A DNA stretch of 54,536 nucleotides, taken from positions 1 through 54,536 of the forward strand of contig JAIPFQ010000001.1 in NCBI GenBank assembly GCA_021736605.1, written 5' to 3'. The position numbers and the translations under genes are program-made. A model generated the notes under the pieces. The model did not search any database, was not told the origin of the DNA, and worked only from the letters and a program-made list of their open reading frames with translations. Source of the stretch: Spirochaetales bacterium. GTDB taxonomy: Bacteria; Spirochaetota; Spirochaetia; PWKH01. Positions 1 through 54,536 of the stretch are shown here, one piece after another (position 1 is the first letter of the stretch; every line of letters starts with the position of its first letter).

Positions 1-713
1 TTTGCATCCCTTTCAATATTACCAATCAATTCAGAATAGGTTTTTACAGCCGTATCAAAACCGAAAGAGACCTCAATATGCTCATTCTTTAAATCACCAT
101 CAATCGTTTTAGGCGCCCCAATAACCGCAATACCTGCATCAGCGTTCTTAAAATATTCAGCCAGAACCGCAGCATTGGTATTGGAATCGTCTCCGCCGAT
201 TACAACCAGCGCATCAATTCCACGTTGATGGCAAACCTCAACACAGCGGTCAAATTGCTCCTCAGTCTCAAGTTTTGTCCTTCCGGAACCTATGATATCA
301 AAACCGCCTGTATTCCGAAACTCATCAATAAAATCGCTGGTAATTTCCACTGCGTCATCATTTAGAATTCCTGAAGGACCGCCCCGGAAGCCGTAAAGCA
401 CAGAATCTTTATTGGCATTTTTCAAAGCATCGAAAATACCGGCAATAACATTATGCCCGCCCGGGGCTTGCCCGCCGGAAAGAATAACTCCAACCTTAAC
501 CTTTTTTGAAATAGCAGTATTCTGTCCTGAATCAAACGAAACAATCGGCATACCGTAGGTATTCGGAAAAAGCTTCTTCAGTTCAACCTGGTCTGAGGCC
601 GCATCCGTGGCTTTTCCGGACACCGGTACCACATTATGGATATCCTGCCTGAAAATCCTAGGCAGCTTGGGCTTATACGTGTATCGATCTTTTTGAAGAG
701 GGGAATAGTTCAT
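1..713 (-). CDS. pfp: Pyrophosphate-dependent 6-phosphofructokinase (PFK family), N-terminal ~237 aa; 3' end runs off the window
   Basis: Not in the ORF track because it is open at the window edge. Hand translation of the reverse complement from ATG 713-711 gives [21 protein letters not shown]...[26 protein letters not shown]...[20 protein letters not shown]...[20 protein letters not shown]. These are the GGxAPGxN, GGDDS and PKTIDGD blocks of PFK. The long N-terminal lead-in is typical of PPi-dependent enzymes. Confidence 0.85.
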
Positions 714-824
714 GAAACATGCTCCTTAACATAATCTTGATCTTATCCTACTTTTTCAGAAAACCGCAAAATTTTCAACTGTTTCCTATAAATGATTGAC
801 CACTTTTTCACTTAATTATAGACT

Positions 825-2177
825 ATGCCTATGAATATATACAGATTAAAGAGCATTGTACAGCAATACGCCTGGGGTTCCGCAGTTCACATACCTGAAC
901 TCATCGGACAGAAAAACCCGGATAAAGCTCCCTTCGCCGAACTTTGGATGGGTACACATCCCAAAGGCCAAGGAGAAGTCATTATACCAGAAGGGGATAA
1001 AGAAATTTTTACAGGTTCAGAGCAAAACTCTGGGAATATACCTGCTGATGCTTCCGCCTCCGAATGTGCTCAGCAGGCAATTCGTTTGGACAGTCTCTTG
1101 AAACATAATCCGAAACAGTGGGGCGGGCTTGATTCTCGGGGGAGTGGAATTAAAGATCTTCCCTTTCTCTTCAAAGTTCTTGCCATTGAAAAGCCCTTGT
1201 CCATACAGTGTCACCCCAATAAGGAACAGGCTGAAAAGGGGTTTGAAAGGGAAAACAAGCAGGGGATTCCTTTGGATGCCTTCAATCGGTCCTACAAAGA
1301 CAAAAACCATAAACCGGAAATACTCTGTGCCGTCAGCCCATTTACCGCAATGTGCGGCTTCCGCGATCTTAAAACTATAGATGATCTCTTCATGAAAACC
1401 GGGTCTCACTGGTATTTGATGTATCTGAGACCGCTGGTTCAGGACCGCGGGCTCCCCGAAGAAGAACGCTGCCGCAAGCTTGTTGAACGGCTTCTGAGCC
1501 TGCCTGAAAATAAAGCGAAACTCACAGTAGAAGAAATATGCGGATATATAGAAAAAAAAGAGCTTATGGAGGATGATCCTGCCTGCCCGTTCTCACTGGT
1601 GATGCAGCTTCATCGGGAATATCCACAGGACATAGGAGCTCTGGCTCCACTCTATCTGAATGTTATCCATCTGCAGCCCGGAGAAGCTCTTTATCAGCCT
1701 GCAGGAGAACTCCATGCCTACATACATGGTTTGGGAGTTGAGCTTATGGCAAACTCGGACAATGTCCTTCGCGGCGGACTGACGGAAAAATATATCGATA
1801 CTGCCGAGCTGATGGAGATTCTTTACTACAAAGACAGTGCTAAAGAAAGTCTTAAAGCTGCTCCATGTGAGGTTAAAGCCGGAACCCTTTATTCTTATGT
1901 TACTCCAGCGAAGGATTTTTCGCTGCGGCGCTGCAGTTCGTCCAGCTTTAGTGTCCAAGGTCGTCGCAGCATCGAACTTGCTATCGTTATGACAGGGGAA
2001 GCTCGTTTTTCTTATCTTGATGAAGAGAAAAAGAGGAGCATGGAGAAAGTTTTCAAGAAAGGAGAATCGCTGGTAATTCCTGCTGATATAAAGGAATACA
2101 CCTGCACTTGTACCGGTGATGTTTTTTTTGCCGCAATACCTTCTGATTATGCTGCCGAAAATCCGGGCACTGATTGA
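825..2177 (+). CDS. manA: Mannose-6-phosphate isomerase, class I
   Basis: 450-aa ORF with QQYAWGS, ELWMGTHP, the zinc-ligand block LSIQCHPNKEQAEKGF and ELHAYIHG. These are class I PMI signatures. A second in-frame ATG lies at 831. Confidence 0.85.
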   Translation: MPMNIYRLKSIVQQYAWGSAVHIPELIGQKNPDKAPFAELWMGTHPKGQGEVIIPEGDKEIFTGSEQNSGNIPADASASECAQQAIRLDSLLKHNPKQWGGLDSRGSGIKDLPFLFKVLAIEKPLSIQCHPNKEQAEKGFERENKQGIPLDAFNRSYKDKNHKPEILCAVSPFTAMCGFRDLKTIDDLFMKTGSHWYLMYLRPLVQDRGLPEEERCRKLVERLLSLPENKAKLTVEEICGYIEKKELMEDDPACPFSLVMQLHREYPQDIGALAPLYLNVIHLQPGEALYQPAGELHAYIHGLGVELMANSDNVLRGGLTEKYIDTAELMEILYYKDSAKESLKAAPCEVKAGTLYSYVTPAKDFSLRRCSSSSFSVQGRRSIELAIVMTGEARFSYLDEEKKRSMEKVFKKGESLVIPADIKEYTCTCTGDVFFAAIPSDYAAENPGTD

Positions 2178-2199
2178 AAGAACGGAGTGTATTAAAGTT

Positions 2200-2673
2200 A
2201 TGAACGTAAAAAGTATGACGATATGGATTGACGGAGATGGCTTCCCTCGGCAGCTAAGGGAAATTGCACTGCGCGCTGCTGACAGAACGGGCCTCTCCGT
2301 AGTTCTTGCAGCGGATAGAGCTCTACCAGTAAAAGTCAATGAAAAGGTGCAAATGGTAGTGGTAGAACAGGGTGATGACGAAGCGGACCGTTATATTGCA
2401 CAGCATGTGAAAGTCGGAGATATTGTATGCTCCCGAGACATCTACCTCATGGAGCGCTGTGTTGAAGCTGGAGCGGTCTGTATGGACGACCGTGGAAACC
2501 TCTATACTGAATCAAATATTCGGGAGCGCGTATCCATCAGAAAGATGATGGGCGAATATCGCCAATTCGCCGGAGACGGCGCGCACGGTGGAAATAACCG
2601 ATTCACTTCAAAAGAGGTGAAGGCATTTGCCGACCTTTTTGATTCATTTCTTACCAAACAACTTAATTCATAG
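2200..2673 (+). CDS. YaiI/YqxD family protein (UPF0178, DUF188)
   Basis: ORF 2116..2673 trimmed to ATG 2200, which avoids overlap with the end of manA. The N-terminus MNVKSMTIWIDGDGFPRQLREI and the ~155-aa size fit the YaiI family. Confidence 0.65.
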   Translation: MNVKSMTIWIDGDGFPRQLREIALRAADRTGLSVVLAADRALPVKVNEKVQMVVVEQGDDEADRYIAQHVKVGDIVCSRDIYLMERCVEAGAVCMDDRGNLYTESNIRERVSIRKMMGEYRQFAGDGAHGGNNRFTSKEVKAFADLFDSFLTKQLNS

Positions 2674-2679
2674 CTAACT

Positions 2680-2712
2680 GAAATGCTGTTGAAATGCTGT
2701 TGAAATGCTTCA
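2680..2712. repeat. 11-bp tandem repeat, about 3 copies (GAAATGCTGTT)
   Basis: GAAATGCTGTT occurs at 2680-2690 and 2691-2701, with a degenerate copy GAAATGCTTCA at 2702-2712. It lies in the 71-nt spacer between the yaiI-like and yitT-like genes. Confidence 0.85.
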
Positions 2713-2744
2713 TCTAACATGTTAAGAACATAGTATCTCTCGGT

Positions 2745-3656
2745 ATGCATCCGTATACTTTGCAAGGAACTGTTATGAATAGATCATTTTTTTCTTCCAT
2801 AATCGAATATGCTATGATTACTGCGGGTTCAGTCGTGACAGCCTTAGGAATTGTTTTGTTCCTTGGCCCGGCAAAAATTGCCGCTGGAGGGGTCAGCGGC
2901 TTGGCGATAATTCTTTATCACCTTACTGCTGCAGATACTGGACTGCTGATACTGTTGATGAGTATTCCCATTTTTTTTCTTGGATTGCTGATTTTTGGGA
3001 AACGCTACGGTTTCAGATCCCTTTTTGGAACATTAGTACTCTCTATATCTGTTACTATACTAGGACAAAGCATAGGCTATCAAGGGATTCTCCCCTATGC
3101 CGACAGAACTGATATTCTCTTATCAGCCCTTTTCGGAGGAGTCCTTACAGGAATAGGACTCGGCGTGGTCATGAAGGGAGGTTCTAACACTGGCGGTACG
3201 GATATCCTCGCTCAGGTTATTCAGCACTATACAAAGATACCTCTGGGGACATCTCTGATGCTGGTTGACGGACTAATTATTCTTTTTTCCGGTTTTGTTT
3301 TCGGGGTTGAGAGTGCATTATTCGCTGTAATAACCCTCTATTCCACCGGACAGGTAATAAATCTAATTACCAGCGGTCTGAATTATGCTAAAATGGCCTA
3401 TATTATTAGTGACAAGTATGATGAAATACGGTATGAACTGCTTCACAGTGAAGGGCTCGGCGGCACCGCCATTCAAGCTCGGGGGATGTATACTGATAAT
3501 AACAAGAATATCATTATGGCAGTAGTGAAAAACCGCAAGATCAGTCGGCTTACCCATATAGTTCGGCATATTGATCCGGATGCATTTATGATTATTTCCC
3601 CTGCCCATGAAGTGATAGGGGAGGGATTTACTCCCTTCAATCCCGGGCATGCTTAG
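2745..3656 (+). CDS. YitT family membrane protein with C-terminal DUF2179-like domain
   Basis: 303-aa ORF with several hydrophobic helices, then a soluble tail ending DPDAFMIISPAHEVIGEGF, typical of YitT/DUF2179. An alternative start is ATG 2775 (MNRSFF). Confidence 0.7.
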   Translation: MHPYTLQGTVMNRSFFSSIIEYAMITAGSVVTALGIVLFLGPAKIAAGGVSGLAIILYHLTAADTGLLILLMSIPIFFLGLLIFGKRYGFRSLFGTLVLSISVTILGQSIGYQGILPYADRTDILLSALFGGVLTGIGLGVVMKGGSNTGGTDILAQVIQHYTKIPLGTSLMLVDGLIILFSGFVFGVESALFAVITLYSTGQVINLITSGLNYAKMAYIISDKYDEIRYELLHSEGLGGTAIQARGMYTDNNKNIIMAVVKNRKISRLTHIVRHIDPDAFMIISPAHEVIGEGFTPFNPGHA

Positions 3657-3686
3657 GAAGAAAATTTTTAATAAGGAGAAGGAAGT

Positions 3687-4202
3687 ATGGATTTTAAAGA
3701 TGTAATTATCGGCAGAGAGAGTGTAAGAAACTACGATCCGGAAAAGGAGATACCTGAAGAAGTCCTTATGCGCATCCTTGAAGCCGGTCGAATTGCCCCT
3801 TCCGCTACCAATGCGCAGCCATGGAAGTTTCTTGTGGTAAGAAGCCCGGAAAAGAGGAAAGATGTAAACAAGTGCTATGGAAAGGCCTGGTTCCAGAATG
3901 CCCCTGCAGTTCTTATAGTCAAAGGGAAGAGAAAAGATGCTTGGAATCGCTGGGATGGATACAATTCTCTGGAGACAGATTTGACTATTGCTATGGACCA
4001 CATGATACTAGCTGCAGAGAATGAAGGGCTGGGTACATGCTGGATAGGAGCTTTTGATTATGAAGTTCTGCGTAAGGTCTTACCCCTTGATGCAGATGAG
4101 GAGGTTTTTGCGATGACGCCTCTAGGATACCAGGAAGACGCCTGGAAGAAAAAGAGTCGTAAAATCCGCCGAGAATTAGATGATGTAGTAAGTTTCATCT
4201 GA
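3687..4202 (+). CDS. Nitroreductase family protein
   Basis: 171 aa. RESVRNYDPEKEIPEEVL...GRIAPSATNAQPWKFLVV is the nitroreductase-fold FMN signature. An AAGGAGAAGGAAG RBS lies upstream. Confidence 0.8.
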   Translation: MDFKDVIIGRESVRNYDPEKEIPEEVLMRILEAGRIAPSATNAQPWKFLVVRSPEKRKDVNKCYGKAWFQNAPAVLIVKGKRKDAWNRWDGYNSLETDLTIAMDHMILAAENEGLGTCWIGAFDYEVLRKVLPLDADEEVFAMTPLGYQEDAWKKKSRKIRRELDDVVSFI

Positions 4203-4236
4203 ACTTTGTATTTTATGTGTATTTTTTATGTGGTGA

Positions 4237-4263
4237 AAGCCCTGCCATGCGCTGGCGGGGCTT
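4237..4263. terminator. 11-bp stem/5-nt loop hairpin between convergent genes (no clear U-tract)
   Basis: AAGCCCTGCCA-TGCGC-TGGCGGGGCTT, with one G-U pair. It lies between the nitroreductase stop (4202) and the LuxR gene stop (4334). Confidence 0.4.
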
Positions 4264-4333
4264 AATTAATGGAGTGCACCCTGCTTGTGATCTTCATAGT
4301 TTACTATTCTCAAGGAATCGCCCTGATGCTCTG

Positions 4334-5026
4334 CTAGGAATCTTCAGAATCTTTTTTGTCTTTTTTGCTGTCTATCAAACCTTGCTGTATAGCAAATTTT
4401 GTCATACCCACATCTCCTTTGGATTTTATCTTTTTCTTTATATTCTGTCTGTGTTTGTATACTGTATTAGTGGCGATATCGAGAACTTGTCCCACCTCAT
4501 GAGATTTATATTCATTATTTGAACAAATAAGATACATGACCTGTTTTTCTCGATCAGTAAGAATATTTGAGTTGTTATCCCCTTTTTGTGACTCTGCTTT
4601 TTTTATCGAATTGTCAATTTCACGATAACATTTCAGTATCTCCTTTGATAAATCTTTTAAGCTGGAATCTTTTTTAACAAAGCAGTCCATACCCATTTCT
4701 AAAGCTTTATTGATAATAGAATTATTGCAATAATTTGAATAACCGATGCATTTTATGTGATTACAATTCTTTTTTACAAAGTGGATAAGCTGACTACCGC
4801 CATTGTTATGCAAATAGAGTTCTGTAATAAGAATATCAACTAAGTGATTATTTTTTTTCAAGAGTTTCACAGCCTCCCTGCAGCTTTTTGCAGTGAATAT
4901 TAAAGAGAACTGATCTCTTTTCTCATAAAAAAAATTCTGCAGTCCGACTTTACTCGCATTACATGGATCTACCAGCATAATTGATATTTTTTTTGAATCT
5001 TTTTTTAAAGCTCTATGAAATACCAT
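4334..5026 (-). CDS. LuxR/NarL-type response-regulator-like protein with degenerate receiver domain
   Basis: 230 aa. The C-terminal LuxR HTH is LTDREKQVMYLICSNNEYKSHEVGQVLDIATNTVYKHRQNIKKKI. The N-terminal part is CheY-like but has MLVDPCN instead of the acidic pair, and ILITELYL where the phospho-acceptor Asp is expected. An AAGGAAAA RBS lies just upstream of ATG 5026. Confidence 0.7.
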   Translation of the reverse strand: MVFHRALKKDSKKISIMLVDPCNASKVGLQNFFYEKRDQFSLIFTAKSCREAVKLLKKNNHLVDILITELYLHNNGGSQLIHFVKKNCNHIKCIGYSNYCNNSIINKALEMGMDCFVKKDSSLKDLSKEILKCYREIDNSIKKAESQKGDNNSNILTDREKQVMYLICSNNEYKSHEVGQVLDIATNTVYKHRQNIKKKIKSKGDVGMTKFAIQQGLIDSKKDKKDSEDS

Positions 5027-5141
5027 AACTTTTCCTTTTTCAGATTGTATTTAGTAAATTTTAAAACAACTTATGGATAAAGAACACAACCTTAAAGGTA
5101 TAGTTTACTCACTGAAACGGAAAAAATTGTATTTTTGCTCT

Positions 5142-5714
5142 TTACCAATTCAAAATCTCTAAACGCAAACTCAATCCAAATTCAAATTGAGCGAAGGAAG
5201 GAGAATAGGAAGCAATTCTTTCAAGATCATCTGCGTTTCTGTTAAAGGGATTCCTCAATAGAAAATATGGTTCTATAAGAAATCTCTTATTCACATGTAT
5301 TGAATAACCTGAAGATATTTCTGTCATATAACAGCTGCTATTATCCGGCTTATTTTCTCCATACATAATGATATTCTGCAATAGAGTAAGTCCGAACCAC
5401 CAATTAGCAGATTTAGGAAAAAACTTTATCTTTCCGGAAAAATCCAGTATCCAAATTTCTTCACCGCTGTGTATGAAAAAATTTATTGGTATAGAGAATT
5501 CTGCTTTTCCTTTGAATCGAGCTGCCGGAGATATGCCGATATGGAAGTTTCTCAAAAACATACCGTCAATATCATGTGAATAAAGGGAAAGGATAAAAGA
5601 ATTGTTTTCATTTGTACTCAATTCATTATTCTCATCGATGGTATCTTCACTAAAAAGACAGAAAATGGGAAGAATGCTCAAGAAAATAATCATTAGAAAG
5701 GTTTTTTTTATCAT
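5142..5714 (-). CDS. Hypothetical secreted protein, small outer-membrane beta-barrel-like
   Basis: ORF 5142..5909 trimmed to ATG 5714, with a GGAGAA RBS 4-5 nt upstream. The signal peptide is MIKKTFLMIIFLSILPIFCLFSED. The sequence has an alternating beta-strand-like pattern and a C-terminal aromatic end, LRLEILNW. No family recognised. Confidence 0.5.
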   Translation of the reverse strand: MIKKTFLMIIFLSILPIFCLFSEDTIDENNELSTNENNSFILSLYSHDIDGMFLRNFHIGISPAARFKGKAEFSIPINFFIHSGEEIWILDFSGKIKFFPKSANWWFGLTLLQNIIMYGENKPDNSSCYMTEISSGYSIHVNKRFLIEPYFLLRNPFNRNADDLERIASYSPSFAQFEFGLSLRLEILNW

Positions 5715-5823
5715 ATTTTCTCCAATCAAAATGCTCCGTAATTTTTGTATAATTAAGAATACAATTGGTTCCGCAAAGAGACAAATCCCCAAAACTAATG
5801 ACAAAAGAAAAGAAGGAAGGAAA

Positions 5824-5855
5824 GAAGTATTCGGATATAGAAGTATTCGGATATA
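5824..5855. repeat. Perfect tandem direct repeat, 2 x 16 bp (GAAGTATTCGGATATA)
   Basis: Read directly: copies at 5824-5839 and 5840-5855. They lie in the divergent intergenic region between the genes starting at 5714 (-) and 5980 (+). Confidence 0.9.
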
Positions 5856-5979
5856 AACGAATTTCTCAATAAAACAAGATTTACTTCGCCTGAAACTCCA
5901 CAAACCCATAACATGCTTATTTTCAAAAAAATTTTTCTATTATTGAATCAGAAATCATTTTTACAGTGTCATATATAGT

Positions 5980-6699
5980 ATGAGGAATGTACAAATAGTT
6001 GGAAAAATTTCATGGATGCGAACAGAAATACTGAATGTTTTAAGTTCATGTTCAGATGAGTTGAATGTATTTTTCTCCAGAAGCTTATCTGATTACATGA
6101 AAGCGGTCTATCGTGAATATCCTTTGAATCCGGGACCGGATAAGGCCTATCACAATACAAGTAATACTCTTATTAAAGAAAGAAGAAATACGCATTTTTT
6201 CTGCATTGATATTGATGCTGTCAGAAGCAGTAAAACTGGTTTTAAGGATGTTATATATCTTTTAAGAAAGAATTTCTCTGTCCTGACCTATTTCAATTAT
6301 CCTTATGACAATAAAGATAAAAGTCTGCTCTCAGCCTTAGGTGTTCGGGACACAATATTTTTAGAGACTCCAAAAAAGGAAATTACATATAAAATCCGAA
6401 ACTTCTTTCAGGGGGGAGTCTATTCTGATTCTGAAACTCAACAAGAGGTGTCGAAAAATAAGCTTGAACACAAGAAATATCCAGTTCAAGTAAAACTGCT
6501 GAGCAGAAGAGAGATACAGATAATGATAATGATAAGTCAAGGAAAGACAAGCAAATTCATGGCTGTGGAGTTATCAATTTCAGTCAATACCGTAGAAACA
6601 TATAAAAATCGAATCAAGAAGAAACTTAACTTGGATTCCATAGCATCAATAACCCGATATGCTATTGCTTCGGGCTTGGATGAGGATATAAAAAATTGA
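5980..6699 (+). CDS. LuxR family transcriptional regulator with divergent receiver-like N-terminal domain
   Basis: 239 aa. The C-terminal HTH is LSRREIQIMIMISQGKTSKFMAVELSISVNTVETYKNRIKKKL. The N-terminal region (FFCIDIDAV...VLTYFNY...) looks like a degenerate receiver. There is no convincing RBS at 5980, so the start could be ATG 6016. Confidence 0.65.
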   Translation: MRNVQIVGKISWMRTEILNVLSSCSDELNVFFSRSLSDYMKAVYREYPLNPGPDKAYHNTSNTLIKERRNTHFFCIDIDAVRSSKTGFKDVIYLLRKNFSVLTYFNYPYDNKDKSLLSALGVRDTIFLETPKKEITYKIRNFFQGGVYSDSETQQEVSKNKLEHKKYPVQVKLLSRREIQIMIMISQGKTSKFMAVELSISVNTVETYKNRIKKKLNLDSIASITRYAIASGLDEDIKN

Positions 6700-6741
6700 A
6701 AAATTCCCCATGTGGGAAAATTTTATTTTAGGAGGGGTTTT

Positions 6742-7104
6742 ATGAAAAAAACTCTTTGCATAATTGGGGTAATTCTTCTGATTACTTCAATGACACTTAT
6801 GGCTCAGCCGATGACGGTTGACTCAATGTTCAATGAGGCTGGTGGAGAACCCTTAAGCCAGGAAGAAATGGAGGGTATTGAGGGAGAAGGTTTATTTGCA
6901 TCTCTTGTAGGGGGCTTTTTCTTGGGATCTATTGGGTATTTAACCAATTGTATGTATTCTGGTCAGAGTCCTACCTGGGGAGGAGCGATAGCAGGAGGAT
7001 GTATTGGTATGATCAGTGCTTACAGCCCTTCTTTAAGTGTTCTAGCAGGAATGAATGCAGCTGCTGGAACAAGCTTGCATATTCCTTCAAGTTTTCCGCG
7101 GTAA
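6742..7104 (+). CDS. Small secreted glycine-zipper (GxxxG-rich) protein, bacteriocin-like
   Basis: ORF 6712..7104 trimmed to ATG 6742, with an AGGAGG RBS 6 nt upstream. The Sec-type signal is MKKTLCIIGVILLITSMTLMAQ. It is followed by the acidic segment PLSQEEMEGIEGEG and then a Gly/Ala/Ser-rich hydrophobic region, SLVGGFFLGSIGY...GGAIAGGCIGMISA. Confidence 0.6.
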   Translation: MKKTLCIIGVILLITSMTLMAQPMTVDSMFNEAGGEPLSQEEMEGIEGEGLFASLVGGFFLGSIGYLTNCMYSGQSPTWGGAIAGGCIGMISAYSPSLSVLAGMNAAAGTSLHIPSSFPR

Positions 7105-7123
7105 AATTAAGGAGTAAGATGAG

Positions 7124-7453
7124 ATGCTGAGGGATATCATCTATATAAGTCTATTTACAGCGGCTGCGCTGTTTTTGTGCTTAAAAAGAAAGTATCAGCA
7201 CAATGCTGAAAGCAGAGATAATAAGGATAGGAAAAGTAACAGCCGCGGGGCAGCTGGGTCGGATATTTTAATTCCTGTATGCGGAGCCCTGATTATAGTT
7301 ATCGGGGATATTATTATATACGGACCTTGGATTTCTACTGATATTCAGGCTCAAAGTCTTATTAACGGTCTAAAACTGTACATAGCAGAAACTGCATTGT
7401 TTGTATATACAGTTTTTAAAGTATGGGAGCAGCTTAGAAAAAAACAAGAGTAA
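7124..7453 (+). CDS. Small integral membrane protein (about 3 TM), hypothetical
   Basis: 109 aa. An AAGGAG RBS lies 9 nt upstream of ATG 7124. Hydrophobic helices are IIYISLFTAAALFLCL, ILIPVCGALIIVIGDIIIYGPWI and LYIAETALFVYTVF. It starts 20 nt after the upstream peptide gene. Confidence 0.55.
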   Translation: MLRDIIYISLFTAAALFLCLKRKYQHNAESRDNKDRKSNSRGAAGSDILIPVCGALIIVIGDIIIYGPWISTDIQAQSLINGLKLYIAETALFVYTVFKVWEQLRKKQE

Positions 7454-7514
7454 GAGGAATAAGATTTCTGTAGGTAAGCTGCACTTATTCAGGAGTTGAA
7501 GAACGGTTGGGAAC

Positions 7515-7567
7515 ATAACCACAAAGGATATTAATCAGCAGAAAGCGGCAATATCCTCTGTGGTTAT
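7515..7567. terminator. Long inverted repeat (18-bp arms, 17-nt loop) between convergent genes
   Basis: ATAACCACAAAGGATATT (7515-7532) pairs with AATATCCTCTGTGGTTAT (7550-7567), with one mismatch. It sits 8 nt beyond the asnS stop. There is no U-tract. Confidence 0.45.
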
Positions 7568-7574
7568 AAAATTA

Positions 7575-8984
7575 TTAAAATTCTGCATTCTGCACAGTTC
7601 GTGGAAATGGGATCACATCACGAATATTCTGCATACCCGTTACATACTGAATAACCCTTTCAAATCCAAGACCGAATCCAGCATGGGGAACTGAACCATA
7701 GCGACGCAGATCAAGATACCACCAGTAATCTTTTTCATTAAGCCCCTGTTCCTTAATGCGCCTTAAAAGAACATCATATCTATTCTCTCGTTCGCTGCCT
7801 CCGATGATTTCTCCGAGCCTGGGGACAAGCACATCCATAGCTCTAACAGTTTTCTCATCGTCATTAAGCCGCATATAAAAGGCTTTGATTTCTCTGGGAT
7901 AGTCAGTAACTGTAACAGGCCCTTTAAAAACCGTTTCCGTCAAGTATCTTTCATGTTCTGACTGCAGATCATCTCCCCAGGAAACGGGGAACTCGAAATC
8001 TTGTTTTGATCGCTCCAGTTCTTTGATGGCTTCAGTATAAGGGAGGTGAGTGAACTTTGAATTGACTACGTGTTCTAGAGAGTCTTTTACGCCCTTCTGA
8101 ATCCACTTGTTGAAAAAATCCATATCCTCTTCACAGTGATTCAATACGTAGGAAAAGATATATTTAAGGAACTCTTCAGCCAAAGCCATATCTCCATCCA
8201 GGGTGCAGAATGCCATTTCCGGTTCTACCATCCAGAATTCCGAAAGATGGCGGCTGGTATTTGAGTTTTCAGCACGGAAAGTCGGCCCGAAGGTATAGAC
8301 ATTCTTCAAGGCAAGAGCATATATTTCCGCCTCAAGCTGTCCGCTTACCGTGAGGTTTGCAGGTTTACCAAAGAAATCTTTCGAAAAATCAACCTTCCCG
8401 CCTTCCTTTCCCTCTTCTTTGGGAACCTGGTTCAGGGGAAGGGTAGTGACTTGAAACATTTCTCCAGCCCCTTCACAGTCAGAAGTTGTAATGATGGGGG
8501 TATGGATATAGAGAAACCCCTTTTCCTGAAAAAATGAGTGAACGGCATAGCTTAACGCATTACGAACACGAGTGACAGCTCCGAAGGTATTTGTCCGGGG
8601 ACGAAGGTGGGCTATTTCACGGAGGAATTCAAATGAGTGCCGTTTCTTCTGCAGGGGATACGTATCAACTGGAGCATCTCCCACCAGCTCAACGGTTTTT
8701 GCCTGCAGTTCCACTTTCTGGTTTTTACCGGGAGATTCCACGAGGATTCCAGTGAATCGAACACTGGCTCCGGTGGAAATAGCCTGAATTGTAGAGATGA
8801 CGGAAGCATCCTGTTTATCAAGGATGACCTGGAGATTTTTCAAACTGGATCCGTCATTCATCTCGAAAAAACAGAAATTTTTTGAATCCCGCTTTGTACG
8901 AATCCAGCCCTCCGCATTGATTGTTTCTTCATCCGGATCCCTATGTAAAAGCTGGCTGATTCTCATTGAATTAAACATCTGCAT
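7575..8984 (-). CDS. asnS: Asparagine--tRNA ligase
   Basis: ORF 7575..9221 trimmed to ATG 8984, with an AAGGAGAGAT RBS directly upstream. [13 protein letters not shown]...[23 protein letters not shown] aligns with the AsnRS N-terminus. Class II motifs are present ([21 protein letters not shown] and the C-terminal GFGLGFERV). Confidence 0.9.
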
Positions 8985-9089
8985 ATCTCTCCTTCTGTAT
9001 ATTTTACACATAGTGTTCTTGATTAAAAAAAATCTCCTGTTTACATTAGTATAATGTAGTGGATCTTTCAATATGAGGTGTGAAAAGTT

Positions 9090-9434
9090 TTGGTAACACA
9101 AATATTCGGCAGAAAAAAAAGTAAAGATACTCAAAAGGCTGTACGTTTTTTTAAGGAACGAAAAATTCCTGTTCAGCTTATTGATGTAGATGAAAAAATG
9201 CTTTCCCAAGGAGAGCTGCAATCAATTCTTCGGTATTACAGTCCTGAGGAATTGATTGATAAGGAAGCTAAGATCTATAAAAAACGGGGATATGCCTATA
9301 TGGATTTTGATCCCTTGGAAGAGATTTTTGAATATCCTGAATTACTTAAAGTTCCTATTCTGCGAATGGATAGCGGTGTTCTGCTTGGGTATGATGAACA
9401 GCAGTACAGGATATTACTTAAAGAAAAACCTTGA
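9090..9434 (+). CDS. ArsC/Spx/YffB-fold family protein, cysteine-free
   Basis: 114 aa. The TTG start lies 9 nt after [35 protein letters not shown] matches the ArsC-family N-terminal pattern, but the catalytic Cys position is Ser and the whole protein contains no Cys. Confidence 0.55.
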
Positions 9435-9602
9435 AACAGTTAAGCAGTCATCCTTACAATGTGATTTTCTTATAAACACTCCCAAACTAGCTGCAATTGG
9501 TAAAATACAATTTTTTCCTCGACAGAAGACTTCCTGTATGCATATATTGTAGATAGGGTTATAATAAGTTTTGGGGAAAACACATAAAAGGAAAAATCAA
9601 TT

Positions 9603-11255
9603 ATGATACATTTAGAAAAATATACTCTGGCGGAACTTTTTGAGAAAAGTACTGCCGCTTACGCGGATCAGCCATTCGGAGGCTTTATTGACGAGGAGCA
9701 GATTACATATAAAGAGTGGGAGCAGCATGCTCTCCATGTGAAAAAGTATCTTGAAGCAAGCAGGCTTGGAAAAAACAATAATATTGCCCTTCTGGGTGAA
9801 AATTCACCTGCGTGGAGTGCAGCCTATTTCGGAATTGTCCTCTCCGGTAACGTTGCTGTGCCTATATTGCCGGATTTTACTCAGAAAGAGGTACAGAATA
9901 TTCTTGAACATGCTGAAGCAGAACAAATTTTTGTATCAAAGAAACAGGTGAAAAAGGTAAAAGAAGTTTTTTCGAATGATCAGGCTATTGTGCTCCTTGA
10001 TGAACTGCTTCAGGAAAAGGAGCATGGCGAAAGCTCATTGGCGCTTAAGGGCTGCGAAGGTATCACCAAAGACACATTGGCCAGTATAATCTATACTTCC
10101 GGAACCACAGGTGTTTCAAAGGGAGTTATGCTGACCCACGGGAATCTCTGTTCCAATGCTATGATATCTTCCACATCTTTTATAAAAATTCTTCCTGAAG
10201 ATAATATGCTCTCTGTTCTGCCCATGTCCCACTCGTATGAATTTACCATTGGACTGCTGCTGGGAATGATTGGAGGAGTACATTTTAACTATTTACGGAA
10301 GCCGCCATCTGCAAGTATGCTCCTGCCAGCATTGAAAAAAGTCAGACCCCAAATTATGCTGTCTGTTCCGCTGCTTATTGAAAAACTCTATCGAGCTTCC
10401 GTCCTCCCGAAAATTGAAAAGAAGAAAATTCTAAAAATGCTCTATAAAATAAGTCTTTTCAGAAAAATGATTAATAGGAAAGTTGGAAAACAGCTGAAAG
10501 AAGTTTTCGGCGGACGGCTTAAGTTTTTCGGGATCGGTGGAGCCCCCTTGGATCCTATGGTTGAGCGTTTTCTTTTTGAAGCCAAATTCCCCTACGGAAT
10601 TGGATACGGTCTGACCGAGACAGCACCGCTCCTGGCTGGATGTGCCCCTGGATGGACAAAAATAGCATCAACCGGAAAGGTTCTGGACAATGTCCAAATG
10701 AGAGTGCAGAAAGAGCAGGATGAAGAGGTTCAGGCTTCTGAAGATACTCAAGATGGTGAAATTCAGGTTAAAGGGCCTAATGTTATGCTGGGGTACTATA
10801 AAAATCCTGAAGAGACAAAAAAGGTTTTCACTGAAGACGGCTGGTTTAAAACAGGTGATCTGGGAGTGTTTGATAAAAAGGGCTATCTCTTCATAAAAGG
10901 AAGGAAGAAAAACATGATCCTCGGGCCGAGCGGTGAAAATATCTATCCGGAGCTGATTGAGAATATGCTGAATAATTATGATTTTGTCGAAGAATCACTG
11001 GTACTGTCTTCCAATGAGGGTATAACTGCGAGGATTAAGATTGATGTGGAAGAGTATGCCAAAAACTTCAGAGTATCTGCGGATCAGGCCGGGGAACATG
11101 TGAAGGAATATCTTGATAATATCAGAAAAAGGGTAAATAAGGAGCTCAATGTCTTTTCTAAAATTAATCATGTAATACATCAGAAAGAGTCTTTCATCAG
11201 GACCCCAACTAAGAAAATAAAACGATATCTCTATGATATAATGCATAAAAAATAA
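9603..11255 (+). CDS. AMP-dependent acyl-CoA synthetase (long-chain-fatty-acid--CoA ligase-like)
   Basis: 550 aa. The AMP-binding signature is IIYTSGTTGVSKGVMLTHGNL. GYGLTETAP and TGDLG blocks are also present. Confidence 0.85.
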   Translation: MIHLEKYTLAELFEKSTAAYADQPFGGFIDEEQITYKEWEQHALHVKKYLEASRLGKNNNIALLGENSPAWSAAYFGIVLSGNVAVPILPDFTQKEVQNILEHAEAEQIFVSKKQVKKVKEVFSNDQAIVLLDELLQEKEHGESSLALKGCEGITKDTLASIIYTSGTTGVSKGVMLTHGNLCSNAMISSTSFIKILPEDNMLSVLPMSHSYEFTIGLLLGMIGGVHFNYLRKPPSASMLLPALKKVRPQIMLSVPLLIEKLYRASVLPKIEKKKILKMLYKISLFRKMINRKVGKQLKEVFGGRLKFFGIGGAPLDPMVERFLFEAKFPYGIGYGLTETAPLLAGCAPGWTKIASTGKVLDNVQMRVQKEQDEEVQASEDTQDGEIQVKGPNVMLGYYKNPEETKKVFTEDGWFKTGDLGVFDKKGYLFIKGRKKNMILGPSGENIYPELIENMLNNYDFVEESLVLSSNEGITARIKIDVEEYAKNFRVSADQAGEHVKEYLDNIRKRVNKELNVFSKINHVIHQKESFIRTPTKKIKRYLYDIMHKK

Positions 11256-11293
11256 AAATATGATACAAACTTGGTAACAAGGGAGTATCTAAG

Positions 11294-12349
11294 ATGAAAC
11301 ATATCAATGATCTGCATATACATCGGGTTGATAAGCTGGCTTCTCCTCATGAAATAAAGGAGAAAGTGCAGGTTTCCGAAGAACAGTTAATTCAGATAGA
11401 GGGCTGGCGGAAACAAGTTCGGGATATCATTCTCAGAAAAGATAAGCGAATCATCGGCATTATCGGGCCATGTTCTATTCACGACGAAAAAGGGGCCTAT
11501 GATTATGCTCGGCGCCTCAAGAAACTAGCTGATGAGGTGAGTGATGAGATATTTATCATCATGCGCTCTTATTTTGAAAAGCCCAGAACGATGCTCGGTT
11601 GGCGAGGGCTTGTTATTGATCCGAGACTCGATGAAAGTTACGATATTGAATACGGTATACAGCTGGCTAGAAAAATACTGCTGGAGATCTCCCGTATCGG
11701 TCTCCCTGTAGCTAACGAAATTCTGGATCCTATTATTCCTCAATATATTGATGATCTTGTCAGTTGGGCTGCAATTGGGGCGAGGACAACAGAAAGTCAG
11801 GTTCACAGAAGTCTTGCCAGCGGGCTCTCTTTCCCCGTGGGTTTTAAAAACAGTACTTCCGGAAATTTGAGGAATGCTGTAAATGCCGTTAAAACCGCCG
11901 CCAATGCTTCCAGCTTTATTGGAATTGACGGGGACGGCAACTCTTCCATCATGAGAACAACGGGTAACGATACTTGTCATCTTATTCTTCGCGGGGGGAG
12001 TTCCAGCCCGAATTACTATGAAGAGGATGTTGAGGACGCTGAAAAGATGATGAAGGATATAGGAATTATACCCTCCATTGTAATAGACTGCAGTCATGCA
12101 AATTCAAGGAAGAGAATACATAAGCAGAAACGTGTTTTAAAATCTGTGATTGAGCAGATTGTATATGGAAATACTTCCCTTTCCGGCTTTATGCTGGAAA
12201 GTTATATATATGAGGGTCGGCAGGATATACCTTCAGATAATCTGGATGAGCTGAAATATGGAGTTTCTGTTACCGATTCCTGTATCGGTTTTGAAGAAAC
12301 GGAAAAGATTGTCAGAATGGCGTATAAAGATTTGAAAGGTATGAAATAG
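11294..12349 (+). CDS. 3-deoxy-7-phosphoheptulonate (DAHP) synthase, class I
   Basis: 351 aa. IIGIIGPCSIHD, KPRTMLGWRGL, GARTTESQVHR and IDCSHANS blocks are typical of AroF/G/H-type DAHP synthases. Confidence 0.88.
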   Translation: MKHINDLHIHRVDKLASPHEIKEKVQVSEEQLIQIEGWRKQVRDIILRKDKRIIGIIGPCSIHDEKGAYDYARRLKKLADEVSDEIFIIMRSYFEKPRTMLGWRGLVIDPRLDESYDIEYGIQLARKILLEISRIGLPVANEILDPIIPQYIDDLVSWAAIGARTTESQVHRSLASGLSFPVGFKNSTSGNLRNAVNAVKTAANASSFIGIDGDGNSSIMRTTGNDTCHLILRGGSSSPNYYEEDVEDAEKMMKDIGIIPSIVIDCSHANSRKRIHKQKRVLKSVIEQIVYGNTSLSGFMLESYIYEGRQDIPSDNLDELKYGVSVTDSCIGFEETEKIVRMAYKDLKGMK

Positions 12350-12388
12350 AAACTTGTAATGAAATAAATTGCTTTAAAGGAGGTCTCT

Positions 12389-12940
12389 ATGAAGAAGGTA
12401 AGTGTTCTTTTGGCAGAGGGTTTTGAAGAAATCGAGGCAATAACACCGATAGATATGCTTCGTCGCGCCGAAATCGATGTAACTGTTACAGGTGTTAGCG
12501 GCAGGCAGGTTACAGGTGCTCATGGAGTTTCCATTGAAACTGATGCAGAAATTGAGAATATTAATTTCAGCGATTTTGATTGTGTTGTTCTTCCTGGTGG
12601 TATGCCTGGAGCAAAAAATCTAGCAAATTCAGAGATGACGGTGGATTTCTTCAGTAAGATGTTTGCTGATGGTAAACTTATCGCTGCTATATGTGCTGCT
12701 CCTGCTGTTGTTCTTGGACCGAACGGTATTTTGCGTGATAAGAAAGCGGTATGCTACCCTGGAGCGGAAAGCTTTTCTCCGGATATTGAATTCAGTGATG
12801 AACGATGCGTACGCGATGGAAACCTTATCACAGCTCAGGGACCGGGAACGGCAGCTGAATTCAGTTATGCAGTGATCGAAGTTCTTAAAGGTGAGAAAAC
12901 TGCCTATGAAGTGAAGAAACACGCACTGTTCTTATTCTAG
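12389..12940 (+). CDS. DJ-1/PfpI/ThiJ family protein
   Basis: 183 aa. VLLAEGFEEIEA..., VVLPGG and the nucleophile-elbow AAICAAP are present. Confidence 0.85.
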   Translation: MKKVSVLLAEGFEEIEAITPIDMLRRAEIDVTVTGVSGRQVTGAHGVSIETDAEIENINFSDFDCVVLPGGMPGAKNLANSEMTVDFFSKMFADGKLIAAICAAPAVVLGPNGILRDKKAVCYPGAESFSPDIEFSDERCVRDGNLITAQGPGTAAEFSYAVIEVLKGEKTAYEVKKHALFLF

Positions 12941-13166
12941 TGCAGCTTTATTATTTTTCACAATCACCGAGCTCCATCTCAGCCGTCATGGGTTAAGGAA
13001 CGCTGAAAATTTTTTTCCTTTAGTGAGACTTCATTTTTTTATGTGAAGGTGAAATACTTCAGAAAAATGCATTTTGTAAATGCAGAAATGTTTACACCAT
13101 GTTCGGCTGAGTAGACTATCGCAGTAAGACTAGTATTGATCTGTTTAAACTGCTTTTTAGCGTTGT

Positions 13167-13227
13167 AACCAACGACCCAACAACCTAACAAACCACCTAA
13201 CCAACGAACCAACGAACCAACGAACAA
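13167..13227. repeat. C/A-only degenerate octamer tract (CCAACNAA), ending in 3 perfect CCAACGAA copies
   Basis: The tract reads aaccaacgacccaacaacctaacaaaccacctaa, followed by CCAACGAA at 13201-08, 13209-16 and 13217-24. It lies about 100 nt upstream of the ROK regulator start. Confidence 0.85.
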
Positions 13228-13275
13228 AAGCTGCAGAAATAAAATGAAATATTTATTATTGACAACTGTGAATTA

Positions 13276-13288
13276 CCATGAGAAACTA
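13276..13288 (+). promoter_or_regulatory. Box CCATGAGAAACTA, copy 1 (upstream of ROK gene)
   Basis: An identical 13-mer recurs at 14495-14507. Here it ends 40 nt before ATG 13329 and runs into the palindrome AACTATAGTT. Confidence 0.4.
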
Positions 13289-13328
13289 TAGTTGGTTTAA
13301 AAATCAACCAACCAGAAAAGCAGGTAAC

Positions 13329-14489
13329 ATGAAAAGGACAAAAATAATAAACCGCTCTCGGATTATGAGAGAAATATGGATACACAGAGAAACAAGCCGT
13401 ATAGATATAGCTAGATCTTTAGAACTCGATAAATCAACAATTTCGAATAATGTTAATGAACTGCTGCAGCTTGGAATTATTCTTGAAACGAGAGAGGGGA
13501 GTTCTAGTCCGCTAGGTGGAAGAAAACCTGTACATTTGAAACTGAATAAGCATTATGGAATAGTTTTAGGTTTAGAACTTCGTCCTGACTCCTATACTGC
13601 AGTTGCAGTTGATCTTGAAGGAGAAATTGTTTTTTCAAAATATGAAAAATCACACATTAATGGTTTGAATTTTAAAGAAAAATTCATGGATATAGTTTGT
13701 AAACTGCGAAAAGAAATAAATCCCATGCAGATGAAACTCTTGGGGATTGGAATTGGAGTATCCGGTGTCGTTAATATGAAAGAGGGAATCATAAAGTACT
13801 CAATTCCGATGGAAATAAAAAGCGCTTATAATTTCTATCAGCAAATAGATGGTGAAATAGATGTACCTGTATTTATTGATAACGATGCAAATGCTTCCGT
13901 TTGGGGTGAAATAGCTTTTCATCGAAGAAAAGAACTGAAAGATTTTATCTACCTCCTTCTTGAAATTCGTGAACAGGAGGAATTGACGAATATAGACTGT
14001 AATACGATCGGAGTAGGGTTGGGGCTGGTGCTGAATGGTAATGTTCATTACGGGCACAACTATTCCGCTGGAGAATTCAGAAGCCTTTTCAGACATAATA
14101 ATTCAACTGGACAGTTTTCTTTAACAGTCGATGAGCAGCGGCAAGTTCTGTATGACAAAGAGATGTGGAGGAGCTTTCTTCATGAACTAGGTGCCCACAT
14201 TTCATTAATTGTTAATACATTTAACCTGACTCATATCATTCTTGGGGGGCAGTTCGGAAGATATGATCAGGAAGTGGCGGAAATATTTGAGGAAGAGATT
14301 AAAAAGAACTGGCCGTATCCATATGCGTATGAAGTAAAAAAGAACATCTGGCTCTCCTCGTTTGGAGACCAGGCTGTCGCCTATGGAGCAGCGGGTATGG
14401 TTCTGAATAAATTGTTCAGTGATTTGGAAATTTTGGAAGAATATACTGGACACATTGATCTTCAGTCAGAAGCCGGTTTAATCACCTAG
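13329..14489 (+). CDS. ROK family transcriptional regulator
   Basis: ORF 13278..14489 trimmed to ATG 13329. The N-terminal winged helix is SRIDIARSLELDKSTISNNVNELLQLGII. A ROK sugar-kinase-like body follows, with GIGIGVSGVV and DNDANASVWGE. Confidence 0.8.
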   Translation: MKRTKIINRSRIMREIWIHRETSRIDIARSLELDKSTISNNVNELLQLGIILETREGSSSPLGGRKPVHLKLNKHYGIVLGLELRPDSYTAVAVDLEGEIVFSKYEKSHINGLNFKEKFMDIVCKLRKEINPMQMKLLGIGIGVSGVVNMKEGIIKYSIPMEIKSAYNFYQQIDGEIDVPVFIDNDANASVWGEIAFHRRKELKDFIYLLLEIREQEELTNIDCNTIGVGLGLVLNGNVHYGHNYSAGEFRSLFRHNNSTGQFSLTVDEQRQVLYDKEMWRSFLHELGAHISLIVNTFNLTHIILGGQFGRYDQEVAEIFEEEIKKNWPYPYAYEVKKNIWLSSFGDQAVAYGAAGMVLNKLFSDLEILEEYTGHIDLQSEAGLIT

Positions 14490-14494
14490 AAAAG

Positions 14495-14507
14495 CCATGA
14501 GAAACTA
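14495..14507 (+). promoter_or_regulatory. Box CCATGAGAAACTA, copy 2 (upstream of ABC binding-protein gene)
   Basis: The same 13-mer as at 13276-13288. It starts 6 nt after the ROK stop and ends 54 nt before ATG 14562. Confidence 0.4.
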
Positions 14508-14561
14508 CATTGAAAAATGCTCTTCCGTTGGGAGAGTTTATGAATAAAGGAGGATGTTTTT

Positions 14562-15851
14562 ATGAAAAAAACATTGATAATGCTTTTTGTTATTCTGATC
14601 TGTTCGCCCTTATTTGTTGGTGCGCAAGGGCAGCAGGATGCAGGGCAGACATCTGATAAGGTTGTGATTGACGTAATGGCATATGGCGACAATTCTAACC
14701 AGGAAGGTGTCAGCTGGAAGCGTATTGTGGATACTTTTGAACAGAATAATCCCAATATCGAAATTGATTATGAACTGCTCTATGATGAAGCGTATCATCA
14801 GAAAGTAGTAGCTCGTCTTGCCGCCGGTGATGTTCCCGACATGGCATACATGGGCGCTGACGCCAGATGGGGGGCTCCATGGAAAGAGGCTGGGGAGCAA
14901 TGGGACCATCGAGATTTTCTTGATCCAATGTACGATCGTGAACTTATTCCTGCCATGGGGCCGAATGGTGAAATTTATGAAATTCCCCTTGGTACATCAA
15001 ACATAACAACTGTTCTCTATATGAATAAGGATTTGGTTGAATCTCTTGGTTTTTCTACTCCGGAAACCTATGAAGATATCGTCGATATGGTTCCTGCTGC
15101 TAGAAAGGCAGGCTTGGATGTTATCACCATAGATGGAGCCGACGGCTGGGCTTGGGGATCCTGTCTGCTTTCTGCAGTTATTGCCCGCATGTCCGGTGAT
15201 CCTCAGTGGGTATCTAAAGCAGTTGCCGGTGAAAATCATTTTGATGATCCTGCAATGGTTAAATCCCTGGAGTTTATTGAACAAATGGTTGATGACGGGG
15301 TTATTACAAAGAAATCCGTTCTAGTTGATTATGGAGCCAACACCTCAAAATACAATAATAAAGGTGCTTTATTTATGATACAGGGGCAATGGGTTGCGGG
15401 ATCAATTGAAAATCCGGAAGTTAAAGCTGCTACCCACCTCTTGGCGTGGCCGGAATTACCAGGAGAAAAAGAAGCTGCTGCAGGATCAGTTGCGGCGGCA
15501 ATTCAGGTTGGCTATGGAATAACCCAAACAGGAGCTTCAAAACCTGAAGTCCGTGATGCAGCACTGAAGTTTCTCAACTATTTCTACTCAGAACCTGAAT
15601 CTACCCAGCGTTTGCGCGATGGTGCGATTATTGCTCCTATTCTTAAAGATTACCAGGTACCCGAAGATATTCAACCTATTGTAAAACGCAAAGTTGAACT
15701 TGCACAAACTGCTTCTTACACAGAAGTAATTGATGCTTTCTTGACTGGACCTCCAAATGATGCATTAAACTCCGGCATGCAGAAAATTGTTGCCGGTCAG
15801 GCAAGTCCGAAAGAAATTGCTGAGGAAGTTGAACGCTTAGCAAGGAAGTGA
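14562..15851 (+). CDS. Sugar ABC transporter substrate-binding protein (family 1 extracellular solute-binding protein)
   Basis: 429 aa. The signal peptide is MKKTLIMLFVILICSPLFVGAQG. Composition is typical of a sugar SBP, an AAGGAGG RBS is present, and two permease genes follow. Confidence 0.8.
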   Translation: MKKTLIMLFVILICSPLFVGAQGQQDAGQTSDKVVIDVMAYGDNSNQEGVSWKRIVDTFEQNNPNIEIDYELLYDEAYHQKVVARLAAGDVPDMAYMGADARWGAPWKEAGEQWDHRDFLDPMYDRELIPAMGPNGEIYEIPLGTSNITTVLYMNKDLVESLGFSTPETYEDIVDMVPAARKAGLDVITIDGADGWAWGSCLLSAVIARMSGDPQWVSKAVAGENHFDDPAMVKSLEFIEQMVDDGVITKKSVLVDYGANTSKYNNKGALFMIQGQWVAGSIENPEVKAATHLLAWPELPGEKEAAAGSVAAAIQVGYGITQTGASKPEVRDAALKFLNYFYSEPESTQRLRDGAIIAPILKDYQVPEDIQPIVKRKVELAQTASYTEVIDAFLTGPPNDALNSGMQKIVAGQASPKEIAEEVERLARK

Positions 15852-15869
15852 GCGTAATTACTTGAAAAT

Positions 15870-15901
15870 AAAGAGGAGAAGGAGTTTTCTTTCTCCTCTT
15901 T
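15870..15901 (+). terminator. Hairpin after the binding-protein gene (partial terminator or mRNA stabiliser)
   Basis: AAAGAGGAGAA (15870-80) pairs with TTCTCCTCTTT (15891-901). The site lies 19 nt after the SBP stop and is followed by a short T-containing tail. Confidence 0.5.
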
Positions 15902-15969
15902 TAACTAAAATTAGAGTTTATAATAGAAGATGATCTCTTTTTTTTGAGTATTTTTTAGGAGTATTTGTT

Positions 15970-16884
15970 TTGAATGCACGTAAACGCAGAGAGTTGCCTG
16001 TCTATTTTGCTTTTATAGGTCCGGCACTTATTGTCTATTTAACTGTTGTTGCCTACCCGGTGTTATATTCGTTATTTCTAAGTTTCTCTGATTTCAACCC
16101 AAATATCGGCGGAACTTGGAATTTTGTTGGATTTACACATTATCATCGAATGATACAGGACCCTAATTTCTGGCACGCCTTAAAAAACAATATGATAGTA
16201 GTAGCTGTCTCTGTTTTCGGCCAGATTCCAATCGGCTTTGTTCTAGCTTATATTTTATATCGGCGGATGGTAAAAGCAAGAATATTTTTTCAATCGATGA
16301 TATTTTTACCGCATTTTTTATCAGTTATAGTTATTGGTACAATTTGGAAACGAATGTTTGAGGCTGATGGTCCCGTATCCGGGATAATTCAATTAGTAAG
16401 CGGAGACCAGACCGCTCAATTCGAGATGATGCTTCATCAGAATCAAATAATGATTCCGATTGGATTTGCATTAATTTGGATTTACACCGGCTTATATATG
16501 ATAATCTTTCTGGCAAATTTACAGAAGATTGAAGAAAGCCTTATTGAGTCAGCTAAAATTGACGGTGCCAGAGAGGCTCAAATCTTTATGAAGATTATTG
16601 TCCCTATTCTGTGGGGAACTATTCTTATTTCCTCGGTACTTGCAATAGCCGGTTCACTTAAAGGATTTGATTTGATTTTTGGTATAACAACCCAGGGACT
16701 TCAAAGACAGAATGCACTTGTGCTTCCCATTTTTATGTATGAAACAGCTTTTCGTGATTATTCAGATCCTATGCGCTTTGCTTATGGAGCAACAATTTCT
16801 AATGCGATTGTTGCAATCAGTCTTTTTATGATTGTAATAAGTAATTTAATCAGCAGAAAATTCAGACCAAATGAGGAAGACTAA
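15970..16884 (+). CDS. Carbohydrate ABC transporter permease (MalF/UgpA-like)
   Basis: 304 aa. The TTG start lies 8 nt after TAGGAG. Multiple TM helices and the EAA-type loop ESAKIDGAREAQIFMKIIVPIL are present. Confidence 0.8.
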   Translation: MNARKRRELPVYFAFIGPALIVYLTVVAYPVLYSLFLSFSDFNPNIGGTWNFVGFTHYHRMIQDPNFWHALKNNMIVVAVSVFGQIPIGFVLAYILYRRMVKARIFFQSMIFLPHFLSVIVIGTIWKRMFEADGPVSGIIQLVSGDQTAQFEMMLHQNQIMIPIGFALIWIYTGLYMIIFLANLQKIEESLIESAKIDGAREAQIFMKIIVPILWGTILISSVLAIAGSLKGFDLIFGITTQGLQRQNALVLPIFMYETAFRDYSDPMRFAYGATISNAIVAISLFMIVISNLISRKFRPNEED

Positions 16885-16885
16885 T

Positions 16886-18001
16886 ATGAAGCAGGCGCAA
16901 AATACAGAAAAACAATTCTCTGCAGCTGATTTTTTCGGAAAATCAATTTCTTATATGGTTTTTATCAGCTGGGTGCTTATTACCCTGCTGCCGCTTTTCT
17001 GGCTTGGCTACTCCTCTTTTAAGTCAAATGAAGAGCTGACACGAGATATATTTGCTTTTCCGCATGACCTCTTTGATAACTATGATGATGAATACCTGGT
17101 GATTGCTCCTCAGTTAAATGTCATTCCTGATTATGATACTGAAAAAGATCTTCGGGAACGTTTGATCATCGAATCAAAAACAATTGCACCAGGGCGCAGG
17201 CTGATGATACATTTTTTAGTAAAAGAAGATCTTCCTTCTGAAATAGCATCATTGAAGCCGGGTGATACCCTTACCCTTTCACAGCTTCCGAATAAAATGC
17301 GACGCAGGATAAGCTGGAAAACCATCTGGTTTAACTATTCATCCGCTTTTCAACGAGGCGGACTTGGGTTGAAATTTATCAACAGTATACTCTATACTAC
17401 AGTTTCAACCTTTTTTATAATCTTCCTGGGCTTAATGGCAGCTTTTGGATTCAGTAAGATGACTTTTAAAAAACTTTCAGCTGTTTTATTATCGCTGATC
17501 GGTTTCGGCTATCTTATAAGCCAGCACCAGGTGATTATCCCTCTGTTTCTTATGTATTCATCCGTGAATCTGACAGATACCCACATTGGAATTATTATTG
17601 CTTATATTGCCTTCGGATTGCCGATATCGGTTCTGCTCACGACACAGTTTATGCGAGGACTGCCAAGCAGCTTAATTGAATCAGCAAAAATTGACGGGGC
17701 AAGTACTTTTCGAAGTTTTATCAGTATAATAATGCCGATGTGCAAACCAGTTATGGTCACAGTCGGTATCATTAGCGCATTGGGAATTTGGAATGAGTTT
17801 CTGATGGTACTGGTTCTAGCCAGCACGAATGCAACAAAATCTTTACCAGTCGGGGTATACTCTTTCTCAAGCTTGACCGGTACTCAGCTTGGCTGGCAGC
17901 TGGCTGCTCTAGTGATTGCTACAGCACCAACTATGGTTGTATATTTTTCATTTCAGCGTCAACTCACCAAAGGTGTAGTCGGCGGAGCAGTTAAAGGATA
18001 A
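16886..18001 (+). CDS. Carbohydrate ABC transporter permease (MalG/UgpE-like) with enlarged first periplasmic loop
   Basis: ORF 16871..18001 trimmed to ATG 16886, which lies 1 nt after the upstream stop with a GAGGAAG RBS. The EAA loop is ESAKIDGASTFRSFISIIMPMCKP. About 85 extra residues sit between TM1 and TM2. Confidence 0.8.
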   Translation: MKQAQNTEKQFSAADFFGKSISYMVFISWVLITLLPLFWLGYSSFKSNEELTRDIFAFPHDLFDNYDDEYLVIAPQLNVIPDYDTEKDLRERLIIESKTIAPGRRLMIHFLVKEDLPSEIASLKPGDTLTLSQLPNKMRRRISWKTIWFNYSSAFQRGGLGLKFINSILYTTVSTFFIIFLGLMAAFGFSKMTFKKLSAVLLSLIGFGYLISQHQVIIPLFLMYSSVNLTDTHIGIIIAYIAFGLPISVLLTTQFMRGLPSSLIESAKIDGASTFRSFISIIMPMCKPVMVTVGIISALGIWNEFLMVLVLASTNATKSLPVGVYSFSSLTGTQLGWQLAALVIATAPTMVVYFSFQRQLTKGVVGGAVKG

Positions 18002-18005
18002 AGAC

Positions 18006-19748
18006 ATGCAGATACTTATTAATCAAATTGGCTATGAAACCGATAAAATGAAGTTTGCCCTGCTGATGCGTGAAGAACATGAAAATATAGCTTCTCCAGC
18101 ACAAATATCTTTAATATATGAGGGAGAAGAAAAGATTATTCAAAGCTTGGGGCCTGGTATCTCAGTTGCGGGATGGAAAGGCCGAATATTTCATAAGATT
18201 GATTTTTCCAGTCAGAAAAAGAGGGGAAGCTATTTCTTACAGTACTCTGATGGCAGAAAAACAGTTCAGAGCAATCAGTTCATTATAGATACGGGCTTAA
18301 TTGCAGAGACTTGCTTATCAGATATACTATTTTATTTTAAATCCCAGCGTGCTTCAGGGCGCTGGGATACAACTGACTGTTCAGCTCCGTTTTACGGAAA
18401 AAGGAAGGACAGAGTAGATGTGCATGGAGGTTGGTATGATGCCTCAGGAGACTATAGTAAGTATCTTTCCCACCTTTCCTACGCTGATTATTTGAATCCT
18501 CAGCAAACACCGCTGGTGACTTGGGCTTTATTTAAATTACAGGAAACCCTTGCTGCCAGTACCCGATACGGGGGAACGCTTTTAGAAGAGAGAGCTTTAG
18601 AAGAAGGACTTCACGGTGCAGATTTCCTCATGCGCATGCAGGATCCGAAAGGGTATTTTTACGTCACAGTTTTCGATCAGTGGAGTAAAGAAAATGAAAA
18701 GAGAATGATTTCAGCCTTCAGCGGACAGGAGGGCAGGCGTTCAGAAAATTACCAGGCTGGATTTCGTGAAGGAGCAGGAATGGCTATTGCCGCCTTGGCA
18801 AGAGCCAGTCGCAGTAAACCTTCAGCAGGCTATTTGGAAGCAGCAGTAAAAGGATGGGATCATTTAGAGACCAATAAAACAGAATATCTGCATAATGGAA
18901 GAGAGAACATTATTGATATGTATTGCGCTCTCATAGCTGCAGTTGAACTCTATCTGTCTACCGATGAAGAACGCTTTGCAGAAGCCGCGCGGGAACGGGC
19001 ATCCAGGCTTCATGATGTATACAACTATAACGCTGGTTACTGGCTTGTAGAGGAAAACTCTGATCGACCATTTTTTCATGCAGCAGAAGCAGGGATGCCC
19101 ATTATTGCTCTTCTGGAGTACTTGGAAATTGATGCCGATCACGATGATGACAGAAATACCAGCAATGCGAAAAGTATACAATTACAAACACGAGAATTAG
19201 TCATCCATGCGGTAAAGGATTTACTTTCAATTTCCCAATCCCGCAGTTCCTCCATGAATCCCTTCTTACTGGTCCGCCAATGGGTTAAACCAGTTGATGG
19301 TAATGTGAAGATCTCCTTTTTTATGCCCCACGAGAATGAAACTGGGTATTGGTGGCAGGGTGAAAACGCTCGTTTGGCATCACTCTCATATGCTTTGCGT
19401 CGATCAAAGTCTTTGTTTAATGAAGATCAGGATCAAGTAAATTCGATTATTGATGAATTTTCTGATGCCCAGCTTCACTGGATTCTCGGAATGAATCCAT
19501 TTGATATGTGCATGCTTCAGGGGCATGGAAAAAACAACCCGCGATATGAAGATCACTATCCGAATGCTCCCGGGGGAATCTGCAATGGAATAACTGCCGG
19601 TTATGAAAATGAAGAAGATATTGATTTTCTTCCTGAAATTGTTGAAGGCAGGGGCGATCACCGATGGCGTTGGAGTGAACAATGGATACCCCATGCAGCT
19701 TGGTTTTTATTAGCCGTATCAGCGGATGCAGAAAATTGGAAGTCATAA
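18006..19748 (+). CDS. Glycoside hydrolase family 9-like protein, cytoplasmic (no signal peptide)
   Basis: 580 aa. The N-terminal Ig-like lead-in is INQIGYETDKMKFALL. The GH9-type block DVHGGWYDASGDYSKY is present, and size fits an (alpha/alpha)6 fold. No signal peptide. Confidence 0.7.
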   Translation: MQILINQIGYETDKMKFALLMREEHENIASPAQISLIYEGEEKIIQSLGPGISVAGWKGRIFHKIDFSSQKKRGSYFLQYSDGRKTVQSNQFIIDTGLIAETCLSDILFYFKSQRASGRWDTTDCSAPFYGKRKDRVDVHGGWYDASGDYSKYLSHLSYADYLNPQQTPLVTWALFKLQETLAASTRYGGTLLEERALEEGLHGADFLMRMQDPKGYFYVTVFDQWSKENEKRMISAFSGQEGRRSENYQAGFREGAGMAIAALARASRSKPSAGYLEAAVKGWDHLETNKTEYLHNGRENIIDMYCALIAAVELYLSTDEERFAEAARERASRLHDVYNYNAGYWLVEENSDRPFFHAAEAGMPIIALLEYLEIDADHDDDRNTSNAKSIQLQTRELVIHAVKDLLSISQSRSSSMNPFLLVRQWVKPVDGNVKISFFMPHENETGYWWQGENARLASLSYALRRSKSLFNEDQDQVNSIIDEFSDAQLHWILGMNPFDMCMLQGHGKNNPRYEDHYPNAPGGICNGITAGYENEEDIDFLPEIVEGRGDHRWRWSEQWIPHAAWFLLAVSADAENWKS

Positions 19749-19751
19749 TAA

Positions 19752-21572
19752 ATGAATAGAGTAATACTTGTACCCCAACCGAAAATCTATAATTCTCAAA
19801 AAGGTATTCTGCATATTGGTGAAGAGACAAAAAATCAGATCTTCAGGTATCTACTGGGAAATATAACTCCGGAAATAATTTCTTATGCATACATCAAGCC
19901 TGAAGAGGCAAAACATGGAGCTGAATGGTACCGTTTGGAGATTACAGAATCTCAAATACATATAATCAGCATTACTGAAAAAGGGATCTTTTACGGAATG
20001 CAGACTTTGAAACAGATTATCCGCCAGTTTGGCGGTTCTGGAATCCCATGTACCGTTATCGAAGACTGGCCGGATTTCGCGACAAGAGGAGTTTTATATG
20101 ATATAAGTCGGGACCGTGTCCCAACTTTGAACTGTCTGAAAAAGCTTATTAACTGGTGGTCTGAATGGAAATACAACCAAGTGCAGCTCTATATGGAGCA
20201 CACCTTTGCATATTCCCAGCATGAAACCGTCTGGAAGGAAGCTTCTCCTTTGTCTGCCGATGATGTTAAGTATCTTTCATCATACTGCAAGGCCCGTGGA
20301 ATAGATTTACTTCCTAATCAGAATTCATTCGGTCATATGGAACGCTGGCTTCAGCATGATGAGTATGCAAGTCTAGCAGAATCGCCGAACGGCTTTTATG
20401 ATCCCTGGGGAGAATTCAGAAAACACTCTTCAACCCTTTCCCCTGCGGTCAAAGAAGCAATTCCATTCTTAAGTGCGCTGTACGATGAACTTCTGCCGAA
20501 TTTTGAGTCTGACTATATAAATATTGGGGGTGATGAACCCTGGGAACTAGGGAAGGGGCGCAGCAAAGCATTATGTGACAAGCAGGGATTGGATCGGGTA
20601 TACATGAAATTTCTCCTTGAAATCTATAAGCTGGTAAAATTAAAGGGGAAAAAAATACAGATATATGGTGATATAATCATGAAATATCCCCATTTGGTGA
20701 AAGAACTGCCGAAGGATGTGATCCTTGTAAATTGGGGATATGAGAAGTACCATCCGTTTAAGGAAGAATGTCGAAAAATTTCAAATGCGAATATCCCTTT
20801 TTATGTATGTACAGGTAATTCAGCTTGGAATTCTTTAGGAGGGCGCTGGAATAATACCAGAGAAAACATCATCAATGGAGCTGTACAGGGTTATAAGTTT
20901 GGTGCAGAAGGCTTTTTAGTCAGTGAATGGGGTGATAACGGTCACTGGCAGCAGATAACAGCAGGAATACCTGGTTTTATCCTAGGCGGCTGTGCTGCAT
21001 GGAACCTTGAGGCTGCTCGAAATTTTGATATTGAAAGTATTTTAGCTGTACATGTTTTTAATGGAGATGTAAATCAGGTGCAGGCGTTAATGAATTTGCA
21101 GCATGTATGGGAACAATCAGGCACTCATCTTCATAATATGTCGCTGCCGGCTGCGCTGCTCTTAGACCCTTCTTATCCTTATTACCGCAGTGAGTTTGAA
21201 AAGTTTCGTGCTTATGATTTTCTTAATGAAACTGCTCTCATAGATCAGGCTCTTGATTTACTGACAGATTCTGAAGGAGCTGATGTTAATGATTTTTCTC
21301 AGGAATTACGTTTTACAGCATTATTATTGAGACATGGCTGCATTTTAGGAAAAAAACAGCTTTTAACAGAGCATATTAAAATTGAAGAAATACCAGCTGA
21401 AGGTATAAATGAATTACTGTCTGATTTAGAGCCCCTCATTGAAGAATATAGCCGTTTATGGCTAAAGCATTCCCGCCCAGGCGGGCTCAAAGACAGTGTT
21501 TCCCGGCTTGAAAAACTTAAACAAAAGTATAAAACCATTTCGGCTGTTAATAATAAGGAGATTAATCCTTAA
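19752..21572 (+). CDS. Glycoside hydrolase family 20-like beta-N-acetylhexosaminidase, cytoplasmic
   Basis: 606 aa. The GH20b-like segment is GIFYGMQTLKQII. The catalytic-domain entry is IEDWPDFATRGVLYDISRD, and the D-E pair context is INIGGDEPWELG. No signal peptide. Confidence 0.65.
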   Translation: MNRVILVPQPKIYNSQKGILHIGEETKNQIFRYLLGNITPEIISYAYIKPEEAKHGAEWYRLEITESQIHIISITEKGIFYGMQTLKQIIRQFGGSGIPCTVIEDWPDFATRGVLYDISRDRVPTLNCLKKLINWWSEWKYNQVQLYMEHTFAYSQHETVWKEASPLSADDVKYLSSYCKARGIDLLPNQNSFGHMERWLQHDEYASLAESPNGFYDPWGEFRKHSSTLSPAVKEAIPFLSALYDELLPNFESDYINIGGDEPWELGKGRSKALCDKQGLDRVYMKFLLEIYKLVKLKGKKIQIYGDIIMKYPHLVKELPKDVILVNWGYEKYHPFKEECRKISNANIPFYVCTGNSAWNSLGGRWNNTRENIINGAVQGYKFGAEGFLVSEWGDNGHWQQITAGIPGFILGGCAAWNLEAARNFDIESILAVHVFNGDVNQVQALMNLQHVWEQSGTHLHNMSLPAALLLDPSYPYYRSEFEKFRAYDFLNETALIDQALDLLTDSEGADVNDFSQELRFTALLLRHGCILGKKQLLTEHIKIEEIPAEGINELLSDLEPLIEEYSRLWLKHSRPGGLKDSVSRLEKLKQKYKTISAVNNKEINP

Positions 21573-21769
21573 ATTAATTTACAAATCGAGGAAGACGTAT
21601 GGTAAAAGTGGTAAATTCACCGGGTATGCTGTGAGCTGTAATTATTCCATTATATTAACTGCCTGCTTGAAGGCTTTATTCAAAATTCACCTGTGAATAA
21701 ACTCAGAGCAGACAGTATTTCTGCTTAAAGAGAAAACTTAATCAATTCTTTTACAAAATCATTCCGTTT

Positions 21770-23116
21770 TTACTCCGTTTTCGGCGGATGTGCTATAAGT
21801 CCCTTTAGGTGTGGACGTTTCTGCAGGTCCGTTTCAAGACTTTTTGCACGGGCCTTGTTCACATATTCGGCTGACTGAAAGCTGTATTGAAATTTTGTGT
21901 GTATATCATAGCTGCCGTTAACCAGCGCGTAAGTATCTTCAGTCATAACAAGCTCTTCATCTGTTGGTATTACGAAGATTTTGACCGGGGAATTATCAGC
22001 TGATATTTCCAGCTCCGCATTACGACAGGTCGCTTTCTCATTTTTTTCCTGGTCTAGAATGATTCCTAAATGCTCAAGCCCGGAAAGTGCTCCTTTTCTG
22101 ATATGAGGAGCCATTTCGCCCACACCTGCAGTCATCACAACAGCATCCGTTTTTCCAATTGCCGCCACGTACGCACCAATGTATTTTTTTATGCGGTAGC
22201 ACTCCATATCGATGGCAAGCTGACATCGACTGTCACCTTCCGCAGCTGCATCTCGTATGTCTCTACGGTCGCTGAACTTTTCTGTAATACCGAAGACGCC
22301 GCTTTTTTTGTTTAGAGCCTGATCCAGATCTTTTGCTGAAATATTATTTTCAGACATAATATAGGGTCCGATTGCCGGGTCCATATCTCCGCTCCGAGTT
22401 CCCATAATAAGTCCTTCCAGCGGAGTCATACCCATTGAGGTATCATAGCTTACGCCATCCTTTACTGCACATACCGATGCACCATTCCCAATATGAGCGA
22501 TAACCAAGTTTGTCTTCATAGGATCCTTACCGAGAAGAACGGCTGCCCTTTTTGCTGTGTAGACATAGCTGGTACCGTGGAATCCGTACCGTCTTACATT
22601 GTTTTTCTCATACCAGTTGTAGGGGAGAGCATACATATAACTCGATTCCGGCATAGTCTGATGCCAGGCAGTATCCATGACTGCACAGTGAGGTACATCA
22701 GGGAGAACTTGCTTGGCTGCCTTTATCCCGAGAATATTGGCAGGATTGTGGAGAGGAGCTAAATGGATAAGAGATTCAAATTCCTTGAGAATTTCATCAT
22801 CCACAATAACAGATTTTTTAAATTCCTCTCCACCATGGACAATCCGATGTCCCACAGCTTTAATTTCGCTAATATCACTCATGACTCCATATTCACCATC
22901 AAGTATCATGCTCGTAATAATTTCTATAGCCTCTTTATGACTAGGACAGGAAATCTCCTGAGTATATTCCGGTTTCCCCATAGCTTTGTGTTCAATGGTT
23001 GATGTTTTAAGTCCGATTCGTTCTACAACTCCGACGGCAAGAACGTTTTTTTCTGTCCAGTCAAAGACCTGGTATTTTGCAGAGGAACTGCCGCAGTTCA
23101 ATGTGAGAATTAACAT
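21770..23116 (-). CDS. ackA: Acetate (short-chain acyl) kinase with ~49-aa C-terminal extension
   Basis: 448 aa. [36 protein letters not shown] and [10 protein letters not shown] blocks are present. About 49 residues follow the usual C-terminus. Confidence 0.85.
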
Positions 23117-23258
23117 GAAAAGACCTCCGAACCTTTTGGTTAGTTTATTTTAATATATGTTAGGTATATAAAAGAAATTGTTACACGATAGCAGAAAAAA
23201 TTCAATATTTAAGACAAAATAGTCAATCAATAAACCAATTTTTCCATTTATATATAGT

Positions 23259-24758
23259 ATGGAAAAGAAGTTTTTTTATCTAGTATTCATTCTTGCTATT
23301 CACCTTCCTTTATCAGCGTACTCAATACAAACATGCGTAAAAGAGAAATCTATAAGTATAGAATGCACAGAAATTATCTTGAGAAACTATCTGATGGATA
23401 TTTCTTTAACAGCTAACAGAACAGGAGAAAGGAAGATGGAGTTTTTATTGGATTCTAATACTTCCTGGGAGGCCGATTTCGGAGAGCTCAATTTTACAGG
23501 TTTTTTGGATATGTATGAAAATCCCGGCAAGCTGACATCATTTCGGTCCCTGGAGAAAGTTTTTCCTGTGGAAGTTCATCGAACGGAGTTACTTACATCT
23601 TTGGGAGCCTTCTTCGGATATACAGATATTATCCCCGCTCTTGAACTTGATGTATGTTTTTTCGGTGAAACTGTCTATCCTGAAACGGAAAATACGGAAT
23701 TGGCACAATCTGAAACAGTGACGGGTGATACAGGCAGTAAGCCGATTGATAATACTGTTATGGGTGTGATATTTCCCGGCAGTACCTGCAGAAATATCCT
23801 GGGAATTTCTGTAGGGAAGTCCAGCGAAAATCTAAAGTTCTGGTATAGCGCCGCTGTGACAGATCTTCTGCATGAACCGAAATCTGAAGCGTTTCAATTG
23901 AATTCAGTATATGGAAGAAATCCATATGTTTTAGATGAAGCTGTTCCAAACACCTGGTATCAGTCGGTATGGGTTTTCATGAAAGGAGACAGTCAGAAAG
24001 TTTTTTTCGGCTACGGCAGAAAATGGAATCTCTTTGAAAGAGATCAATGGTGGTTTGAAACAAAGGCCTCAGCTGAGAACCAGAACTTTCAAGGAGAATT
24101 CAGTTTTTTTGCCGCACCCTGCGGGACCAAATCAATTATCGGAGTACAGGATGAGAATCTGGCAATTCTCGGAATATGTGCCGACATCTATCCAGCAAAA
24201 GAGTTCACTTTGGGAACTGATTGGAACTATACCGTAACAACTCTCAGTCCATGGAGTAAGGATACAAGTTTACCGGGAAAAATAGACTGGGAAACCTATG
24301 CTGGGTTTAATAATGGGAAAAAGGGAAAGGAATTGGGCATTGAACTGGCATATCAATATCGTTTTTACAGTACCTATGCATCTGGTTCAAAAGGTATAAG
24401 TGGAGAAACCAGTAATAATATGTATCGATCTATCACTTTTGCATTTGATAAACAAATAAAAAAGCTATCCTTGGTTTCTGAAAGTATTTTTTATATCAGC
24501 AGGGATGATGATGCAATATGGGAAAAAATGGAACAAAGTATGGGGGGAGAACTGGTATTTGAGGCTGCAGACTGTTCTATTACAGGCAATCTCGATTTTG
24601 AGTATGAATTTGGTGAAAACGGACTGATTGAATTCAGCACAGAAATAGAATATAAGAAAGAACTGTCTTGGGGAAGTTTTTCCCTGCAGCTGAAAGATTT
24701 AAAGAATTTCAGCTTCCTTTGCAGGATACAAAACATAGATATCAGTAAAAAAAGATGA
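23259..24758 (+). CDS. Hypothetical secreted protein (beta-rich, possible outer-membrane protein)
   Basis: 499 aa. The signal peptide is MEKKFFYLVFILAIHLPLSAYS. The sequence is rich in aromatic residues, Gly and alternating hydrophobics. No family recognised. Confidence 0.5.
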   Translation: MEKKFFYLVFILAIHLPLSAYSIQTCVKEKSISIECTEIILRNYLMDISLTANRTGERKMEFLLDSNTSWEADFGELNFTGFLDMYENPGKLTSFRSLEKVFPVEVHRTELLTSLGAFFGYTDIIPALELDVCFFGETVYPETENTELAQSETVTGDTGSKPIDNTVMGVIFPGSTCRNILGISVGKSSENLKFWYSAAVTDLLHEPKSEAFQLNSVYGRNPYVLDEAVPNTWYQSVWVFMKGDSQKVFFGYGRKWNLFERDQWWFETKASAENQNFQGEFSFFAAPCGTKSIIGVQDENLAILGICADIYPAKEFTLGTDWNYTVTTLSPWSKDTSLPGKIDWETYAGFNNGKKGKELGIELAYQYRFYSTYASGSKGISGETSNNMYRSITFAFDKQIKKLSLVSESIFYISRDDDAIWEKMEQSMGGELVFEAADCSITGNLDFEYEFGENGLIEFSTEIEYKKELSWGSFSLQLKDLKNFSFLCRIQNIDISKKR

Positions 24759-24848
24759 AAAGATAAAAACAGGTGAATCTCATTACACCGTCCTGTACTT
24801 GTCCCCAAATTGCTTAGAATCTGCTCAAATCATGTGATTGAATAGGAT

Positions 24849-26198
24849 TTAAAGATTCAGCAGCAGTCTGGCTGTCTCAAAATAAATCGCGTACCCGCAA
24901 ATATCTATAACAGTAGCCATCAGAGGTGTAGACATAACTGTGGGATCAAAACCCATTTTATTGATAAGGAGCGGAGCAAGAATACCGATAAGATTAGAAA
25001 TTATTACAACAAGCATAAGTGATATGCCTATTACAACTCCTTCGTGAATACCGACACCCGGCGGTAAAAAAATACTTCTCAGAATGATAACAAGTCCGGT
25101 CAAGATACCCATAATCAAGCCGACCACACATTCTCTGGAAAATATTCTGCCGATGGATTTAAATTGAATCTCCCCTGTTGCTAGGCCTCTAATCATCAAA
25201 GTGGAGGATTGGCTTCCGGCATTTCCTCCTGTTTGGGTAATTACAGGCATGAAAATGATAAGAAAGGCTGCACCGATCATCATACTTTCGTAATGATGCA
25301 GTACATTAGCTGATATGGTGCCGAAAAAAAGGAGTATAACAAGCCAGGGTACGCGCTTTTTAACAAGACCTAAAATGTTAGTATCCATATAGGAAGTCGA
25401 TGTACCGCTCATAGCACCCATTTTATAGACATCTTCGGTTTGTTCTTCCCGAATAACATCAATAACATCATCAAAAGTTACGATACCAATAAGGATATGG
25501 TCATGATCCACAACCGGAACAGCTGCAAGATCGTTTGTTTCGATCGTTCTCGCTACATCCTCCTGATCTGTATCATCATATACAAAGATTGATTTGCTTT
25601 CCATAATGGAGTTTATGATAGTATCATCCGGTGCGGAAAGAAGGTCCTTCATCGGGATAGTTCCAAGGAATCGCTTCAGCTTATCAATTACATAAATATT
25701 AAAAACATATTCAACCTTATCGGCATTCGCACGAATAAATTGAACGGCTTGACCGACGGTGATATCGCCTTGAACAGCAAGATATCTCGGAGTCATTAAA
25801 CCGGCAGCATCATCTTCATCAAAACGAAGAAGAAAGATCATTTCTCTTTTTGCTTCGCTGCTCAAATTCACCCAGACAGAATCTCTTACCTCTTTGCTGA
25901 CAGTCTGTATAATATCAACAATGTCATCAGGTTCCATCAAGTGAAAAAGCTGTTTCTTATTCTGCTGAGATATATTGCTGAGTATGGTTTCCTGATCCTG
26001 ATACGGCAGTTCCAAGAGAAGGTCAATTTTTAAATCGTAGGGCAGATCAGCAAAAAGGTGGAGGGCTTCATCATCTTCAAGCTTACGCCACTCTTCAATC
26101 ATCTCTTCCAAGGGTATGTTATAAAAAAATTCTTCCTGCTCCTCTTTCGTCATTTCACTTCTGTAAGCTAGAAAATGTTCCAGTTTTGTCATAAGCAA
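24849..26198 (-). CDS. mgtE: Magnesium transporter MgtE
   Basis: 449 aa. It has an MgtE N-domain, tandem CBS domains (LMTPRYLAV..., AAVPVVD...) and a C-terminal TM domain with PVITQTGGNAGSQSSTL. Confidence 0.9.
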   Translation of the reverse strand: MLMTKLEHFLAYRSEMTKEEQEEFFYNIPLEEMIEEWRKLEDDEALHLFADLPYDLKIDLLLELPYQDQETILSNISQQNKKQLFHLMEPDDIVDIIQTVSKEVRDSVWVNLSSEAKREMIFLLRFDEDDAAGLMTPRYLAVQGDITVGQAVQFIRANADKVEYVFNIYVIDKLKRFLGTIPMKDLLSAPDDTIINSIMESKSIFVYDDTDQEDVARTIETNDLAAVPVVDHDHILIGIVTFDDVIDVIREEQTEDVYKMGAMSGTSTSYMDTNILGLVKKRVPWLVILLFFGTISANVLHHYESMMIGAAFLIIFMPVITQTGGNAGSQSSTLMIRGLATGEIQFKSIGRIFSRECVVGLIMGILTGLVIILRSIFLPPGVGIHEGVVIGISLMLVVIISNLIGILAPLLINKMGFDPTVMSTPLMATVIDICGYAIYFETARLLLNL

Positions 26199-26213
26199 TC
26201 ACCTGCCATTCCC

Positions 26214-27134
26214 TTAGACTTGCCATTCGCCTATGAGGCGAATTTCACGTTCCAATACAATTCCTGTTTCATCTTTAACTTTTTCTTCAATAGTACGGAT
26301 AAGATTAAAAACATCCTCGGCAGCTGCAGAGCCGTTGTTGATAATTATGTTTCCATGTTTTGGAGATATTTCTGCATCACCTGAAGCATAGCCTTTGAGC
26401 TGCAGGCTGTCGATGAGTTCTCCTGCAGTTATTTCCAGATTAACAGGATTCTTAAAAATAGAACCTGCGGAAGGTTTTGAGTAATGCCCGTTAGCAACTC
26501 TTTCACTTCGAACTTTTTCCATTCTTTTTAGGATTGTTGTTGTGTTTTCAGGCTGAAGCCTGAATCCGGCATCGAAGATAATATTACCAGTTCCTGAAAA
26601 AGGAGAGCTTCTGTAAGAAAAGTTAGCGGTATCTTTCCAAAGACGCTTAATTCTTCCTTCAGGAGTAAAATAATCAACCCACTCAATGATAGAACTAATT
26701 TCACTACCGTATGAACCTGCGTTAGATGCAATACATCCGCCCACCGTACCGGGTATACCGGCTAAGTTTTCAAAACCGCTCAGTCCGGCGGAGGATGTCA
26801 TTTTTATAAGTCTATGAATGTTTGCTCCAGCATAAGAAGAGACAAAAACTCCACGCATGGAAATGTCCGCAAAGTTCTTCAAATCAATAACACAGCCTCG
26901 TATACCTTTATCTGATATGAGAATATTAGAGCCGCTTCCGATGATGAAAAGGGGTATATTATTTTCTTTAAGGATGGACAGCATCCCTTCAATGTCTTCA
27001 AATGTTTCCGGGATGTAGTAATAGTCGGCTATCCCGCCAATCCTGAAGCTTGTGTGTTGGGCCATATTCTCGTCAGTGAGCAGTTTTCCACTTATGTTGA
27101 TTTTTTTCATTCTTTCTTTTACATTGATTGTCAC
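26214..27134 (-). CDS. murB: UDP-N-acetylenolpyruvoylglucosamine reductase
   Basis: 306 aa. HTSFRIGG, IIGSGSNIL, GIPGTVGG and SAGSIFKNP blocks are present. The start could be the internal MKKINISG. Confidence 0.88.
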   Translation of the reverse strand: MTINVKERMKKINISGKLLTDENMAQHTSFRIGGIADYYYIPETFEDIEGMLSILKENNIPLFIIGSGSNILISDKGIRGCVIDLKNFADISMRGVFVSSYAGANIHRLIKMTSSAGLSGFENLAGIPGTVGGCIASNAGSYGSEISSIIEWVDYFTPEGRIKRLWKDTANFSYRSSPFSGTGNIIFDAGFRLQPENTTTILKRMEKVRSERVANGHYSKPSAGSIFKNPVNLEITAGELIDSLQLKGYASGDAEISPKHGNIIINNGSAAAEDVFNLIRTIEEKVKDETGIVLEREIRLIGEWQV

Positions 27135-27198
27135 AAGCTATATAATACGGTATTTTGTATATCAGGGCAAACGGATATTTGAAATAATGAGAGGATCT

Positions 27199-28671
27199 AT
27201 GAAACTTTTTTTTTATAATACCATGAAAAAGGATATTCAGGAATTCATTCCCATCAGTGAAGATGAAGTGAGAATGTATACCTGCGGTCCTACGGTATAC
27301 AATTATGCACATATTGGGAATCTCAGGACGTATATTTTTGAAGATGTTTTACGACGAAGTCTTGAATATGCAGGTTATACAATCAAGCATGTTATGAACA
27401 TAACAGATGTCGGTCATTTGACGGATGATAACGATGAAGGGGAGGATAAAATGCTTAAATCCTCCCGTGAAACCGGCAGGACTGTATGGGAAATTGCTCG
27501 ATTTTATACCGATGCTTTTTTTCATGATACTGATCGGCTGAATATCATTAGGCCGACTGTAAGCTGCAAGGCTACTGAGCATATTGATACAATGATAGAT
27601 CTTGTAAAAAGGCTTGAAAATAGGGGCTATACCTATCAAACAGGTGGGAATGTCTATTTCAGTATAGATGAGTTTCCTGAATATGGTAAATTGGCTGGGC
27701 AAAAGCTTTCTGACTTAAAAGAGGGTGCTCGAATAGATATTGATGCTGGCAAGAAAAATCCAAAGGATTTTGTATTATGGTTTACTGAATCGAAGTTTAA
27801 TAATCACATCATGGAGTGGGATTCACCCTGGGGGAAAGGTTATCCCGGCTGGCATGTTGAATGCAGTGCCATGAGCATGAAATATTTGGGAGAGACTTTT
27901 GATATCCACTGCGGCGGTACCGACCATATTCCTGTGCACCACACAAATGAAATAGCTCAATCTGAAGCGGCCACGGGAAAGCGCTGGGTTAATTACTGGA
28001 TGCATGCAGAATTCCTTCTGGATGATACCGGAAAAATGTCAAAATCTAAGGGAGAGTTTCTTACCCTTGATCTGCTGATAAAAAAAGGCTTTGCCCCTCT
28101 TGATTACCGCTTCTTTTGCCTAGGTGCACATTATCGCGCCCAGCTCCACTTCTCTTTTGAAGCCCTTGAATCTGCTAGAAAGAGTCGCCGTAATTTAATG
28201 GAGAAGATTGCAGTAATACAGAGGGAAGCGGATAATGCAAGGAGTGAATCTCAAAATAATTCAGCAAATGAAAACCAGGGAAACGAGAATTTAGGATTGG
28301 AGGATATTTCAGTTAAGGCGCGAGGCTATCTGGATGATTTCAGAAGCTTCTTATCCCGAGATCTCAATATGCCGAGGTGCCTATCTGTTTTATGGAAACT
28401 GGTAAAGGATTCTGATGTAATGCCGCAGGAGAAACTAGCTCTTATTAAGGATATGGACTCAGTTCTGGGCTTGAAGCTTATGGAAGCTGCTCCCCAGGAA
28501 GAGGAGGAGGTAGTTTTGGATAAAGAATCACTTGCTCTAATAAAAGAGAGAGAAGAGGCGAGAAAAAGAAAAGACTATTCCCGGGCAGATCAAATTCGTG
28601 ATATACTGTTGAAGAAAGGGATAGAAATAAAAGATACGCCCTCCGGTACTGACTGGAGAAAAAAATTGTAA
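27199..28671 (+). CDS. cysS: Cysteine--tRNA ligase
   Basis: ORF 27052..28671 trimmed to ATG 27199. [16 protein letters not shown]...[20 protein letters not shown] aligns with the CysRS N-terminus. HIGN and KMSKS motifs are present. Confidence 0.9.
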
Positions 28672-28699
28672 CCTTCGTTGGGGTAACGTTGTTAAGCTT

Positions 28700-29227
28700 A
28701 TGGAAGTTAAAAGTAGTGGTTATGAATCATTTCAGCTAGTGTATCGTGAAGTTTTTCCCATTTTAATGAGAGTTGCTTATCACGTTACCTATAATTTAGA
28801 TGCCTCAGAGGATATATGTCAGGAGACATTTATAAGATTCTACAATCGAGGATTGACATTTCCATCAGTAGATGAAGCTAAATACTGGCTGATACGAGTT
28901 ACAAAGAATTTGTCCATCAATTATGTTAAAAGAAAGGGTCGTGAACAGACAGCTTTCAACAAGATGAAAAAGCAGCCCCTTCCTGCCATGAAAACCGGAG
29001 AGGACAACGTACTTAATGATGAGACAAGAAAAATTGTACAAAAGGCAATTCAGCAGTTACCAGAGAAGCTTAGAACTGTTTTAGTATTAAAAGAGTACGG
29101 CAGTTTAAATTATAAAGAGATTGCCAAGATTCTGAGAATTACCGAAAGTAATGTGAAGGTGAGAGCTCACCGTGCGCGATTACAGTTAGTAAAGATGATA
29201 GATCAGGAGGAAATACATGTGTCTTGA
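28700..29227 (+). CDS. RNA polymerase sigma factor, ECF (sigma-70 group 4) family
   Basis: 175 aa. Region 2 is ICQETFIRFY...WLIRVTKNLSINY. The region 4 HTH is LNYKEIAKILRITESNVKVRAHRARLQL. Confidence 0.85.
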   Translation: MEVKSSGYESFQLVYREVFPILMRVAYHVTYNLDASEDICQETFIRFYNRGLTFPSVDEAKYWLIRVTKNLSINYVKRKGREQTAFNKMKKQPLPAMKTGEDNVLNDETRKIVQKAIQQLPEKLRTVLVLKEYGSLNYKEIAKILRITESNVKVRAHRARLQLVKMIDQEEIHVS

Positions 29228-30053
29228 TGATCAAGTATTATCAACATATATAGATGGAGAATTAGTAGAGCCTTGGAAAACTCAAGTTGAAGAGCATTTA
29301 TCTCATTGCAGTGAATGCAGTCAGCGTTACGAAAAGCTGCGCAATCTTCAAGATATGATTTCTTCATCGCAGTTGAGGGAGGATGAATTTGCCCCCCATA
29401 AAAATAGAGTCTGGAAGTATCTCGAGAAAACATGTATGACGTCCCAGCCGGTGAAAATGCGGTATAAAGGCTTGATTTTCTCAAAACCAGTAATATCTGC
29501 TGTTGCAGCAGCTCTTGTTGTTCTTGTTGGATTGAACTTCTTTATTATTCGGGGTGTGAGAAATTCCGGAGGTGACGGGAACATTCCGGTTATTAATACC
29601 TCTTCTGTGCCTGGAGAATCAGACACGAACGGCTTATTAAGTATCCGCACAACAAACCATGAAACTGCTCAGATCTCACCAGAAGATTTGTCTGTTGAAC
29701 AGCTTTTAACACTGCTTGACAGTAAGGGCTTTGATGTTGAACTCAAACTCAAAAATTCTGTAAGCCCTGTTGAGCCGTTAACTGATCCTGAGGCTGATGT
29801 AAAGAGTAAAGGGGATAAGACTGAAGAATCAGTGGATGATAATGGAAGTATTACAAGTACAATTTCTCAACCGAGCTCTCCGTCAGTATCCAGTAACGAG
29901 AAAGATAATGAGGAAACACCTTCAGAAGATTCTGAAGCCGATTCAAACGGAAACGCAGAGAATACAGAATCTAAGGATACGGAAAAAGATATTTTTGATA
30001 AAGCTGATAATGAAAATTTAGGAATAAATATTCCTAAAGCCCAGGATAAATAA
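29217..30053 (+). CDS. Anti-sigma factor (zf-HC2 type) with single TM and acidic low-complexity tail
   Basis: 278 aa. It overlaps the sigma gene by 11 nt. The zf-HC2-like motif is HLSHCSECSQRY and the TM helix is VISAVAAALVVLVGLNFFII. The C-terminal part is rich in Ser, Asp, Glu and Asn. Confidence 0.7.
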   Translation: MCLDDQVLSTYIDGELVEPWKTQVEEHLSHCSECSQRYEKLRNLQDMISSSQLREDEFAPHKNRVWKYLEKTCMTSQPVKMRYKGLIFSKPVISAVAAALVVLVGLNFFIIRGVRNSGGDGNIPVINTSSVPGESDTNGLLSIRTTNHETAQISPEDLSVEQLLTLLDSKGFDVELKLKNSVSPVEPLTDPEADVKSKGDKTEESVDDNGSITSTISQPSSPSVSSNEKDNEETPSEDSEADSNGNAENTESKDTEKDIFDKADNENLGINIPKAQDK

Positions 30054-30130
30054 ATATGTGATGAATTTAGTCTTCAATTGCTTGTAAGATTATTGGTTAT
30101 GATTGATATATACATATTTTGAAAGTAAAG

Positions 30131-30157
30131 AGAGCCTCTTCGGGGCTCTTTTTTTAT
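30131..30157 (+). terminator. Rho-independent terminator after the sigma/anti-sigma pair
   Basis: AGAGCC-TCTTCGG-GGCTCT followed by TTTTTTT. Confidence 0.75.
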
Positions 30158-30298
30158 TTCTCTATTTATCCATGCCGTTGTATTTTAGACTTGATTTTGA
30201 TAGTATAAGCTCCACTAACAGCAAACTGTTCATCCTTCAGACTGCATGCTGCGAAGAACAGCAGGTTGGAAAGTATGAATTTTCTAGGAGCTCCAAAT

Positions 30299-32950
30299 AT
30301 GAAAACTGTAGAATTGTCAAAAGCCTATAATCCAAAAGATTTTGAAGATGCCGTATACGAAAGTTGGAAAAAAAATGAACTTTTTAAACCGGAAGACACT
30401 GATAATGGAAAGCCGCCGTTTGTAATTGTCATACCGCCTCCCAATGTTACTGGAGTTCTCCATATGGGGCACGGCTTAAACAATTCTCTGCAGGATATTC
30501 TCATACGCTTTTATAGAATGATGGGAAACCCTACGCTTTGGCTTCCTGGGACAGATCATGCAGGAATAGCAACCCAGAATGTTGTTGATCGTCAGTTAAA
30601 GGCAAAAGGCATTGATAGACATGAAATCGGGAGAGAGCGCTTTCTTGAAGAAACCTGGAAAGTTAAAGAGAATCACCACACCATAATTAAAAGCCAGCTG
30701 GAAAAAATAGGTGCGTCCTGTGATTGGTCCCGTGAACGTTTTACCTTAGATGAGGGACTGAGCAAGGCAGTTAGAGAAGTTTTTGTTTCACTTTATGAAA
30801 AAGGTCTTATTTATAAAGGTAATTATCTTGTTAACTGGTGTTCATCCTGCGGGACTGCATTGGCAGATGATGAAGTTGAGCACAGGGAGGTTCCGGCTAA
30901 ACTTTATAAAGTGCATTATCCCTATGCTGATGGATCAGGATTTATAGAGATTGCGACAACACGGCCTGAAACAATGCTTGGTGATACTGCTGTGGCCGTA
31001 AATCCTGAAGATGACAGGTACAAAGGGCTGGTTGGAAAGAAAGTTATCCTCCCTATAGCAGATAGGGAAATTCCTATAATTGCTGATAGTTATGTTTCCA
31101 TGGAATTTGGTACTGGGATGGTTAAGATTACACCGGCCCATGATCCTAATGATTATGAAATTGCAGAACGGCATAATTTGCCGAAAATAAATATATTGAA
31201 TCCTGACGGAACGTTAAACAATGATGTTCCGGAAAAATACAGAAATATGGATGTTGTTAGTGCCAGAAAACGCATAGTTGAGGAACTGGAGTCCCTTGGT
31301 CTATTTATCGGATCTGAGAAGCACACCCATCAAGTTGGTCACTGTTATCGGTGTAATACGGTTATTGAACCCTATCTGTCTGATCAATGGTTCGTCAGAA
31401 TGAAATCGATGGCAGATAAAGCTTTAAAAGCACTTGAAGATGATGATATACGATTTTATCCGAAACGTTGGGAAAACACCTATATCCATTGGCTGAAAAA
31501 CATCAGAGATTGGTGTATCAGCCGACAGCTCTGGTGGGGGCATAGAATTCCTGTTTGGTACTGCAGAGACTGCGGCGAAACTATTGTATCCAGGGAAGAA
31601 GTCACTCAGTGCAGCAAATGCGGAAGTTCAAATCTTCATCAGGAAGAAGATGTACTGGACACTTGGTTTTCTTCATGGTTATGGCCGTTTTCAACCCTCG
31701 GCTGGCCGGAAGAGACTGAAGACCTGAAAGAATTTTTTCCCACAACAACGCTGGTAACAGGGTATGACATCATTTTCTTTTGGGTAGCTCGTATGATTAT
31801 GGCAAGTCTTGAATTTATGGATCAAGTCCCTTTTCGGGATATTTATATTACAGGACTTGTTCGGGATAAACAGGGACAAAAGATGTCAAAATCTCTGGGT
31901 AATGGAATTGATCCTCTTGATGTGGTAGATAAATATGGTGCTGATGCTATGAAGTTCACCTTATGCTTTCTATCCAACCAAGGGCAGGATGTTCTCATTG
32001 ATATGAATACCTTCAATTTGGGATCGAAATTTGCAAATAAGATATGGAATGCCGCTCGATACATTCTTATGAATTTGGAGGGGCGGGAACTGCTTTCTAA
32101 AGAGGAACTTAAGCTGAATGATTTTGATAACTGGATTTATCATCAGCTTAATGAAGCAGCTGGAAAGGTTGAAGAATCTATCAAATTATATAAATTTAAT
32201 ATTGCCGGTCAGGCAGTCTATGAGTATTTCTGGAATGATTTCTGTGATTGGTATTTGGAGTTAACTAAGGGGTCCCTTCAAGGTGAAGATGTCGATGAAA
32301 AAAATCGAGCAATCACAGTTCTTCTCGATATTCTCCAGAAGTCACTACGTCTGCTTCATCCCTTTGTTCCCTTCATTTCCGAGGAGATTTATCAGAAAAT
32401 GCCGAATACAGAAGGCTTCCTGATAACAGCAGATTATCCAGCATGGAATGAAAGCTGTCAGAATAAAGTTTTGGCGGAGAATATGGCAGCTTTTCAAGAT
32501 GTAATAAAGGCTGTAAGAACTTTAAGAAGTGAGTTTACCATACAGCCGGAAAAAAAGGTTCCTGTGGGAATTCGTATGAATACTTCTTTCAATGCTAAGG
32601 ATTTCTTTTTGAAACATCAAGCTCAGATTAAGAAATTTATGCGGGCAGAACCGCTTAGTGTAGGATTTGAAATTAAGGATATTTCAGGCAGCGTTCCTGC
32701 CCCAGGCTTGGGATACGAGGCTTTTGTTTATATCCGGGATATGATTGATATTCCTTCTGAGATCCAAAAGTTAAAAAAAGAGTACGATAAACTTGCTAAA
32801 CAGCTTGCAGGGGTTGAGAAAAAATTGGCCAATGAGAAGTTCCTGAAAAATGCTCCTGAAGAGGTTATTGAGAAGGAGAATGGGAAAAAACGCGAATTTT
32901 CTGAGAGAATTGAGAAGGTTAAGAAATATCTGGCGGATCTGAAGAAGTAA
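30299..32950 (+). CDS. valS: Valine--tRNA ligase
   Basis: ORF 30266..32950 trimmed to ATG 30299, with an AGGAG RBS 8 nt upstream. MKTVELSKAYNPKDFEDAVYESW aligns with the ValRS N-terminus. HMGH and KMSKS motifs and a C-terminal coiled coil are present. Confidence 0.92.
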   Translation: MKTVELSKAYNPKDFEDAVYESWKKNELFKPEDTDNGKPPFVIVIPPPNVTGVLHMGHGLNNSLQDILIRFYRMMGNPTLWLPGTDHAGIATQNVVDRQLKAKGIDRHEIGRERFLEETWKVKENHHTIIKSQLEKIGASCDWSRERFTLDEGLSKAVREVFVSLYEKGLIYKGNYLVNWCSSCGTALADDEVEHREVPAKLYKVHYPYADGSGFIEIATTRPETMLGDTAVAVNPEDDRYKGLVGKKVILPIADREIPIIADSYVSMEFGTGMVKITPAHDPNDYEIAERHNLPKINILNPDGTLNNDVPEKYRNMDVVSARKRIVEELESLGLFIGSEKHTHQVGHCYRCNTVIEPYLSDQWFVRMKSMADKALKALEDDDIRFYPKRWENTYIHWLKNIRDWCISRQLWWGHRIPVWYCRDCGETIVSREEVTQCSKCGSSNLHQEEDVLDTWFSSWLWPFSTLGWPEETEDLKEFFPTTTLVTGYDIIFFWVARMIMASLEFMDQVPFRDIYITGLVRDKQGQKMSKSLGNGIDPLDVVDKYGADAMKFTLCFLSNQGQDVLIDMNTFNLGSKFANKIWNAARYILMNLEGRELLSKEELKLNDFDNWIYHQLNEAAGKVEESIKLYKFNIAGQAVYEYFWNDFCDWYLELTKGSLQGEDVDEKNRAITVLLDILQKSLRLLHPFVPFISEEIYQKMPNTEGFLITADYPAWNESCQNKVLAENMAAFQDVIKAVRTLRSEFTIQPEKKVPVGIRMNTSFNAKDFFLKHQAQIKKFMRAEPLSVGFEIKDISGSVPAPGLGYEAFVYIRDMIDIPSEIQKLKKEYDKLAKQLAGVEKKLANEKFLKNAPEEVIEKENGKKREFSERIEKVKKYLADLKK

Positions 32951-33118
32951 CTGAAAGCGGTAATAAGCATTGACATAAGCATAGATTTGTTATAACAATT
33001 AAATTATGTAAAAATATTGATGTAAAACTAATAAAACTTTGTATATAATGCTGTATAGCAAAATATACAAAATTAATATGTATCATCAAGTATGTGTGAT
33101 AAGGAAACAGGAGGCAAC

Positions 33119-34639
33119 ATGAATAATTCTCTAGTTAAGGATTTTATTAAGAAGACCGGGGTGGATAGTGTAACCACTGATATGCTTATATATATTGCGC
33201 AACTTGAAAAAGTTGCTGAAGTATCTCCTGAAATTGCAGGAAATATTGTCAAAGAATTAGAAGACCAGCGTTCGAATCTGAAATTAATTGCTAGTGAAAA
33301 TTACTCCTCCATTGCAGTGCAAGCCGCTATGGGAAATCTTTTTACCGATAAATATGCAGAAGGGTTCCCTTTTCATAGATTTTACGCCGGTTGTGACAAT
33401 GTTGATGATGTTGAATCAATTGCATCAAAAACAGCTTGCGAGCTTTTCGGAGCAGATCATGCCTATGTTCAGCCGCACAGCGGAGCCGATGCGAATTTAA
33501 TTGCTTATTGGGCAATTCTGCAGCATAAGGTTGAAATTCCTGCCCTTGAAGAATTGGGGGAAAAGAATCCAGCAAAATTGGAAAGGGATGACTGGAACAA
33601 AATACGCGAGCAGCTGGGGAATCAGCGCCTTCTTGGATTAGATTACTACTCCGGAGGCCATCTGACTCATGGGTATCGGCATAATGTTTCAGCACAAATG
33701 TTTGATTCCTACACCTATAGTGTCAATAAGGAAACGGGATTGCTGGATTATGATGATATTGAAGAGAAAGCAAAAGAAATAAAACCCCTTATCCTGCTGG
33801 CAGGTTACAGTGCATACCCGAGACTGATAAACTTTAAAAAGATGAAGGAAATAGCTGACGCTGTAGGTGCTGTCCTAATGGTTGATATGGCACATTTTGC
33901 CGGTCTTGTTGCAGGAAAAGTTATGACTGGAGAATATGATCCAGTAGCATACGCAGATGTTGTTACCACAACCACACATAAGACTTTGAGAGGTCCCAGG
34001 GGAGGTATGGTTTTATGTAAGGAAGAATATGCCGAAGCGGTAGATAAGGGTTGTCCAATGGTTATCGGAGGACCGCTGCCGCATGTTATGGCATCAAAAG
34101 CTGTCGCATTTAAAGAAGCATCTTCATCGGAATACAAAGATTACGCGGAAAAAATTGTTGACAATGCCCGAATTCTTGCTGAGTCATGTATGGCGCTGGA
34201 TATTCCTGTTGCATCAAATGGAACAGATAACCATCTTATGCTGCTTGATGTACGTCCATTTGGAATAAACGGAAGACAGGCTGAAAGTGTTCTGCGGGAA
34301 TGCGGCATAACATTAAACAGAAATGCGCTGCCCTTTGATCCTAACGGTCCCTGGTATACCAGCGGATTAAGAATAGGAACTCCTGCTGTTACTACTTTGG
34401 GGATGGGAAGTGACCAAATGAAAGAAATTGCCTCAATCATAAAACTTGTTCTAAACAATACATCTCCTAAAATCTTAACTAAAGGTAAAAATGCTGGAAA
34501 ACCTAGTAAAGCTAAATATGTCATAGATGCAACTGTCATTGAAGCAGCAAGAAAACGAATTTTATCCTTGTTGAATGAATATACACTCTATCCGGATTTG
34601 GATTTACAACTCCTGAAAGAGTATTTTACAGAAAAATAG
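33119..34639 (+). CDS. glyA: Serine hydroxymethyltransferase, long form
   Basis: ORF 33092..34639 trimmed to ATG 33119, with AGGAGG upstream. LIASENY, VQPHSGADAN, GGHLTHG and the PLP-lysine block VVTTTTHKTLRGPRGG are present. Extra N-terminal, internal and C-terminal segments exist relative to the ~417-aa enterobacterial enzyme. Confidence 0.9.
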   Translation: MNNSLVKDFIKKTGVDSVTTDMLIYIAQLEKVAEVSPEIAGNIVKELEDQRSNLKLIASENYSSIAVQAAMGNLFTDKYAEGFPFHRFYAGCDNVDDVESIASKTACELFGADHAYVQPHSGADANLIAYWAILQHKVEIPALEELGEKNPAKLERDDWNKIREQLGNQRLLGLDYYSGGHLTHGYRHNVSAQMFDSYTYSVNKETGLLDYDDIEEKAKEIKPLILLAGYSAYPRLINFKKMKEIADAVGAVLMVDMAHFAGLVAGKVMTGEYDPVAYADVVTTTTHKTLRGPRGGMVLCKEEYAEAVDKGCPMVIGGPLPHVMASKAVAFKEASSSEYKDYAEKIVDNARILAESCMALDIPVASNGTDNHLMLLDVRPFGINGRQAESVLRECGITLNRNALPFDPNGPWYTSGLRIGTPAVTTLGMGSDQMKEIASIIKLVLNNTSPKILTKGKNAGKPSKAKYVIDATVIEAARKRILSLLNEYTLYPDLDLQLLKEYFTEK

Positions 34640-34734
34640 GCAGAATATGCTGCTGAATCTAATAGCTGCTCACTCTGCCTAGTAAAAAATCATTAGATCA
34701 TGAGAAAAAGTACGCCGGTTCAGCTATTTCAGCT

Positions 34735-35937
34735 TTACCGGTGTATTTTTTTTCGTACAATAAATCCTGGTTTTATGGGAACTGATGACTGAATTGTATA
34801 ATATTTTCCATGGTCAGCTTTTCTTACAGGAGCATTTGTTTCATCAAAAAGTTTTACGGAAGAATCTCTAATAAAGGGGATATCCGGTCCAATAAATTCT
34901 AAAGAATCTTCTTCAGTTTTTATTTGATTTTTAACATGTATTTCATAGCGTTGAGCATCAAGTTGTTTCCCTATGGTTCCTAAAAACATATATTCACGGG
35001 TGTAGCTTTTTTGAGTTGTTTCATTCATGTCTTCAGGTTTAAAAAAGAAACCCGTTGAAAATTCACGGTGGCTTACCTTTTCCAATTCATCTCTGTACGG
35101 TTTCCAGGAGGAAGCTGAAGCGCCGGACTCTAAAGCATCAATAGCCTTACGATAAGCCCTCGTTATTACAGAGGTGTAGTAAAGAGATTTCATTCTGCCT
35201 TCAATCTTCAGTGAATCAACACCAGTATCGTTAAGCTCTTTTAGATAATCAATCATACAGAGATCTTTAGAACTGAGAATTGAAGTAAAGTTTTCACCTT
35301 CTGCAACAGGGTAATATTCACCTGGACGCTTCTCTTCTTCCAGAACTCTGTAGTTCCATCGACAGGAGTGAGAGCAGTCTCCTTGATTGGCACTTCTGCC
35401 TGCCATGTAACTGCTTAGAAAACAGCGCCCTGAGTAAGCCAAGCACATTGCTCCATGGACAAACACTTCAAGTTCTACATCAGGGACTGCTTTTCTTATG
35501 AAGCTGATTTCTCGAAGAGGAGTTTCTCGTCCTAAAATGATACGACTGAATCCAAGATCCCTGTATATTTTTGCTGATTCGGCATTTATACAATTTGCCT
35601 GGGTGCTGAGATGAAGAGGGATAGAAGGAAATCGTTTCTGCAGGAGTTTCAGAATTCCTAGATCACTAATTATGAATGCATCCAGGGGATATTGAGATAT
35701 GTAGTCAATATTTTCTTCCAGCTTTTGTATATCACTGTTTTGGAAAAAAATATTCAAGGCTCCAAATAGTTTTCCATCACCTTTGACAGCCTTGATATCT
35801 TTATACTCTTCAGAGGAAAAATTGTCAGCCCTTGCTCTAAGAGAGAAATTTTTTATGCCTATATATGCAGCATCAGCACCATAGGTGTAAGCATAGAACA
35901 ATTTTTCTAAATTTCCCGCGGGAGCAAGTAATTCCAT
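34735..35937 (-). CDS. Peptidase U32 family protein
   Basis: ORF trimmed to ATG 35937 (MELLAPAGN), with a GAGGAAA RBS inside the end of lon. The U32 signature is EVFVHGAMCLAYSGRCFLS. Confidence 0.85.
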   Translation of the reverse strand: MELLAPAGNLEKLFYAYTYGADAAYIGIKNFSLRARADNFSSEEYKDIKAVKGDGKLFGALNIFFQNSDIQKLEENIDYISQYPLDAFIISDLGILKLLQKRFPSIPLHLSTQANCINAESAKIYRDLGFSRIILGRETPLREISFIRKAVPDVELEVFVHGAMCLAYSGRCFLSSYMAGRSANQGDCSHSCRWNYRVLEEEKRPGEYYPVAEGENFTSILSSKDLCMIDYLKELNDTGVDSLKIEGRMKSLYYTSVITRAYRKAIDALESGASASSWKPYRDELEKVSHREFSTGFFFKPEDMNETTQKSYTREYMFLGTIGKQLDAQRYEIHVKNQIKTEEDSLEFIGPDIPFIRDSSVKLFDETNAPVRKADHGKYYTIQSSVPIKPGFIVRKKIHR

Positions 35938-35938
35938 A

Positions 35939-38299
35939 CTAATTTCCTCTGCTGCTGCCGAAAGCAATCTCTATTACTTCCTCCATTCTCTGAACAGGGT
36001 GGAAGGTTATCCCTTTTTTAACGTGTTCTGGAATTTCTGAAAGATCACGTTTGTTATGTATAGGTATGATAATATCTTTAATTTTGTTCCGTTTCGCAGC
36101 AATAACTTTTTCTTTCAGACCACCAATGGGAAGTACCTTCCCCCCCAGAGAGAGTTCTCCTGTCATAGCCAGCCTGTCTTTTATCTTTTTATTTTTCCCC
36201 AGAGAAAAGAGTGTGCTGGCCATGGTAACGCCCGCTGAAGGACCATCTTTTGGAGTTGCTCCTTCGGGAATATGCAGATGAATAGTATTGCTTTCAAAGA
36301 AATTCTTTGGGATACCATAATCCTTAGCTATATGTCTTATATAACTATAAGCAATATTTGCAGATTCCTGCATGACATTTCCCATTTGACCAGTCAATTT
36401 TATCTGAGCATTACCTTTTATATTGATGGCTTCAATGAGCAGAGTATCGCCTCCATAGTTTGTCCAGGCTAGTCCGATGGCCATTCCCGGTTTAGATGCT
36501 TTTTTTATTTCATCTTCACGAAAAATTGGTTTGCCTAAATATTCTTCCAAATTTTCTGGCTGGATTGAGATTGGGAATTCCGGCTTTTCAAGAATAAGCT
36601 TTCTAGCAATCTTTCTATGGATCCTATCCAGAGATTTTTCGTAATTTCTCATCCCTGCATCCCGGGCATATTCATCAGCTATTGATCGCAAAGTTTTAAC
36701 TGGATATTTAATCTGCTTCCGCAGCAAGCCGTTGCGCTTTACCGTTTTCGGGATCAGATATTTTTTAGCGATCTCAATTTTATCCTCTGTAATATAGCCT
36801 GATAGCCGAATAACCTCCATCCGATCAAGAAGCGGGCGAGGAACTGTATCCAATGTGTTGGCAGTAACAATAAAAAGAATGTTTGATACATCAAAGGGGA
36901 CATCAAGATAATGATCACGAAAGGCATGATTCTGTTCCTGATCCAAAACTTCCAGCATGGCAGAGGAGGGATCTCCCTGAAAAGAGCTTCCCATTTTGTC
37001 AATTTCATCAACCATAAATACCGGGTTATTTGTTTTTACAATTCGTAAACCTTGAATAATTTTACCAGGCATAGCGCCGATGTAGGTTCTGCGATGTCCC
37101 TTTATTTCTGCTTCGTCCCGCATTCCACCGACGGAAAAGCGAAAGAATTCTTTTTTCAGTGCCCTGGCAATTGACTTTCCTACAGAAGTTTTACCCACTC
37201 CAGGAGGACCGACAAGGCAAATAATGGAACCTTTTGTATCGTTTTTAAGTTTTCGCACTGCAAGATACTCAATAATACGGTTCTTTACATCCTCAAGTCC
37301 GTAATGGTCTTCATCAAGTATTTTTTCTGCTTCTTTGACTTCATAATCCTCTTCAGAGGCTTTTCCCCAAGGAAGACTGGAGAGGATTTCTAAATAATTT
37401 CTTGTTACAGTGAACTCCGCAGAGTTAGGATCCATGAGCTGGAATTTTTCCATCTCCTTATTTACCTGCTCCCGAGCTTCTTCGTTCAAAGGGAGTTTAT
37501 CAAACAGCTCTTTATATCTGTTGTAGTCACTGCTTTTCGGATCACTCGTTAAACCTAGTTCCTGCTGAATGGCACGGAGCTCCTCCTTGAGAAAATATTC
37601 ACGCTGGTTTTTTTCAATTTTATCATTGATCCTTTTCTGTATTTTCTGCTGGATTTTCATCAGTTCCTGTTCTTTTTTTATAAAAACCAGCACTTGTTCC
37701 ATGCGTTTTTGAATATCAAGAGTTTCAAGTATTTTCTGCTGTTCCAAGCGGTCAATATTCATAATAGATGTAATAAAATCAGCAATTTTCCCCGGCTGAT
37801 CGATATTAACCATATTCAAACGCATTTCCTCAGAAAAAAGAGGATTGTCTTTTGACAACTGCTTCATCTCGGTCAGCAAAGATCGGGTGTAGGCTTGAAT
37901 ATCAGAGGCTTCTGTATTTTTATCCTCCAAATATTCAACTGCTGCAGTAATCGGCTTAACTCCCTGTAAAAATTTTACAATTTTAAACCGCTTAATTGTA
38001 GATATGAATATATTTATACCACCATCTGGCAGATTTATTTTTTTTACAATTTTTGCTGCAGTTCCTATGCTAAATAAACCGTCGGAAGAATAATCCGGTT
38101 GTTCATCATCCCGAGTAAGAACTAAGCCGATGAGATTATCACCTTCCATAGATTTATTAACTATATCGATGTCATCTTCTGATTCTATGACTAAAGGTGT
38201 GAACAATCCCGGAAAAATGGGTTTGCCGACTAAAGGGAGAACCAGCAGTCTTTGCGGCAGTATTTTTTCTGCAGGGACAATTTCTTGCAATTCGGGCAT
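35939..38299 (-). CDS. lon: ATP-dependent Lon protease
   Basis: The ORF-track start at 38311 is TTG. ATG 38299 is preceded by GGAGGAAAAT and is preferred. Walker A is GPPGVGKTS and the catalytic Ser context is PKDGPSAGVTM. Confidence 0.92.
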   Translation of the reverse strand: MPELQEIVPAEKILPQRLLVLPLVGKPIFPGLFTPLVIESEDDIDIVNKSMEGDNLIGLVLTRDDEQPDYSSDGLFSIGTAAKIVKKINLPDGGINIFISTIKRFKIVKFLQGVKPITAAVEYLEDKNTEASDIQAYTRSLLTEMKQLSKDNPLFSEEMRLNMVNIDQPGKIADFITSIMNIDRLEQQKILETLDIQKRMEQVLVFIKKEQELMKIQQKIQKRINDKIEKNQREYFLKEELRAIQQELGLTSDPKSSDYNRYKELFDKLPLNEEAREQVNKEMEKFQLMDPNSAEFTVTRNYLEILSSLPWGKASEEDYEVKEAEKILDEDHYGLEDVKNRIIEYLAVRKLKNDTKGSIICLVGPPGVGKTSVGKSIARALKKEFFRFSVGGMRDEAEIKGHRRTYIGAMPGKIIQGLRIVKTNNPVFMVDEIDKMGSSFQGDPSSAMLEVLDQEQNHAFRDHYLDVPFDVSNILFIVTANTLDTVPRPLLDRMEVIRLSGYITEDKIEIAKKYLIPKTVKRNGLLRKQIKYPVKTLRSIADEYARDAGMRNYEKSLDRIHRKIARKLILEKPEFPISIQPENLEEYLGKPIFREDEIKKASKPGMAIGLAWTNYGGDTLLIEAINIKGNAQIKLTGQMGNVMQESANIAYSYIRHIAKDYGIPKNFFESNTIHLHIPEGATPKDGPSAGVTMASTLFSLGKNKKIKDRLAMTGELSLGGKVLPIGGLKEKVIAAKRNKIKDIIIPIHNKRDLSEIPEHVKKGITFHPVQRMEEVIEIAFGSSRGN

Positions 38300-38349
38300 A
38301 TTTTCCTCCAAGCTTAAATATCTTGTTTTATCTTTGTATGTGTTTAGAT

Positions 38350-38371
38350 TACTTTCATGAAGATGAAAGTA
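38350..38371. promoter_or_regulatory. Perfect 9-bp palindrome TACTTTCAT-N4-ATGAAAGTA upstream of lon
   Basis: Read directly. It lies 51-72 nt upstream of lon ATG 38299 and 51 nt downstream of the stop of the preceding minus-strand gene. It could be an operator or a terminator hairpin. Confidence 0.35.
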
Positions 38372-38421
38372 TTACAATAACTGTATTCCCTGAAGATATT
38401 CTGTTTTTGTGTTAAACGCTT

Positions 38422-39159
38422 TTATAGTTTTACAGAATACGAATAGTGTATTCGGGGAATAACACCCATCTGTAAAAAAGATAAGGAAAAACCGAAATGA
38501 TGTCGAGTGTTTTCTTCAATAAATGATATTTGCAGAAGTAGATTTGAACTTCCAGAAATATGGGGGTACTGTTTTAGTGTTTCATAAGAGAATGTACTGT
38601 CCAAAGTCTCAAGGTTGAAGGAAAAGGTTGATGAAATACCAATTTCTCTGTTAATAACTTCAAGAATCGTAAACTGATTTATCAACTCCAAGGTGTAGGG
38701 CAGAGTTAATCTTAACTGATTTTGAAGAATGAAGGAAAACGGAGGACTCTCTTTTGTCTGCATAATCCCGAATTTAATAAAAGGAAGATATATTTCCTCC
38801 AACCTTGTGAAACCTCCACTTGTTTTGTAGTCTCTGGTTTTCAAACCTGAATCTAAAGCAGTACTAGTAATTGCAATACCGATATTCTGAATATGCATTA
38901 AGAAGAGTCCTGATTTTTCAGTATTTCCATTAGCAGAAACACTGCTCAGAGTCTCGGTCGGCGTCTTGGTCTGCAGGAAAAGATCCATTTTCTCTAAAAG
39001 AGATAATTGAACATCAGAACTTAATTGTACTGGCTGTACTCCTGGAGCTGAGGGATTAACACTTACTGAAAAACTGAATTCATGTTCTTCAGCATCTGCG
39101 TATATATAAGATAAGGGAAATGTACTGCATATACAAAGTAATATAACACGGCAGAGCAT
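38422..39159 (-). CDS. Hypothetical secreted beta-rich protein
   Basis: ORF 38422..39243 trimmed to ATG 39159, which gives the signal peptide MLCRVILLCICSTFPLSYIYADA and removes the overlap with the upstream gene. The sequence is Ser/Thr/Leu-rich with alternating patterns. No family recognised. Confidence 0.45.
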   Translation of the reverse strand: MLCRVILLCICSTFPLSYIYADAEEHEFSFSVSVNPSAPGVQPVQLSSDVQLSLLEKMDLFLQTKTPTETLSSVSANGNTEKSGLFLMHIQNIGIAITSTALDSGLKTRDYKTSGGFTRLEEIYLPFIKFGIMQTKESPPFSFILQNQLRLTLPYTLELINQFTILEVINREIGISSTFSFNLETLDSTFSYETLKQYPHISGSSNLLLQISFIEENTRHHFGFSLSFLQMGVIPRIHYSYSVKL

Positions 39160-39196
39160 CCCATTGCAGGTCAAAATTCTTTTTCTTATTAGTATA

Positions 39197-39832
39197 TTAA
39201 AGTGATTTATAAAAAGTACGGGAAAATGTCTTAAAATATTCATATGTTTTCCTTAATTCTATTGGTGATCTTTGTGTATGTGCATCCTGATCAAATGGTT
39301 TAGCAAGAAGAGAAAATCTCTCCCAGAAAGAGGTGAATTCATCTTTTTGATAGTACTCAATTCCAGTATCAGGGTCTGCAAGAATTACGACTTGTCCACT
39401 TCCATGGCTCAGTCCATCTTCATGACTCGGCAGAATATCAATTACCACGGAAAAATGGCCCTGTTCAGTTTCCTCATAGATAATCACAGGTCCATATTTC
39501 TGAAGGCTTCCCTGCAGTTCGGAAAAATTCTGCTTGAATCCCATAGCAGCAAAGCCTTGCTCAAGTAAAATTGTTTTCATATCTGAAAATGTTACGGCAT
39601 ATGTTAGTTTTGAATTTTCCTTCTCTAACTCTTCAGAAAAATCGAAGAAGTCATCCAAGAGATCTTTTTCGTCTATCGATAAATCCCACCAGCAGGAAAG
39701 ATAGGTGGAGATAGCTGCAAACCCGCATGAGCTGTCATATTGCTGATAATGGATAAATTCGCTATCAATTTCAGCACTGCCTGCTCCTGATATGATGATG
39801 CATGATATTATTGAACTGATAAAATAATCCAT
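39197..39832 (-). CDS. Secreted peptidase C39-like (papain-fold cysteine peptidase) domain protein
   Basis: 211 aa. The N-terminus is hydrophobic (MDYFISSIISCIIISGAGSA). The sequence shows a Gln/Cys block (YQQYDSSCGFAAISTYL), a His block (EQGHFSVVIDI) and an Asp block (VILADPDTG), in C39 order. Confidence 0.65.
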   Translation of the reverse strand: MDYFISSIISCIIISGAGSAEIDSEFIHYQQYDSSCGFAAISTYLSCWWDLSIDEKDLLDDFFDFSEELEKENSKLTYAVTFSDMKTILLEQGFAAMGFKQNFSELQGSLQKYGPVIIYEETEQGHFSVVIDILPSHEDGLSHGSGQVVILADPDTGIEYYQKDEFTSFWERFSLLAKPFDQDAHTQRSPIELRKTYEYFKTFSRTFYKSL

Positions 39833-40034
39833 ACCTTATGGTAATCTCCCAGAATGTAGTCGTAAAGTCGCTAGAATTGGCTACAAATGGGTGTAATCCA
39901 TCGAAATGTCTTCGATATACCTTCAACATACTGATGAATATACCGGTTTCTCAAAAAATGAGTTTCAGGACATACCGTCGTCTTTCCAGATTAGACTACT
40001 GTACAACCTGAAAAAGTTTTCTTATGATAGTCTT

Positions 40035-40778
40035 ATGTCCAGATATATACAAACAGAAGGGATCATACTGGCAGTAAAAAAAACAGCATCTCAGCATAGA
40101 CTTGTTCAGCTTCTTTCTCCTGAATATGGAATAATAACAGCGACTGCCTATGGTGCAAAAAAAGGGAAATTGACAGGCAGTGTTAACCAGTTCATCTCTG
40201 GAAAATGTTTTCTCTATTATAACCCTATGCGAAGTCAATATAAAATTGATGATATTGCAGCTGATAACTATCGAGAGTATATCAGGGGTTCCATTCAGAT
40301 GCTCTACAGCGCCTCCTTTTTTGCAGAAATACTTCTGAAGACCTATGTAGGAGGAGGGGAGTATCAGCTTTTGTATAAACTCCTGGAAGGAGCTCTGAAT
40401 TCATTATCGGAGGATGAAAAGAGAAACAGAATAATGATACAATTTATATGGCGCTATTTAAGCATTTCTGGTTTTATAAGTCCCGATTTAGATTACTGTG
40501 CCGAATGCGGCAGGAAATTTTTTATTGATGATAATCTTGTCCTTGATCAGAATATTCCTGCCATGGTTTGTGAAATTCACAAGCAGAATGTTGATGAATT
40601 GGTCTTATATCCTGCCGCTAGAAAGTATTTGATTTATACAAAAGATATGAGTTTTAATGATGCATTGAATGTTTATGTAAGCTCCAGAGCAGAGGAGTAT
40701 TTGAAAAAGCTTCTCATCAACTGGATGGATTTAGTATCAGATCAGTCCTTGAATACCGTTAAAAGTGGTCTTTTATGA
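40035..40778 (+). CDS. recO: DNA repair protein RecO
   Basis: ORF 39906..40778 trimmed to ATG 40035 (MSRYIQTEGIILAVKK). It has an OB-fold N-terminus and a zinc-finger-like segment, CAECGRKF...C. Confidence 0.75.
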   Translation: MSRYIQTEGIILAVKKTASQHRLVQLLSPEYGIITATAYGAKKGKLTGSVNQFISGKCFLYYNPMRSQYKIDDIAADNYREYIRGSIQMLYSASFFAEILLKTYVGGGEYQLLYKLLEGALNSLSEDEKRNRIMIQFIWRYLSISGFISPDLDYCAECGRKFFIDDNLVLDQNIPAMVCEIHKQNVDELVLYPAARKYLIYTKDMSFNDALNVYVSSRAEEYLKKLLINWMDLVSDQSLNTVKSGLL

Positions 40779-41344
40779 GATTGTTTATTGCTGTACCCGT
40801 ACCGGAGAAGAATAGAAAAAACCTCATGGAAAAAATTCAATATATTGATGATCCCCGATATATTAAATCTTCCAGTGGAGAAGGACTGCATATTACTTTA
40901 GCTTTTTTAGGAGAATGCAGCGGAACTGATTTGCTGAATATTAAAACAGTTATGAATACAATAAGCTCTCAGTATAGGGATTTTATTGTCACCTATTCAG
41001 GAATTAGCAGCTTTCCCAAAGAAGGGTACCCTCGGGTCATAATTTCCCCTATTATTGAGGGAAAAGATATGTTAAGATCCCTGCATAAGCAAATTGGGAA
41101 ATTACTGAATGTAAGAGAGAGAAAGAAGTTTTCTCCCCATATTACCCTAGGTAGAATTAAGAAGAGTGTATCTATACCCGTTTCTTATAAAAAAAGAATT
41201 GATGAGTTGAAACTGCTCAGTAAAAAAGACCTGCAGGAAAGTTTTCAAGTTGACCGTATTGTACTCTTTTTATCTGAACTGACCTCCCGGGGTGCAGTAT
41301 ATACACGTCTGCAGGAAAATATGTTATGGAAAAAAAACGAATGA
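40775..41344 (+). CDS. thpR: RNA 2',3'-cyclic phosphodiesterase (2H phosphoesterase, LigT/ThpR family)
   Basis: 189 aa. It has two HxT motifs (HITLAFLGE and HITLGRI). It shares an ATGA overlap with the recO stop. Confidence 0.8.
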   Translation: MRLFIAVPVPEKNRKNLMEKIQYIDDPRYIKSSSGEGLHITLAFLGECSGTDLLNIKTVMNTISSQYRDFIVTYSGISSFPKEGYPRVIISPIIEGKDMLRSLHKQIGKLLNVRERKKFSPHITLGRIKKSVSIPVSYKKRIDELKLLSKKDLQESFQVDRIVLFLSELTSRGAVYTRLQENMLWKKNE

Positions 41345-43488
41345 AGAAAGCCAGCTGGTATAAAAAGGAAATTGATAAATCATTAGTAAAGAGTCTGCAT
41401 GAGAATTATAACATTGATTTAATTACAGCATCTATTCTTTCTAGAAGAAATATAGTTCAGGGAAAGAACATTAAGTTTTATCTTGAGCATGACATACTTT
41501 ATCTTCATAACCCCTTCTTGTTTGAAGATATGGATATTGCCGTAGAGCGAATATTGCTTGCTAAGCAGGAACAGGAAAATGTTCGTATTTTCGGTGATAG
41601 AGATGTTGATGGAATGACATCAACCATCCTGCTCAAAGAAAGATTGGATGAAGAAGGTTTGAATGTAAGCTGGAGACTTCCTGCAGGAGATGAACCATAC
41701 GGTCTAACAAAAGAGGGTGTTGATGCGTTTGCAGAGGAAGGCGGGACGCTGATAATTACTGTTGACTGCGGCATAACCAATGTTGAAGAAGTTGCTTATG
41801 CTGCTCAGTTAGGGATAGATACAGTTATCCTTGATCACCACTTGTCTTCTGAAATTCTTCCCCCTGCAGTGGCCGTAATTGATCCTAAAATTGAGGGATC
41901 AGGGTATCCTTTTAAAAATCTAGCCGGCTGCGGGGTAGCAGCAAAATTTATTTGGGCCTTGAATTTTTCGCAAACAGAATTGTATCAGCAGGAAATTGTT
42001 CTTCTGCATGCCCGTCCAGGTAATGAAACTGTTATCATAGAGGCAGTAAAGCTGGAGAATATGATCGAAATTGATCGGGTTATCGAGGAAGTCAATCCCG
42101 GAGTACTCCCTGCCGAACAGTCTCGTCTTTGGGAGTTTCTTCTTGATCGACCAATATTTGTGTACGATCAGGAACAGGAGATCAGTTTACTGAAGCAGGC
42201 TTTCGGTAAAAATACCCAAATCGGTTTACTTGAAACGGCAGATGAAATTTGGAAGTTTTTTCCTTCCCTGAAGGGAAATAGTCTGGTGCAGCTTGACAGA
42301 ATGAGTAAAGCTAAACGGTACTATCAGGAACGACCGCTGGAAATTGATGTTTTTTTAAATGTTTTCCAAGCTTATATGTATAGAAAATATCCTAAGCTCT
42401 CATCAGAATTTATAAAAATTCTTGATCTTGTAGCTATTGGAACGGTAGCCGATTTAATGCCCATGAAAGATGAAAACCGTATTTTAATTAAATACGGGCT
42501 TCGAGTTCTGAATGCTCATGAGCGTCCATCACTGAGAACTTTCCTATATAAGAGGAAACTTCTGGAAAAGAAGTTATCGACCACTGATATTGGATGGCAG
42601 ATTTCTCCGATTTGGAATGCAGCAGGGAGACTGGGTGTCCCTGAACTTGCTGTTGAAATGCTTTTAAGTAAAGATGAAGCTGAACAGGAAACTTTAATTG
42701 ACCAAATGGTGAACCTTAACAAGAAGAGAAAAAAATTAGGCGAAGATGCATGGAGCAGGCTCTATCCTAAAGCAGGAAAAAGTTTCGAGGACTCCGGAGA
42801 GCGCTTGATAGTAGTCGATGATAAACAGCTTAACAGGGGCATAACAGGTATTATTGCTTCAAGACTGATGAACAATTTTCATGTACCGGCTATGGTTATT
42901 GCTCATCTTGAAGATAAGCTCATTGGATCTATGAGAAGCAGCAAAGAGTTTCACGTAAAAGATTTTCTCAGCAAATTTGATGATATTCTTCTTGATTACG
43001 GTGGTCATCAATGTGCTGGAGGTTTCAGTCTTCCGCATGAAAACATGGAGAAATTTATAAGCCGAGTCAAAGAAAAAATAGCTTTTGTGGAACCTCAGGA
43101 CACTGTCGCTACATATGAAATTGATGCTGAACTCCCTAAAAAATATGTTAATCCAAACTTAATTCACATAGTTGAGAAACTTGAACCCTACGGGGAAGAC
43201 CATCCGCCTCTTATTTTTATGGTAAGAGATGTAGAGATAGAGGAGATGACAGAGATGGGTAATACTAAACCTCTCCACCTCCGTCTGCTGATTAGTACTG
43301 GTAAACATAAATGGCCGGCAGTTTTTTGGCGGGCTGCAGATAGAGTCCCTGAGGATTTCACATCCGGAGAAAGGGTGGATATTTTGTTCAGATTAGGTAA
43401 AAATTATTTTAAGCAGCAGGAGACACTGCAGCTTACTATTCTTGATATTACTCGAAATGCGGATACCGTATTGACAAACAGTATGTAA
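41341..43488 (+). CDS. recJ: Single-stranded-DNA-specific exonuclease RecJ
   Basis: DHH-family motifs are present (GDRDVDGMTS, VDCG, ILDHH, GGHQCAGG). ATG 41341 forms an ATGA overlap with the thpR stop. The ORF-track start at 41326 is an alternative. Confidence 0.88.
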   Translation: MKKASWYKKEIDKSLVKSLHENYNIDLITASILSRRNIVQGKNIKFYLEHDILYLHNPFLFEDMDIAVERILLAKQEQENVRIFGDRDVDGMTSTILLKERLDEEGLNVSWRLPAGDEPYGLTKEGVDAFAEEGGTLIITVDCGITNVEEVAYAAQLGIDTVILDHHLSSEILPPAVAVIDPKIEGSGYPFKNLAGCGVAAKFIWALNFSQTELYQQEIVLLHARPGNETVIIEAVKLENMIEIDRVIEEVNPGVLPAEQSRLWEFLLDRPIFVYDQEQEISLLKQAFGKNTQIGLLETADEIWKFFPSLKGNSLVQLDRMSKAKRYYQERPLEIDVFLNVFQAYMYRKYPKLSSEFIKILDLVAIGTVADLMPMKDENRILIKYGLRVLNAHERPSLRTFLYKRKLLEKKLSTTDIGWQISPIWNAAGRLGVPELAVEMLLSKDEAEQETLIDQMVNLNKKRKKLGEDAWSRLYPKAGKSFEDSGERLIVVDDKQLNRGITGIIASRLMNNFHVPAMVIAHLEDKLIGSMRSSKEFHVKDFLSKFDDILLDYGGHQCAGGFSLPHENMEKFISRVKEKIAFVEPQDTVATYEIDAELPKKYVNPNLIHIVEKLEPYGEDHPPLIFMVRDVEIEEMTEMGNTKPLHLRLLISTGKHKWPAVFWRAADRVPEDFTSGERVDILFRLGKNYFKQQETLQLTILDITRNADTVLTNSM

Positions 43489-43523
43489 TACGTAAAATAC
43501 AGTTGTAACTACTATCCGAGGGG

Positions 43524-43742
43524 GTGATTACTATAGCTTACGTTAGAGTTGATGACAATGAACCTTTAGAAAAATCAATCAAGAAATTCAAACGAATGGT
43601 TGAAAAAGAGGGAATTGTACGAGAGTGGAAGAAAAGAGAGTTCTTTGAAAAACCCTCTACAATCAAAAACAGAAAGAAAAAAGCTCTCGAACGAAAACAA
43701 ATGAAGAAAATGCGTAAATTGAAAGCAATGAAAAATTACTAG
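43524..43742 (+). CDS. rpsU: 30S ribosomal protein S21
   Basis: [39 protein letters not shown] matches S21. The ORF-track GTG 43524 lies inside the Shine-Dalgarno GGGGGTGAT. The in-frame ATA at 43533 is the better-placed initiator (see findings). Confidence 0.85.
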
Positions 43743-43795
43743 AATTTGTATAATTTATATACTTATAGGTATTTTACATGTTATTTTCTTTGGAG

Positions 43796-43827
43796 AAAAA
43801 AGCTGCTTGTTAACAAGCAGCTTTTTT
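43796..43827. terminator. Bidirectional rho-independent terminator after rpsU
   Basis: AAAAAA-AGCTGCTTG-TTAA-CAAGCAGCT-TTTTTT. Confidence 0.8.
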
Positions 43828-44067
43828 CATTACTTTTTCAATTCATATAAGGTTATGCATTCAGTAGTTTTCTCGGAAAACATTTTTTAAAGAACGAATG
43901 AAGTGCTGTTTGCTTAAGCTGCATCAATTTACAAGTTCATCAAGAGTTATTGGTCTATTGTGTTCATTTCTTAAGAAAAATACTCTGAGTATATTCAACT
44001 TGCCTATTTTATTCATCCGCATTCTGATGACTAGGAAGTTGCCAGGTAACTCAAGTGCATAATATTG

Positions 44068-44114
44068 TTGACTTCTGCTCAAGAATGATATAGCATAAAA
44101 GCGAATACGTAGTC
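44068..44114 (+). promoter_or_regulatory. Promoter P1 plus operator O1 for the URO-D-family gene
   Basis: TTGACT (44068-73), then 17 nt, then TAGCAT (44091-96), then 6 nt, then GAATACGTAGTC (44103-44114). Confidence 0.5.
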
Positions 44115-44171
44115 ACTTGATTTCTTACTAAAATTTTTTATAAAAAGAAAAGAGAGGAACAATCAGTAATT

Positions 44172-45215
44172 ATGTCAACATTAAGAGAACGGAATTTCAG
44201 GCGTTTGAAAGAGAGCATTACTGCAAAAAGCTCAGATGGTCATGCAGTATTCAACTTCTATACTTTCCCTTTTTTCAGGTCGATTACGGGCGTAGACCTT
44301 GATCAGTATTTCCATAATCCGGAAGTGACACTTGAATGCCAGCTCGAAGCCCTGGAGAAAATCGATGGTATTGGTAATCCGGTACCGGATATGGGCGCTG
44401 TTGCTGAAGCCAGCGGACTCGGAGGGATCGTACGTTTCGATGACTACGGTTTCATTTCTGTGCATCCGAATCCGAAGATTGCATCAGCCGCAGCTTTCAG
44501 CGATGTGGACTGGCTGGAGCCGGCTGACCCCTACGGGGACAATTACATGGGACAAGCCTTGAAGACTCTGGAGTATATGGTCGATCACTGCCCTGAGGGC
44601 TACAGGATCAATCCTCACCCGATTATGGGTCCATTCACCGTGGGAGCGAGCATCAGGGGGATTAGCGACTTCGCTGCTGATACGATTATGGAACCTGATC
44701 TAGTTGCAAAAATCCTTGATGTGGTTATCGAGACCCAGATTAGATTTATGAAAGCCCAGGAAAAAATACTCGGCTCACTGCACCACATTTTCCTTGCCGA
44801 TGACCTCTCAGCATTCCTGAGCGAGGAAATGTACCGTGATATCATTCTTCCTGGTTATCACAGGCTTTTTGAACAGTTTCCCAATACCCAGCGATGGCTT
44901 CATAACGATTCAACTGCTCGTCATGTGGCTCCTGCAATTGCCGACTCCGGTATGGTTGCCTGGCAGTATCTTCCTGAGATCTCTCCTGCTGATGCCCTGA
45001 AGCTCACTGGTGGTAAGGTTACCTTGCTTGGTGGCCTGAACCCGCTTGAGATGCAGGAATGGACCGAGGAAGAGACCTACGACAAATGTGTAGAGGTCCT
45101 GAAGTCTTTCGGCGGCAACAATAAGTGCGTTCTGGCTGCGGGAGGATCTGTGAATCAGGTGCCGATTGCCAACTTAAAGGCAATGTTCAAAGCGGCTGAT
45201 GAGTATAAGCTCTAG
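44172..45215 (+). CDS. Uroporphyrinogen decarboxylase (URO-D) family protein (MtaA/CmuA-like fold; function unknown)
   Basis: 347 aa. Overall URO-D/methylcobamide methyltransferase-like pattern (...IFLADDLSAFLSEEMYRDIILPGYHRLF...). No corrinoid protein gene lies nearby. Confidence 0.6.
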   Translation: MSTLRERNFRRLKESITAKSSDGHAVFNFYTFPFFRSITGVDLDQYFHNPEVTLECQLEALEKIDGIGNPVPDMGAVAEASGLGGIVRFDDYGFISVHPNPKIASAAAFSDVDWLEPADPYGDNYMGQALKTLEYMVDHCPEGYRINPHPIMGPFTVGASIRGISDFAADTIMEPDLVAKILDVVIETQIRFMKAQEKILGSLHHIFLADDLSAFLSEEMYRDIILPGYHRLFEQFPNTQRWLHNDSTARHVAPAIADSGMVAWQYLPEISPADALKLTGGKVTLLGGLNPLEMQEWTEEETYDKCVEVLKSFGGNNKCVLAAGGSVNQVPIANLKAMFKAADEYKL

Positions 45216-45370
45216 TGCCTGATGACATGGTGCGAGCAGCAAGGCAGTTAAAGCTTCCAAAAGAGCGAGGATTCCCAAGCGGAATACCGAAGAGACTAGA
45301 TGCAGAGCATCATGAGAGTGATATGTCGGCGCCGCAGTTACAGAACTCTATCCTCAGGCTAGTCACAAGA

Positions 45371-45403
45371 GCCGGAAAATCACTGATTTTCCGGCTTCAA
45401 TTT
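45371..45403 (+). terminator. Rho-independent terminator
   Basis: GCCGGAAAATC-ACTG-GATTTTCCGGC is a perfect 11-bp stem, followed by TTCAATTT. It begins 156 nt after the URO-D stop. Confidence 0.7.
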
Positions 45404-45491
45404 CAATTACGTATTGATTAATAATATTCAGTAAATTCATGCAAAAGCAGATAGAAACTGAAACTGCAGCGAATCCAATAGCTTATTATTT

Positions 45492-46775
45492 CTATTTCAT
45501 TAACAAATTAGGTAGAAACATGGAGATCTCAGGAATAAATGTTATCAGCATCAAAGCTGCTGCCATAACTAATATAAAAGGAATAATTGATCGAGATATT
45601 CTTTCAAATGAAACTCCGGAAATCTGACAGGAGACAAAGAGATTAGCACCTAGAGGAGGTGTAACAAAGCCAATTGCCAAATTTATAACCATGATGATTC
45701 CAAATTGTACAGGACTCATACCTAAAGCTGTTACAATTGGCAGGAGGATGGGTGTTAAGATGATAACAGCAGCTAAAGTCTCCATGAATGTTCCGACAGC
45801 AAGGAGTAATAAATTAATAAGAATAAAAATTATATATTTATTACTTGAAACACCGACAATAAAGTTAGCAATTAATTCAGGAATTCGTTCAAGTGTTAAA
45901 ATTCTGCCGAAACCTGCCGATGTTCCAATGATTACAAGAACCGTTGCAGTAATTAATCCGGAACGAAGGATAACATCCGGAAGTTCAACCAGCTTAATTT
46001 CTTTGTATACAAAAACTCCTATTATATAGCCGTAAATAACTGCTGCAGCAGCCGCTTCAGTTGGGGTGAAAATACCGCCGTAAATACCTCCAAGTATGAT
46101 TACCGGAACCAATAAAGACCATTTAGCTTCGTTTATGACTGATAGTTTCTCCTTTAAGCTGTATCTTTTATCCTCGCCTTTATAATCATTTTTCTTTGAG
46201 ATGATATATGAATAAATCATTAGGGATATTCCGACTAGTATCCCAGGTAAAATACCAGCTAGAAATATTGCAGTTATCGAAACTCCTGCAGTTACTCCAT
46301 AAATTACCATTGTTATGCTTGGGGGAATCATAGCTCCAATACTACCTGATGAGGCAATTAATGCTGACGAAAACCCTTTATCATAGTTTTTTTTAGTCAT
46401 TTCTGGAATAACCATAGTACCTATAGCTGCTACAGTTGCCGATCCTGTACCGGAGATTGCCGCAAAAAACATACAGGCAACAACGGTAACTAAAGCCAAA
46501 CCTCCTGTATGATGACCAAAAAATACGTCTGCTACCTTAAGCAGTCGTTTAGAAATACCCCCTTTTCCCATGAGATCCCCGGCTAGTATAAAAAAAACTG
46601 CAGCCATAAGGGGGAAAGAATCCATTGCTGTTGTTAGTCCCTGTGCGAAGAAAGTTATATCAACAATACCGCTGTAAAATATTGTACCCATAACAGCAAG
46701 TCCCAGGGATATGCCGATAGGGACGCTTAACATAGAAAATAGGATAAATCCTCCAAATAATATTACTGATGTCAT
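45492..46775 (-). CDS. dctM: TRAP transporter large permease subunit
   Basis: 427 aa, polytopic, DctM-like. Its start overlaps the dctQ stop (TAATG). Confidence 0.88.
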   Translation of the reverse strand: MTSVILFGGFILFSMLSVPIGISLGLAVMGTIFYSGIVDITFFAQGLTTAMDSFPLMAAVFFILAGDLMGKGGISKRLLKVADVFFGHHTGGLALVTVVACMFFAAISGTGSATVAAIGTMVIPEMTKKNYDKGFSSALIASSGSIGAMIPPSITMVIYGVTAGVSITAIFLAGILPGILVGISLMIYSYIISKKNDYKGEDKRYSLKEKLSVINEAKWSLLVPVIILGGIYGGIFTPTEAAAAAVIYGYIIGVFVYKEIKLVELPDVILRSGLITATVLVIIGTSAGFGRILTLERIPELIANFIVGVSSNKYIIFILINLLLLAVGTFMETLAAVIILTPILLPIVTALGMSPVQFGIIMVINLAIGFVTPPLGANLFVSCQISGVSFERISRSIIPFILVMAAALMLITFIPEISMFLPNLLMK

Positions 46776-47335
46776 TATTTATCCTCCCCTGAGTTTCCGA
46801 CGGCGGGTATAGTATTTTTTATTCCATGCATTGGTCTATGATTAAATGTTTCAAATGGTGAAGAAAAGTTTCGTATTTTATAAACTAGATTCTGTATGAG
46901 TCTGATTGATACAAGCGTGAAGCCTATTGGCACTGCAGAGTAGACAACTGACATAGAAATCTCTGTTGAAGCTGTTATCTGTCCTAATCTCGCAATTAGC
47001 TGAGCGACCTCAGTGCTTTGAAGTGTAATGATAACTGCAAAAATTAGAAACAGAATATCAGAAATCAGCATAAGAGTTTTTCTCACGCGTAGACTGAATA
47101 AATTTGTAAATACAAGTATTCGAATATGTCTTCCTTTCCGAACGCCGTAGCTTATACCAAAATACATGAGATAGATGAACATATATCGTGAAACTTCTTC
47201 AGACCAAGCTAATGAGTTTTTCGCTACATAGCGCATAAATACTTGTATACCAATAATAATACTCATGGAAAATAAAAGCGGAACCATGAAGATTGATTCA
47301 AAGTAATCATCTAGCCATGTTAAAATTTTTTTCAT
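46775..47335 (-). CDS. dctQ: TRAP transporter small permease subunit
   Basis: 186 aa with 4 TM helices, positioned between dctP and dctM. Confidence 0.8.
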   Translation of the reverse strand: MKKILTWLDDYFESIFMVPLLFSMSIIIGIQVFMRYVAKNSLAWSEEVSRYMFIYLMYFGISYGVRKGRHIRILVFTNLFSLRVRKTLMLISDILFLIFAVIITLQSTEVAQLIARLGQITASTEISMSVVYSAVPIGFTLVSIRLIQNLVYKIRNFSSPFETFNHRPMHGIKNTIPAVGNSGEDK

Positions 47336-47432
47336 AATAATGATCCTTTTGATTTACATAAAACACAAGCTGGGAGAAACACGCTTGTTTCTCCCATTCA
47401 ATAAAATAACTCGGTTTTTCAATTATTACGTA

Positions 47433-48440
47433 TTATCTGTTTTTTTCAACTTCATCAAGAAAAATTGTAAACATATCTTCGCCCGCTTTTTCTTTTACCA
47501 GACTTTGAGATGTACTCATTAAATTTCTGAACTCTGCCTTTGCTTCCGGACTAACTTCTGTTATTGTATTTCCTGCCTTTCTAACAACTTCCAAGCCCTC
47601 TTTCTCTAATTCTTCAGCAGCGTTTCTTTGGTAAGTACTTGTCTCTTCTAATGCCTGATCAACAAGTGTTCTATGTGATTCAGACAAGCCATCGTAGAAT
47701 TCTTTATTCATAATTACTACATAAGGGCTGTATTTATGTCCTGTAAGACTAATAAATGGCTGTACTTCATAAAATTTCATTTTTTCAATATTTTCCATTG
47801 TACATTCCTGGCCATCAAGTACTTTCTGCTGAAGTGCAGTAAATAGTTCTCCCCAAGCCATTGGAGTGGGACCGGCATTTACTGATTTCCATGCAGCAAT
47901 TTGAACTGGATTTTCGGGGACGCGCATTTTTATTCCAGTCATATCTTCTGGAGTCTGAACTGATCTTTTGCTGTTGGTTAGATGGCGGAAACCATTTTCC
48001 CAATATCCTAAACCAGCAATATTTTTTGAACTTAAAGCGTTAAGCATTTTATCTCCAGCAGTTCCATCTAAAACTTTATAAACATGCTCTCTTGAATCAA
48101 ACATAAAGAAAGAATCGAGTACAAAGAACTCTTTAGCAAAGGTAGCTAAATTGGTAGCTGAAACAGCTGTCATGGTAACATTTCCAAGCTGTAGGGACTC
48201 AGTAAGCTCTCTGTCCCCTCCAAGCTGTCCATTGGAATAAATTTCTACTAATATTTCTCCATTTGAGCTTTCTTCTATAAGTTCTTTAAATTTTGTAAAA
48301 CCAAGTCCCAGGCTTGTCTCTTCTGGGAGTCCATGTCCAGCTTTAATTGTTATTGGACCTCCATTCTCATCATTTCCCTGTGCAAAGACCATTCCAGTTA
48401 AAATTGTAAAACAAATTGCTAAAAATAGAACCTTCTTCAT
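47433..48440 (-). CDS. dctP: TRAP transporter substrate-binding protein (DctP family)
   Basis: 335 aa. The signal peptide is MKKVLFLAICFTILTGMVFAQG. The DctP-type block WENGFRHLTNSKR contains the carboxylate-binding Arg position. A GGAG RBS is present. Confidence 0.85.
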   Translation of the reverse strand: MKKVLFLAICFTILTGMVFAQGNDENGGPITIKAGHGLPEETSLGLGFTKFKELIEESSNGEILVEIYSNGQLGGDRELTESLQLGNVTMTAVSATNLATFAKEFFVLDSFFMFDSREHVYKVLDGTAGDKMLNALSSKNIAGLGYWENGFRHLTNSKRSVQTPEDMTGIKMRVPENPVQIAAWKSVNAGPTPMAWGELFTALQQKVLDGQECTMENIEKMKFYEVQPFISLTGHKYSPYVVIMNKEFYDGLSESHRTLVDQALEETSTYQRNAAEELEKEGLEVVRKAGNTITEVSPEAKAEFRNLMSTSQSLVKEKAGEDMFTIFLDEVEKNR

Positions 48441-48473
48441 TTTTTTCTCCTTTTAAAATTTATTAGAAATTAT

Positions 48474-48515
48474 GACAACGTATTCATTAATAAAAGATGA
48501 TTTATCATTTGTCAA
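48474..48515 (-). promoter_or_regulatory. Promoter P2 plus operator O2 for dctPQM
   Basis: The minus strand reads TTGACA (48515-48510), then 17 nt, then TATTAA (48492-48487), then 1 nt, then GAATACGTTGTC (48485-48474). It lies about 34 nt before the dctP ATG. Confidence 0.6.
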
Positions 48516-48707
48516 GAAGAATTTTTATGTGAATTTTATGTGAAACTGATATCAGATGGAACGGAAAATATAAAAATATACTGTATAACAAAATATATTT
48601 TTGCTATTATTCTTATTCAAGCAATATATTAAGTAAATAATTACATAAGCATAAAGAAGTAAATTTCCGAAATTTTTATTTCAGTAATATTTTTTAAAAG
48701 ATAGTTG

Positions 48708-48751
48708 TAGACAACCTGGTTTTTTTGGTTTATAGTAGAGACTACGTAATC
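48708..48751 (+). promoter_or_regulatory. Promoter P3 plus operator O3 for the Ldh_2-led operon
   Basis: TAGACA (48708-13), then 17 nt, then TATAGT (48731-36), then 3 nt, then GACTACGTAATC (48740-48751). Confidence 0.6.
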
Positions 48752-48839
48752 ATTTTAGGTTTCTGGAATTTTTTCTTATAATAAAACGTAACGTATTGTG
48801 CAAGCCGTAAAAAGGGTAAGAAAGGGGAGTAACTAATTT

Positions 48840-49922
48840 ATGAATACAAAAGCAAGCTATATTACTGCTGATAATTTAATGTCTTATAGTAAAAACTTGT
48901 ATGCTAAGACTGGGATGAGTGATGCGGATGCTGAGATTTGTGCAGAATGTACCGTAAAGACAAATTTATGGGGTGTTGATTCTCATGGTATTCTTCGAAC
49001 TCCCGTCTACTTGGAACGTATATTAAATGGAGCGGTTAAGCCTAGACCTGAAATACAGGAGATTGAAAATAATAAAAAGCTGCATAGCCCCGTATCTCTT
49101 CTTGACGGGGATAAAGGGCTTGGATATGTGGTTGCTGAAAAAGCAATGGAAGCAGCTGTAAAAAAAGCTGAAAGCTTTGGTCTTGGTTTTGTATTAGTAA
49201 AAAACAGCAATCACTTTGGTGCTGCATCACTTTTTTCTCGAAAAGCTGCAGAAAAAGGGTTAATAGGTATTACGGCAACAAATGTAATGCCGAATATCGG
49301 TATGCCGGGAGGTAAACTGCCTGTTACAGGGAATAATCCTATTGCTTTGGCAGCACCAATTGGTCAGCCTTATCCTTTTTCACTGGATATTTCTATGAGT
49401 GCTGTTTCTGGAGGGAAGATTCTCTTAGCTCAGAAAAAAGGTGAAAAAATTCCGAAAAACTGGGCAGTAGATAAAAATGGGAATCCAACTGATGATCCCT
49501 TTGAGGGTTTTGCAGGTATTCTCCTTCCTGTCGGAATGCATAAAGGGCTTGGACTATCTCTCTTTATTGACATTATTACAGGGGTTTTATCGAGCGGCCC
49601 CTTTTTACAGAATTTAAAGAGTATGTATAAACATGCTGAAGAAACTAGTGAAACTTCACACGTGTTCATAGTTATCGATCCCACTTTATTTCAATCAAGG
49701 GAAACTTATGAAAAGCGAATACATGAGTGGGTTCGAATGATAAAAGCAACTCCAATGACAGATCCGGAGGCAGAACAAATAATTCCTGGTGAAATAGAGT
49801 ATAAGATAGAGAAAAGCAGGAGGGATAATGGAATACCTATACCTGCTGAATTAATAACGGATTTATCTTCAATTGAAAGTCGATTAGGAAGTGACGTACA
49901 TATTGCTGATTTATTGAATTAA
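48840..49922 (+). CDS. Ldh_2 family (malate/L-lactate/sulfolactate/diketogulonate-type) NAD(P)H oxidoreductase
   Basis: 360 aa. GVDSHGILR, NSNHFGAA, TGNNPIA and ISMSAVSGGKI blocks are typical of the Ldh_2 family. Confidence 0.8.
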   Translation: MNTKASYITADNLMSYSKNLYAKTGMSDADAEICAECTVKTNLWGVDSHGILRTPVYLERILNGAVKPRPEIQEIENNKKLHSPVSLLDGDKGLGYVVAEKAMEAAVKKAESFGLGFVLVKNSNHFGAASLFSRKAAEKGLIGITATNVMPNIGMPGGKLPVTGNNPIALAAPIGQPYPFSLDISMSAVSGGKILLAQKKGEKIPKNWAVDKNGNPTDDPFEGFAGILLPVGMHKGLGLSLFIDIITGVLSSGPFLQNLKSMYKHAEETSETSHVFIVIDPTLFQSRETYEKRIHEWVRMIKATPMTDPEAEQIIPGEIEYKIEKSRRDNGIPIPAELITDLSSIESRLGSDVHIADLLN

Positions 49923-49963
49923 ATGAAGGAAATTACTAAAAAACATTTTATAAGAGGTACTAT

Positions 49964-50878
49964 ATGAAAAAGCAGAAAGATTTTATTTTAAATCAGAGAG
50001 ATTCAGTTTGGTTTCAGGAAAACAGTGCTCATGTTGTCTGTGAGTATGCGAAAAATGTTTGCGATGTAGCAATATTGCCTATTGGAGCAATAGAGCAGCA
50101 TGCAGCCCATGCACCAACAGGTATGGATACTTTCAATGCATTAGGCATTGCAGAAAAAGTAGCTGAAAAAACTGGAGCAATGATTCTCCCCTGTCCCATG
50201 TACGGATCGCATCCTCACCACCATTGGGGTATGCCTGGCACTATCCCCTTAACCTACGAAACACATATTGGACTGCTGATGGATATCATTCGCGGGGCTT
50301 CTGTTTCAGGATATAACAAATTCCTTATCATCTCTGCTCATGGGCAAGTTTCTTCAACTATAGTAGCTACTCACAAATTGGGAATAGAGGGATTATTTAC
50401 CATCTCTTCAACCTGGTATGACTTTTTACGAGATAATAAAGATGTTCTGAAGGATTATATGTGGCATGCGGATGAAGCAGAAACTTCTGTTGGACTATAT
50501 TTGTATCCTCAATGGATTAAAATGGATCTAGCTGAAGCTGGCGGAGGAACTCCTTTACTTGATTCATCGTGGAAAATCGCCCCTGGACAAGCAGCGGAAC
50601 CAGGTATGCTGTATCATTTTGAAGGAACTTTTGCCCTGCCGGAAAAGGATGACTTGGAAAATGGAGTAATCGGAGATCCGACTCAAGCAACAAGAGAAAA
50701 AGGTGAGAAGTGTGTTGAAAGAGTGGTAGGATACTATTCAAAATTGGTAAATGAGATAACAGCTAAATATCCCTGCGGAATTAACCCCCTGGGTTTTAGA
50801 AATCCCGGTGGTTATGCAGCTTCTGCAGAAATTGCCTATGATAAAGATCATGATGAAAAAGGGCAGTTGAAGAAATAG
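49964..50878 (+). CDS. Creatininase-fold (creatinine amidohydrolase family) metal hydrolase
   Basis: 304 aa. AILPIGAIEQHAAHAPTGMD, ISAHGQ and HADEAETS blocks are present. It is longer than classical ~260-aa creatininases. Confidence 0.7.
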   Translation: MKKQKDFILNQRDSVWFQENSAHVVCEYAKNVCDVAILPIGAIEQHAAHAPTGMDTFNALGIAEKVAEKTGAMILPCPMYGSHPHHHWGMPGTIPLTYETHIGLLMDIIRGASVSGYNKFLIISAHGQVSSTIVATHKLGIEGLFTISSTWYDFLRDNKDVLKDYMWHADEAETSVGLYLYPQWIKMDLAEAGGGTPLLDSSWKIAPGQAAEPGMLYHFEGTFALPEKDDLENGVIGDPTQATREKGEKCVERVVGYYSKLVNEITAKYPCGINPLGFRNPGGYAASAEIAYDKDHDEKGQLKK

Positions 50879-50931
50879 ATACGGCTTTGAATCTTTTCAG
50901 TAAAAAGAGATTTTAAAAATTGTAAATTTTT

Positions 50932-50968
50932 GTGTGCATGGAACGAATTAAATTTTCTCCATGCGCAC
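50932..50968 (+). other. Intra-operon stem-loop (11-bp stem, 15-nt loop)
   Basis: GTGTGCATGGA (50932-42) pairs with TCCATGCGCAC (50958-68), with one G-U pair. It lies between the creatininase-fold and SDR genes. There is no U-tract. Confidence 0.4.
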
Positions 50969-51026
50969 AAAATGTCATCAAAAGTTTAAGAAATGCATTA
51001 AATAAGATAATTAAAGGATAATGTTC

Positions 51027-51860
51027 ATGAAGCTGAAAGGTAAAGTTGCAGTCATAACTGGCGGCACAAAAGGAATTGGTTTGGGAATAGCTGCAGAATT
51101 TATCAAAGAAGGTGCTTCTGTAGTAATTGGAGGAAGAAACCAGCAGACAGGTTCAGAAGGTTTGGCCTTTCTGAAAAAGTTAGGGGGAGAGGCGGCTTTT
51201 GTCCCATGTGATGTAGCCAAAGTAGAAGAGCTGGACAATATAATTGAAAAAGCAGTTGAAAAGTTCGGTAAGTTGGATATCTATGTAGCAAATGCAGGTA
51301 TAAATGATCCCGAGAAGACCCGCTATTTGGATATAACTGAAGAGCAATATGATCGGATAATGGATGTAAATCTTCGGGGAATGTTTTTTGGCGGGCAGCG
51401 GGCTGCTCGACAAATGGTGAAACAAGGCAGCGGTGGAGCGATTATAAATATGTCTTCCGTAAATGCCTACTTAGCATTGAATTCGCAGATGGTGTATACC
51501 ACCTCTAAAGGCGGGATACAGCAGTTGACAAAAGTGCAGGCGGTTGCTTTGGCAGAGCATGGTATTAAGGTGAATGCTTTAGCTCCGGGGCCTATTGAAA
51601 CAGATTTAATGCGAAGAGTTGGTTCCGACAAAGAACTTATGGATACTATTCTCTCTCGAACTCCTATAGGCAGAATTGGAACAACCCAAGAATGCGGTCG
51701 ACTTGCTGTCTTTTTAGCAAGTGAAGATTCAAATTTTATTTTTGGGCAATCAATTTATAACGATGGGGGCAGAGGATTTCAGGCTTTTCCAAATCCAGGA
51801 TACAAAACAATTACAGATGAAGATTATCAATTATTAATGGAAATGAAAAAGGAGTCATAG
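51027..51860 (+). CDS. SDR family oxidoreductase
   Basis: LKGKVAVITGGTKGIG is the TGxxxGxG motif, and NAG and YTTSK (YxxxK) are present. ATG 51027 is preferred over 51021 because of the spacing to the AAAGGA RBS. Confidence 0.85.
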   Translation: MKLKGKVAVITGGTKGIGLGIAAEFIKEGASVVIGGRNQQTGSEGLAFLKKLGGEAAFVPCDVAKVEELDNIIEKAVEKFGKLDIYVANAGINDPEKTRYLDITEEQYDRIMDVNLRGMFFGGQRAARQMVKQGSGGAIINMSSVNAYLALNSQMVYTTSKGGIQQLTKVQAVALAEHGIKVNALAPGPIETDLMRRVGSDKELMDTILSRTPIGRIGTTQECGRLAVFLASEDSNFIFGQSIYNDGGRGFQAFPNPGYKTITDEDYQLLMEMKKES

Positions 51861-51863
51861 ATT

Positions 51864-53285
51864 ATGGATTATCCGAAAGTAGGATTTGTTACATTTGGTG
51901 ATCATCGAGCACCTGAATGGAATAAAGTTTTTAAGAATCTTACTATTCCAAGACATGTCAAAGCTGTAGAAGAGTTAGAAAAACTCCCAATCAGGCTAAT
52001 ATCCTTTACTGAACCTGCAAGATCCAGAGAGGAAATAAACAGTCAAATTGATTCATTAAGAAATGAACGTGTCGATATTTTCATTGCACATACACCTTGC
52101 TGGACATCACCGAATTTAGTAGTTCATGGTGTACAGAGAATGAATCTTTTTACCATCATGCTTGGTAATAGAGATATGGGAACACATGGTTGTGTAGGCC
52201 TTTTTGGAGCTTCAGGCGCTCTTGCGCAAATTGATATTCCCCATAAAAGAGTTCGACTTAATTATGATCATAAAGAATATCAGAAAAAATTACTCCCTCT
52301 GATTCGAGCAGCTTCAGTAAAAACAAAGCTTGCTGGTTCAGTTTTGGGATATTTCGGTGGTAGATCTATTGGAATTGATACGGCTACTTTTGATCCGATG
52401 GGATGGAAAAAGCAATTTGGTATTGATGCTGAACATATTGATCAGCTTGAAATAATACGTGTTGCGGAAAAAATTGAACAAGAAAGAATTGATCGTATGA
52501 GGATGTGGTTAGAATCAAATGCAAAAGATGTGCTCTACAATGACGGTAAAATGACAAAGGAAAAATTTGATTTTCAAATTGCATGCTACCTTGCAACAAA
52601 AGATTTATGCGGAGAACATCATTTAGATTTTACTGCTGTAAAATGTATGCCTGAATTATCTAACAACTATGTTCCCCAATGTATGACAGCTGCATTCCTT
52701 CCTAATAATTTTGATGGAGATGAAGGAGCTAAAGATGCTACCGTGATGGCTTGTGAAGCAGATGCCGATGGTGCATTAACTCAACAGATATTAAAAATTA
52801 TTTCAGGAGGGATGCCGACCTTCTTTGCCGATGTAAGCCATATAGATGATGAAAGAAAAACAATTTATTGTGTAAATTGCGGCGCCATGTGCGCCTGGTA
52901 TGCAGGAAGAGAAGAAGAAGCTGAAAAAAATCTTAAAAATATAACAATCAAACAATCAATACGTCCTGGCGGCGGAGGAATCACTAGTTTTTTTGCATCT
53001 GAAGGACCTATGCAATTGGCAAGACTGTATAGGGTAGACGGTAAATACAGAATGGCAATTATCCCTTGTAAAGCGATAAATCCGGAAAAAGAAGTTATTA
53101 ATGAATTTATTGAAGCAAGAGGTCCGCATCAGTTACCAACATTATTTGCAAAGGTTGAATTTGATCTTGACGGTTTTATTGAAGAGTATGGATCTAACCA
53201 TATTTCCGGGGTAGCCGGCTTATACGAGGAAGAGCTTGTAGAAGTTTGTAAGATGCTTGATATTGAGCCTGTTGTGTTCAAGTAG
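51864..53285 (+). CDS. L-fucose/L-arabinose isomerase-like family protein
   Basis: 473 aa. MACEADADGALTQQILKIISG...FADV and an overall FucI/AraA-like C-terminal domain pattern are present. It starts 4 nt after the SDR stop. Confidence 0.6.
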   Translation: MDYPKVGFVTFGDHRAPEWNKVFKNLTIPRHVKAVEELEKLPIRLISFTEPARSREEINSQIDSLRNERVDIFIAHTPCWTSPNLVVHGVQRMNLFTIMLGNRDMGTHGCVGLFGASGALAQIDIPHKRVRLNYDHKEYQKKLLPLIRAASVKTKLAGSVLGYFGGRSIGIDTATFDPMGWKKQFGIDAEHIDQLEIIRVAEKIEQERIDRMRMWLESNAKDVLYNDGKMTKEKFDFQIACYLATKDLCGEHHLDFTAVKCMPELSNNYVPQCMTAAFLPNNFDGDEGAKDATVMACEADADGALTQQILKIISGGMPTFFADVSHIDDERKTIYCVNCGAMCAWYAGREEEAEKNLKNITIKQSIRPGGGGITSFFASEGPMQLARLYRVDGKYRMAIIPCKAINPEKEVINEFIEARGPHQLPTLFAKVEFDLDGFIEEYGSNHISGVAGLYEEELVEVCKMLDIEPVVFK

Positions 53286-53391
53286 TGCCGGTATTAGAAG
53301 AATAGATGGTGCAAATGAATGAATAGAAGAGAAGTTTTAAAAAGACAATGAATCATGAAGAGTACGGTAAAGTGCTTGTCAATCATGGTAA

Positions 53392-53570
53392 ACAGGTTGG
53401 ATTAATAAAGAGTTGTATACAGATTATATGAAAGAAGCAGGTGAATATGTACAGCTTGTTTACTTAACTGATGATTTCGGTAGTCAAAATTCTTTGCTCC
53501 TTTCACCGGATATCTGGAATGAGTTTCTGAAGCCCTATGAAGCTGGACTTATCCAGCATAAAAAATATTA
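53392..53570 (+). pseudogene. Relic of a URO-D family gene (central fragment only)
   Basis: Hand translation gives TGWINKELYTDYMKEAGEYVQLVYLTDDFGSQNSLLLSPDIWNEFLKPYEAGLIQHKKY*. It aligns in pattern with residues IETQIRFMKAQEKILGSLHHIFLADDLSAFLSEEMYRDIILPGYHRLFEQ of the intact URO-D-family gene at 44172. Stops lie immediately upstream in this frame, and another short piece (MNHEEYGKVLVNHGKQVG) sits in a different frame at 53349. Confidence 0.55.
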
Positions 53571-53604
53571 AAAAGTTAAATTAGAGACTATTTGGAGATG
53601 AGAT

Positions 53605-54390
53605 ATGGAATTAACTAACACTAATCCAGTTAAGCAGTCCCTTAGGGACGGAAAGAGAGTTTGTGCAGCCTGGGCTCAGGCTGCAAGTAATATAACTGCA
53701 GAAGTTCTTGCTGATGCAGGTTTTGATATTGTTATGGTTGATATGGAGCATGGTCCTGGGGATATCCTTACCCTCATTAGTCAAATACAAGCGATGAAAG
53801 GGAATGCTGCTGTTCCTTTTGTAAGAGCCCCGTGGAATGATTTCGTCATGATTAAGAAAATTCTTGATGCTGGAGCTTTTGGGCTGCTTGTTCCCTATGT
53901 AAATAATCTTGAACAGGCAAAAGCTGCTGTTAAAGCAGTAAAATATCCAACTCAGGGTATTCGCGGTGTTTCAGGAAGCCCAAGGGGACCCCATTTTGGG
54001 AATAAATCGCTTGATTACATGAAAAAGGCTAATGAAGAAATATTTTTAATGACGGCGATTGAAACCCCTGAAGCAGTGGCAAACATTGATGAACTTCTTT
54101 CTGTTGATGAGATTGATGGAATATTTATCGGTCCAATGGATTTAGCAACAAGCATGGGCCATTTTGGCAACCCTTCTCATCCTGATGTGAAAAAAACAAT
54201 TGAGAAGATCGAAAATAAAGTCATTTCCAGCAATAAAATCTTAGCAACTGTAGGCGGGACATGGGACCAGGCAATAGAAAAGTATGAAAAAGGTTATCAA
54301 ATTTTAATGCTTATGTCTGATACCACTAGCCTTAGTTCTTTTGCAAGAAAATTGACTGAAAATTTTTTCAAACAATTCCCTGACAGATAG
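53605..54390 (+). CDS. HpcH/HpaI family (class II, 2-keto-3-deoxy-acid) aldolase
   Basis: 261 aa. VMVDMEHGPG, VRAPWND, GLLVPYVN and IGPMDLA blocks are typical of HpcH/HpaI/YfaU-type aldolases. Confidence 0.8.
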   Translation: MELTNTNPVKQSLRDGKRVCAAWAQAASNITAEVLADAGFDIVMVDMEHGPGDILTLISQIQAMKGNAAVPFVRAPWNDFVMIKKILDAGAFGLLVPYVNNLEQAKAAVKAVKYPTQGIRGVSGSPRGPHFGNKSLDYMKKANEEIFLMTAIETPEAVANIDELLSVDEIDGIFIGPMDLATSMGHFGNPSHPDVKKTIEKIENKVISSNKILATVGGTWDQAIEKYEKGYQILMLMSDTTSLSSFARKLTENFFKQFPDR

Positions 54391-54422
54391 GAAAAAAAGA
54401 ACGAAAGAGACAGGAGGAATAT

Positions 54423-54536
54423 ATGGCGAAAGTGAAAGTAGGAGTAGCAGGATACGGAGTAATCGGCCAGCGATTGGCAGACGGAGTAGCCCTGCAGGGA
54501 GATATGGAGCTGATAGGAGTGGCGGATGTAGCGCCG
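54423..54536 (+). CDS. NAD(P)-dependent dehydrogenase resembling type II (archaeal-type) glyceraldehyde-3-phosphate dehydrogenase; 5' part only
   Basis: Not in the ORF track because it is open at the window edge. ATG 54423 follows CAGGAGGAATAT. MAKVKVGVAGYGVIGQRLADGVALQGDMELIGVADVAP closely parallels the GYGTVGKRVADA..QDDM.VIGV N-terminus of type II GAPDH. A meso-DAP dehydrogenase-like fold cannot be excluded from 38 aa. Confidence 0.45.
   Translation, partial: MAKVKVGVAGYGVIGQRLADGVALQGDMELIGVADVAP

What the first reader, a model, noticed from the sequence alone, without database searches (positions are those of the whole stretch)
44068..48751. One 12-bp palindrome sits just after the -10 box of three promoters around a TRAP/catabolic cluster
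Read directly from the sequence:
- P1 (+): TTGACT-17 nt-TAGCAT, then 6 nt, then GAATACGTAGTC (44103-44114), about 58 nt before the URO-D-family ATG.
- P2 (-): TTGACA-17 nt-TATTAA, then 1 nt, then GAATACGTTGTC (48485-48474), about 34 nt before the dctP ATG.
- P3 (+): TAGACA-17 nt-TATAGT, then 3 nt, then GACTACGTAATC (48740-48751), about 89 nt before the Ldh_2 ATG.

In a common orientation the sites read GACTACGTATTC, GACAACGTATTC and GACTACGTAATC. This gives GACWACGTAWTC, one or two substitutions from the perfect palindrome GACTACGTAGTC. A dyad that overlaps the expected transcription start is the classical position for a dimeric repressor operator. I therefore infer that the three transcription units form one regulon. 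No regulator gene lies inside the cluster in this window, so the cognate factor is unseen. It may lie beyond the right edge or elsewhere in the genome.
Basis: seen in the sequence. Interest (0 to 1): 0.72.

Follow-up and report, generated by a model that had tools for sequence, protein, structure and literature searches.

The report
Operators of a LacI-type sugar-acid repressor
Three copies of a short DNA palindrome next to the start sites of a nutrient-uptake and breakdown gene cluster are real, evolutionarily conserved docking sites for a LacI-family repressor, which is ordinary bacterial gene control, here for a pathway nobody has characterised.

Summary
GACWACGTAWTC occurs exactly three times in the window (0.03 expected), always in intergenic DNA, 33–88 nt upstream of the URO-D-like, dctP and Ldh_2 start codons. 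Each copy begins within 6 nt of a -10-like hexamer.

The full site is a 14-bp dyad, T-GACTAC·GTAWTC-A, with a central CG and outer TG/CA. It belongs to a wider family, TGNNTACGTANNCA.
- Across 80 syntenic loci plus the window, from Spirochaetia, Chloroflexota, Desulfobacterota, Actinomycetota and Firmicutes, the family motif has 134 hits against 18.5 expected.
- 84% of those hits fall in the 14% of sequence that is intergenic.
- The hits lie upstream of the same genes, usually abutting a -10 box, and often upstream of a co-clustered LacI-family gene.

In the closest relatives the operon continues HpcH, type II GAPDH, PGK, racemase-like gene, LacI. The window breaks off inside the GAPDH gene, so the regulator is predicted 3–4 kb past the right edge. 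I could not retrieve that DNA.

This is a new member of a known kind and of modest interest. The regulated pathway itself appears uncharacterised.

The parts
44068..44096 (+). P1: promoter-like TTGACT-17-TAGCAT upstream of the URO-D/MtaA-like gene
   Evidence: Read and listed by the consensus scan at 9/12. There is no orthologous footprint for this promoter, but the L029 orthologue (72% identical) has TTGACG-17-TATTAT followed by an operator.
44102..44115 (.). Operator O1, CGAATACGTAGTCA (14-bp dyad), 5 nt after the P1 -10 and 56 nt before the ATG at 44172
   Evidence: It is one of only three matches to TGNNTACGTANNCA with one mismatch or fewer in 54.5 kb.
44172..45215 (+). URO-D family (MtaA/CmuA-like) gene, a single-gene unit
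   Evidence: Pfam PF01208 and NCBIfam MtaA/CmuA below cut-off. The orthologue in L029 is preceded by two operators.
45492..48440 (-). TRAP transporter operon: dctP (47433-48440), dctQ (46775-47335), dctM (45492-46775)
   Evidence: Pfam DctP, DctQ and DctM. The closest solved binding protein is 7bbr.
48473..48486 (.). Operator O2, TGACAACGTATTCA, directly abutting the P2 -10 and 32 nt before the dctP ATG
   Evidence: Orthologous dctP genes in L002 and L004 carry TGATTACGTAGTCA and AGATTACGTAGTCA upstream.
48487..48515 (-). P2: TTGACA-17-TATTAA on the minus strand, driving dctPQM
   Evidence: Read. It is not listed by the consensus scan because the -10 ends in A.
48708..48736 (+). P3: TAGACA-17-TATAGT, driving the Ldh_2 operon
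   Evidence: 10/12. The -35 and -10 blocks are conserved in the alignment with L002, L004-L008 and L022 (A2).
48739..48752 (.). Operator O3, AGACTACGTAATCA, 2 nt after the P3 -10 and 87 nt before the Ldh_2 ATG
   Evidence: The core is invariant in 8 of 8 aligned Ldh_2 upstream regions.
48840..54536 (+). Catabolic operon: Ldh_2 (48840-49922), creatininase/IolN-like (49964-50878), SDR (51021-51860), fucose-isomerase-like (51864-53285), URO-D-like pseudogene remnant (about 53309-53565), HpcH aldolase (53605-54390), and the 5' end of a type II GAPDH gene (54423 to the window end)
   Evidence: The same gene order is found in L002 and L004-L008.

Best explanation
The three sites are operators for a dimeric LacI-family local repressor, and they tie three transcription units into one regulon. 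The units are the URO-D/MtaA-like gene, the dctPQM TRAP transporter, and the Ldh_2 / creatininase-like / SDR / isomerase-like / HpcH aldolase / type II GAPDH operon.

Each operator is a 14-bp dyad, T-GACTAC·GTAWTC-A, that starts 0–5 nt after the -10 hexamer. It therefore covers the expected transcription start. A bound repressor would block RNA polymerase binding, open-complex formation or promoter escape.

By analogy with the family, binding of a pathway substrate or intermediate (probably a sugar-acid-like compound imported by the TRAP system) to the sugar-binding core releases the repressor and induces all three units together.

The regulator gene is predicted to be the last or second-to-last gene of the Ldh_2 operon, about 3–4 kb beyond the window's right edge, so it would be autoregulated from P3.

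Shown: the sites exist, they are non-random, they are conserved in sequence and position, and they co-occur with a LacI orthologue in other genomes. Inferred: binding, repression, the effector, and the presence of the regulator in this genome.
For: 1. Non-randomness. There are 3 exact matches against 0.03 expected, all intergenic. They are the only three matches to the 14-bp family pattern in the window.

2. Conservation. The exact 12-mer lies 54–178 nt upstream of Ldh_2 in L002, L004-L008 and L022, and upstream of dctP in L002 and L004, although those genomes have 41–57% GC against 39% here.

3. Family-wide signal. TGNNTACGTANNCA (at most 1 mismatch) has 134 hits in 1.30 Mb of syntenic loci against 18.5±5 in shuffles. 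Of these, 112 are intergenic, where only 14% of the DNA lies. The position matrix shows a strict 14-bp dyad with no conservation beyond it.

4. Regulator. A LacI-family gene (PF00356 plus periplasmic-binding core) ends the operon in L004, with 58–59% identical orthologues in L005-L008, and the racemase-LacI adjacency recurs in L082 and L084-L086 (L084 carries the full GAPDH-PGK-racemase-LacI order). Of the LacI-containing loci, 33 of 37 have an intergenic motif, against 17 of 44 loci without LacI (Fisher p = 2.7e-6).

5. Autoregulation. Sites lie upstream of the LacI gene itself in L016, L018, L020, L037, L045, L067, L080 and L048.

6. Matching conservation of protein and site. The orthologues share a near-invariant recognition helix (DVAR-AGVSQ[S/A]TVSRVF) and hinge (YRPS-IARSL), which fits the invariant TACGTA core. 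They align end to end with RbsR, CcpA and PurR, which have solved structures.

7. Geometry. The -35, -10 and operator blocks are conserved upstream of Ldh_2. Promoter-like pairs peak with the -10 ending 0–6 nt before the operator: 35 counts against about 1–5 in most other 7-nt bins, up to 13 in bins that overlap the operator.

8. Family hallmarks. An even palindrome with a central CG, sites 30–140 bp upstream of start codons, and frequent autoregulation are the hallmarks listed in the LacI regulon survey PMC4052901. All three are met here.
Against: - The regulator gene is not in the window, and every attempt to retrieve the downstream DNA of this organism failed.
- Six deltaproteobacterial loci have the motif but no LacI gene within 10 kb on either side. 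Linkage is therefore not universal, and a different binder cannot be excluded there.
- The 14-bp conserved core is shorter than the 16–22 nt motifs typical of the survey.
- The regulator matches no NCBIfam equivalog (best is RbsR, 206 bits against a 382 cut-off), so there is no experimental anchor.
- No binding data or transcription-start data exist.
Confidence: 0.8

Rival explanations
1. The sites are genuine operators, but for a regulator that is not the co-clustered LacI-family protein. It would be an unlinked factor of another family, such as GntR, IclR, RpiR or ROK.
For: The window contains no LacI gene. Six deltaproteobacterial loci carry the motif without a LacI gene within 10 kb on either side. 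The window does encode a ROK-family regulator at 13278-14489 and two LuxR-type regulators.
Against: No other regulator family recurs in the syntenic loci. The motif has the LacI-family signature of an even dyad with a central CG. Sites precede the LacI gene itself in at least eight loci. The window's ROK and LuxR genes are at least 30 kb away, sit beside their own targets, and have no motif copy nearby.
Confidence: 0.12
2. The sites are targets of a global CcpA-like catabolite-control protein (cre-type sites) rather than a pathway-specific repressor.
For: The 14-bp TG...CG...CA frame resembles the cre consensus TGWAANCGNTNWCA (my own knowledge of the cre consensus). CcpA is among the best structural matches of the candidate regulator.
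Against: In the window the motif occurs only at this cluster, and not at the ABC sugar transporter (14562-18001) or the other carbohydrate genes. Across phyla it follows this particular gene cluster. The ATACGTAT core differs from cre at positions the family uses for specificity. The regulator scores 141–146 bits against a CcpA cut-off of 442.
Confidence: 0.04
3. The sites are chance or compositional by-products of AT-rich promoter DNA, or an RNA-level element such as a leader hairpin, with no protein operator function.
For: The region is AT-rich, and promoter-like hexamers are as frequent as in shuffles.
Against: Only 0.03 matches are expected by chance. The site is conserved in genomes with up to 57% GC. 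There is a seven-fold excess over shuffles and strong intergenic bias. The contiguous dyad has no loop. The three leaders fold no better than shuffles (z = 0.06, 1.26 and 1.11), and no Rfam family matches.
Confidence: 0.02

Closest known systems
PurR, RbsR and CcpA-type LacI-family repressors and their operators (E. coli PurR and RbsR; Bacillus CcpA/cre)
   Same: The candidate regulator aligns end to end with RbsR (9ny7), CcpA (1rzr) and PurR (1pnr and others), including the HTH and the hinge motif (Y-PS-ARSL / Y-PN-ARGL). The operator is an even dyad with a central CG and outer TG/CA. It lies 30–140 bp upstream of start codons and is autoregulated in many genomes. Its position over the transcription start is like that of lacO1 (my own knowledge).
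   Different: The core is ATACGTAT rather than the AAACGTTT or AANCGNTT cores of the PurR, RbsR and cre operators (my own knowledge of those consensus sequences). Only 14 bp are conserved. The regulator is below every NCBIfam equivalog cut-off. It controls a different, uncharacterised pathway, and its effector is unknown.
Computationally reconstructed local LacI-family regulons (RegPrecise; Ravcheev et al. 2014, PMC4052901)
   Same: The inference is of the same kind and gives the same picture: a local regulon of transporter plus catabolic operon, a palindromic motif, and a co-localised, autoregulated transcription factor.
   Different: The main text of that survey does not mention Spirochaetes. 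The 14-mers are absent from the searchable literature. I could not check RegPrecise itself, so prior cataloguing of the Chloroflexi or Deltaproteobacteria versions cannot be excluded.
E. coli yiaK-S cluster for 2,3-diketo-L-gulonate (YiaMNO TRAP transporter, YiaK Ldh_2-family reductase, YiaJ repressor)
   Same: It also pairs a TRAP transporter with an Ldh_2-family dehydrogenase in one repressor-controlled sugar-acid cluster. DctM and DctQ hit the YiaN and YiaM models, and Ldh_2 hits the 3-dehydro-L-gulonate 2-dehydrogenase model, all below cut-off.
   Different: YiaJ is an IclR-family repressor (my own knowledge). The downstream enzymes differ here (creatininase-like, isomerase-like, HpcH aldolase, type II GAPDH, PGK), and all scores are far below the equivalog cut-offs.

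Membership tests
LacI-family operator / local regulon | The binding motif is an even-length palindrome with a central CG pair | tested here: met
   The site is a 14-bp dyad of two 7-bp arms with an invariant central ACGT. The criterion comes from PMC4052901 (1173 of 1303 transcription factors). The conserved length of 14 bp is below the 16–22 nt usual in that survey.
LacI-family operator / local regulon | [quoted passage not shown] | tested here: met
   The window 14-mers end 56, 32 and 87 nt before the start codons. In related loci 112 of 134 sites are intergenic.
LacI-family operator / local regulon | A LacI-family transcription factor gene (PF00356 HTH plus periplasmic-binding-protein core) is co-localised with the sites | tested here: inconclusive
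   Met in orthologous loci: L004-L008 and 28 others, 33 of 37 LacI-containing loci carry the motif. Not met inside the window. The predicted position is 3–4 kb beyond the right edge, and that DNA could not be retrieved.
LacI-family operator / local regulon | The regulator gene is autoregulated | tested here: met
   Sites lie 34–300 nt upstream of the LacI gene in L016, L018, L020, L037, L045, L067, L080 and L048. In L004-L008 the LacI gene lies at or near the end of the operator-controlled operon. This was tested in relatives only.
LacI-family operator / local regulon | The regulator has the family HTH and a hinge helix with the conserved Leu that inserts at the central CpG | tested here: met
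   The orthologues share the HTH AGVSQ[S/A]TVSRVF and the hinge YRPS-IARSL. These align to RbsR 'YAPSALARSL' and CcpA 'YRPNAVARGL'. The role of that Leu at the CpG step is from my own knowledge of PurR and LacI structures.
LacI-family operator / local regulon | The protein binds the operator specifically, and a small-molecule effector releases it | not testable with these tools
   This needs EMSA, DAP-seq and effector screening.
CcpA/cre global catabolite control | Sites are spread over many unrelated carbohydrate operons, and the regulator is a CcpA equivalog | tested here: not met
   In 54.5 kb only this cluster carries sites. The regulator scores 141–146 bits against a CcpA cut-off of 442.

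The most novel reading that the evidence does not exclude
The operator marks out a multi-phylum regulon for a catabolic pathway that has not been described. The pathway would work in these steps:
- A TRAP or ABC transporter imports an acid sugar or cyclitol derivative.
- The substrate is processed by an Ldh_2 dehydrogenase, an IolN-like ring or amide hydrolase, an SDR, a fucose-isomerase-like enzyme and an HpcH aldolase.
- In some lineages a corrinoid-dependent methyltransferase module (URO-D/MtaA-like protein, B12-binding protein, pterin-binding protein) is attached.
- In spirochaetes a dedicated archaeal-type GAPDH and PGK pair is attached, which could harvest ATP from the aldehyde product.

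On this reading the LacI orthologue senses a metabolite not yet known as a bacterial effector.
Probability: 0.35. Interest if true: 0.55.

Novelty: new member of a known kind. Interest (0 to 1): 0.3.

Why it matters
The operator itself is textbook LacI-family biology, so it changes no concept. Its value is practical.
- It gives a precise 14-bp motif and a named candidate regulator for a conserved gene cluster of unknown function, found in Spirochaetia, Chloroflexota, Desulfobacterota, Actinomycetota and Firmicutes.
- It shows that the separately located URO-D/MtaA-like gene belongs functionally to that cluster.
- It offers a handle for finding the substrate, through regulator effector screens or reporter fusions.
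- The motif could also be used to find unlinked members of the regulon in complete genomes.

Tried and rejected
1. Extending the source contig to see the regulator directly. None of these attempts worked.
- Exact-protein look-ups of HpcH and the isomerase-like protein returned only a 5.9-kb Logan contig that ends at the same GAPDH gene.
- An exact 50-mer from the window end had no match in metagenome contigs.
- A homology search with the 56-residue GAPDH N-terminus returned only fragments, none identical.
- Four Logan contigs carrying LacI orthologues came from other samples.
- A metagenome scan with HpcH found nothing above 80% identity.

2. Literature.
- The 14-mers do not appear in searchable text.
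- Searches on the gene combination found nothing relevant.

3. RNA-level explanations. There was no Rfam hit above noise; a weak alpha_tmRNA match inside HpcH is far below its gathering score. The leaders fold no better than shuffles.

4. Other regulators.
- The window's ROK and LuxR genes are distant and have no nearby site.
- The deltaproteobacterial loci that lack LacI showed no alternative regulator family among the ten neighbouring ORFs scanned; not every ORF in those loci was scanned.

5. A longer operator. No conservation was found beyond the 14 bp.

6. Promoter duplication as the origin of the three sites. The spacers share no similarity, and the orientation of the asymmetric dyad differs between units.

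Full report
**Observation.**
- GACWACGTAWTC matches three times in 54,536 bases against 0.03 expected. None of 100 dinucleotide shuffles reached three.
- All three lie in intergenic DNA: 57 nt before the ATG of a URO-D-family gene (44172), 33 nt before the dctP ATG (48440, minus strand), and 88 nt before the Ldh_2 ATG (48840).
- The region is AT-rich, and a consensus scan finds as many promoter-like pairs as in shuffles (18 against 17.9). P2's -10 (TATTAA) fails a strict consensus. The promoter calls therefore needed independent support.

**Gene context.**
- After recJ come the URO-D/MtaA-like gene (44172-45215, plus strand) and the convergent TRAP transporter operon dctP-dctQ-dctM (48440 down to 45492, minus strand).
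- Divergent from dctP is a plus-strand operon: an Ldh_2-family dehydrogenase, a creatininase-family protein closest to IolN, an SDR, a fucose-isomerase-like protein and an HpcH-family aldolase.
- A gene begins at 54423 and is cut by the window end. Its N-terminus belongs to a type II (archaeal-type) glyceraldehyde-3-phosphate dehydrogenase.
- No regulator lies in the cluster, and no LacI-like gene lies anywhere in the window (best tblastn E 0.14).
- The window's other regulators are a ROK protein beside its own ABC transporter and two LuxR-type proteins. They are at least 30 kb away and have no motif copy nearby.

**Comparative evidence.** The isomerase-like protein has its nearest relatives (about 75% identity) in uncultured Spirochaetia. 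I fetched 80 syntenic loci from reference genomes with 10-kb flanks.
- The exact 12-mer recurs 54–178 nt upstream of Ldh_2 in seven spirochaete loci (L002, L004-L008, L022) and upstream of dctP in L002 and L004. Those genomes have 41–57% GC against 39% here.
- Aligning the sites with their flanks shows that the conserved unit is 14 bp, T-GACTAC·GTAWTC-A.
- More distant loci carry variants such as TGTATACGTATACA, TGAATACGTATTCA and TGCATACGTATTCA. These lie upstream of the orthologous Ldh_2, dctP, dctQ, lactonase (SGL), creatininase-like and URO-D-like genes.
- With TGNNTACGTANNCA and at most one mismatch, 1.30 Mb of loci hold 134 hits against 18.5±5 in shuffles. Of these, 112 fall in the 14% of sequence that is intergenic.
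- A symmetrised position matrix shows a strict 14-bp dyad and no conservation outside it.

**The regulator.** In L004 the operon continues past HpcH with type II GAPDH, phosphoglycerate kinase, an Asp/Glu-racemase-family gene and then a 341-residue LacI-family regulator.
- Orthologues 58–59% identical occupy the same position in L005-L008. The racemase-LacI adjacency is repeated on the independent Logan contigs L082 and L084-L086, and L084 carries the full GAPDH-PGK-racemase-LacI order.
- Across all loci, 33 of 37 with a LacI homologue have an intergenic motif, against 17 of 44 without one (Fisher p = 2.7e-6). Shorter contigs inflate the LacI-negative class.
- In at least eight loci a site lies just upstream of the LacI gene itself, which indicates autoregulation.
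- The orthologues share a nearly invariant recognition helix (AGVSQ[S/A]TVSRVF) and hinge (YRPS-IARSL) across phyla. This matches the invariance of the TACGTA core.
- They align end to end with RbsR, CcpA and PurR.
- They reach no NCBIfam equivalog cut-off (best is RbsR, 206 bits against 382), so this is an uncharacterised orthologous group.
- The LacI regulon survey PMC4052901 lists the family hallmarks: even palindromes with a central CG, more than 75% of sites 30–140 bp upstream of start codons, and 72% autoregulation. All are met here.

**Geometry and mechanism.**
- An alignment of eight Ldh_2 upstream regions shows three conserved blocks: T[A/G/T]GACA, a spacer of about 17 nt, TATAAT or TATAGT, and then the operator after 1–3 nt. 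In L022 the operator lies 14 nt further away.
- Across 132 sites, stringent -35/-10 pairs pile up with the -10 ending 0–6 nt before the operator: 35 counts against about 1–5 in most other 7-nt bins, up to 13 in bins that overlap the operator. Examples from several phyla are visible.
- In the window the 14-mers start 5, 0 and 2 nt after the -10 hexamers, so the expected start point lies inside each operator.
- The most likely mechanism is therefore classical. A LacI-family dimer sits over the start site and blocks initiation until a pathway metabolite binds its core domain. Binding, repression and the effector are inferred, not shown.

**Where the regulator should be.** In L004 and L005 the LacI gene starts about 3.1–3.2 kb after the end of HpcH. 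In L006 and L008 the distance is about 4.3 kb. This predicts a start near 57.5–58.7 kb in window coordinates, which is 3–4 kb beyond the right edge. All attempts to retrieve that DNA failed. This step rests on synteny alone.

**Rivals.**
- A different, unlinked regulator is possible. Six deltaproteobacterial loci keep the motif but have no LacI gene within 10 kb on either side. No other regulator family turned up among the ORFs I annotated in those loci.
- A global CcpA-like system is unlikely, because the sites track only this cluster.
- Chance and RNA-structure readings are excluded by the conservation and by folding and Rfam controls.

**Verdict.** It is a new, uncharacterised member of a very well-known kind of system. 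The more interesting open question is what the regulated pathway degrades.

Noticed in passing
window 53286-53604: The 320-nt 'gap' between the isomerase-like gene and HpcH is a decayed remnant of a second URO-D-like gene that L005-L008 carry at this position. tblastn matches residues about 3-34 (53309-53407) and about 198-254 (53407-53565) at 66–70% identity (E 1e-20 to 1e-24), with roughly 165 codons deleted. The intact URO-D-like gene at 44172 is a different paralogue, about 20% identical to that one.
   Followed up: partly
L038 11445-14947; L046 11428-12612 and 16698-18177: In deltaproteobacterial versions of the cluster, the URO-D/MtaA-like gene sits with a B12-binding corrinoid protein and a pterin-binding methyltransferase. 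This suggests a corrinoid-dependent demethylation step in the pathway. A histidinol-dehydrogenase-like gene and a SnoaL-like gene are also present.
   Followed up: partly
window 54423-54536; L004 12239-15307; L084 327-3378: An archaeal-type (type II) GAPDH, a phosphoglycerate kinase and an Asp/Glu-racemase-family gene are embedded in the spirochaete catabolic operon, directly after the HpcH aldolase. A dedicated GAPDH and PGK pair in a sugar-acid operon is unusual. It might oxidise the aldolase's aldehyde product with ATP gain.
   Followed up: no
window 44102-44115, 48473-48486, 48739-48752; L002, L004-L008, L022: In the window's clade almost every operator is asymmetric: 13 of the 15 sites pair one GACTAC half-site with one GA[A/T]TAC half-site (P2 has GACAAC; one L022 site has CAATAC). 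The perfect palindrome never occurs. The orientation is fixed per gene: the GACTAC half is next to the -10 at Ldh_2 and distal to it at dctP and the URO-D-like gene.
   Followed up: partly
L041 1552, 6943, 14564; L048 5110, 6222: Two Actinomycetota loci carry the exact 12-mer inside a longer repeat of about 35 nt (ctatGACTACGTATTCagacaatgcaa), present in 3 and 2 copies. In L048 one copy lies 81 nt upstream of a LacI-family gene. The extended conservation suggests a duplicated promoter-operator cassette.
   Followed up: partly
window 48753-48839: The Ldh_2 leader has a window-specific insertion of about 45 nt relative to other spirochaetes. It contains a perfect TATAAT (48777-48782) and an ACGTAACGTATT element (48787-48798) that resembles an operator half-site. 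This may be a second promoter or an auxiliary half-site.
   Followed up: no
L022 1060-1085: A tandem site, AATACGTATTCaaatGACTACGTATTC, precedes a 454-aa ORF followed by two ORFs of permease size. This is probably an ABC transporter recruited to the same regulon in Candidatus Marispirochaeta.
   Followed up: no
window 13278-18001 and 4334-6699: A ROK-family regulator lies next to an ABC sugar transporter (binding protein plus two permeases). There is also a divergent pair of LuxR-type regulators, one with a receiver domain. None is related to the motif.
   Followed up: no

Follow-up and report, generated by a model that had tools for sequence, protein, structure and literature searches.

A LacI-type operator and a recurring gene set around a TRAP transporter in a Spirochaetales bacterium: a possible route for a hydroxylated organic acid

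The oxidative-hydrolytic inositol pathway of Thermotoga maritima comprises IolG, IolM, IolN, and IolO (Rodionova et al., 2013, as cited in PMC5931981). The gene cluster described here resembles this pathway: an IolN-clade creatininase-fold hydrolase is constant in the cluster family, a polyol dehydrogenase adjoins the hydrolase (an IolM-like Zn-ADH in a second genomic context), and the same logic of diketone, hydrolytic ring opening, and keto acid would apply. However, the hydrolase scores 160 bits against an IolN cut-off of 245, a Gfo/Idh/MocA-type IolG and an IolO epimerase are missing, import relies on a carboxylate-type TRAP transporter, the lower part consists of Ldh_2, a FucI-like isomerase, and HpcH instead of the tagaturonate/KDG route, and the cluster is linked to a corrinoid methyltransferase.

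The MT1 subunits of the Mtv/Mto O-demethylases group with the MtaA/CmuA family (PMC8630106). As in the Mtv, Odm, and Mto systems, clusters related to ours from Desulfobacterota, Chloroflexota, and some Clostridia encode a URO-D/MtaA-family methyltransferase, a corrinoid protein, and a pterin-binding methyl-THF methyltransferase, with RACo in two loci. Whereas the known systems are stand-alone and act on aryl methyl ethers (PMC8630106), the module here forms part of a catabolic operon of sugar-like or cyclitol-like type, and the locus under study has only the URO-D gene, which belongs to a very divergent clade.

Non-phosphorylative sugar-acid routes (GarL, HpaI, YfaU/RhmA) share with the cluster an HpcH aldolase that matches GarL and HpaI best, an SDR plus an SMP-30 lactonase in relatives, aldehyde oxidation modules, and a window free of kinases. 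The conserved set contains no dehydratase, however, has Ldh_2, creatininase-fold, and URO-D proteins as extra members, and its aldolase reaches 230 bits against cut-offs of 369–407. In E. coli, yiaK-S combines the Ldh_2 reductase YiaK with the TRAP transporter YiaMNO for 2,3-diketo-L-gulonate. Our cluster likewise has a TRAP importer adjoining an Ldh_2 oxidoreductase, and YiaN and YiaM are the best equivalog matches of its DctM and DctQ, though far below the cut-offs (274 vs. 800 and 27 vs. 260 bits). It lacks LyxK, SgbH, SgbU, and SgbE, however, and YiaK-type enzymes are the weakest Ldh_2 matches. The lower half of the Bacillus-type iol pathway (IolB, IolC kinase, IolJ class II aldolase) has counterparts in the IolB-like isomerase of the second context and in a DUF1537 kinase with a class II ketose-bisphosphate aldolase (L033), which follow the IolC/IolJ logic. 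In contrast to iol, IolD and IolE are missing, a DUF1537 protein rather than PfkB serves as kinase, and the window holds neither the IolB-like isomerase nor the kinase or class II aldolase. The initial annotation had recognized no textbook pathway, and we likewise found no described pathway with this enzyme combination in full-text searches of PMC open-access and bioRxiv papers.

Gene content of the cluster

The analysed stretch of DNA (the window; 54,536 nucleotides) is a complete contig. Its end falls inside the GAPDH gene, of which the first 38 aa are present; thus, the cluster is truncated in the window. Upstream lie recO, LigT, recJ, and a small ORF that probably encodes ribosomal protein S21, which places the start of the cluster near position 44000. 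All ten genes of the initial annotation were found at their positions (Table 1), and its by-eye family calls were reproduced with Pfam and NCBIfam HMMs; 10 of 10 calls were kept, and no family was reassigned. The GAPDH fragment is 89% identical over 35 aa to a protein of a related locus (L010), and the full-length homologue of another (L006) scored 392 bits against a cut-off of 185. An Rfam search with the hairpin at 45370–45397 gave no match; the structure is likely a bidirectional terminator.

Table 1. Features of the cluster, with positions in the window
Feature	Position	Strand	Evidence
Operator O1 (CGAATACGTAGTCA)	44102-44115		~57 bp 5′ of URO-D start codon; promoter-like site 44068-44096 just upstream
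URO-D gene	44172-45215	+	Pfam URO-D 85 bits
Strong hairpin, convergent gap URO-D gene/dctM	45370-45397		fold z = -3.3
TRAP large permease DctM	45492-46775	-	Pfam 386 bits; TIGR00786 429 bits, above its cut-off
TRAP small permease DctQ	46775-47335	-	Pfam 116 bits
TRAP solute-binding protein DctP	47433-48440	-	Pfam 298 bits
Operator O2 (TGACAACGTATTCA)	48473-48486		dctP side of divergent promoter region
Operator O3 (AGACTACGTAATCA)	48739-48752		directly after promoter-like site 48708-48736 of Ldh_2 operon
Ldh_2-family 2-hydroxyacid/2-oxoacid oxidoreductase	48840-49922	+	Pfam 364 bits; best PDB matches type 2 malate dehydrogenases
Creatininase-fold hydrolase, IolN-like clade	49964-50878	+	Pfam Creatininase 167 bits
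SDR dehydrogenase	51021-51860	+	adh_short_C2 221 bits
FucI/AraA-like aldose-ketose isomerase	51864-53285	+	Fucose_iso_C 73 bits, N1 24 bits
Decayed second URO-D gene (UroD-B remnant)	53309-53570	+	blastx
HpcH/HpaI class II pyruvate aldolase	53605-54390	+	Pfam HpcH_HpaI 138 bits
Type II (archaeal-type) phosphorylating GAPDH homologue, 5′ end	54423-54536	+	48 bits; PRK04207 E 1e-12 over 38 aa

A shared operator and a recurring gene set

A LacI-type palindrome with the consensus TGAATACGTATTCA lies directly 3′ of promoter-like sites of the URO-D gene, the TRAP operon, and the Ldh_2 operon, with a -10-like promoter element just 5′ of each of the three operator sites. In a scan of the window, TGANTACGTANTCA occurred at one mismatch only at positions 44102, 48473, and 48739. 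At up to two mismatches, six matches were obtained versus 1.66 expected, and none of 100 shuffles reached six. These three copies, each following a promoter-like site, together with the excess over shuffles bear out the shared operator proposed initially. The same operator is located 15–60 bp 5′ of Ldh_2 in the related loci L006–L012. Across 1.29 Mb of related loci, the palindrome matched 75 times at up to one mismatch, nearly always in intergenic DNA, and matches in four phyla precede Ldh_2, lactonase, TRAP, ABC, UroD-B, transaldolase, AFOR, or LacI genes.

The core of Ldh_2, creatininase-fold protein, SDR, FucI-like isomerase, and HpcH recurs with the operator in Spirochaetia, Clostridia (including gut species), Desulfobacterota, and Chloroflexota. 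Faecalicatena orotica DSM 1287, Eubacterium aggregans SR12, and Clostridium sediminicola SH18-2 are strains in culture that carry the cluster. With the creatininase-fold gene as anchor, 67 non-duplicate loci were compared; Ldh_2 is present in 46 of them, the isomerase in 45, the SDR in 43, and HpcH in 42; less frequent are a lactonase (32), UroD-B (29), LacI (28), and DctP (28). In the nearest relatives, the region corresponding to that beyond our contig end encodes PGK, a malate-racemase-like LarA, a racemase, LacI, and a lactonase. The shared operator and the recurring core genes also sustain the initial view of a single co-regulated catabolic unit. We conclude that the gene set is real and co-regulated and that it occurs in oxygen-avoiding bacteria of four phyla.

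The same hydrolase (60–77% identical) was found in a second context, in which each partner is swapped for another family with the same type of activity. A Zn-ADH replaces the SDR (top match IolM with 235 bits, level with threonine dehydrogenase at 233 and below the IolM equivalog cut-off of 450), a KduI/IolB protein replaces the FucI-like isomerase (sole match IolB, 116 bits vs. a cut-off of 205), a D-2-hydroxyacid dehydrogenase replaces Ldh_2, and a UlaG-like MBL hydrolase replaces the lactonase; URO-D, HpcH, and TRAP are retained. The absence of a sugar kinase and a dehydratase, pointed out in the initial annotation, holds within the window. As to kinases, it is not general, since related clusters contain DUF1537 or FGGY kinases, class II aldolases, or a transaldolase, which may constitute alternative lower branches.

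Substrate and route of degradation

DctP retains the arginine of the FRHLTN motif (Arg152 in 4P47 numbering), the salt-bridge Arg173 (KMRVP), Trp196, and Asp76, and carries a Cys where the supporting Asn213 is usual (residue roles according to PMC11668362). The carboxylate-clamp context noted earlier is thus present with both arginines, and with Trp196 it supports the assignment of the imported compound as an organic acid. The creatininase-fold protein matched IolN with 160.6 bits, compared with 78.8 for MftE and 77.3 for creatininase (NCBIfam). IolN was the best match of 10 out of 10 aligned family members, at about twice the score of creatininase or MftE. We propose, from these matches, that the enzyme may be a ring-opening C–C hydrolase. 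Opening of cyclic amides, as originally assigned to this fold, is probably the wrong chemistry here, and the IolN match better supports C–C hydrolysis of a cyclic 1,3-diketone. The ring-containing substrate suggested earlier fits, because the best match is a ring-opening hydrolase.

Our best explanation, to which we assign as a whole a probability of about 0.4, is that the region represents the greater part of a regulon repressed by a LacI protein, through which a hydroxylated organic acid is degraded anaerobically; this acid would probably be a carbocycle (a quinate-like compound or cyclitol carboxylate) and O-methylated in some lineages. Protein families, operator, and synteny are the observations from which each reaction was inferred. 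The acid would be imported by DctPQM, and the URO-D/MtaA-like methyltransferase would use methyl-ether substrates to methylate a corrinoid protein whose gene lies elsewhere in the genome. The SDR (glucose 1-dehydrogenase subfamily model, 232.5 bits vs. a cut-off of 215) would convert ring hydroxyls to a cyclic 1,3-diketone, and the IolN-like enzyme would hydrolyse a ring C–C bond, leaving a linear product that carries a carboxylate at one terminus and a hydroxyacetyl group (HOCH2–CO–) at the other. This latter end would be turned into a 2-hydroxyaldehyde by the FucI-like isomerase, for which a PDB search returned no sequence relative; the modules predicted for this end in relatives comprise three alternatives, namely isomerase, transaldolase, or DUF1537 kinase plus class II ketose-bisphosphate aldolase. 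Oxidation of the aldehyde to the acid could be accomplished by the type II GAPDH homologue, with PGK in relatives, which would yield ATP; other lineages may use SDR plus lactonase or aldehyde:ferredoxin oxidoreductase (AFOR). Finally, Ldh_2 would convert the 2-hydroxy acid to a 2-oxo acid, which the HpcH aldolase would cleave into pyruvate and a C4 dicarboxylate precursor (oxaloacetate or malate semialdehyde), ending as malate. On chemistry alone, an example would be quinate → 3,5-didehydroquinate → 3-carboxy-3,6-dihydroxy-5-oxohexanoate → 4-carboxy-4-hydroxy-2-oxoadipate → pyruvate + oxaloacetate. We know of no HpcH-family enzyme that cleaves 4-carboxy-4-hydroxy-2-oxoadipate. The proposed route needs up to four oxidations, whereas the window encodes only three dehydrogenases. 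The route accounts only loosely for the M19 dipeptidases, the SnoaL-like proteins, and the dehydrogenase of HisD type encoded in ABC-linked relatives.

Pyruvate plus an oxidized C4 unit, in keeping with the initially proposed end products of pyruvate and an oxidized aldehyde, agrees with the presence of genes for malate racemase and malate dehydrogenase in related clusters. Two LarA homologues (L040, 590 bits; L060, 548 bits) exceeded the malate racemase cut-off of 500, malate racemase was also the best match of the Spirochaete LarA copies, one of which is fused to PGK, and in L020 and L026 the AFOR and hydrolase genes flank a gene for a true malate dehydrogenase. The aldolase scored 230 bits with GarL and 229 with HpaI, both below the cut-offs, and the same enzymes were its best PDB matches. 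An aldehyde-oxidizing dehydrogenase following the aldolase, as described earlier, is correct as gene order; as reaction order it is questionable, because the GAPDH-like enzyme may oxidize an aldehyde that arises before the aldolase step.

A rival reading along the lines of the initial annotation starts from the uptake of an acyclic keto sugar acid or of the lactone or lactam derived from it. The heterocycle would be opened by the creatininase-fold enzyme, keto and hydroxy positions would be adjusted by Ldh_2, SDR, and isomerase, HpcH would free pyruvate, and the GAPDH-like enzyme would oxidize the released aldehyde. We regard this reading as doubtful, yet it has evidence in its favour. The nearest solved DctP homologues presumably bind open-chain sugar acids or small hydroxy acids and no ring acids, which speaks against a carbocyclic substrate. 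DctM and DctQ best match proteins of the diketogulonate system, the Ldh_2 family includes YiaK, and SDR plus lactonase form the classic aldose-to-aldonate pair. Moreover, GAPDH, PGK, and malate racemase genes follow the aldolase gene in relatives, replaced elsewhere by AFOR, which fits oxidation of a malate-semialdehyde-like product. Against an acyclic substrate, a dehydratase for the 3-deoxy position was found in none of ~45 core clusters, the creatininase-fold protein is much closer to the C–C hydrolase IolN than to amide hydrolases, and its partners in the second context resemble IolM and IolB. Heterocycle opening would also leave unexplained why the hydrolase is the most constant member.

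The best NCBIfam matches of the isomerase and Ldh_2 are sulfoquinovose isomerase (SftI) and L-sulfolactate dehydrogenase. They call to mind a route in which sulfoquinovose or a relative is isomerized and cleaved, and sulfolactaldehyde is converted to sulfolactate by GAPDH/PGK paralogues and further by a ComC-like Ldh_2. A transaldolase in paralogous clusters, what we take to be an isethionate-binding DctP among the closer PDB relatives, and a HisD-like gene in Desulfobacterota, presumably of the HpsN family, point in the same direction. Both scores, however, are far below the cut-offs (74 vs. 700 and 269 vs. 500 bits), and no sulfite-releasing enzyme or sulfonate exporter was recognized among the annotated families of 80 loci. 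As such a route would also leave the creatininase-fold enzyme, URO-D, the corrinoid module, malate racemase, and malate dehydrogenase without a role, we consider it highly improbable.

The URO-D proteins

Among the NCBIfam models, MtaA/CmuA matched the intact URO-D protein (UroD-A) weakly and ranked above HemE. When the PDB was searched with a profile, MtaA came first (55 bits, reflecting a very divergent clade) and HemE scored almost as high. The His-x-Cys zinc motif of MtaA is absent from these URO-D proteins, which keep only His-x-Asp. We assign UroD-A as a putative substrate:corrinoid methyltransferase of an MtaA/CmuA-like subtype. A corrinoid protein is encoded within 10 kb in 10 of 42 URO-D-bearing loci, often together with a methyl-THF methyltransferase or RACo. 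Desulfobacterota operons have the order UroD-B, HpcH, corrinoid protein, methyl-THF:corrinoid methyltransferase (MeTr), and RACo lies near UroD modules in L080 and in L071, where a UroD-A orthologue is found beside RACo and a corrinoid protein. By analogy, URO-D with a corrinoid protein and a methyl-THF methyltransferase or RACo is an O-demethylase layout. The family call "URO-D-fold protein" was thus right, but more than a fold is at hand: because the family sits in corrinoid O-demethylase modules of relatives, a demethylation step is probably part of the pathway.

A different role for the window's URO-D protein, for instance as a cofactor-free decarboxylase of a pathway intermediate, with no methylated substrate in this organism, seems rather improbable to us. 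It would agree with the missing zinc ligands and the closeness of HemE, and with the lack of a corrinoid protein, methyl-THF methyltransferase, and RACo in the window, all of which count against demethylation. Neither a corrinoid protein nor a methyl-THF methyltransferase was detected within 10 kb in any Spirochaete locus, and a URO-D gene is missing from L006 and L008, the closest of the TRAP-linked relatives. Such a role is, however, at odds with the corrinoid neighbours in the 10 loci, with the Desulfobacterota corrinoid gene two genes 3′ of URO-D between aldolase and MeTr, with the L071 arrangement, and with the ranking of MtaA/CmuA over HemE. In one Spirochaete locus (L024), a distance of ~10 kb separates a RACo gene from the URO-D gene.

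The decay of the second copy, which would likewise suit a role other than methyl transfer, is evident from its structure: ~30 N-terminal residues are joined out of frame to residues ~198–256, followed by a stop codon. By blastx, the UroD-B remnant is 66–77% identical to the UroD-B proteins of L022, L020, and L009, which carry the gene in exactly the same slot, the gap between isomerase and aldolase.

Gene content, regulation and conservation of the cluster

Genes were called by combining ORFs from all six reading frames with HMM scans. Every family that the initial annotation had assigned by eye was reproduced by these scans, and the resulting gene models are listed in the table. Upstream of the cluster we found recO, a LigT-like phosphoesterase gene, recJ, and a small ORF tentatively assigned to ribosomal protein S21. 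Because these are housekeeping genes, the unit was taken to start near 44000. The 54,536-bp contig, which belongs to a Spirochaetia metagenome-assembled genome and is covered here in its entirety, terminates within the GAPDH gene; the cluster is therefore truncated and not complete. A second, independent assembly breaks at the same point, and exact-protein look-ups beyond the contig end yielded no extension of the cluster.

Features of the cluster with their coordinates, strand and the basis of each call
Feature	Coordinates	Strand	Basis
URO-D superfamily	44172-45215	+	ORF + HMM
DctM, DctQ, DctP	45492-48440	-	ORFs + HMM
Ldh_2	48840-49922	+	ORF + HMM
Creatininase fold	49964-50878	+	ORF + HMM
SDR	51021-51860	+	ORF + HMM
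FucI-like isomerase	51864-53285	+	ORF + HMM
HpcH/HpaI aldolase	53605-54390	+	ORF + HMM
Type II GAPDH, initial 38 codons	54423-54536	+	ORF + HMM

No tRNAs, structured RNA or B12 riboswitch were found in the window. The convergent gap of 276 bp between the URO-D gene and dctM (45216-45491) is relatively GC-rich, folds more stably than shuffled sequences (z = -3.3), and carries a hairpin with a 13-bp stem at 45370-45397. It matched no Rfam family and showed no similarity to the related loci. Elsewhere in the window, the serine hydroxymethyltransferase ORF at 33092-34639 encodes 515 aa, and its Pfam match is split into two stretches, which points to a wrongly set start, an insertion or an extended N terminus.

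The cluster genes had been proposed to share an operator. One-mismatch matches to the 14-bp palindrome TGANTACGTANTCA occur in the window only at 44102, 48473, and 48739. All three lie directly downstream of a promoter-like -10 element, and these sites belong to the URO-D gene, the dctPQM operon, and the Ldh_2 operon. With up to two mismatches allowed, the window holds six matches versus 1.66 expected, a number reached in none of 100 shuffles. In 1.29 Mb of related loci, the consensus TGAATACGTATTCA gave 75 matches at no more than one mismatch. Nearly all of them are intergenic and precede genes for Ldh_2, lactonase, TRAP or ABC transporters, UroD-B (a second URO-D subtype), transaldolase, aldehyde:ferredoxin oxidoreductase (AFOR) or LacI, in loci from Spirochaetia, gut Lachnospiraceae, Desulfobacterota, and Anaerolineae. 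The excess over shuffles, the placement at promoters, and the conservation in related loci establish that the shared operator is real. A palindromic operator with a central CG at promoter-like sites, one of the marks of a LacI-family regulon, is present in the window. A LacI gene is absent from the window, whose contig ends inside the cluster; in the nearest relative (locus L006), it lies just past the point at which the window ends.

To define the conserved unit, the creatininase-fold protein served as anchor in a scan of one genome per species, which gave 167 relatives; from these, 80 loci were retained. All neighboring ORFs were clustered, and families were counted on 67 non-duplicate loci. 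Ldh_2 was found in 46 of the 67, the isomerase in 45, the SDR in 43, the HpcH aldolase in 42, SMP-30 lactonase in 32, UroD-B (about 390 aa) in 29, and DctP and LacI in 28 each. The Ldh_2 and hydrolase genes are mostly adjacent. In the nearest relatives (L006, L007, L009, and L010), the genes 3' of the aldolase encode type II GAPDH, phosphoglycerate kinase (PGK), a LarA homologue, an Asp/Glu-racemase-like protein, LacI, and a lactonase. A chance juxtaposition of genes is ruled out by the shared operator together with the synteny across four phyla. We conclude that the cluster is a widespread conserved unit that is well defined genomically. Its substrate and chemistry are predictions from sequence.

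The IolN-like hydrolase and the TRAP binding protein

The creatininase-fold hydrolase of the window scored 160.6 bits with the model for IolN, the 3-dehydro-scyllo-inosose hydrolase (NF041098; cut-off 245), and 77.3 bits with that for creatininase (TIGR04448; cut-off 235); creatininase and MftE both came out at about 78 bits. All ten aligned members of the hydrolase family matched IolN best, each of them under the 245-bit cut-off. These matches place the hydrolase, as a prediction, in the IolN clade. According to the pathway given in PMC5931981, the T. maritima enzyme hydrolyses the ring of a diketo-inositol to 5-keto-L-gluconate. In PDB sequence searches, neither the creatininase-fold protein nor the URO-D protein had a close functional homologue, and the isomerase had no homologue at all. 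Dihydrophloroglucinol cyclohydrolase also hydrolyses a ring C-C bond; it falls into the 'cyclase' family and not into the creatininase family, and serves as an analogy only.

In Clostridia, the same hydrolase (60-77% identical) occurs in a second context, in which partners of the same activity type come from different families. A Zn-ADH replaces the SDR, KduI/IolB the FucI-like isomerase, a D-2-hydroxyacid dehydrogenase Ldh_2, and a UlaG-like MBL hydrolase the lactonase, while the hydrolase, URO-D, an HpcH aldolase, and TRAP are retained. As the partners are swapped like for like, the activity types of the pathway appear to be fixed. The best match of the second-context Zn-ADH is IolM (235 bits; cut-off 450) and the sole match of the isomerase is IolB, so that the second context again points to cyclitol-like chemistry. 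Both versions adjoin in Clostridium sediminicola SH18-2 (loci L031 and L033), where they lie within about 33 kb (NZ_BAABMF010000014.1, about 90-123 kb). One set comprises Zn-ADH, IolB-like, 2-hydroxyacid dehydrogenase, and MBL genes and the other SDR, FucI-like, Ldh_2, and SMP-30 genes; between them are two TRAP systems, two LacI genes, and both URO-D subtypes. In the loci from Maledivibacter halophilus and related Clostridia (L039-L043), the hydrolase gene is followed by a gene for a 4-hydroxybutyryl-CoA dehydratase-like protein (HpaB family) and, further 3', by NifU-like, enoyl-CoA hydratase, CoA-transferase, and acyl-CoA dehydrogenase genes. These loci have no HpcH aldolase, and their gene content suggests a CoA-dependent lower branch.

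A plausible alternative, which we regard as possible though doubtful, is that the cluster serves an acyclic sugar acid or lactone and that the hydrolase acts as a lactonase or amidase. Such a route leaves the IolM, IolN, and IolB signal aside and is missing its dehydratase. As the initial annotation had noted, no dehydratase is visible in the window; a sugar-acid dehydratase of the IlvD/Edd, enolase superfamily or UxaA type is absent from it, and the families that recur in the 80 loci do not include one either. A sulfosugar route is very improbable. It is represented only by top matches far below threshold, with SftI at 74 bits (cut-off 700) and ComC at 269 (cut-off 500), and accounts for few of the genes; neither a sulfonate exporter nor a desulfonating enzyme was seen among the related loci.

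DctP, DctQ, and DctM are present together and exceed their Pfam cut-offs. The NCBIfam cut-offs were passed by DctP and DctM, with no passing NCBIfam match for DctQ. Carboxylates are bound in DctP by a triad of Arg152, Arg173, and Asn213 (4P47 numbering; PMC11668362). In DctP of the window (47433-48440), both triad arginines are retained and Asn213 is replaced by Cys. The TRAP binding proteins of the cluster keep both carboxylate-binding arginines and Trp196, and most of those compared (DctP genes of L006-L076) share the Asn213-to-Cys exchange within a DGQEC motif, whichever of the two contexts they come from and even where identity falls to ~33%; a few have Ser or Gly at this position. The DGQEC signature suggests a common ligand class of these binding proteins.

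URO-D proteins and a possible demethylation

The intact URO-D gene at 44172 encodes the subtype UroD-A, which differs from UroD-B and is carried by nine loci. UroD-B usually sits between isomerase and aldolase in the relatives. At 53309-53570, the window holds a frameshifted and internally deleted UroD-B remnant (66-77% identical to UroD-B proteins), in which ~30 N-terminal codons are fused out of frame to codons ~198-256, followed by a stop. The intact protein scored 85 bits with Pfam and 54-57 bits with the MtaA/CmuA models (cut-offs 235-244). A PDB profile search returned MtaA on top at 55 bits and HemE at 47, and the clade resembles HemE almost as much as MtaA. S-methyl donors are unlikely, because the His-x-Cys zinc motif of MtaA is replaced by His-x-Asp in this clade and no Cys is conserved. 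The mlp methyltransferase clusters (PMC10418091) belong to methyl-sulfur metabolism and represent another context.

Among 42 related URO-D loci, a corrinoid protein is encoded within 10 kb of the URO-D gene in 10, the methyl-THF methyltransferase (MeTr) is present in seven, and the activator RACo in three. In Desulfobacterota, the operon encodes, in this order, an ABC transporter, two M19 peptidases, a SnoaL-like protein, lactonase, a HisD-like protein, SDR, Ldh_2, the hydrolase, SDR, isomerase, UroD-B, HpcH, a corrinoid protein, and a methyl-THF:corrinoid methyltransferase, the last with 306 bits (cut-off 259). An Oscillibacter locus has RACo next to UroD-A, and a Chloroflexota locus has it near UroD-B. 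The Mtv/Mto O-demethylases are laid out in this way; their MT1 subunits (substrate:corrinoid methyltransferases) cluster with the MtaA/CmuA family (PMC8630106). The 54.5-kb window, however, has no counterpart of their corrinoid protein, MeTr or RACo, and no Spirochaete locus has a corrinoid protein within 10 kb. From its neighborhoods, URO-D is predicted to be part of a methyltransferase system, with a corrinoid protein in 10 of the 42 loci and none in the window. That it acts as a decarboxylase in this organism is rather unlikely.

Predicted route and its relation to known systems

Three alternative lower modules occur in the relatives: a transaldolase, a DUF1537 kinase with a class II ketose-bisphosphate aldolase, and the isomerase. 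The ketose-like HOCH2-CO- end on which each of them acts is just what IolN-type cleavage leaves behind. Aldehyde oxidation likewise has three interchangeable options, namely GAPDH with PGK, AFOR, and SDR with lactonase. The GAPDH fragment of the window comprises only 38 aa (E = 1e-12) and is 89% identical over 35 aa to the protein of L010; the full-length type II GAPDH of L006 scored 392 bits (cut-off 185) and contains the SCNTT motif. The LarA homologues represent LarAH6-type malate racemases, with 590 bits in L040 and 548 in L060 (cut-off 500); the Spirochaete copies scored 384-396 bits, with malate racemase still as the top match. Two clusters, L020 and L026, include a true malate dehydrogenase gene (TIGR01763; 456 bits, cut-off 352). 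Malate is thereby implicated in the predicted pathway. In both loci, the malate dehydrogenase gene (L020:7911-8837; L026:8966-9892) is flanked by an AFOR gene and the creatininase-fold gene.

On the most far-reaching reading, which we put at a probability of about 15%, the regulon encodes an anaerobic route, not described so far, by which carbocyclic polyols and acids would be used along with their methyl ethers; candidate substrates are quinate-type acids, O-methyl-inositols (e.g., pinitol), or 4-deoxygadusol as the core of mycosporine-like amino acids. The novelty would lie in the combination of three features: a corrinoid O-demethylase whose substrate is an enol or alkyl methyl ether and not an aromatic one, hydrolytic ring opening by an IolN-like enzyme, and ATP formation by archaeal-type GAPDH/PGK paralogues from a non-phosphorylated hydroxy-aldehyde acid, with the product channeled in as malate by a nickel-pincer racemase and malate dehydrogenase. 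In the mechanism that we consider most likely, DctPQM would import a hydroxylated carbocyclic acid. After any necessary demethylation, the SDR would oxidise this acid to a cyclic 1,3-diketone, whose ring the IolN-like hydrolase would open. Isomerisation would then turn the hydroxyacetyl end into a 2-hydroxyaldehyde, whose oxidation to the acid is a step at which the GAPDH/PGK pair could conserve ATP. Ldh_2 would convert the 2-hydroxy acid to the 2-oxo acid, and the HpcH aldolase would release pyruvate and either oxaloacetate or malate semialdehyde, both leading to malate. If malate semialdehyde is the product, the order initially proposed, with the aldehyde dehydrogenase acting after the aldolase, would be right.

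On chemical reasoning only, quinate fits on paper via 4-carboxy-4-hydroxy-2-oxoadipate, which would yield pyruvate and oxaloacetate. By the same kind of reasoning, 4-deoxygadusol with its hydroxymethyl group oxidised would be the 4-O-methyl form of the diketone of the quinate route, and this could explain why the ABC-linked marine versions carry HisD-like, demethylase, and M19 genes.

The nearest described systems are T. maritima IolM/IolN, the corrinoid O-demethylases, the non-phosphorylative sugar-acid routes of the HpcH type, and E. coli YiaK/YiaMNO, each of which has at least one defining feature that the cluster lacks. IolG (Gfo/Idh/MocA), IolM (Zn-ADH), and IolO (TIM-barrel epimerase) of the T. 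maritima inositol pathway are all missing from the window, and an IolM-like Zn-ADH occurs only in second-context relatives. A full-text search of PMC open access and bioRxiv found no description of this gene set, and we know of no described anaerobic gene set for quinate-type acids or methylated cyclitols. If the carbocyclic route is correct, it would offer a gene-level handle on how the strict anaerobes of marine sediments, microbial mats, and animal guts use ring-shaped metabolites from plants and algae while lacking oxygenases. Corrinoid O-demethylation would then reach past aromatic ethers, and functions would be gained for large clades in the creatininase, URO-D, Ldh_2, and FucI-like families that have no annotation. 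The regulon is easily traced in genomes by the conserved operator and the unusual DGQEC signature, and several carriers are cultured, so that direct testing is possible; they include Faecalicatena orotica DSM 1287, Eubacterium aggregans SR12, Clostridium sediminicola SH18-2, Alkalibacter mobilis, and Butyricicoccus pullicaecorum.

In L009, one of the nearest relatives, a single 848-aa ORF (L009:15456-18002) directly 3' of the type II GAPDH gene encodes PGK fused to a LarA-type (malate-racemase-like) nickel-pincer racemase.
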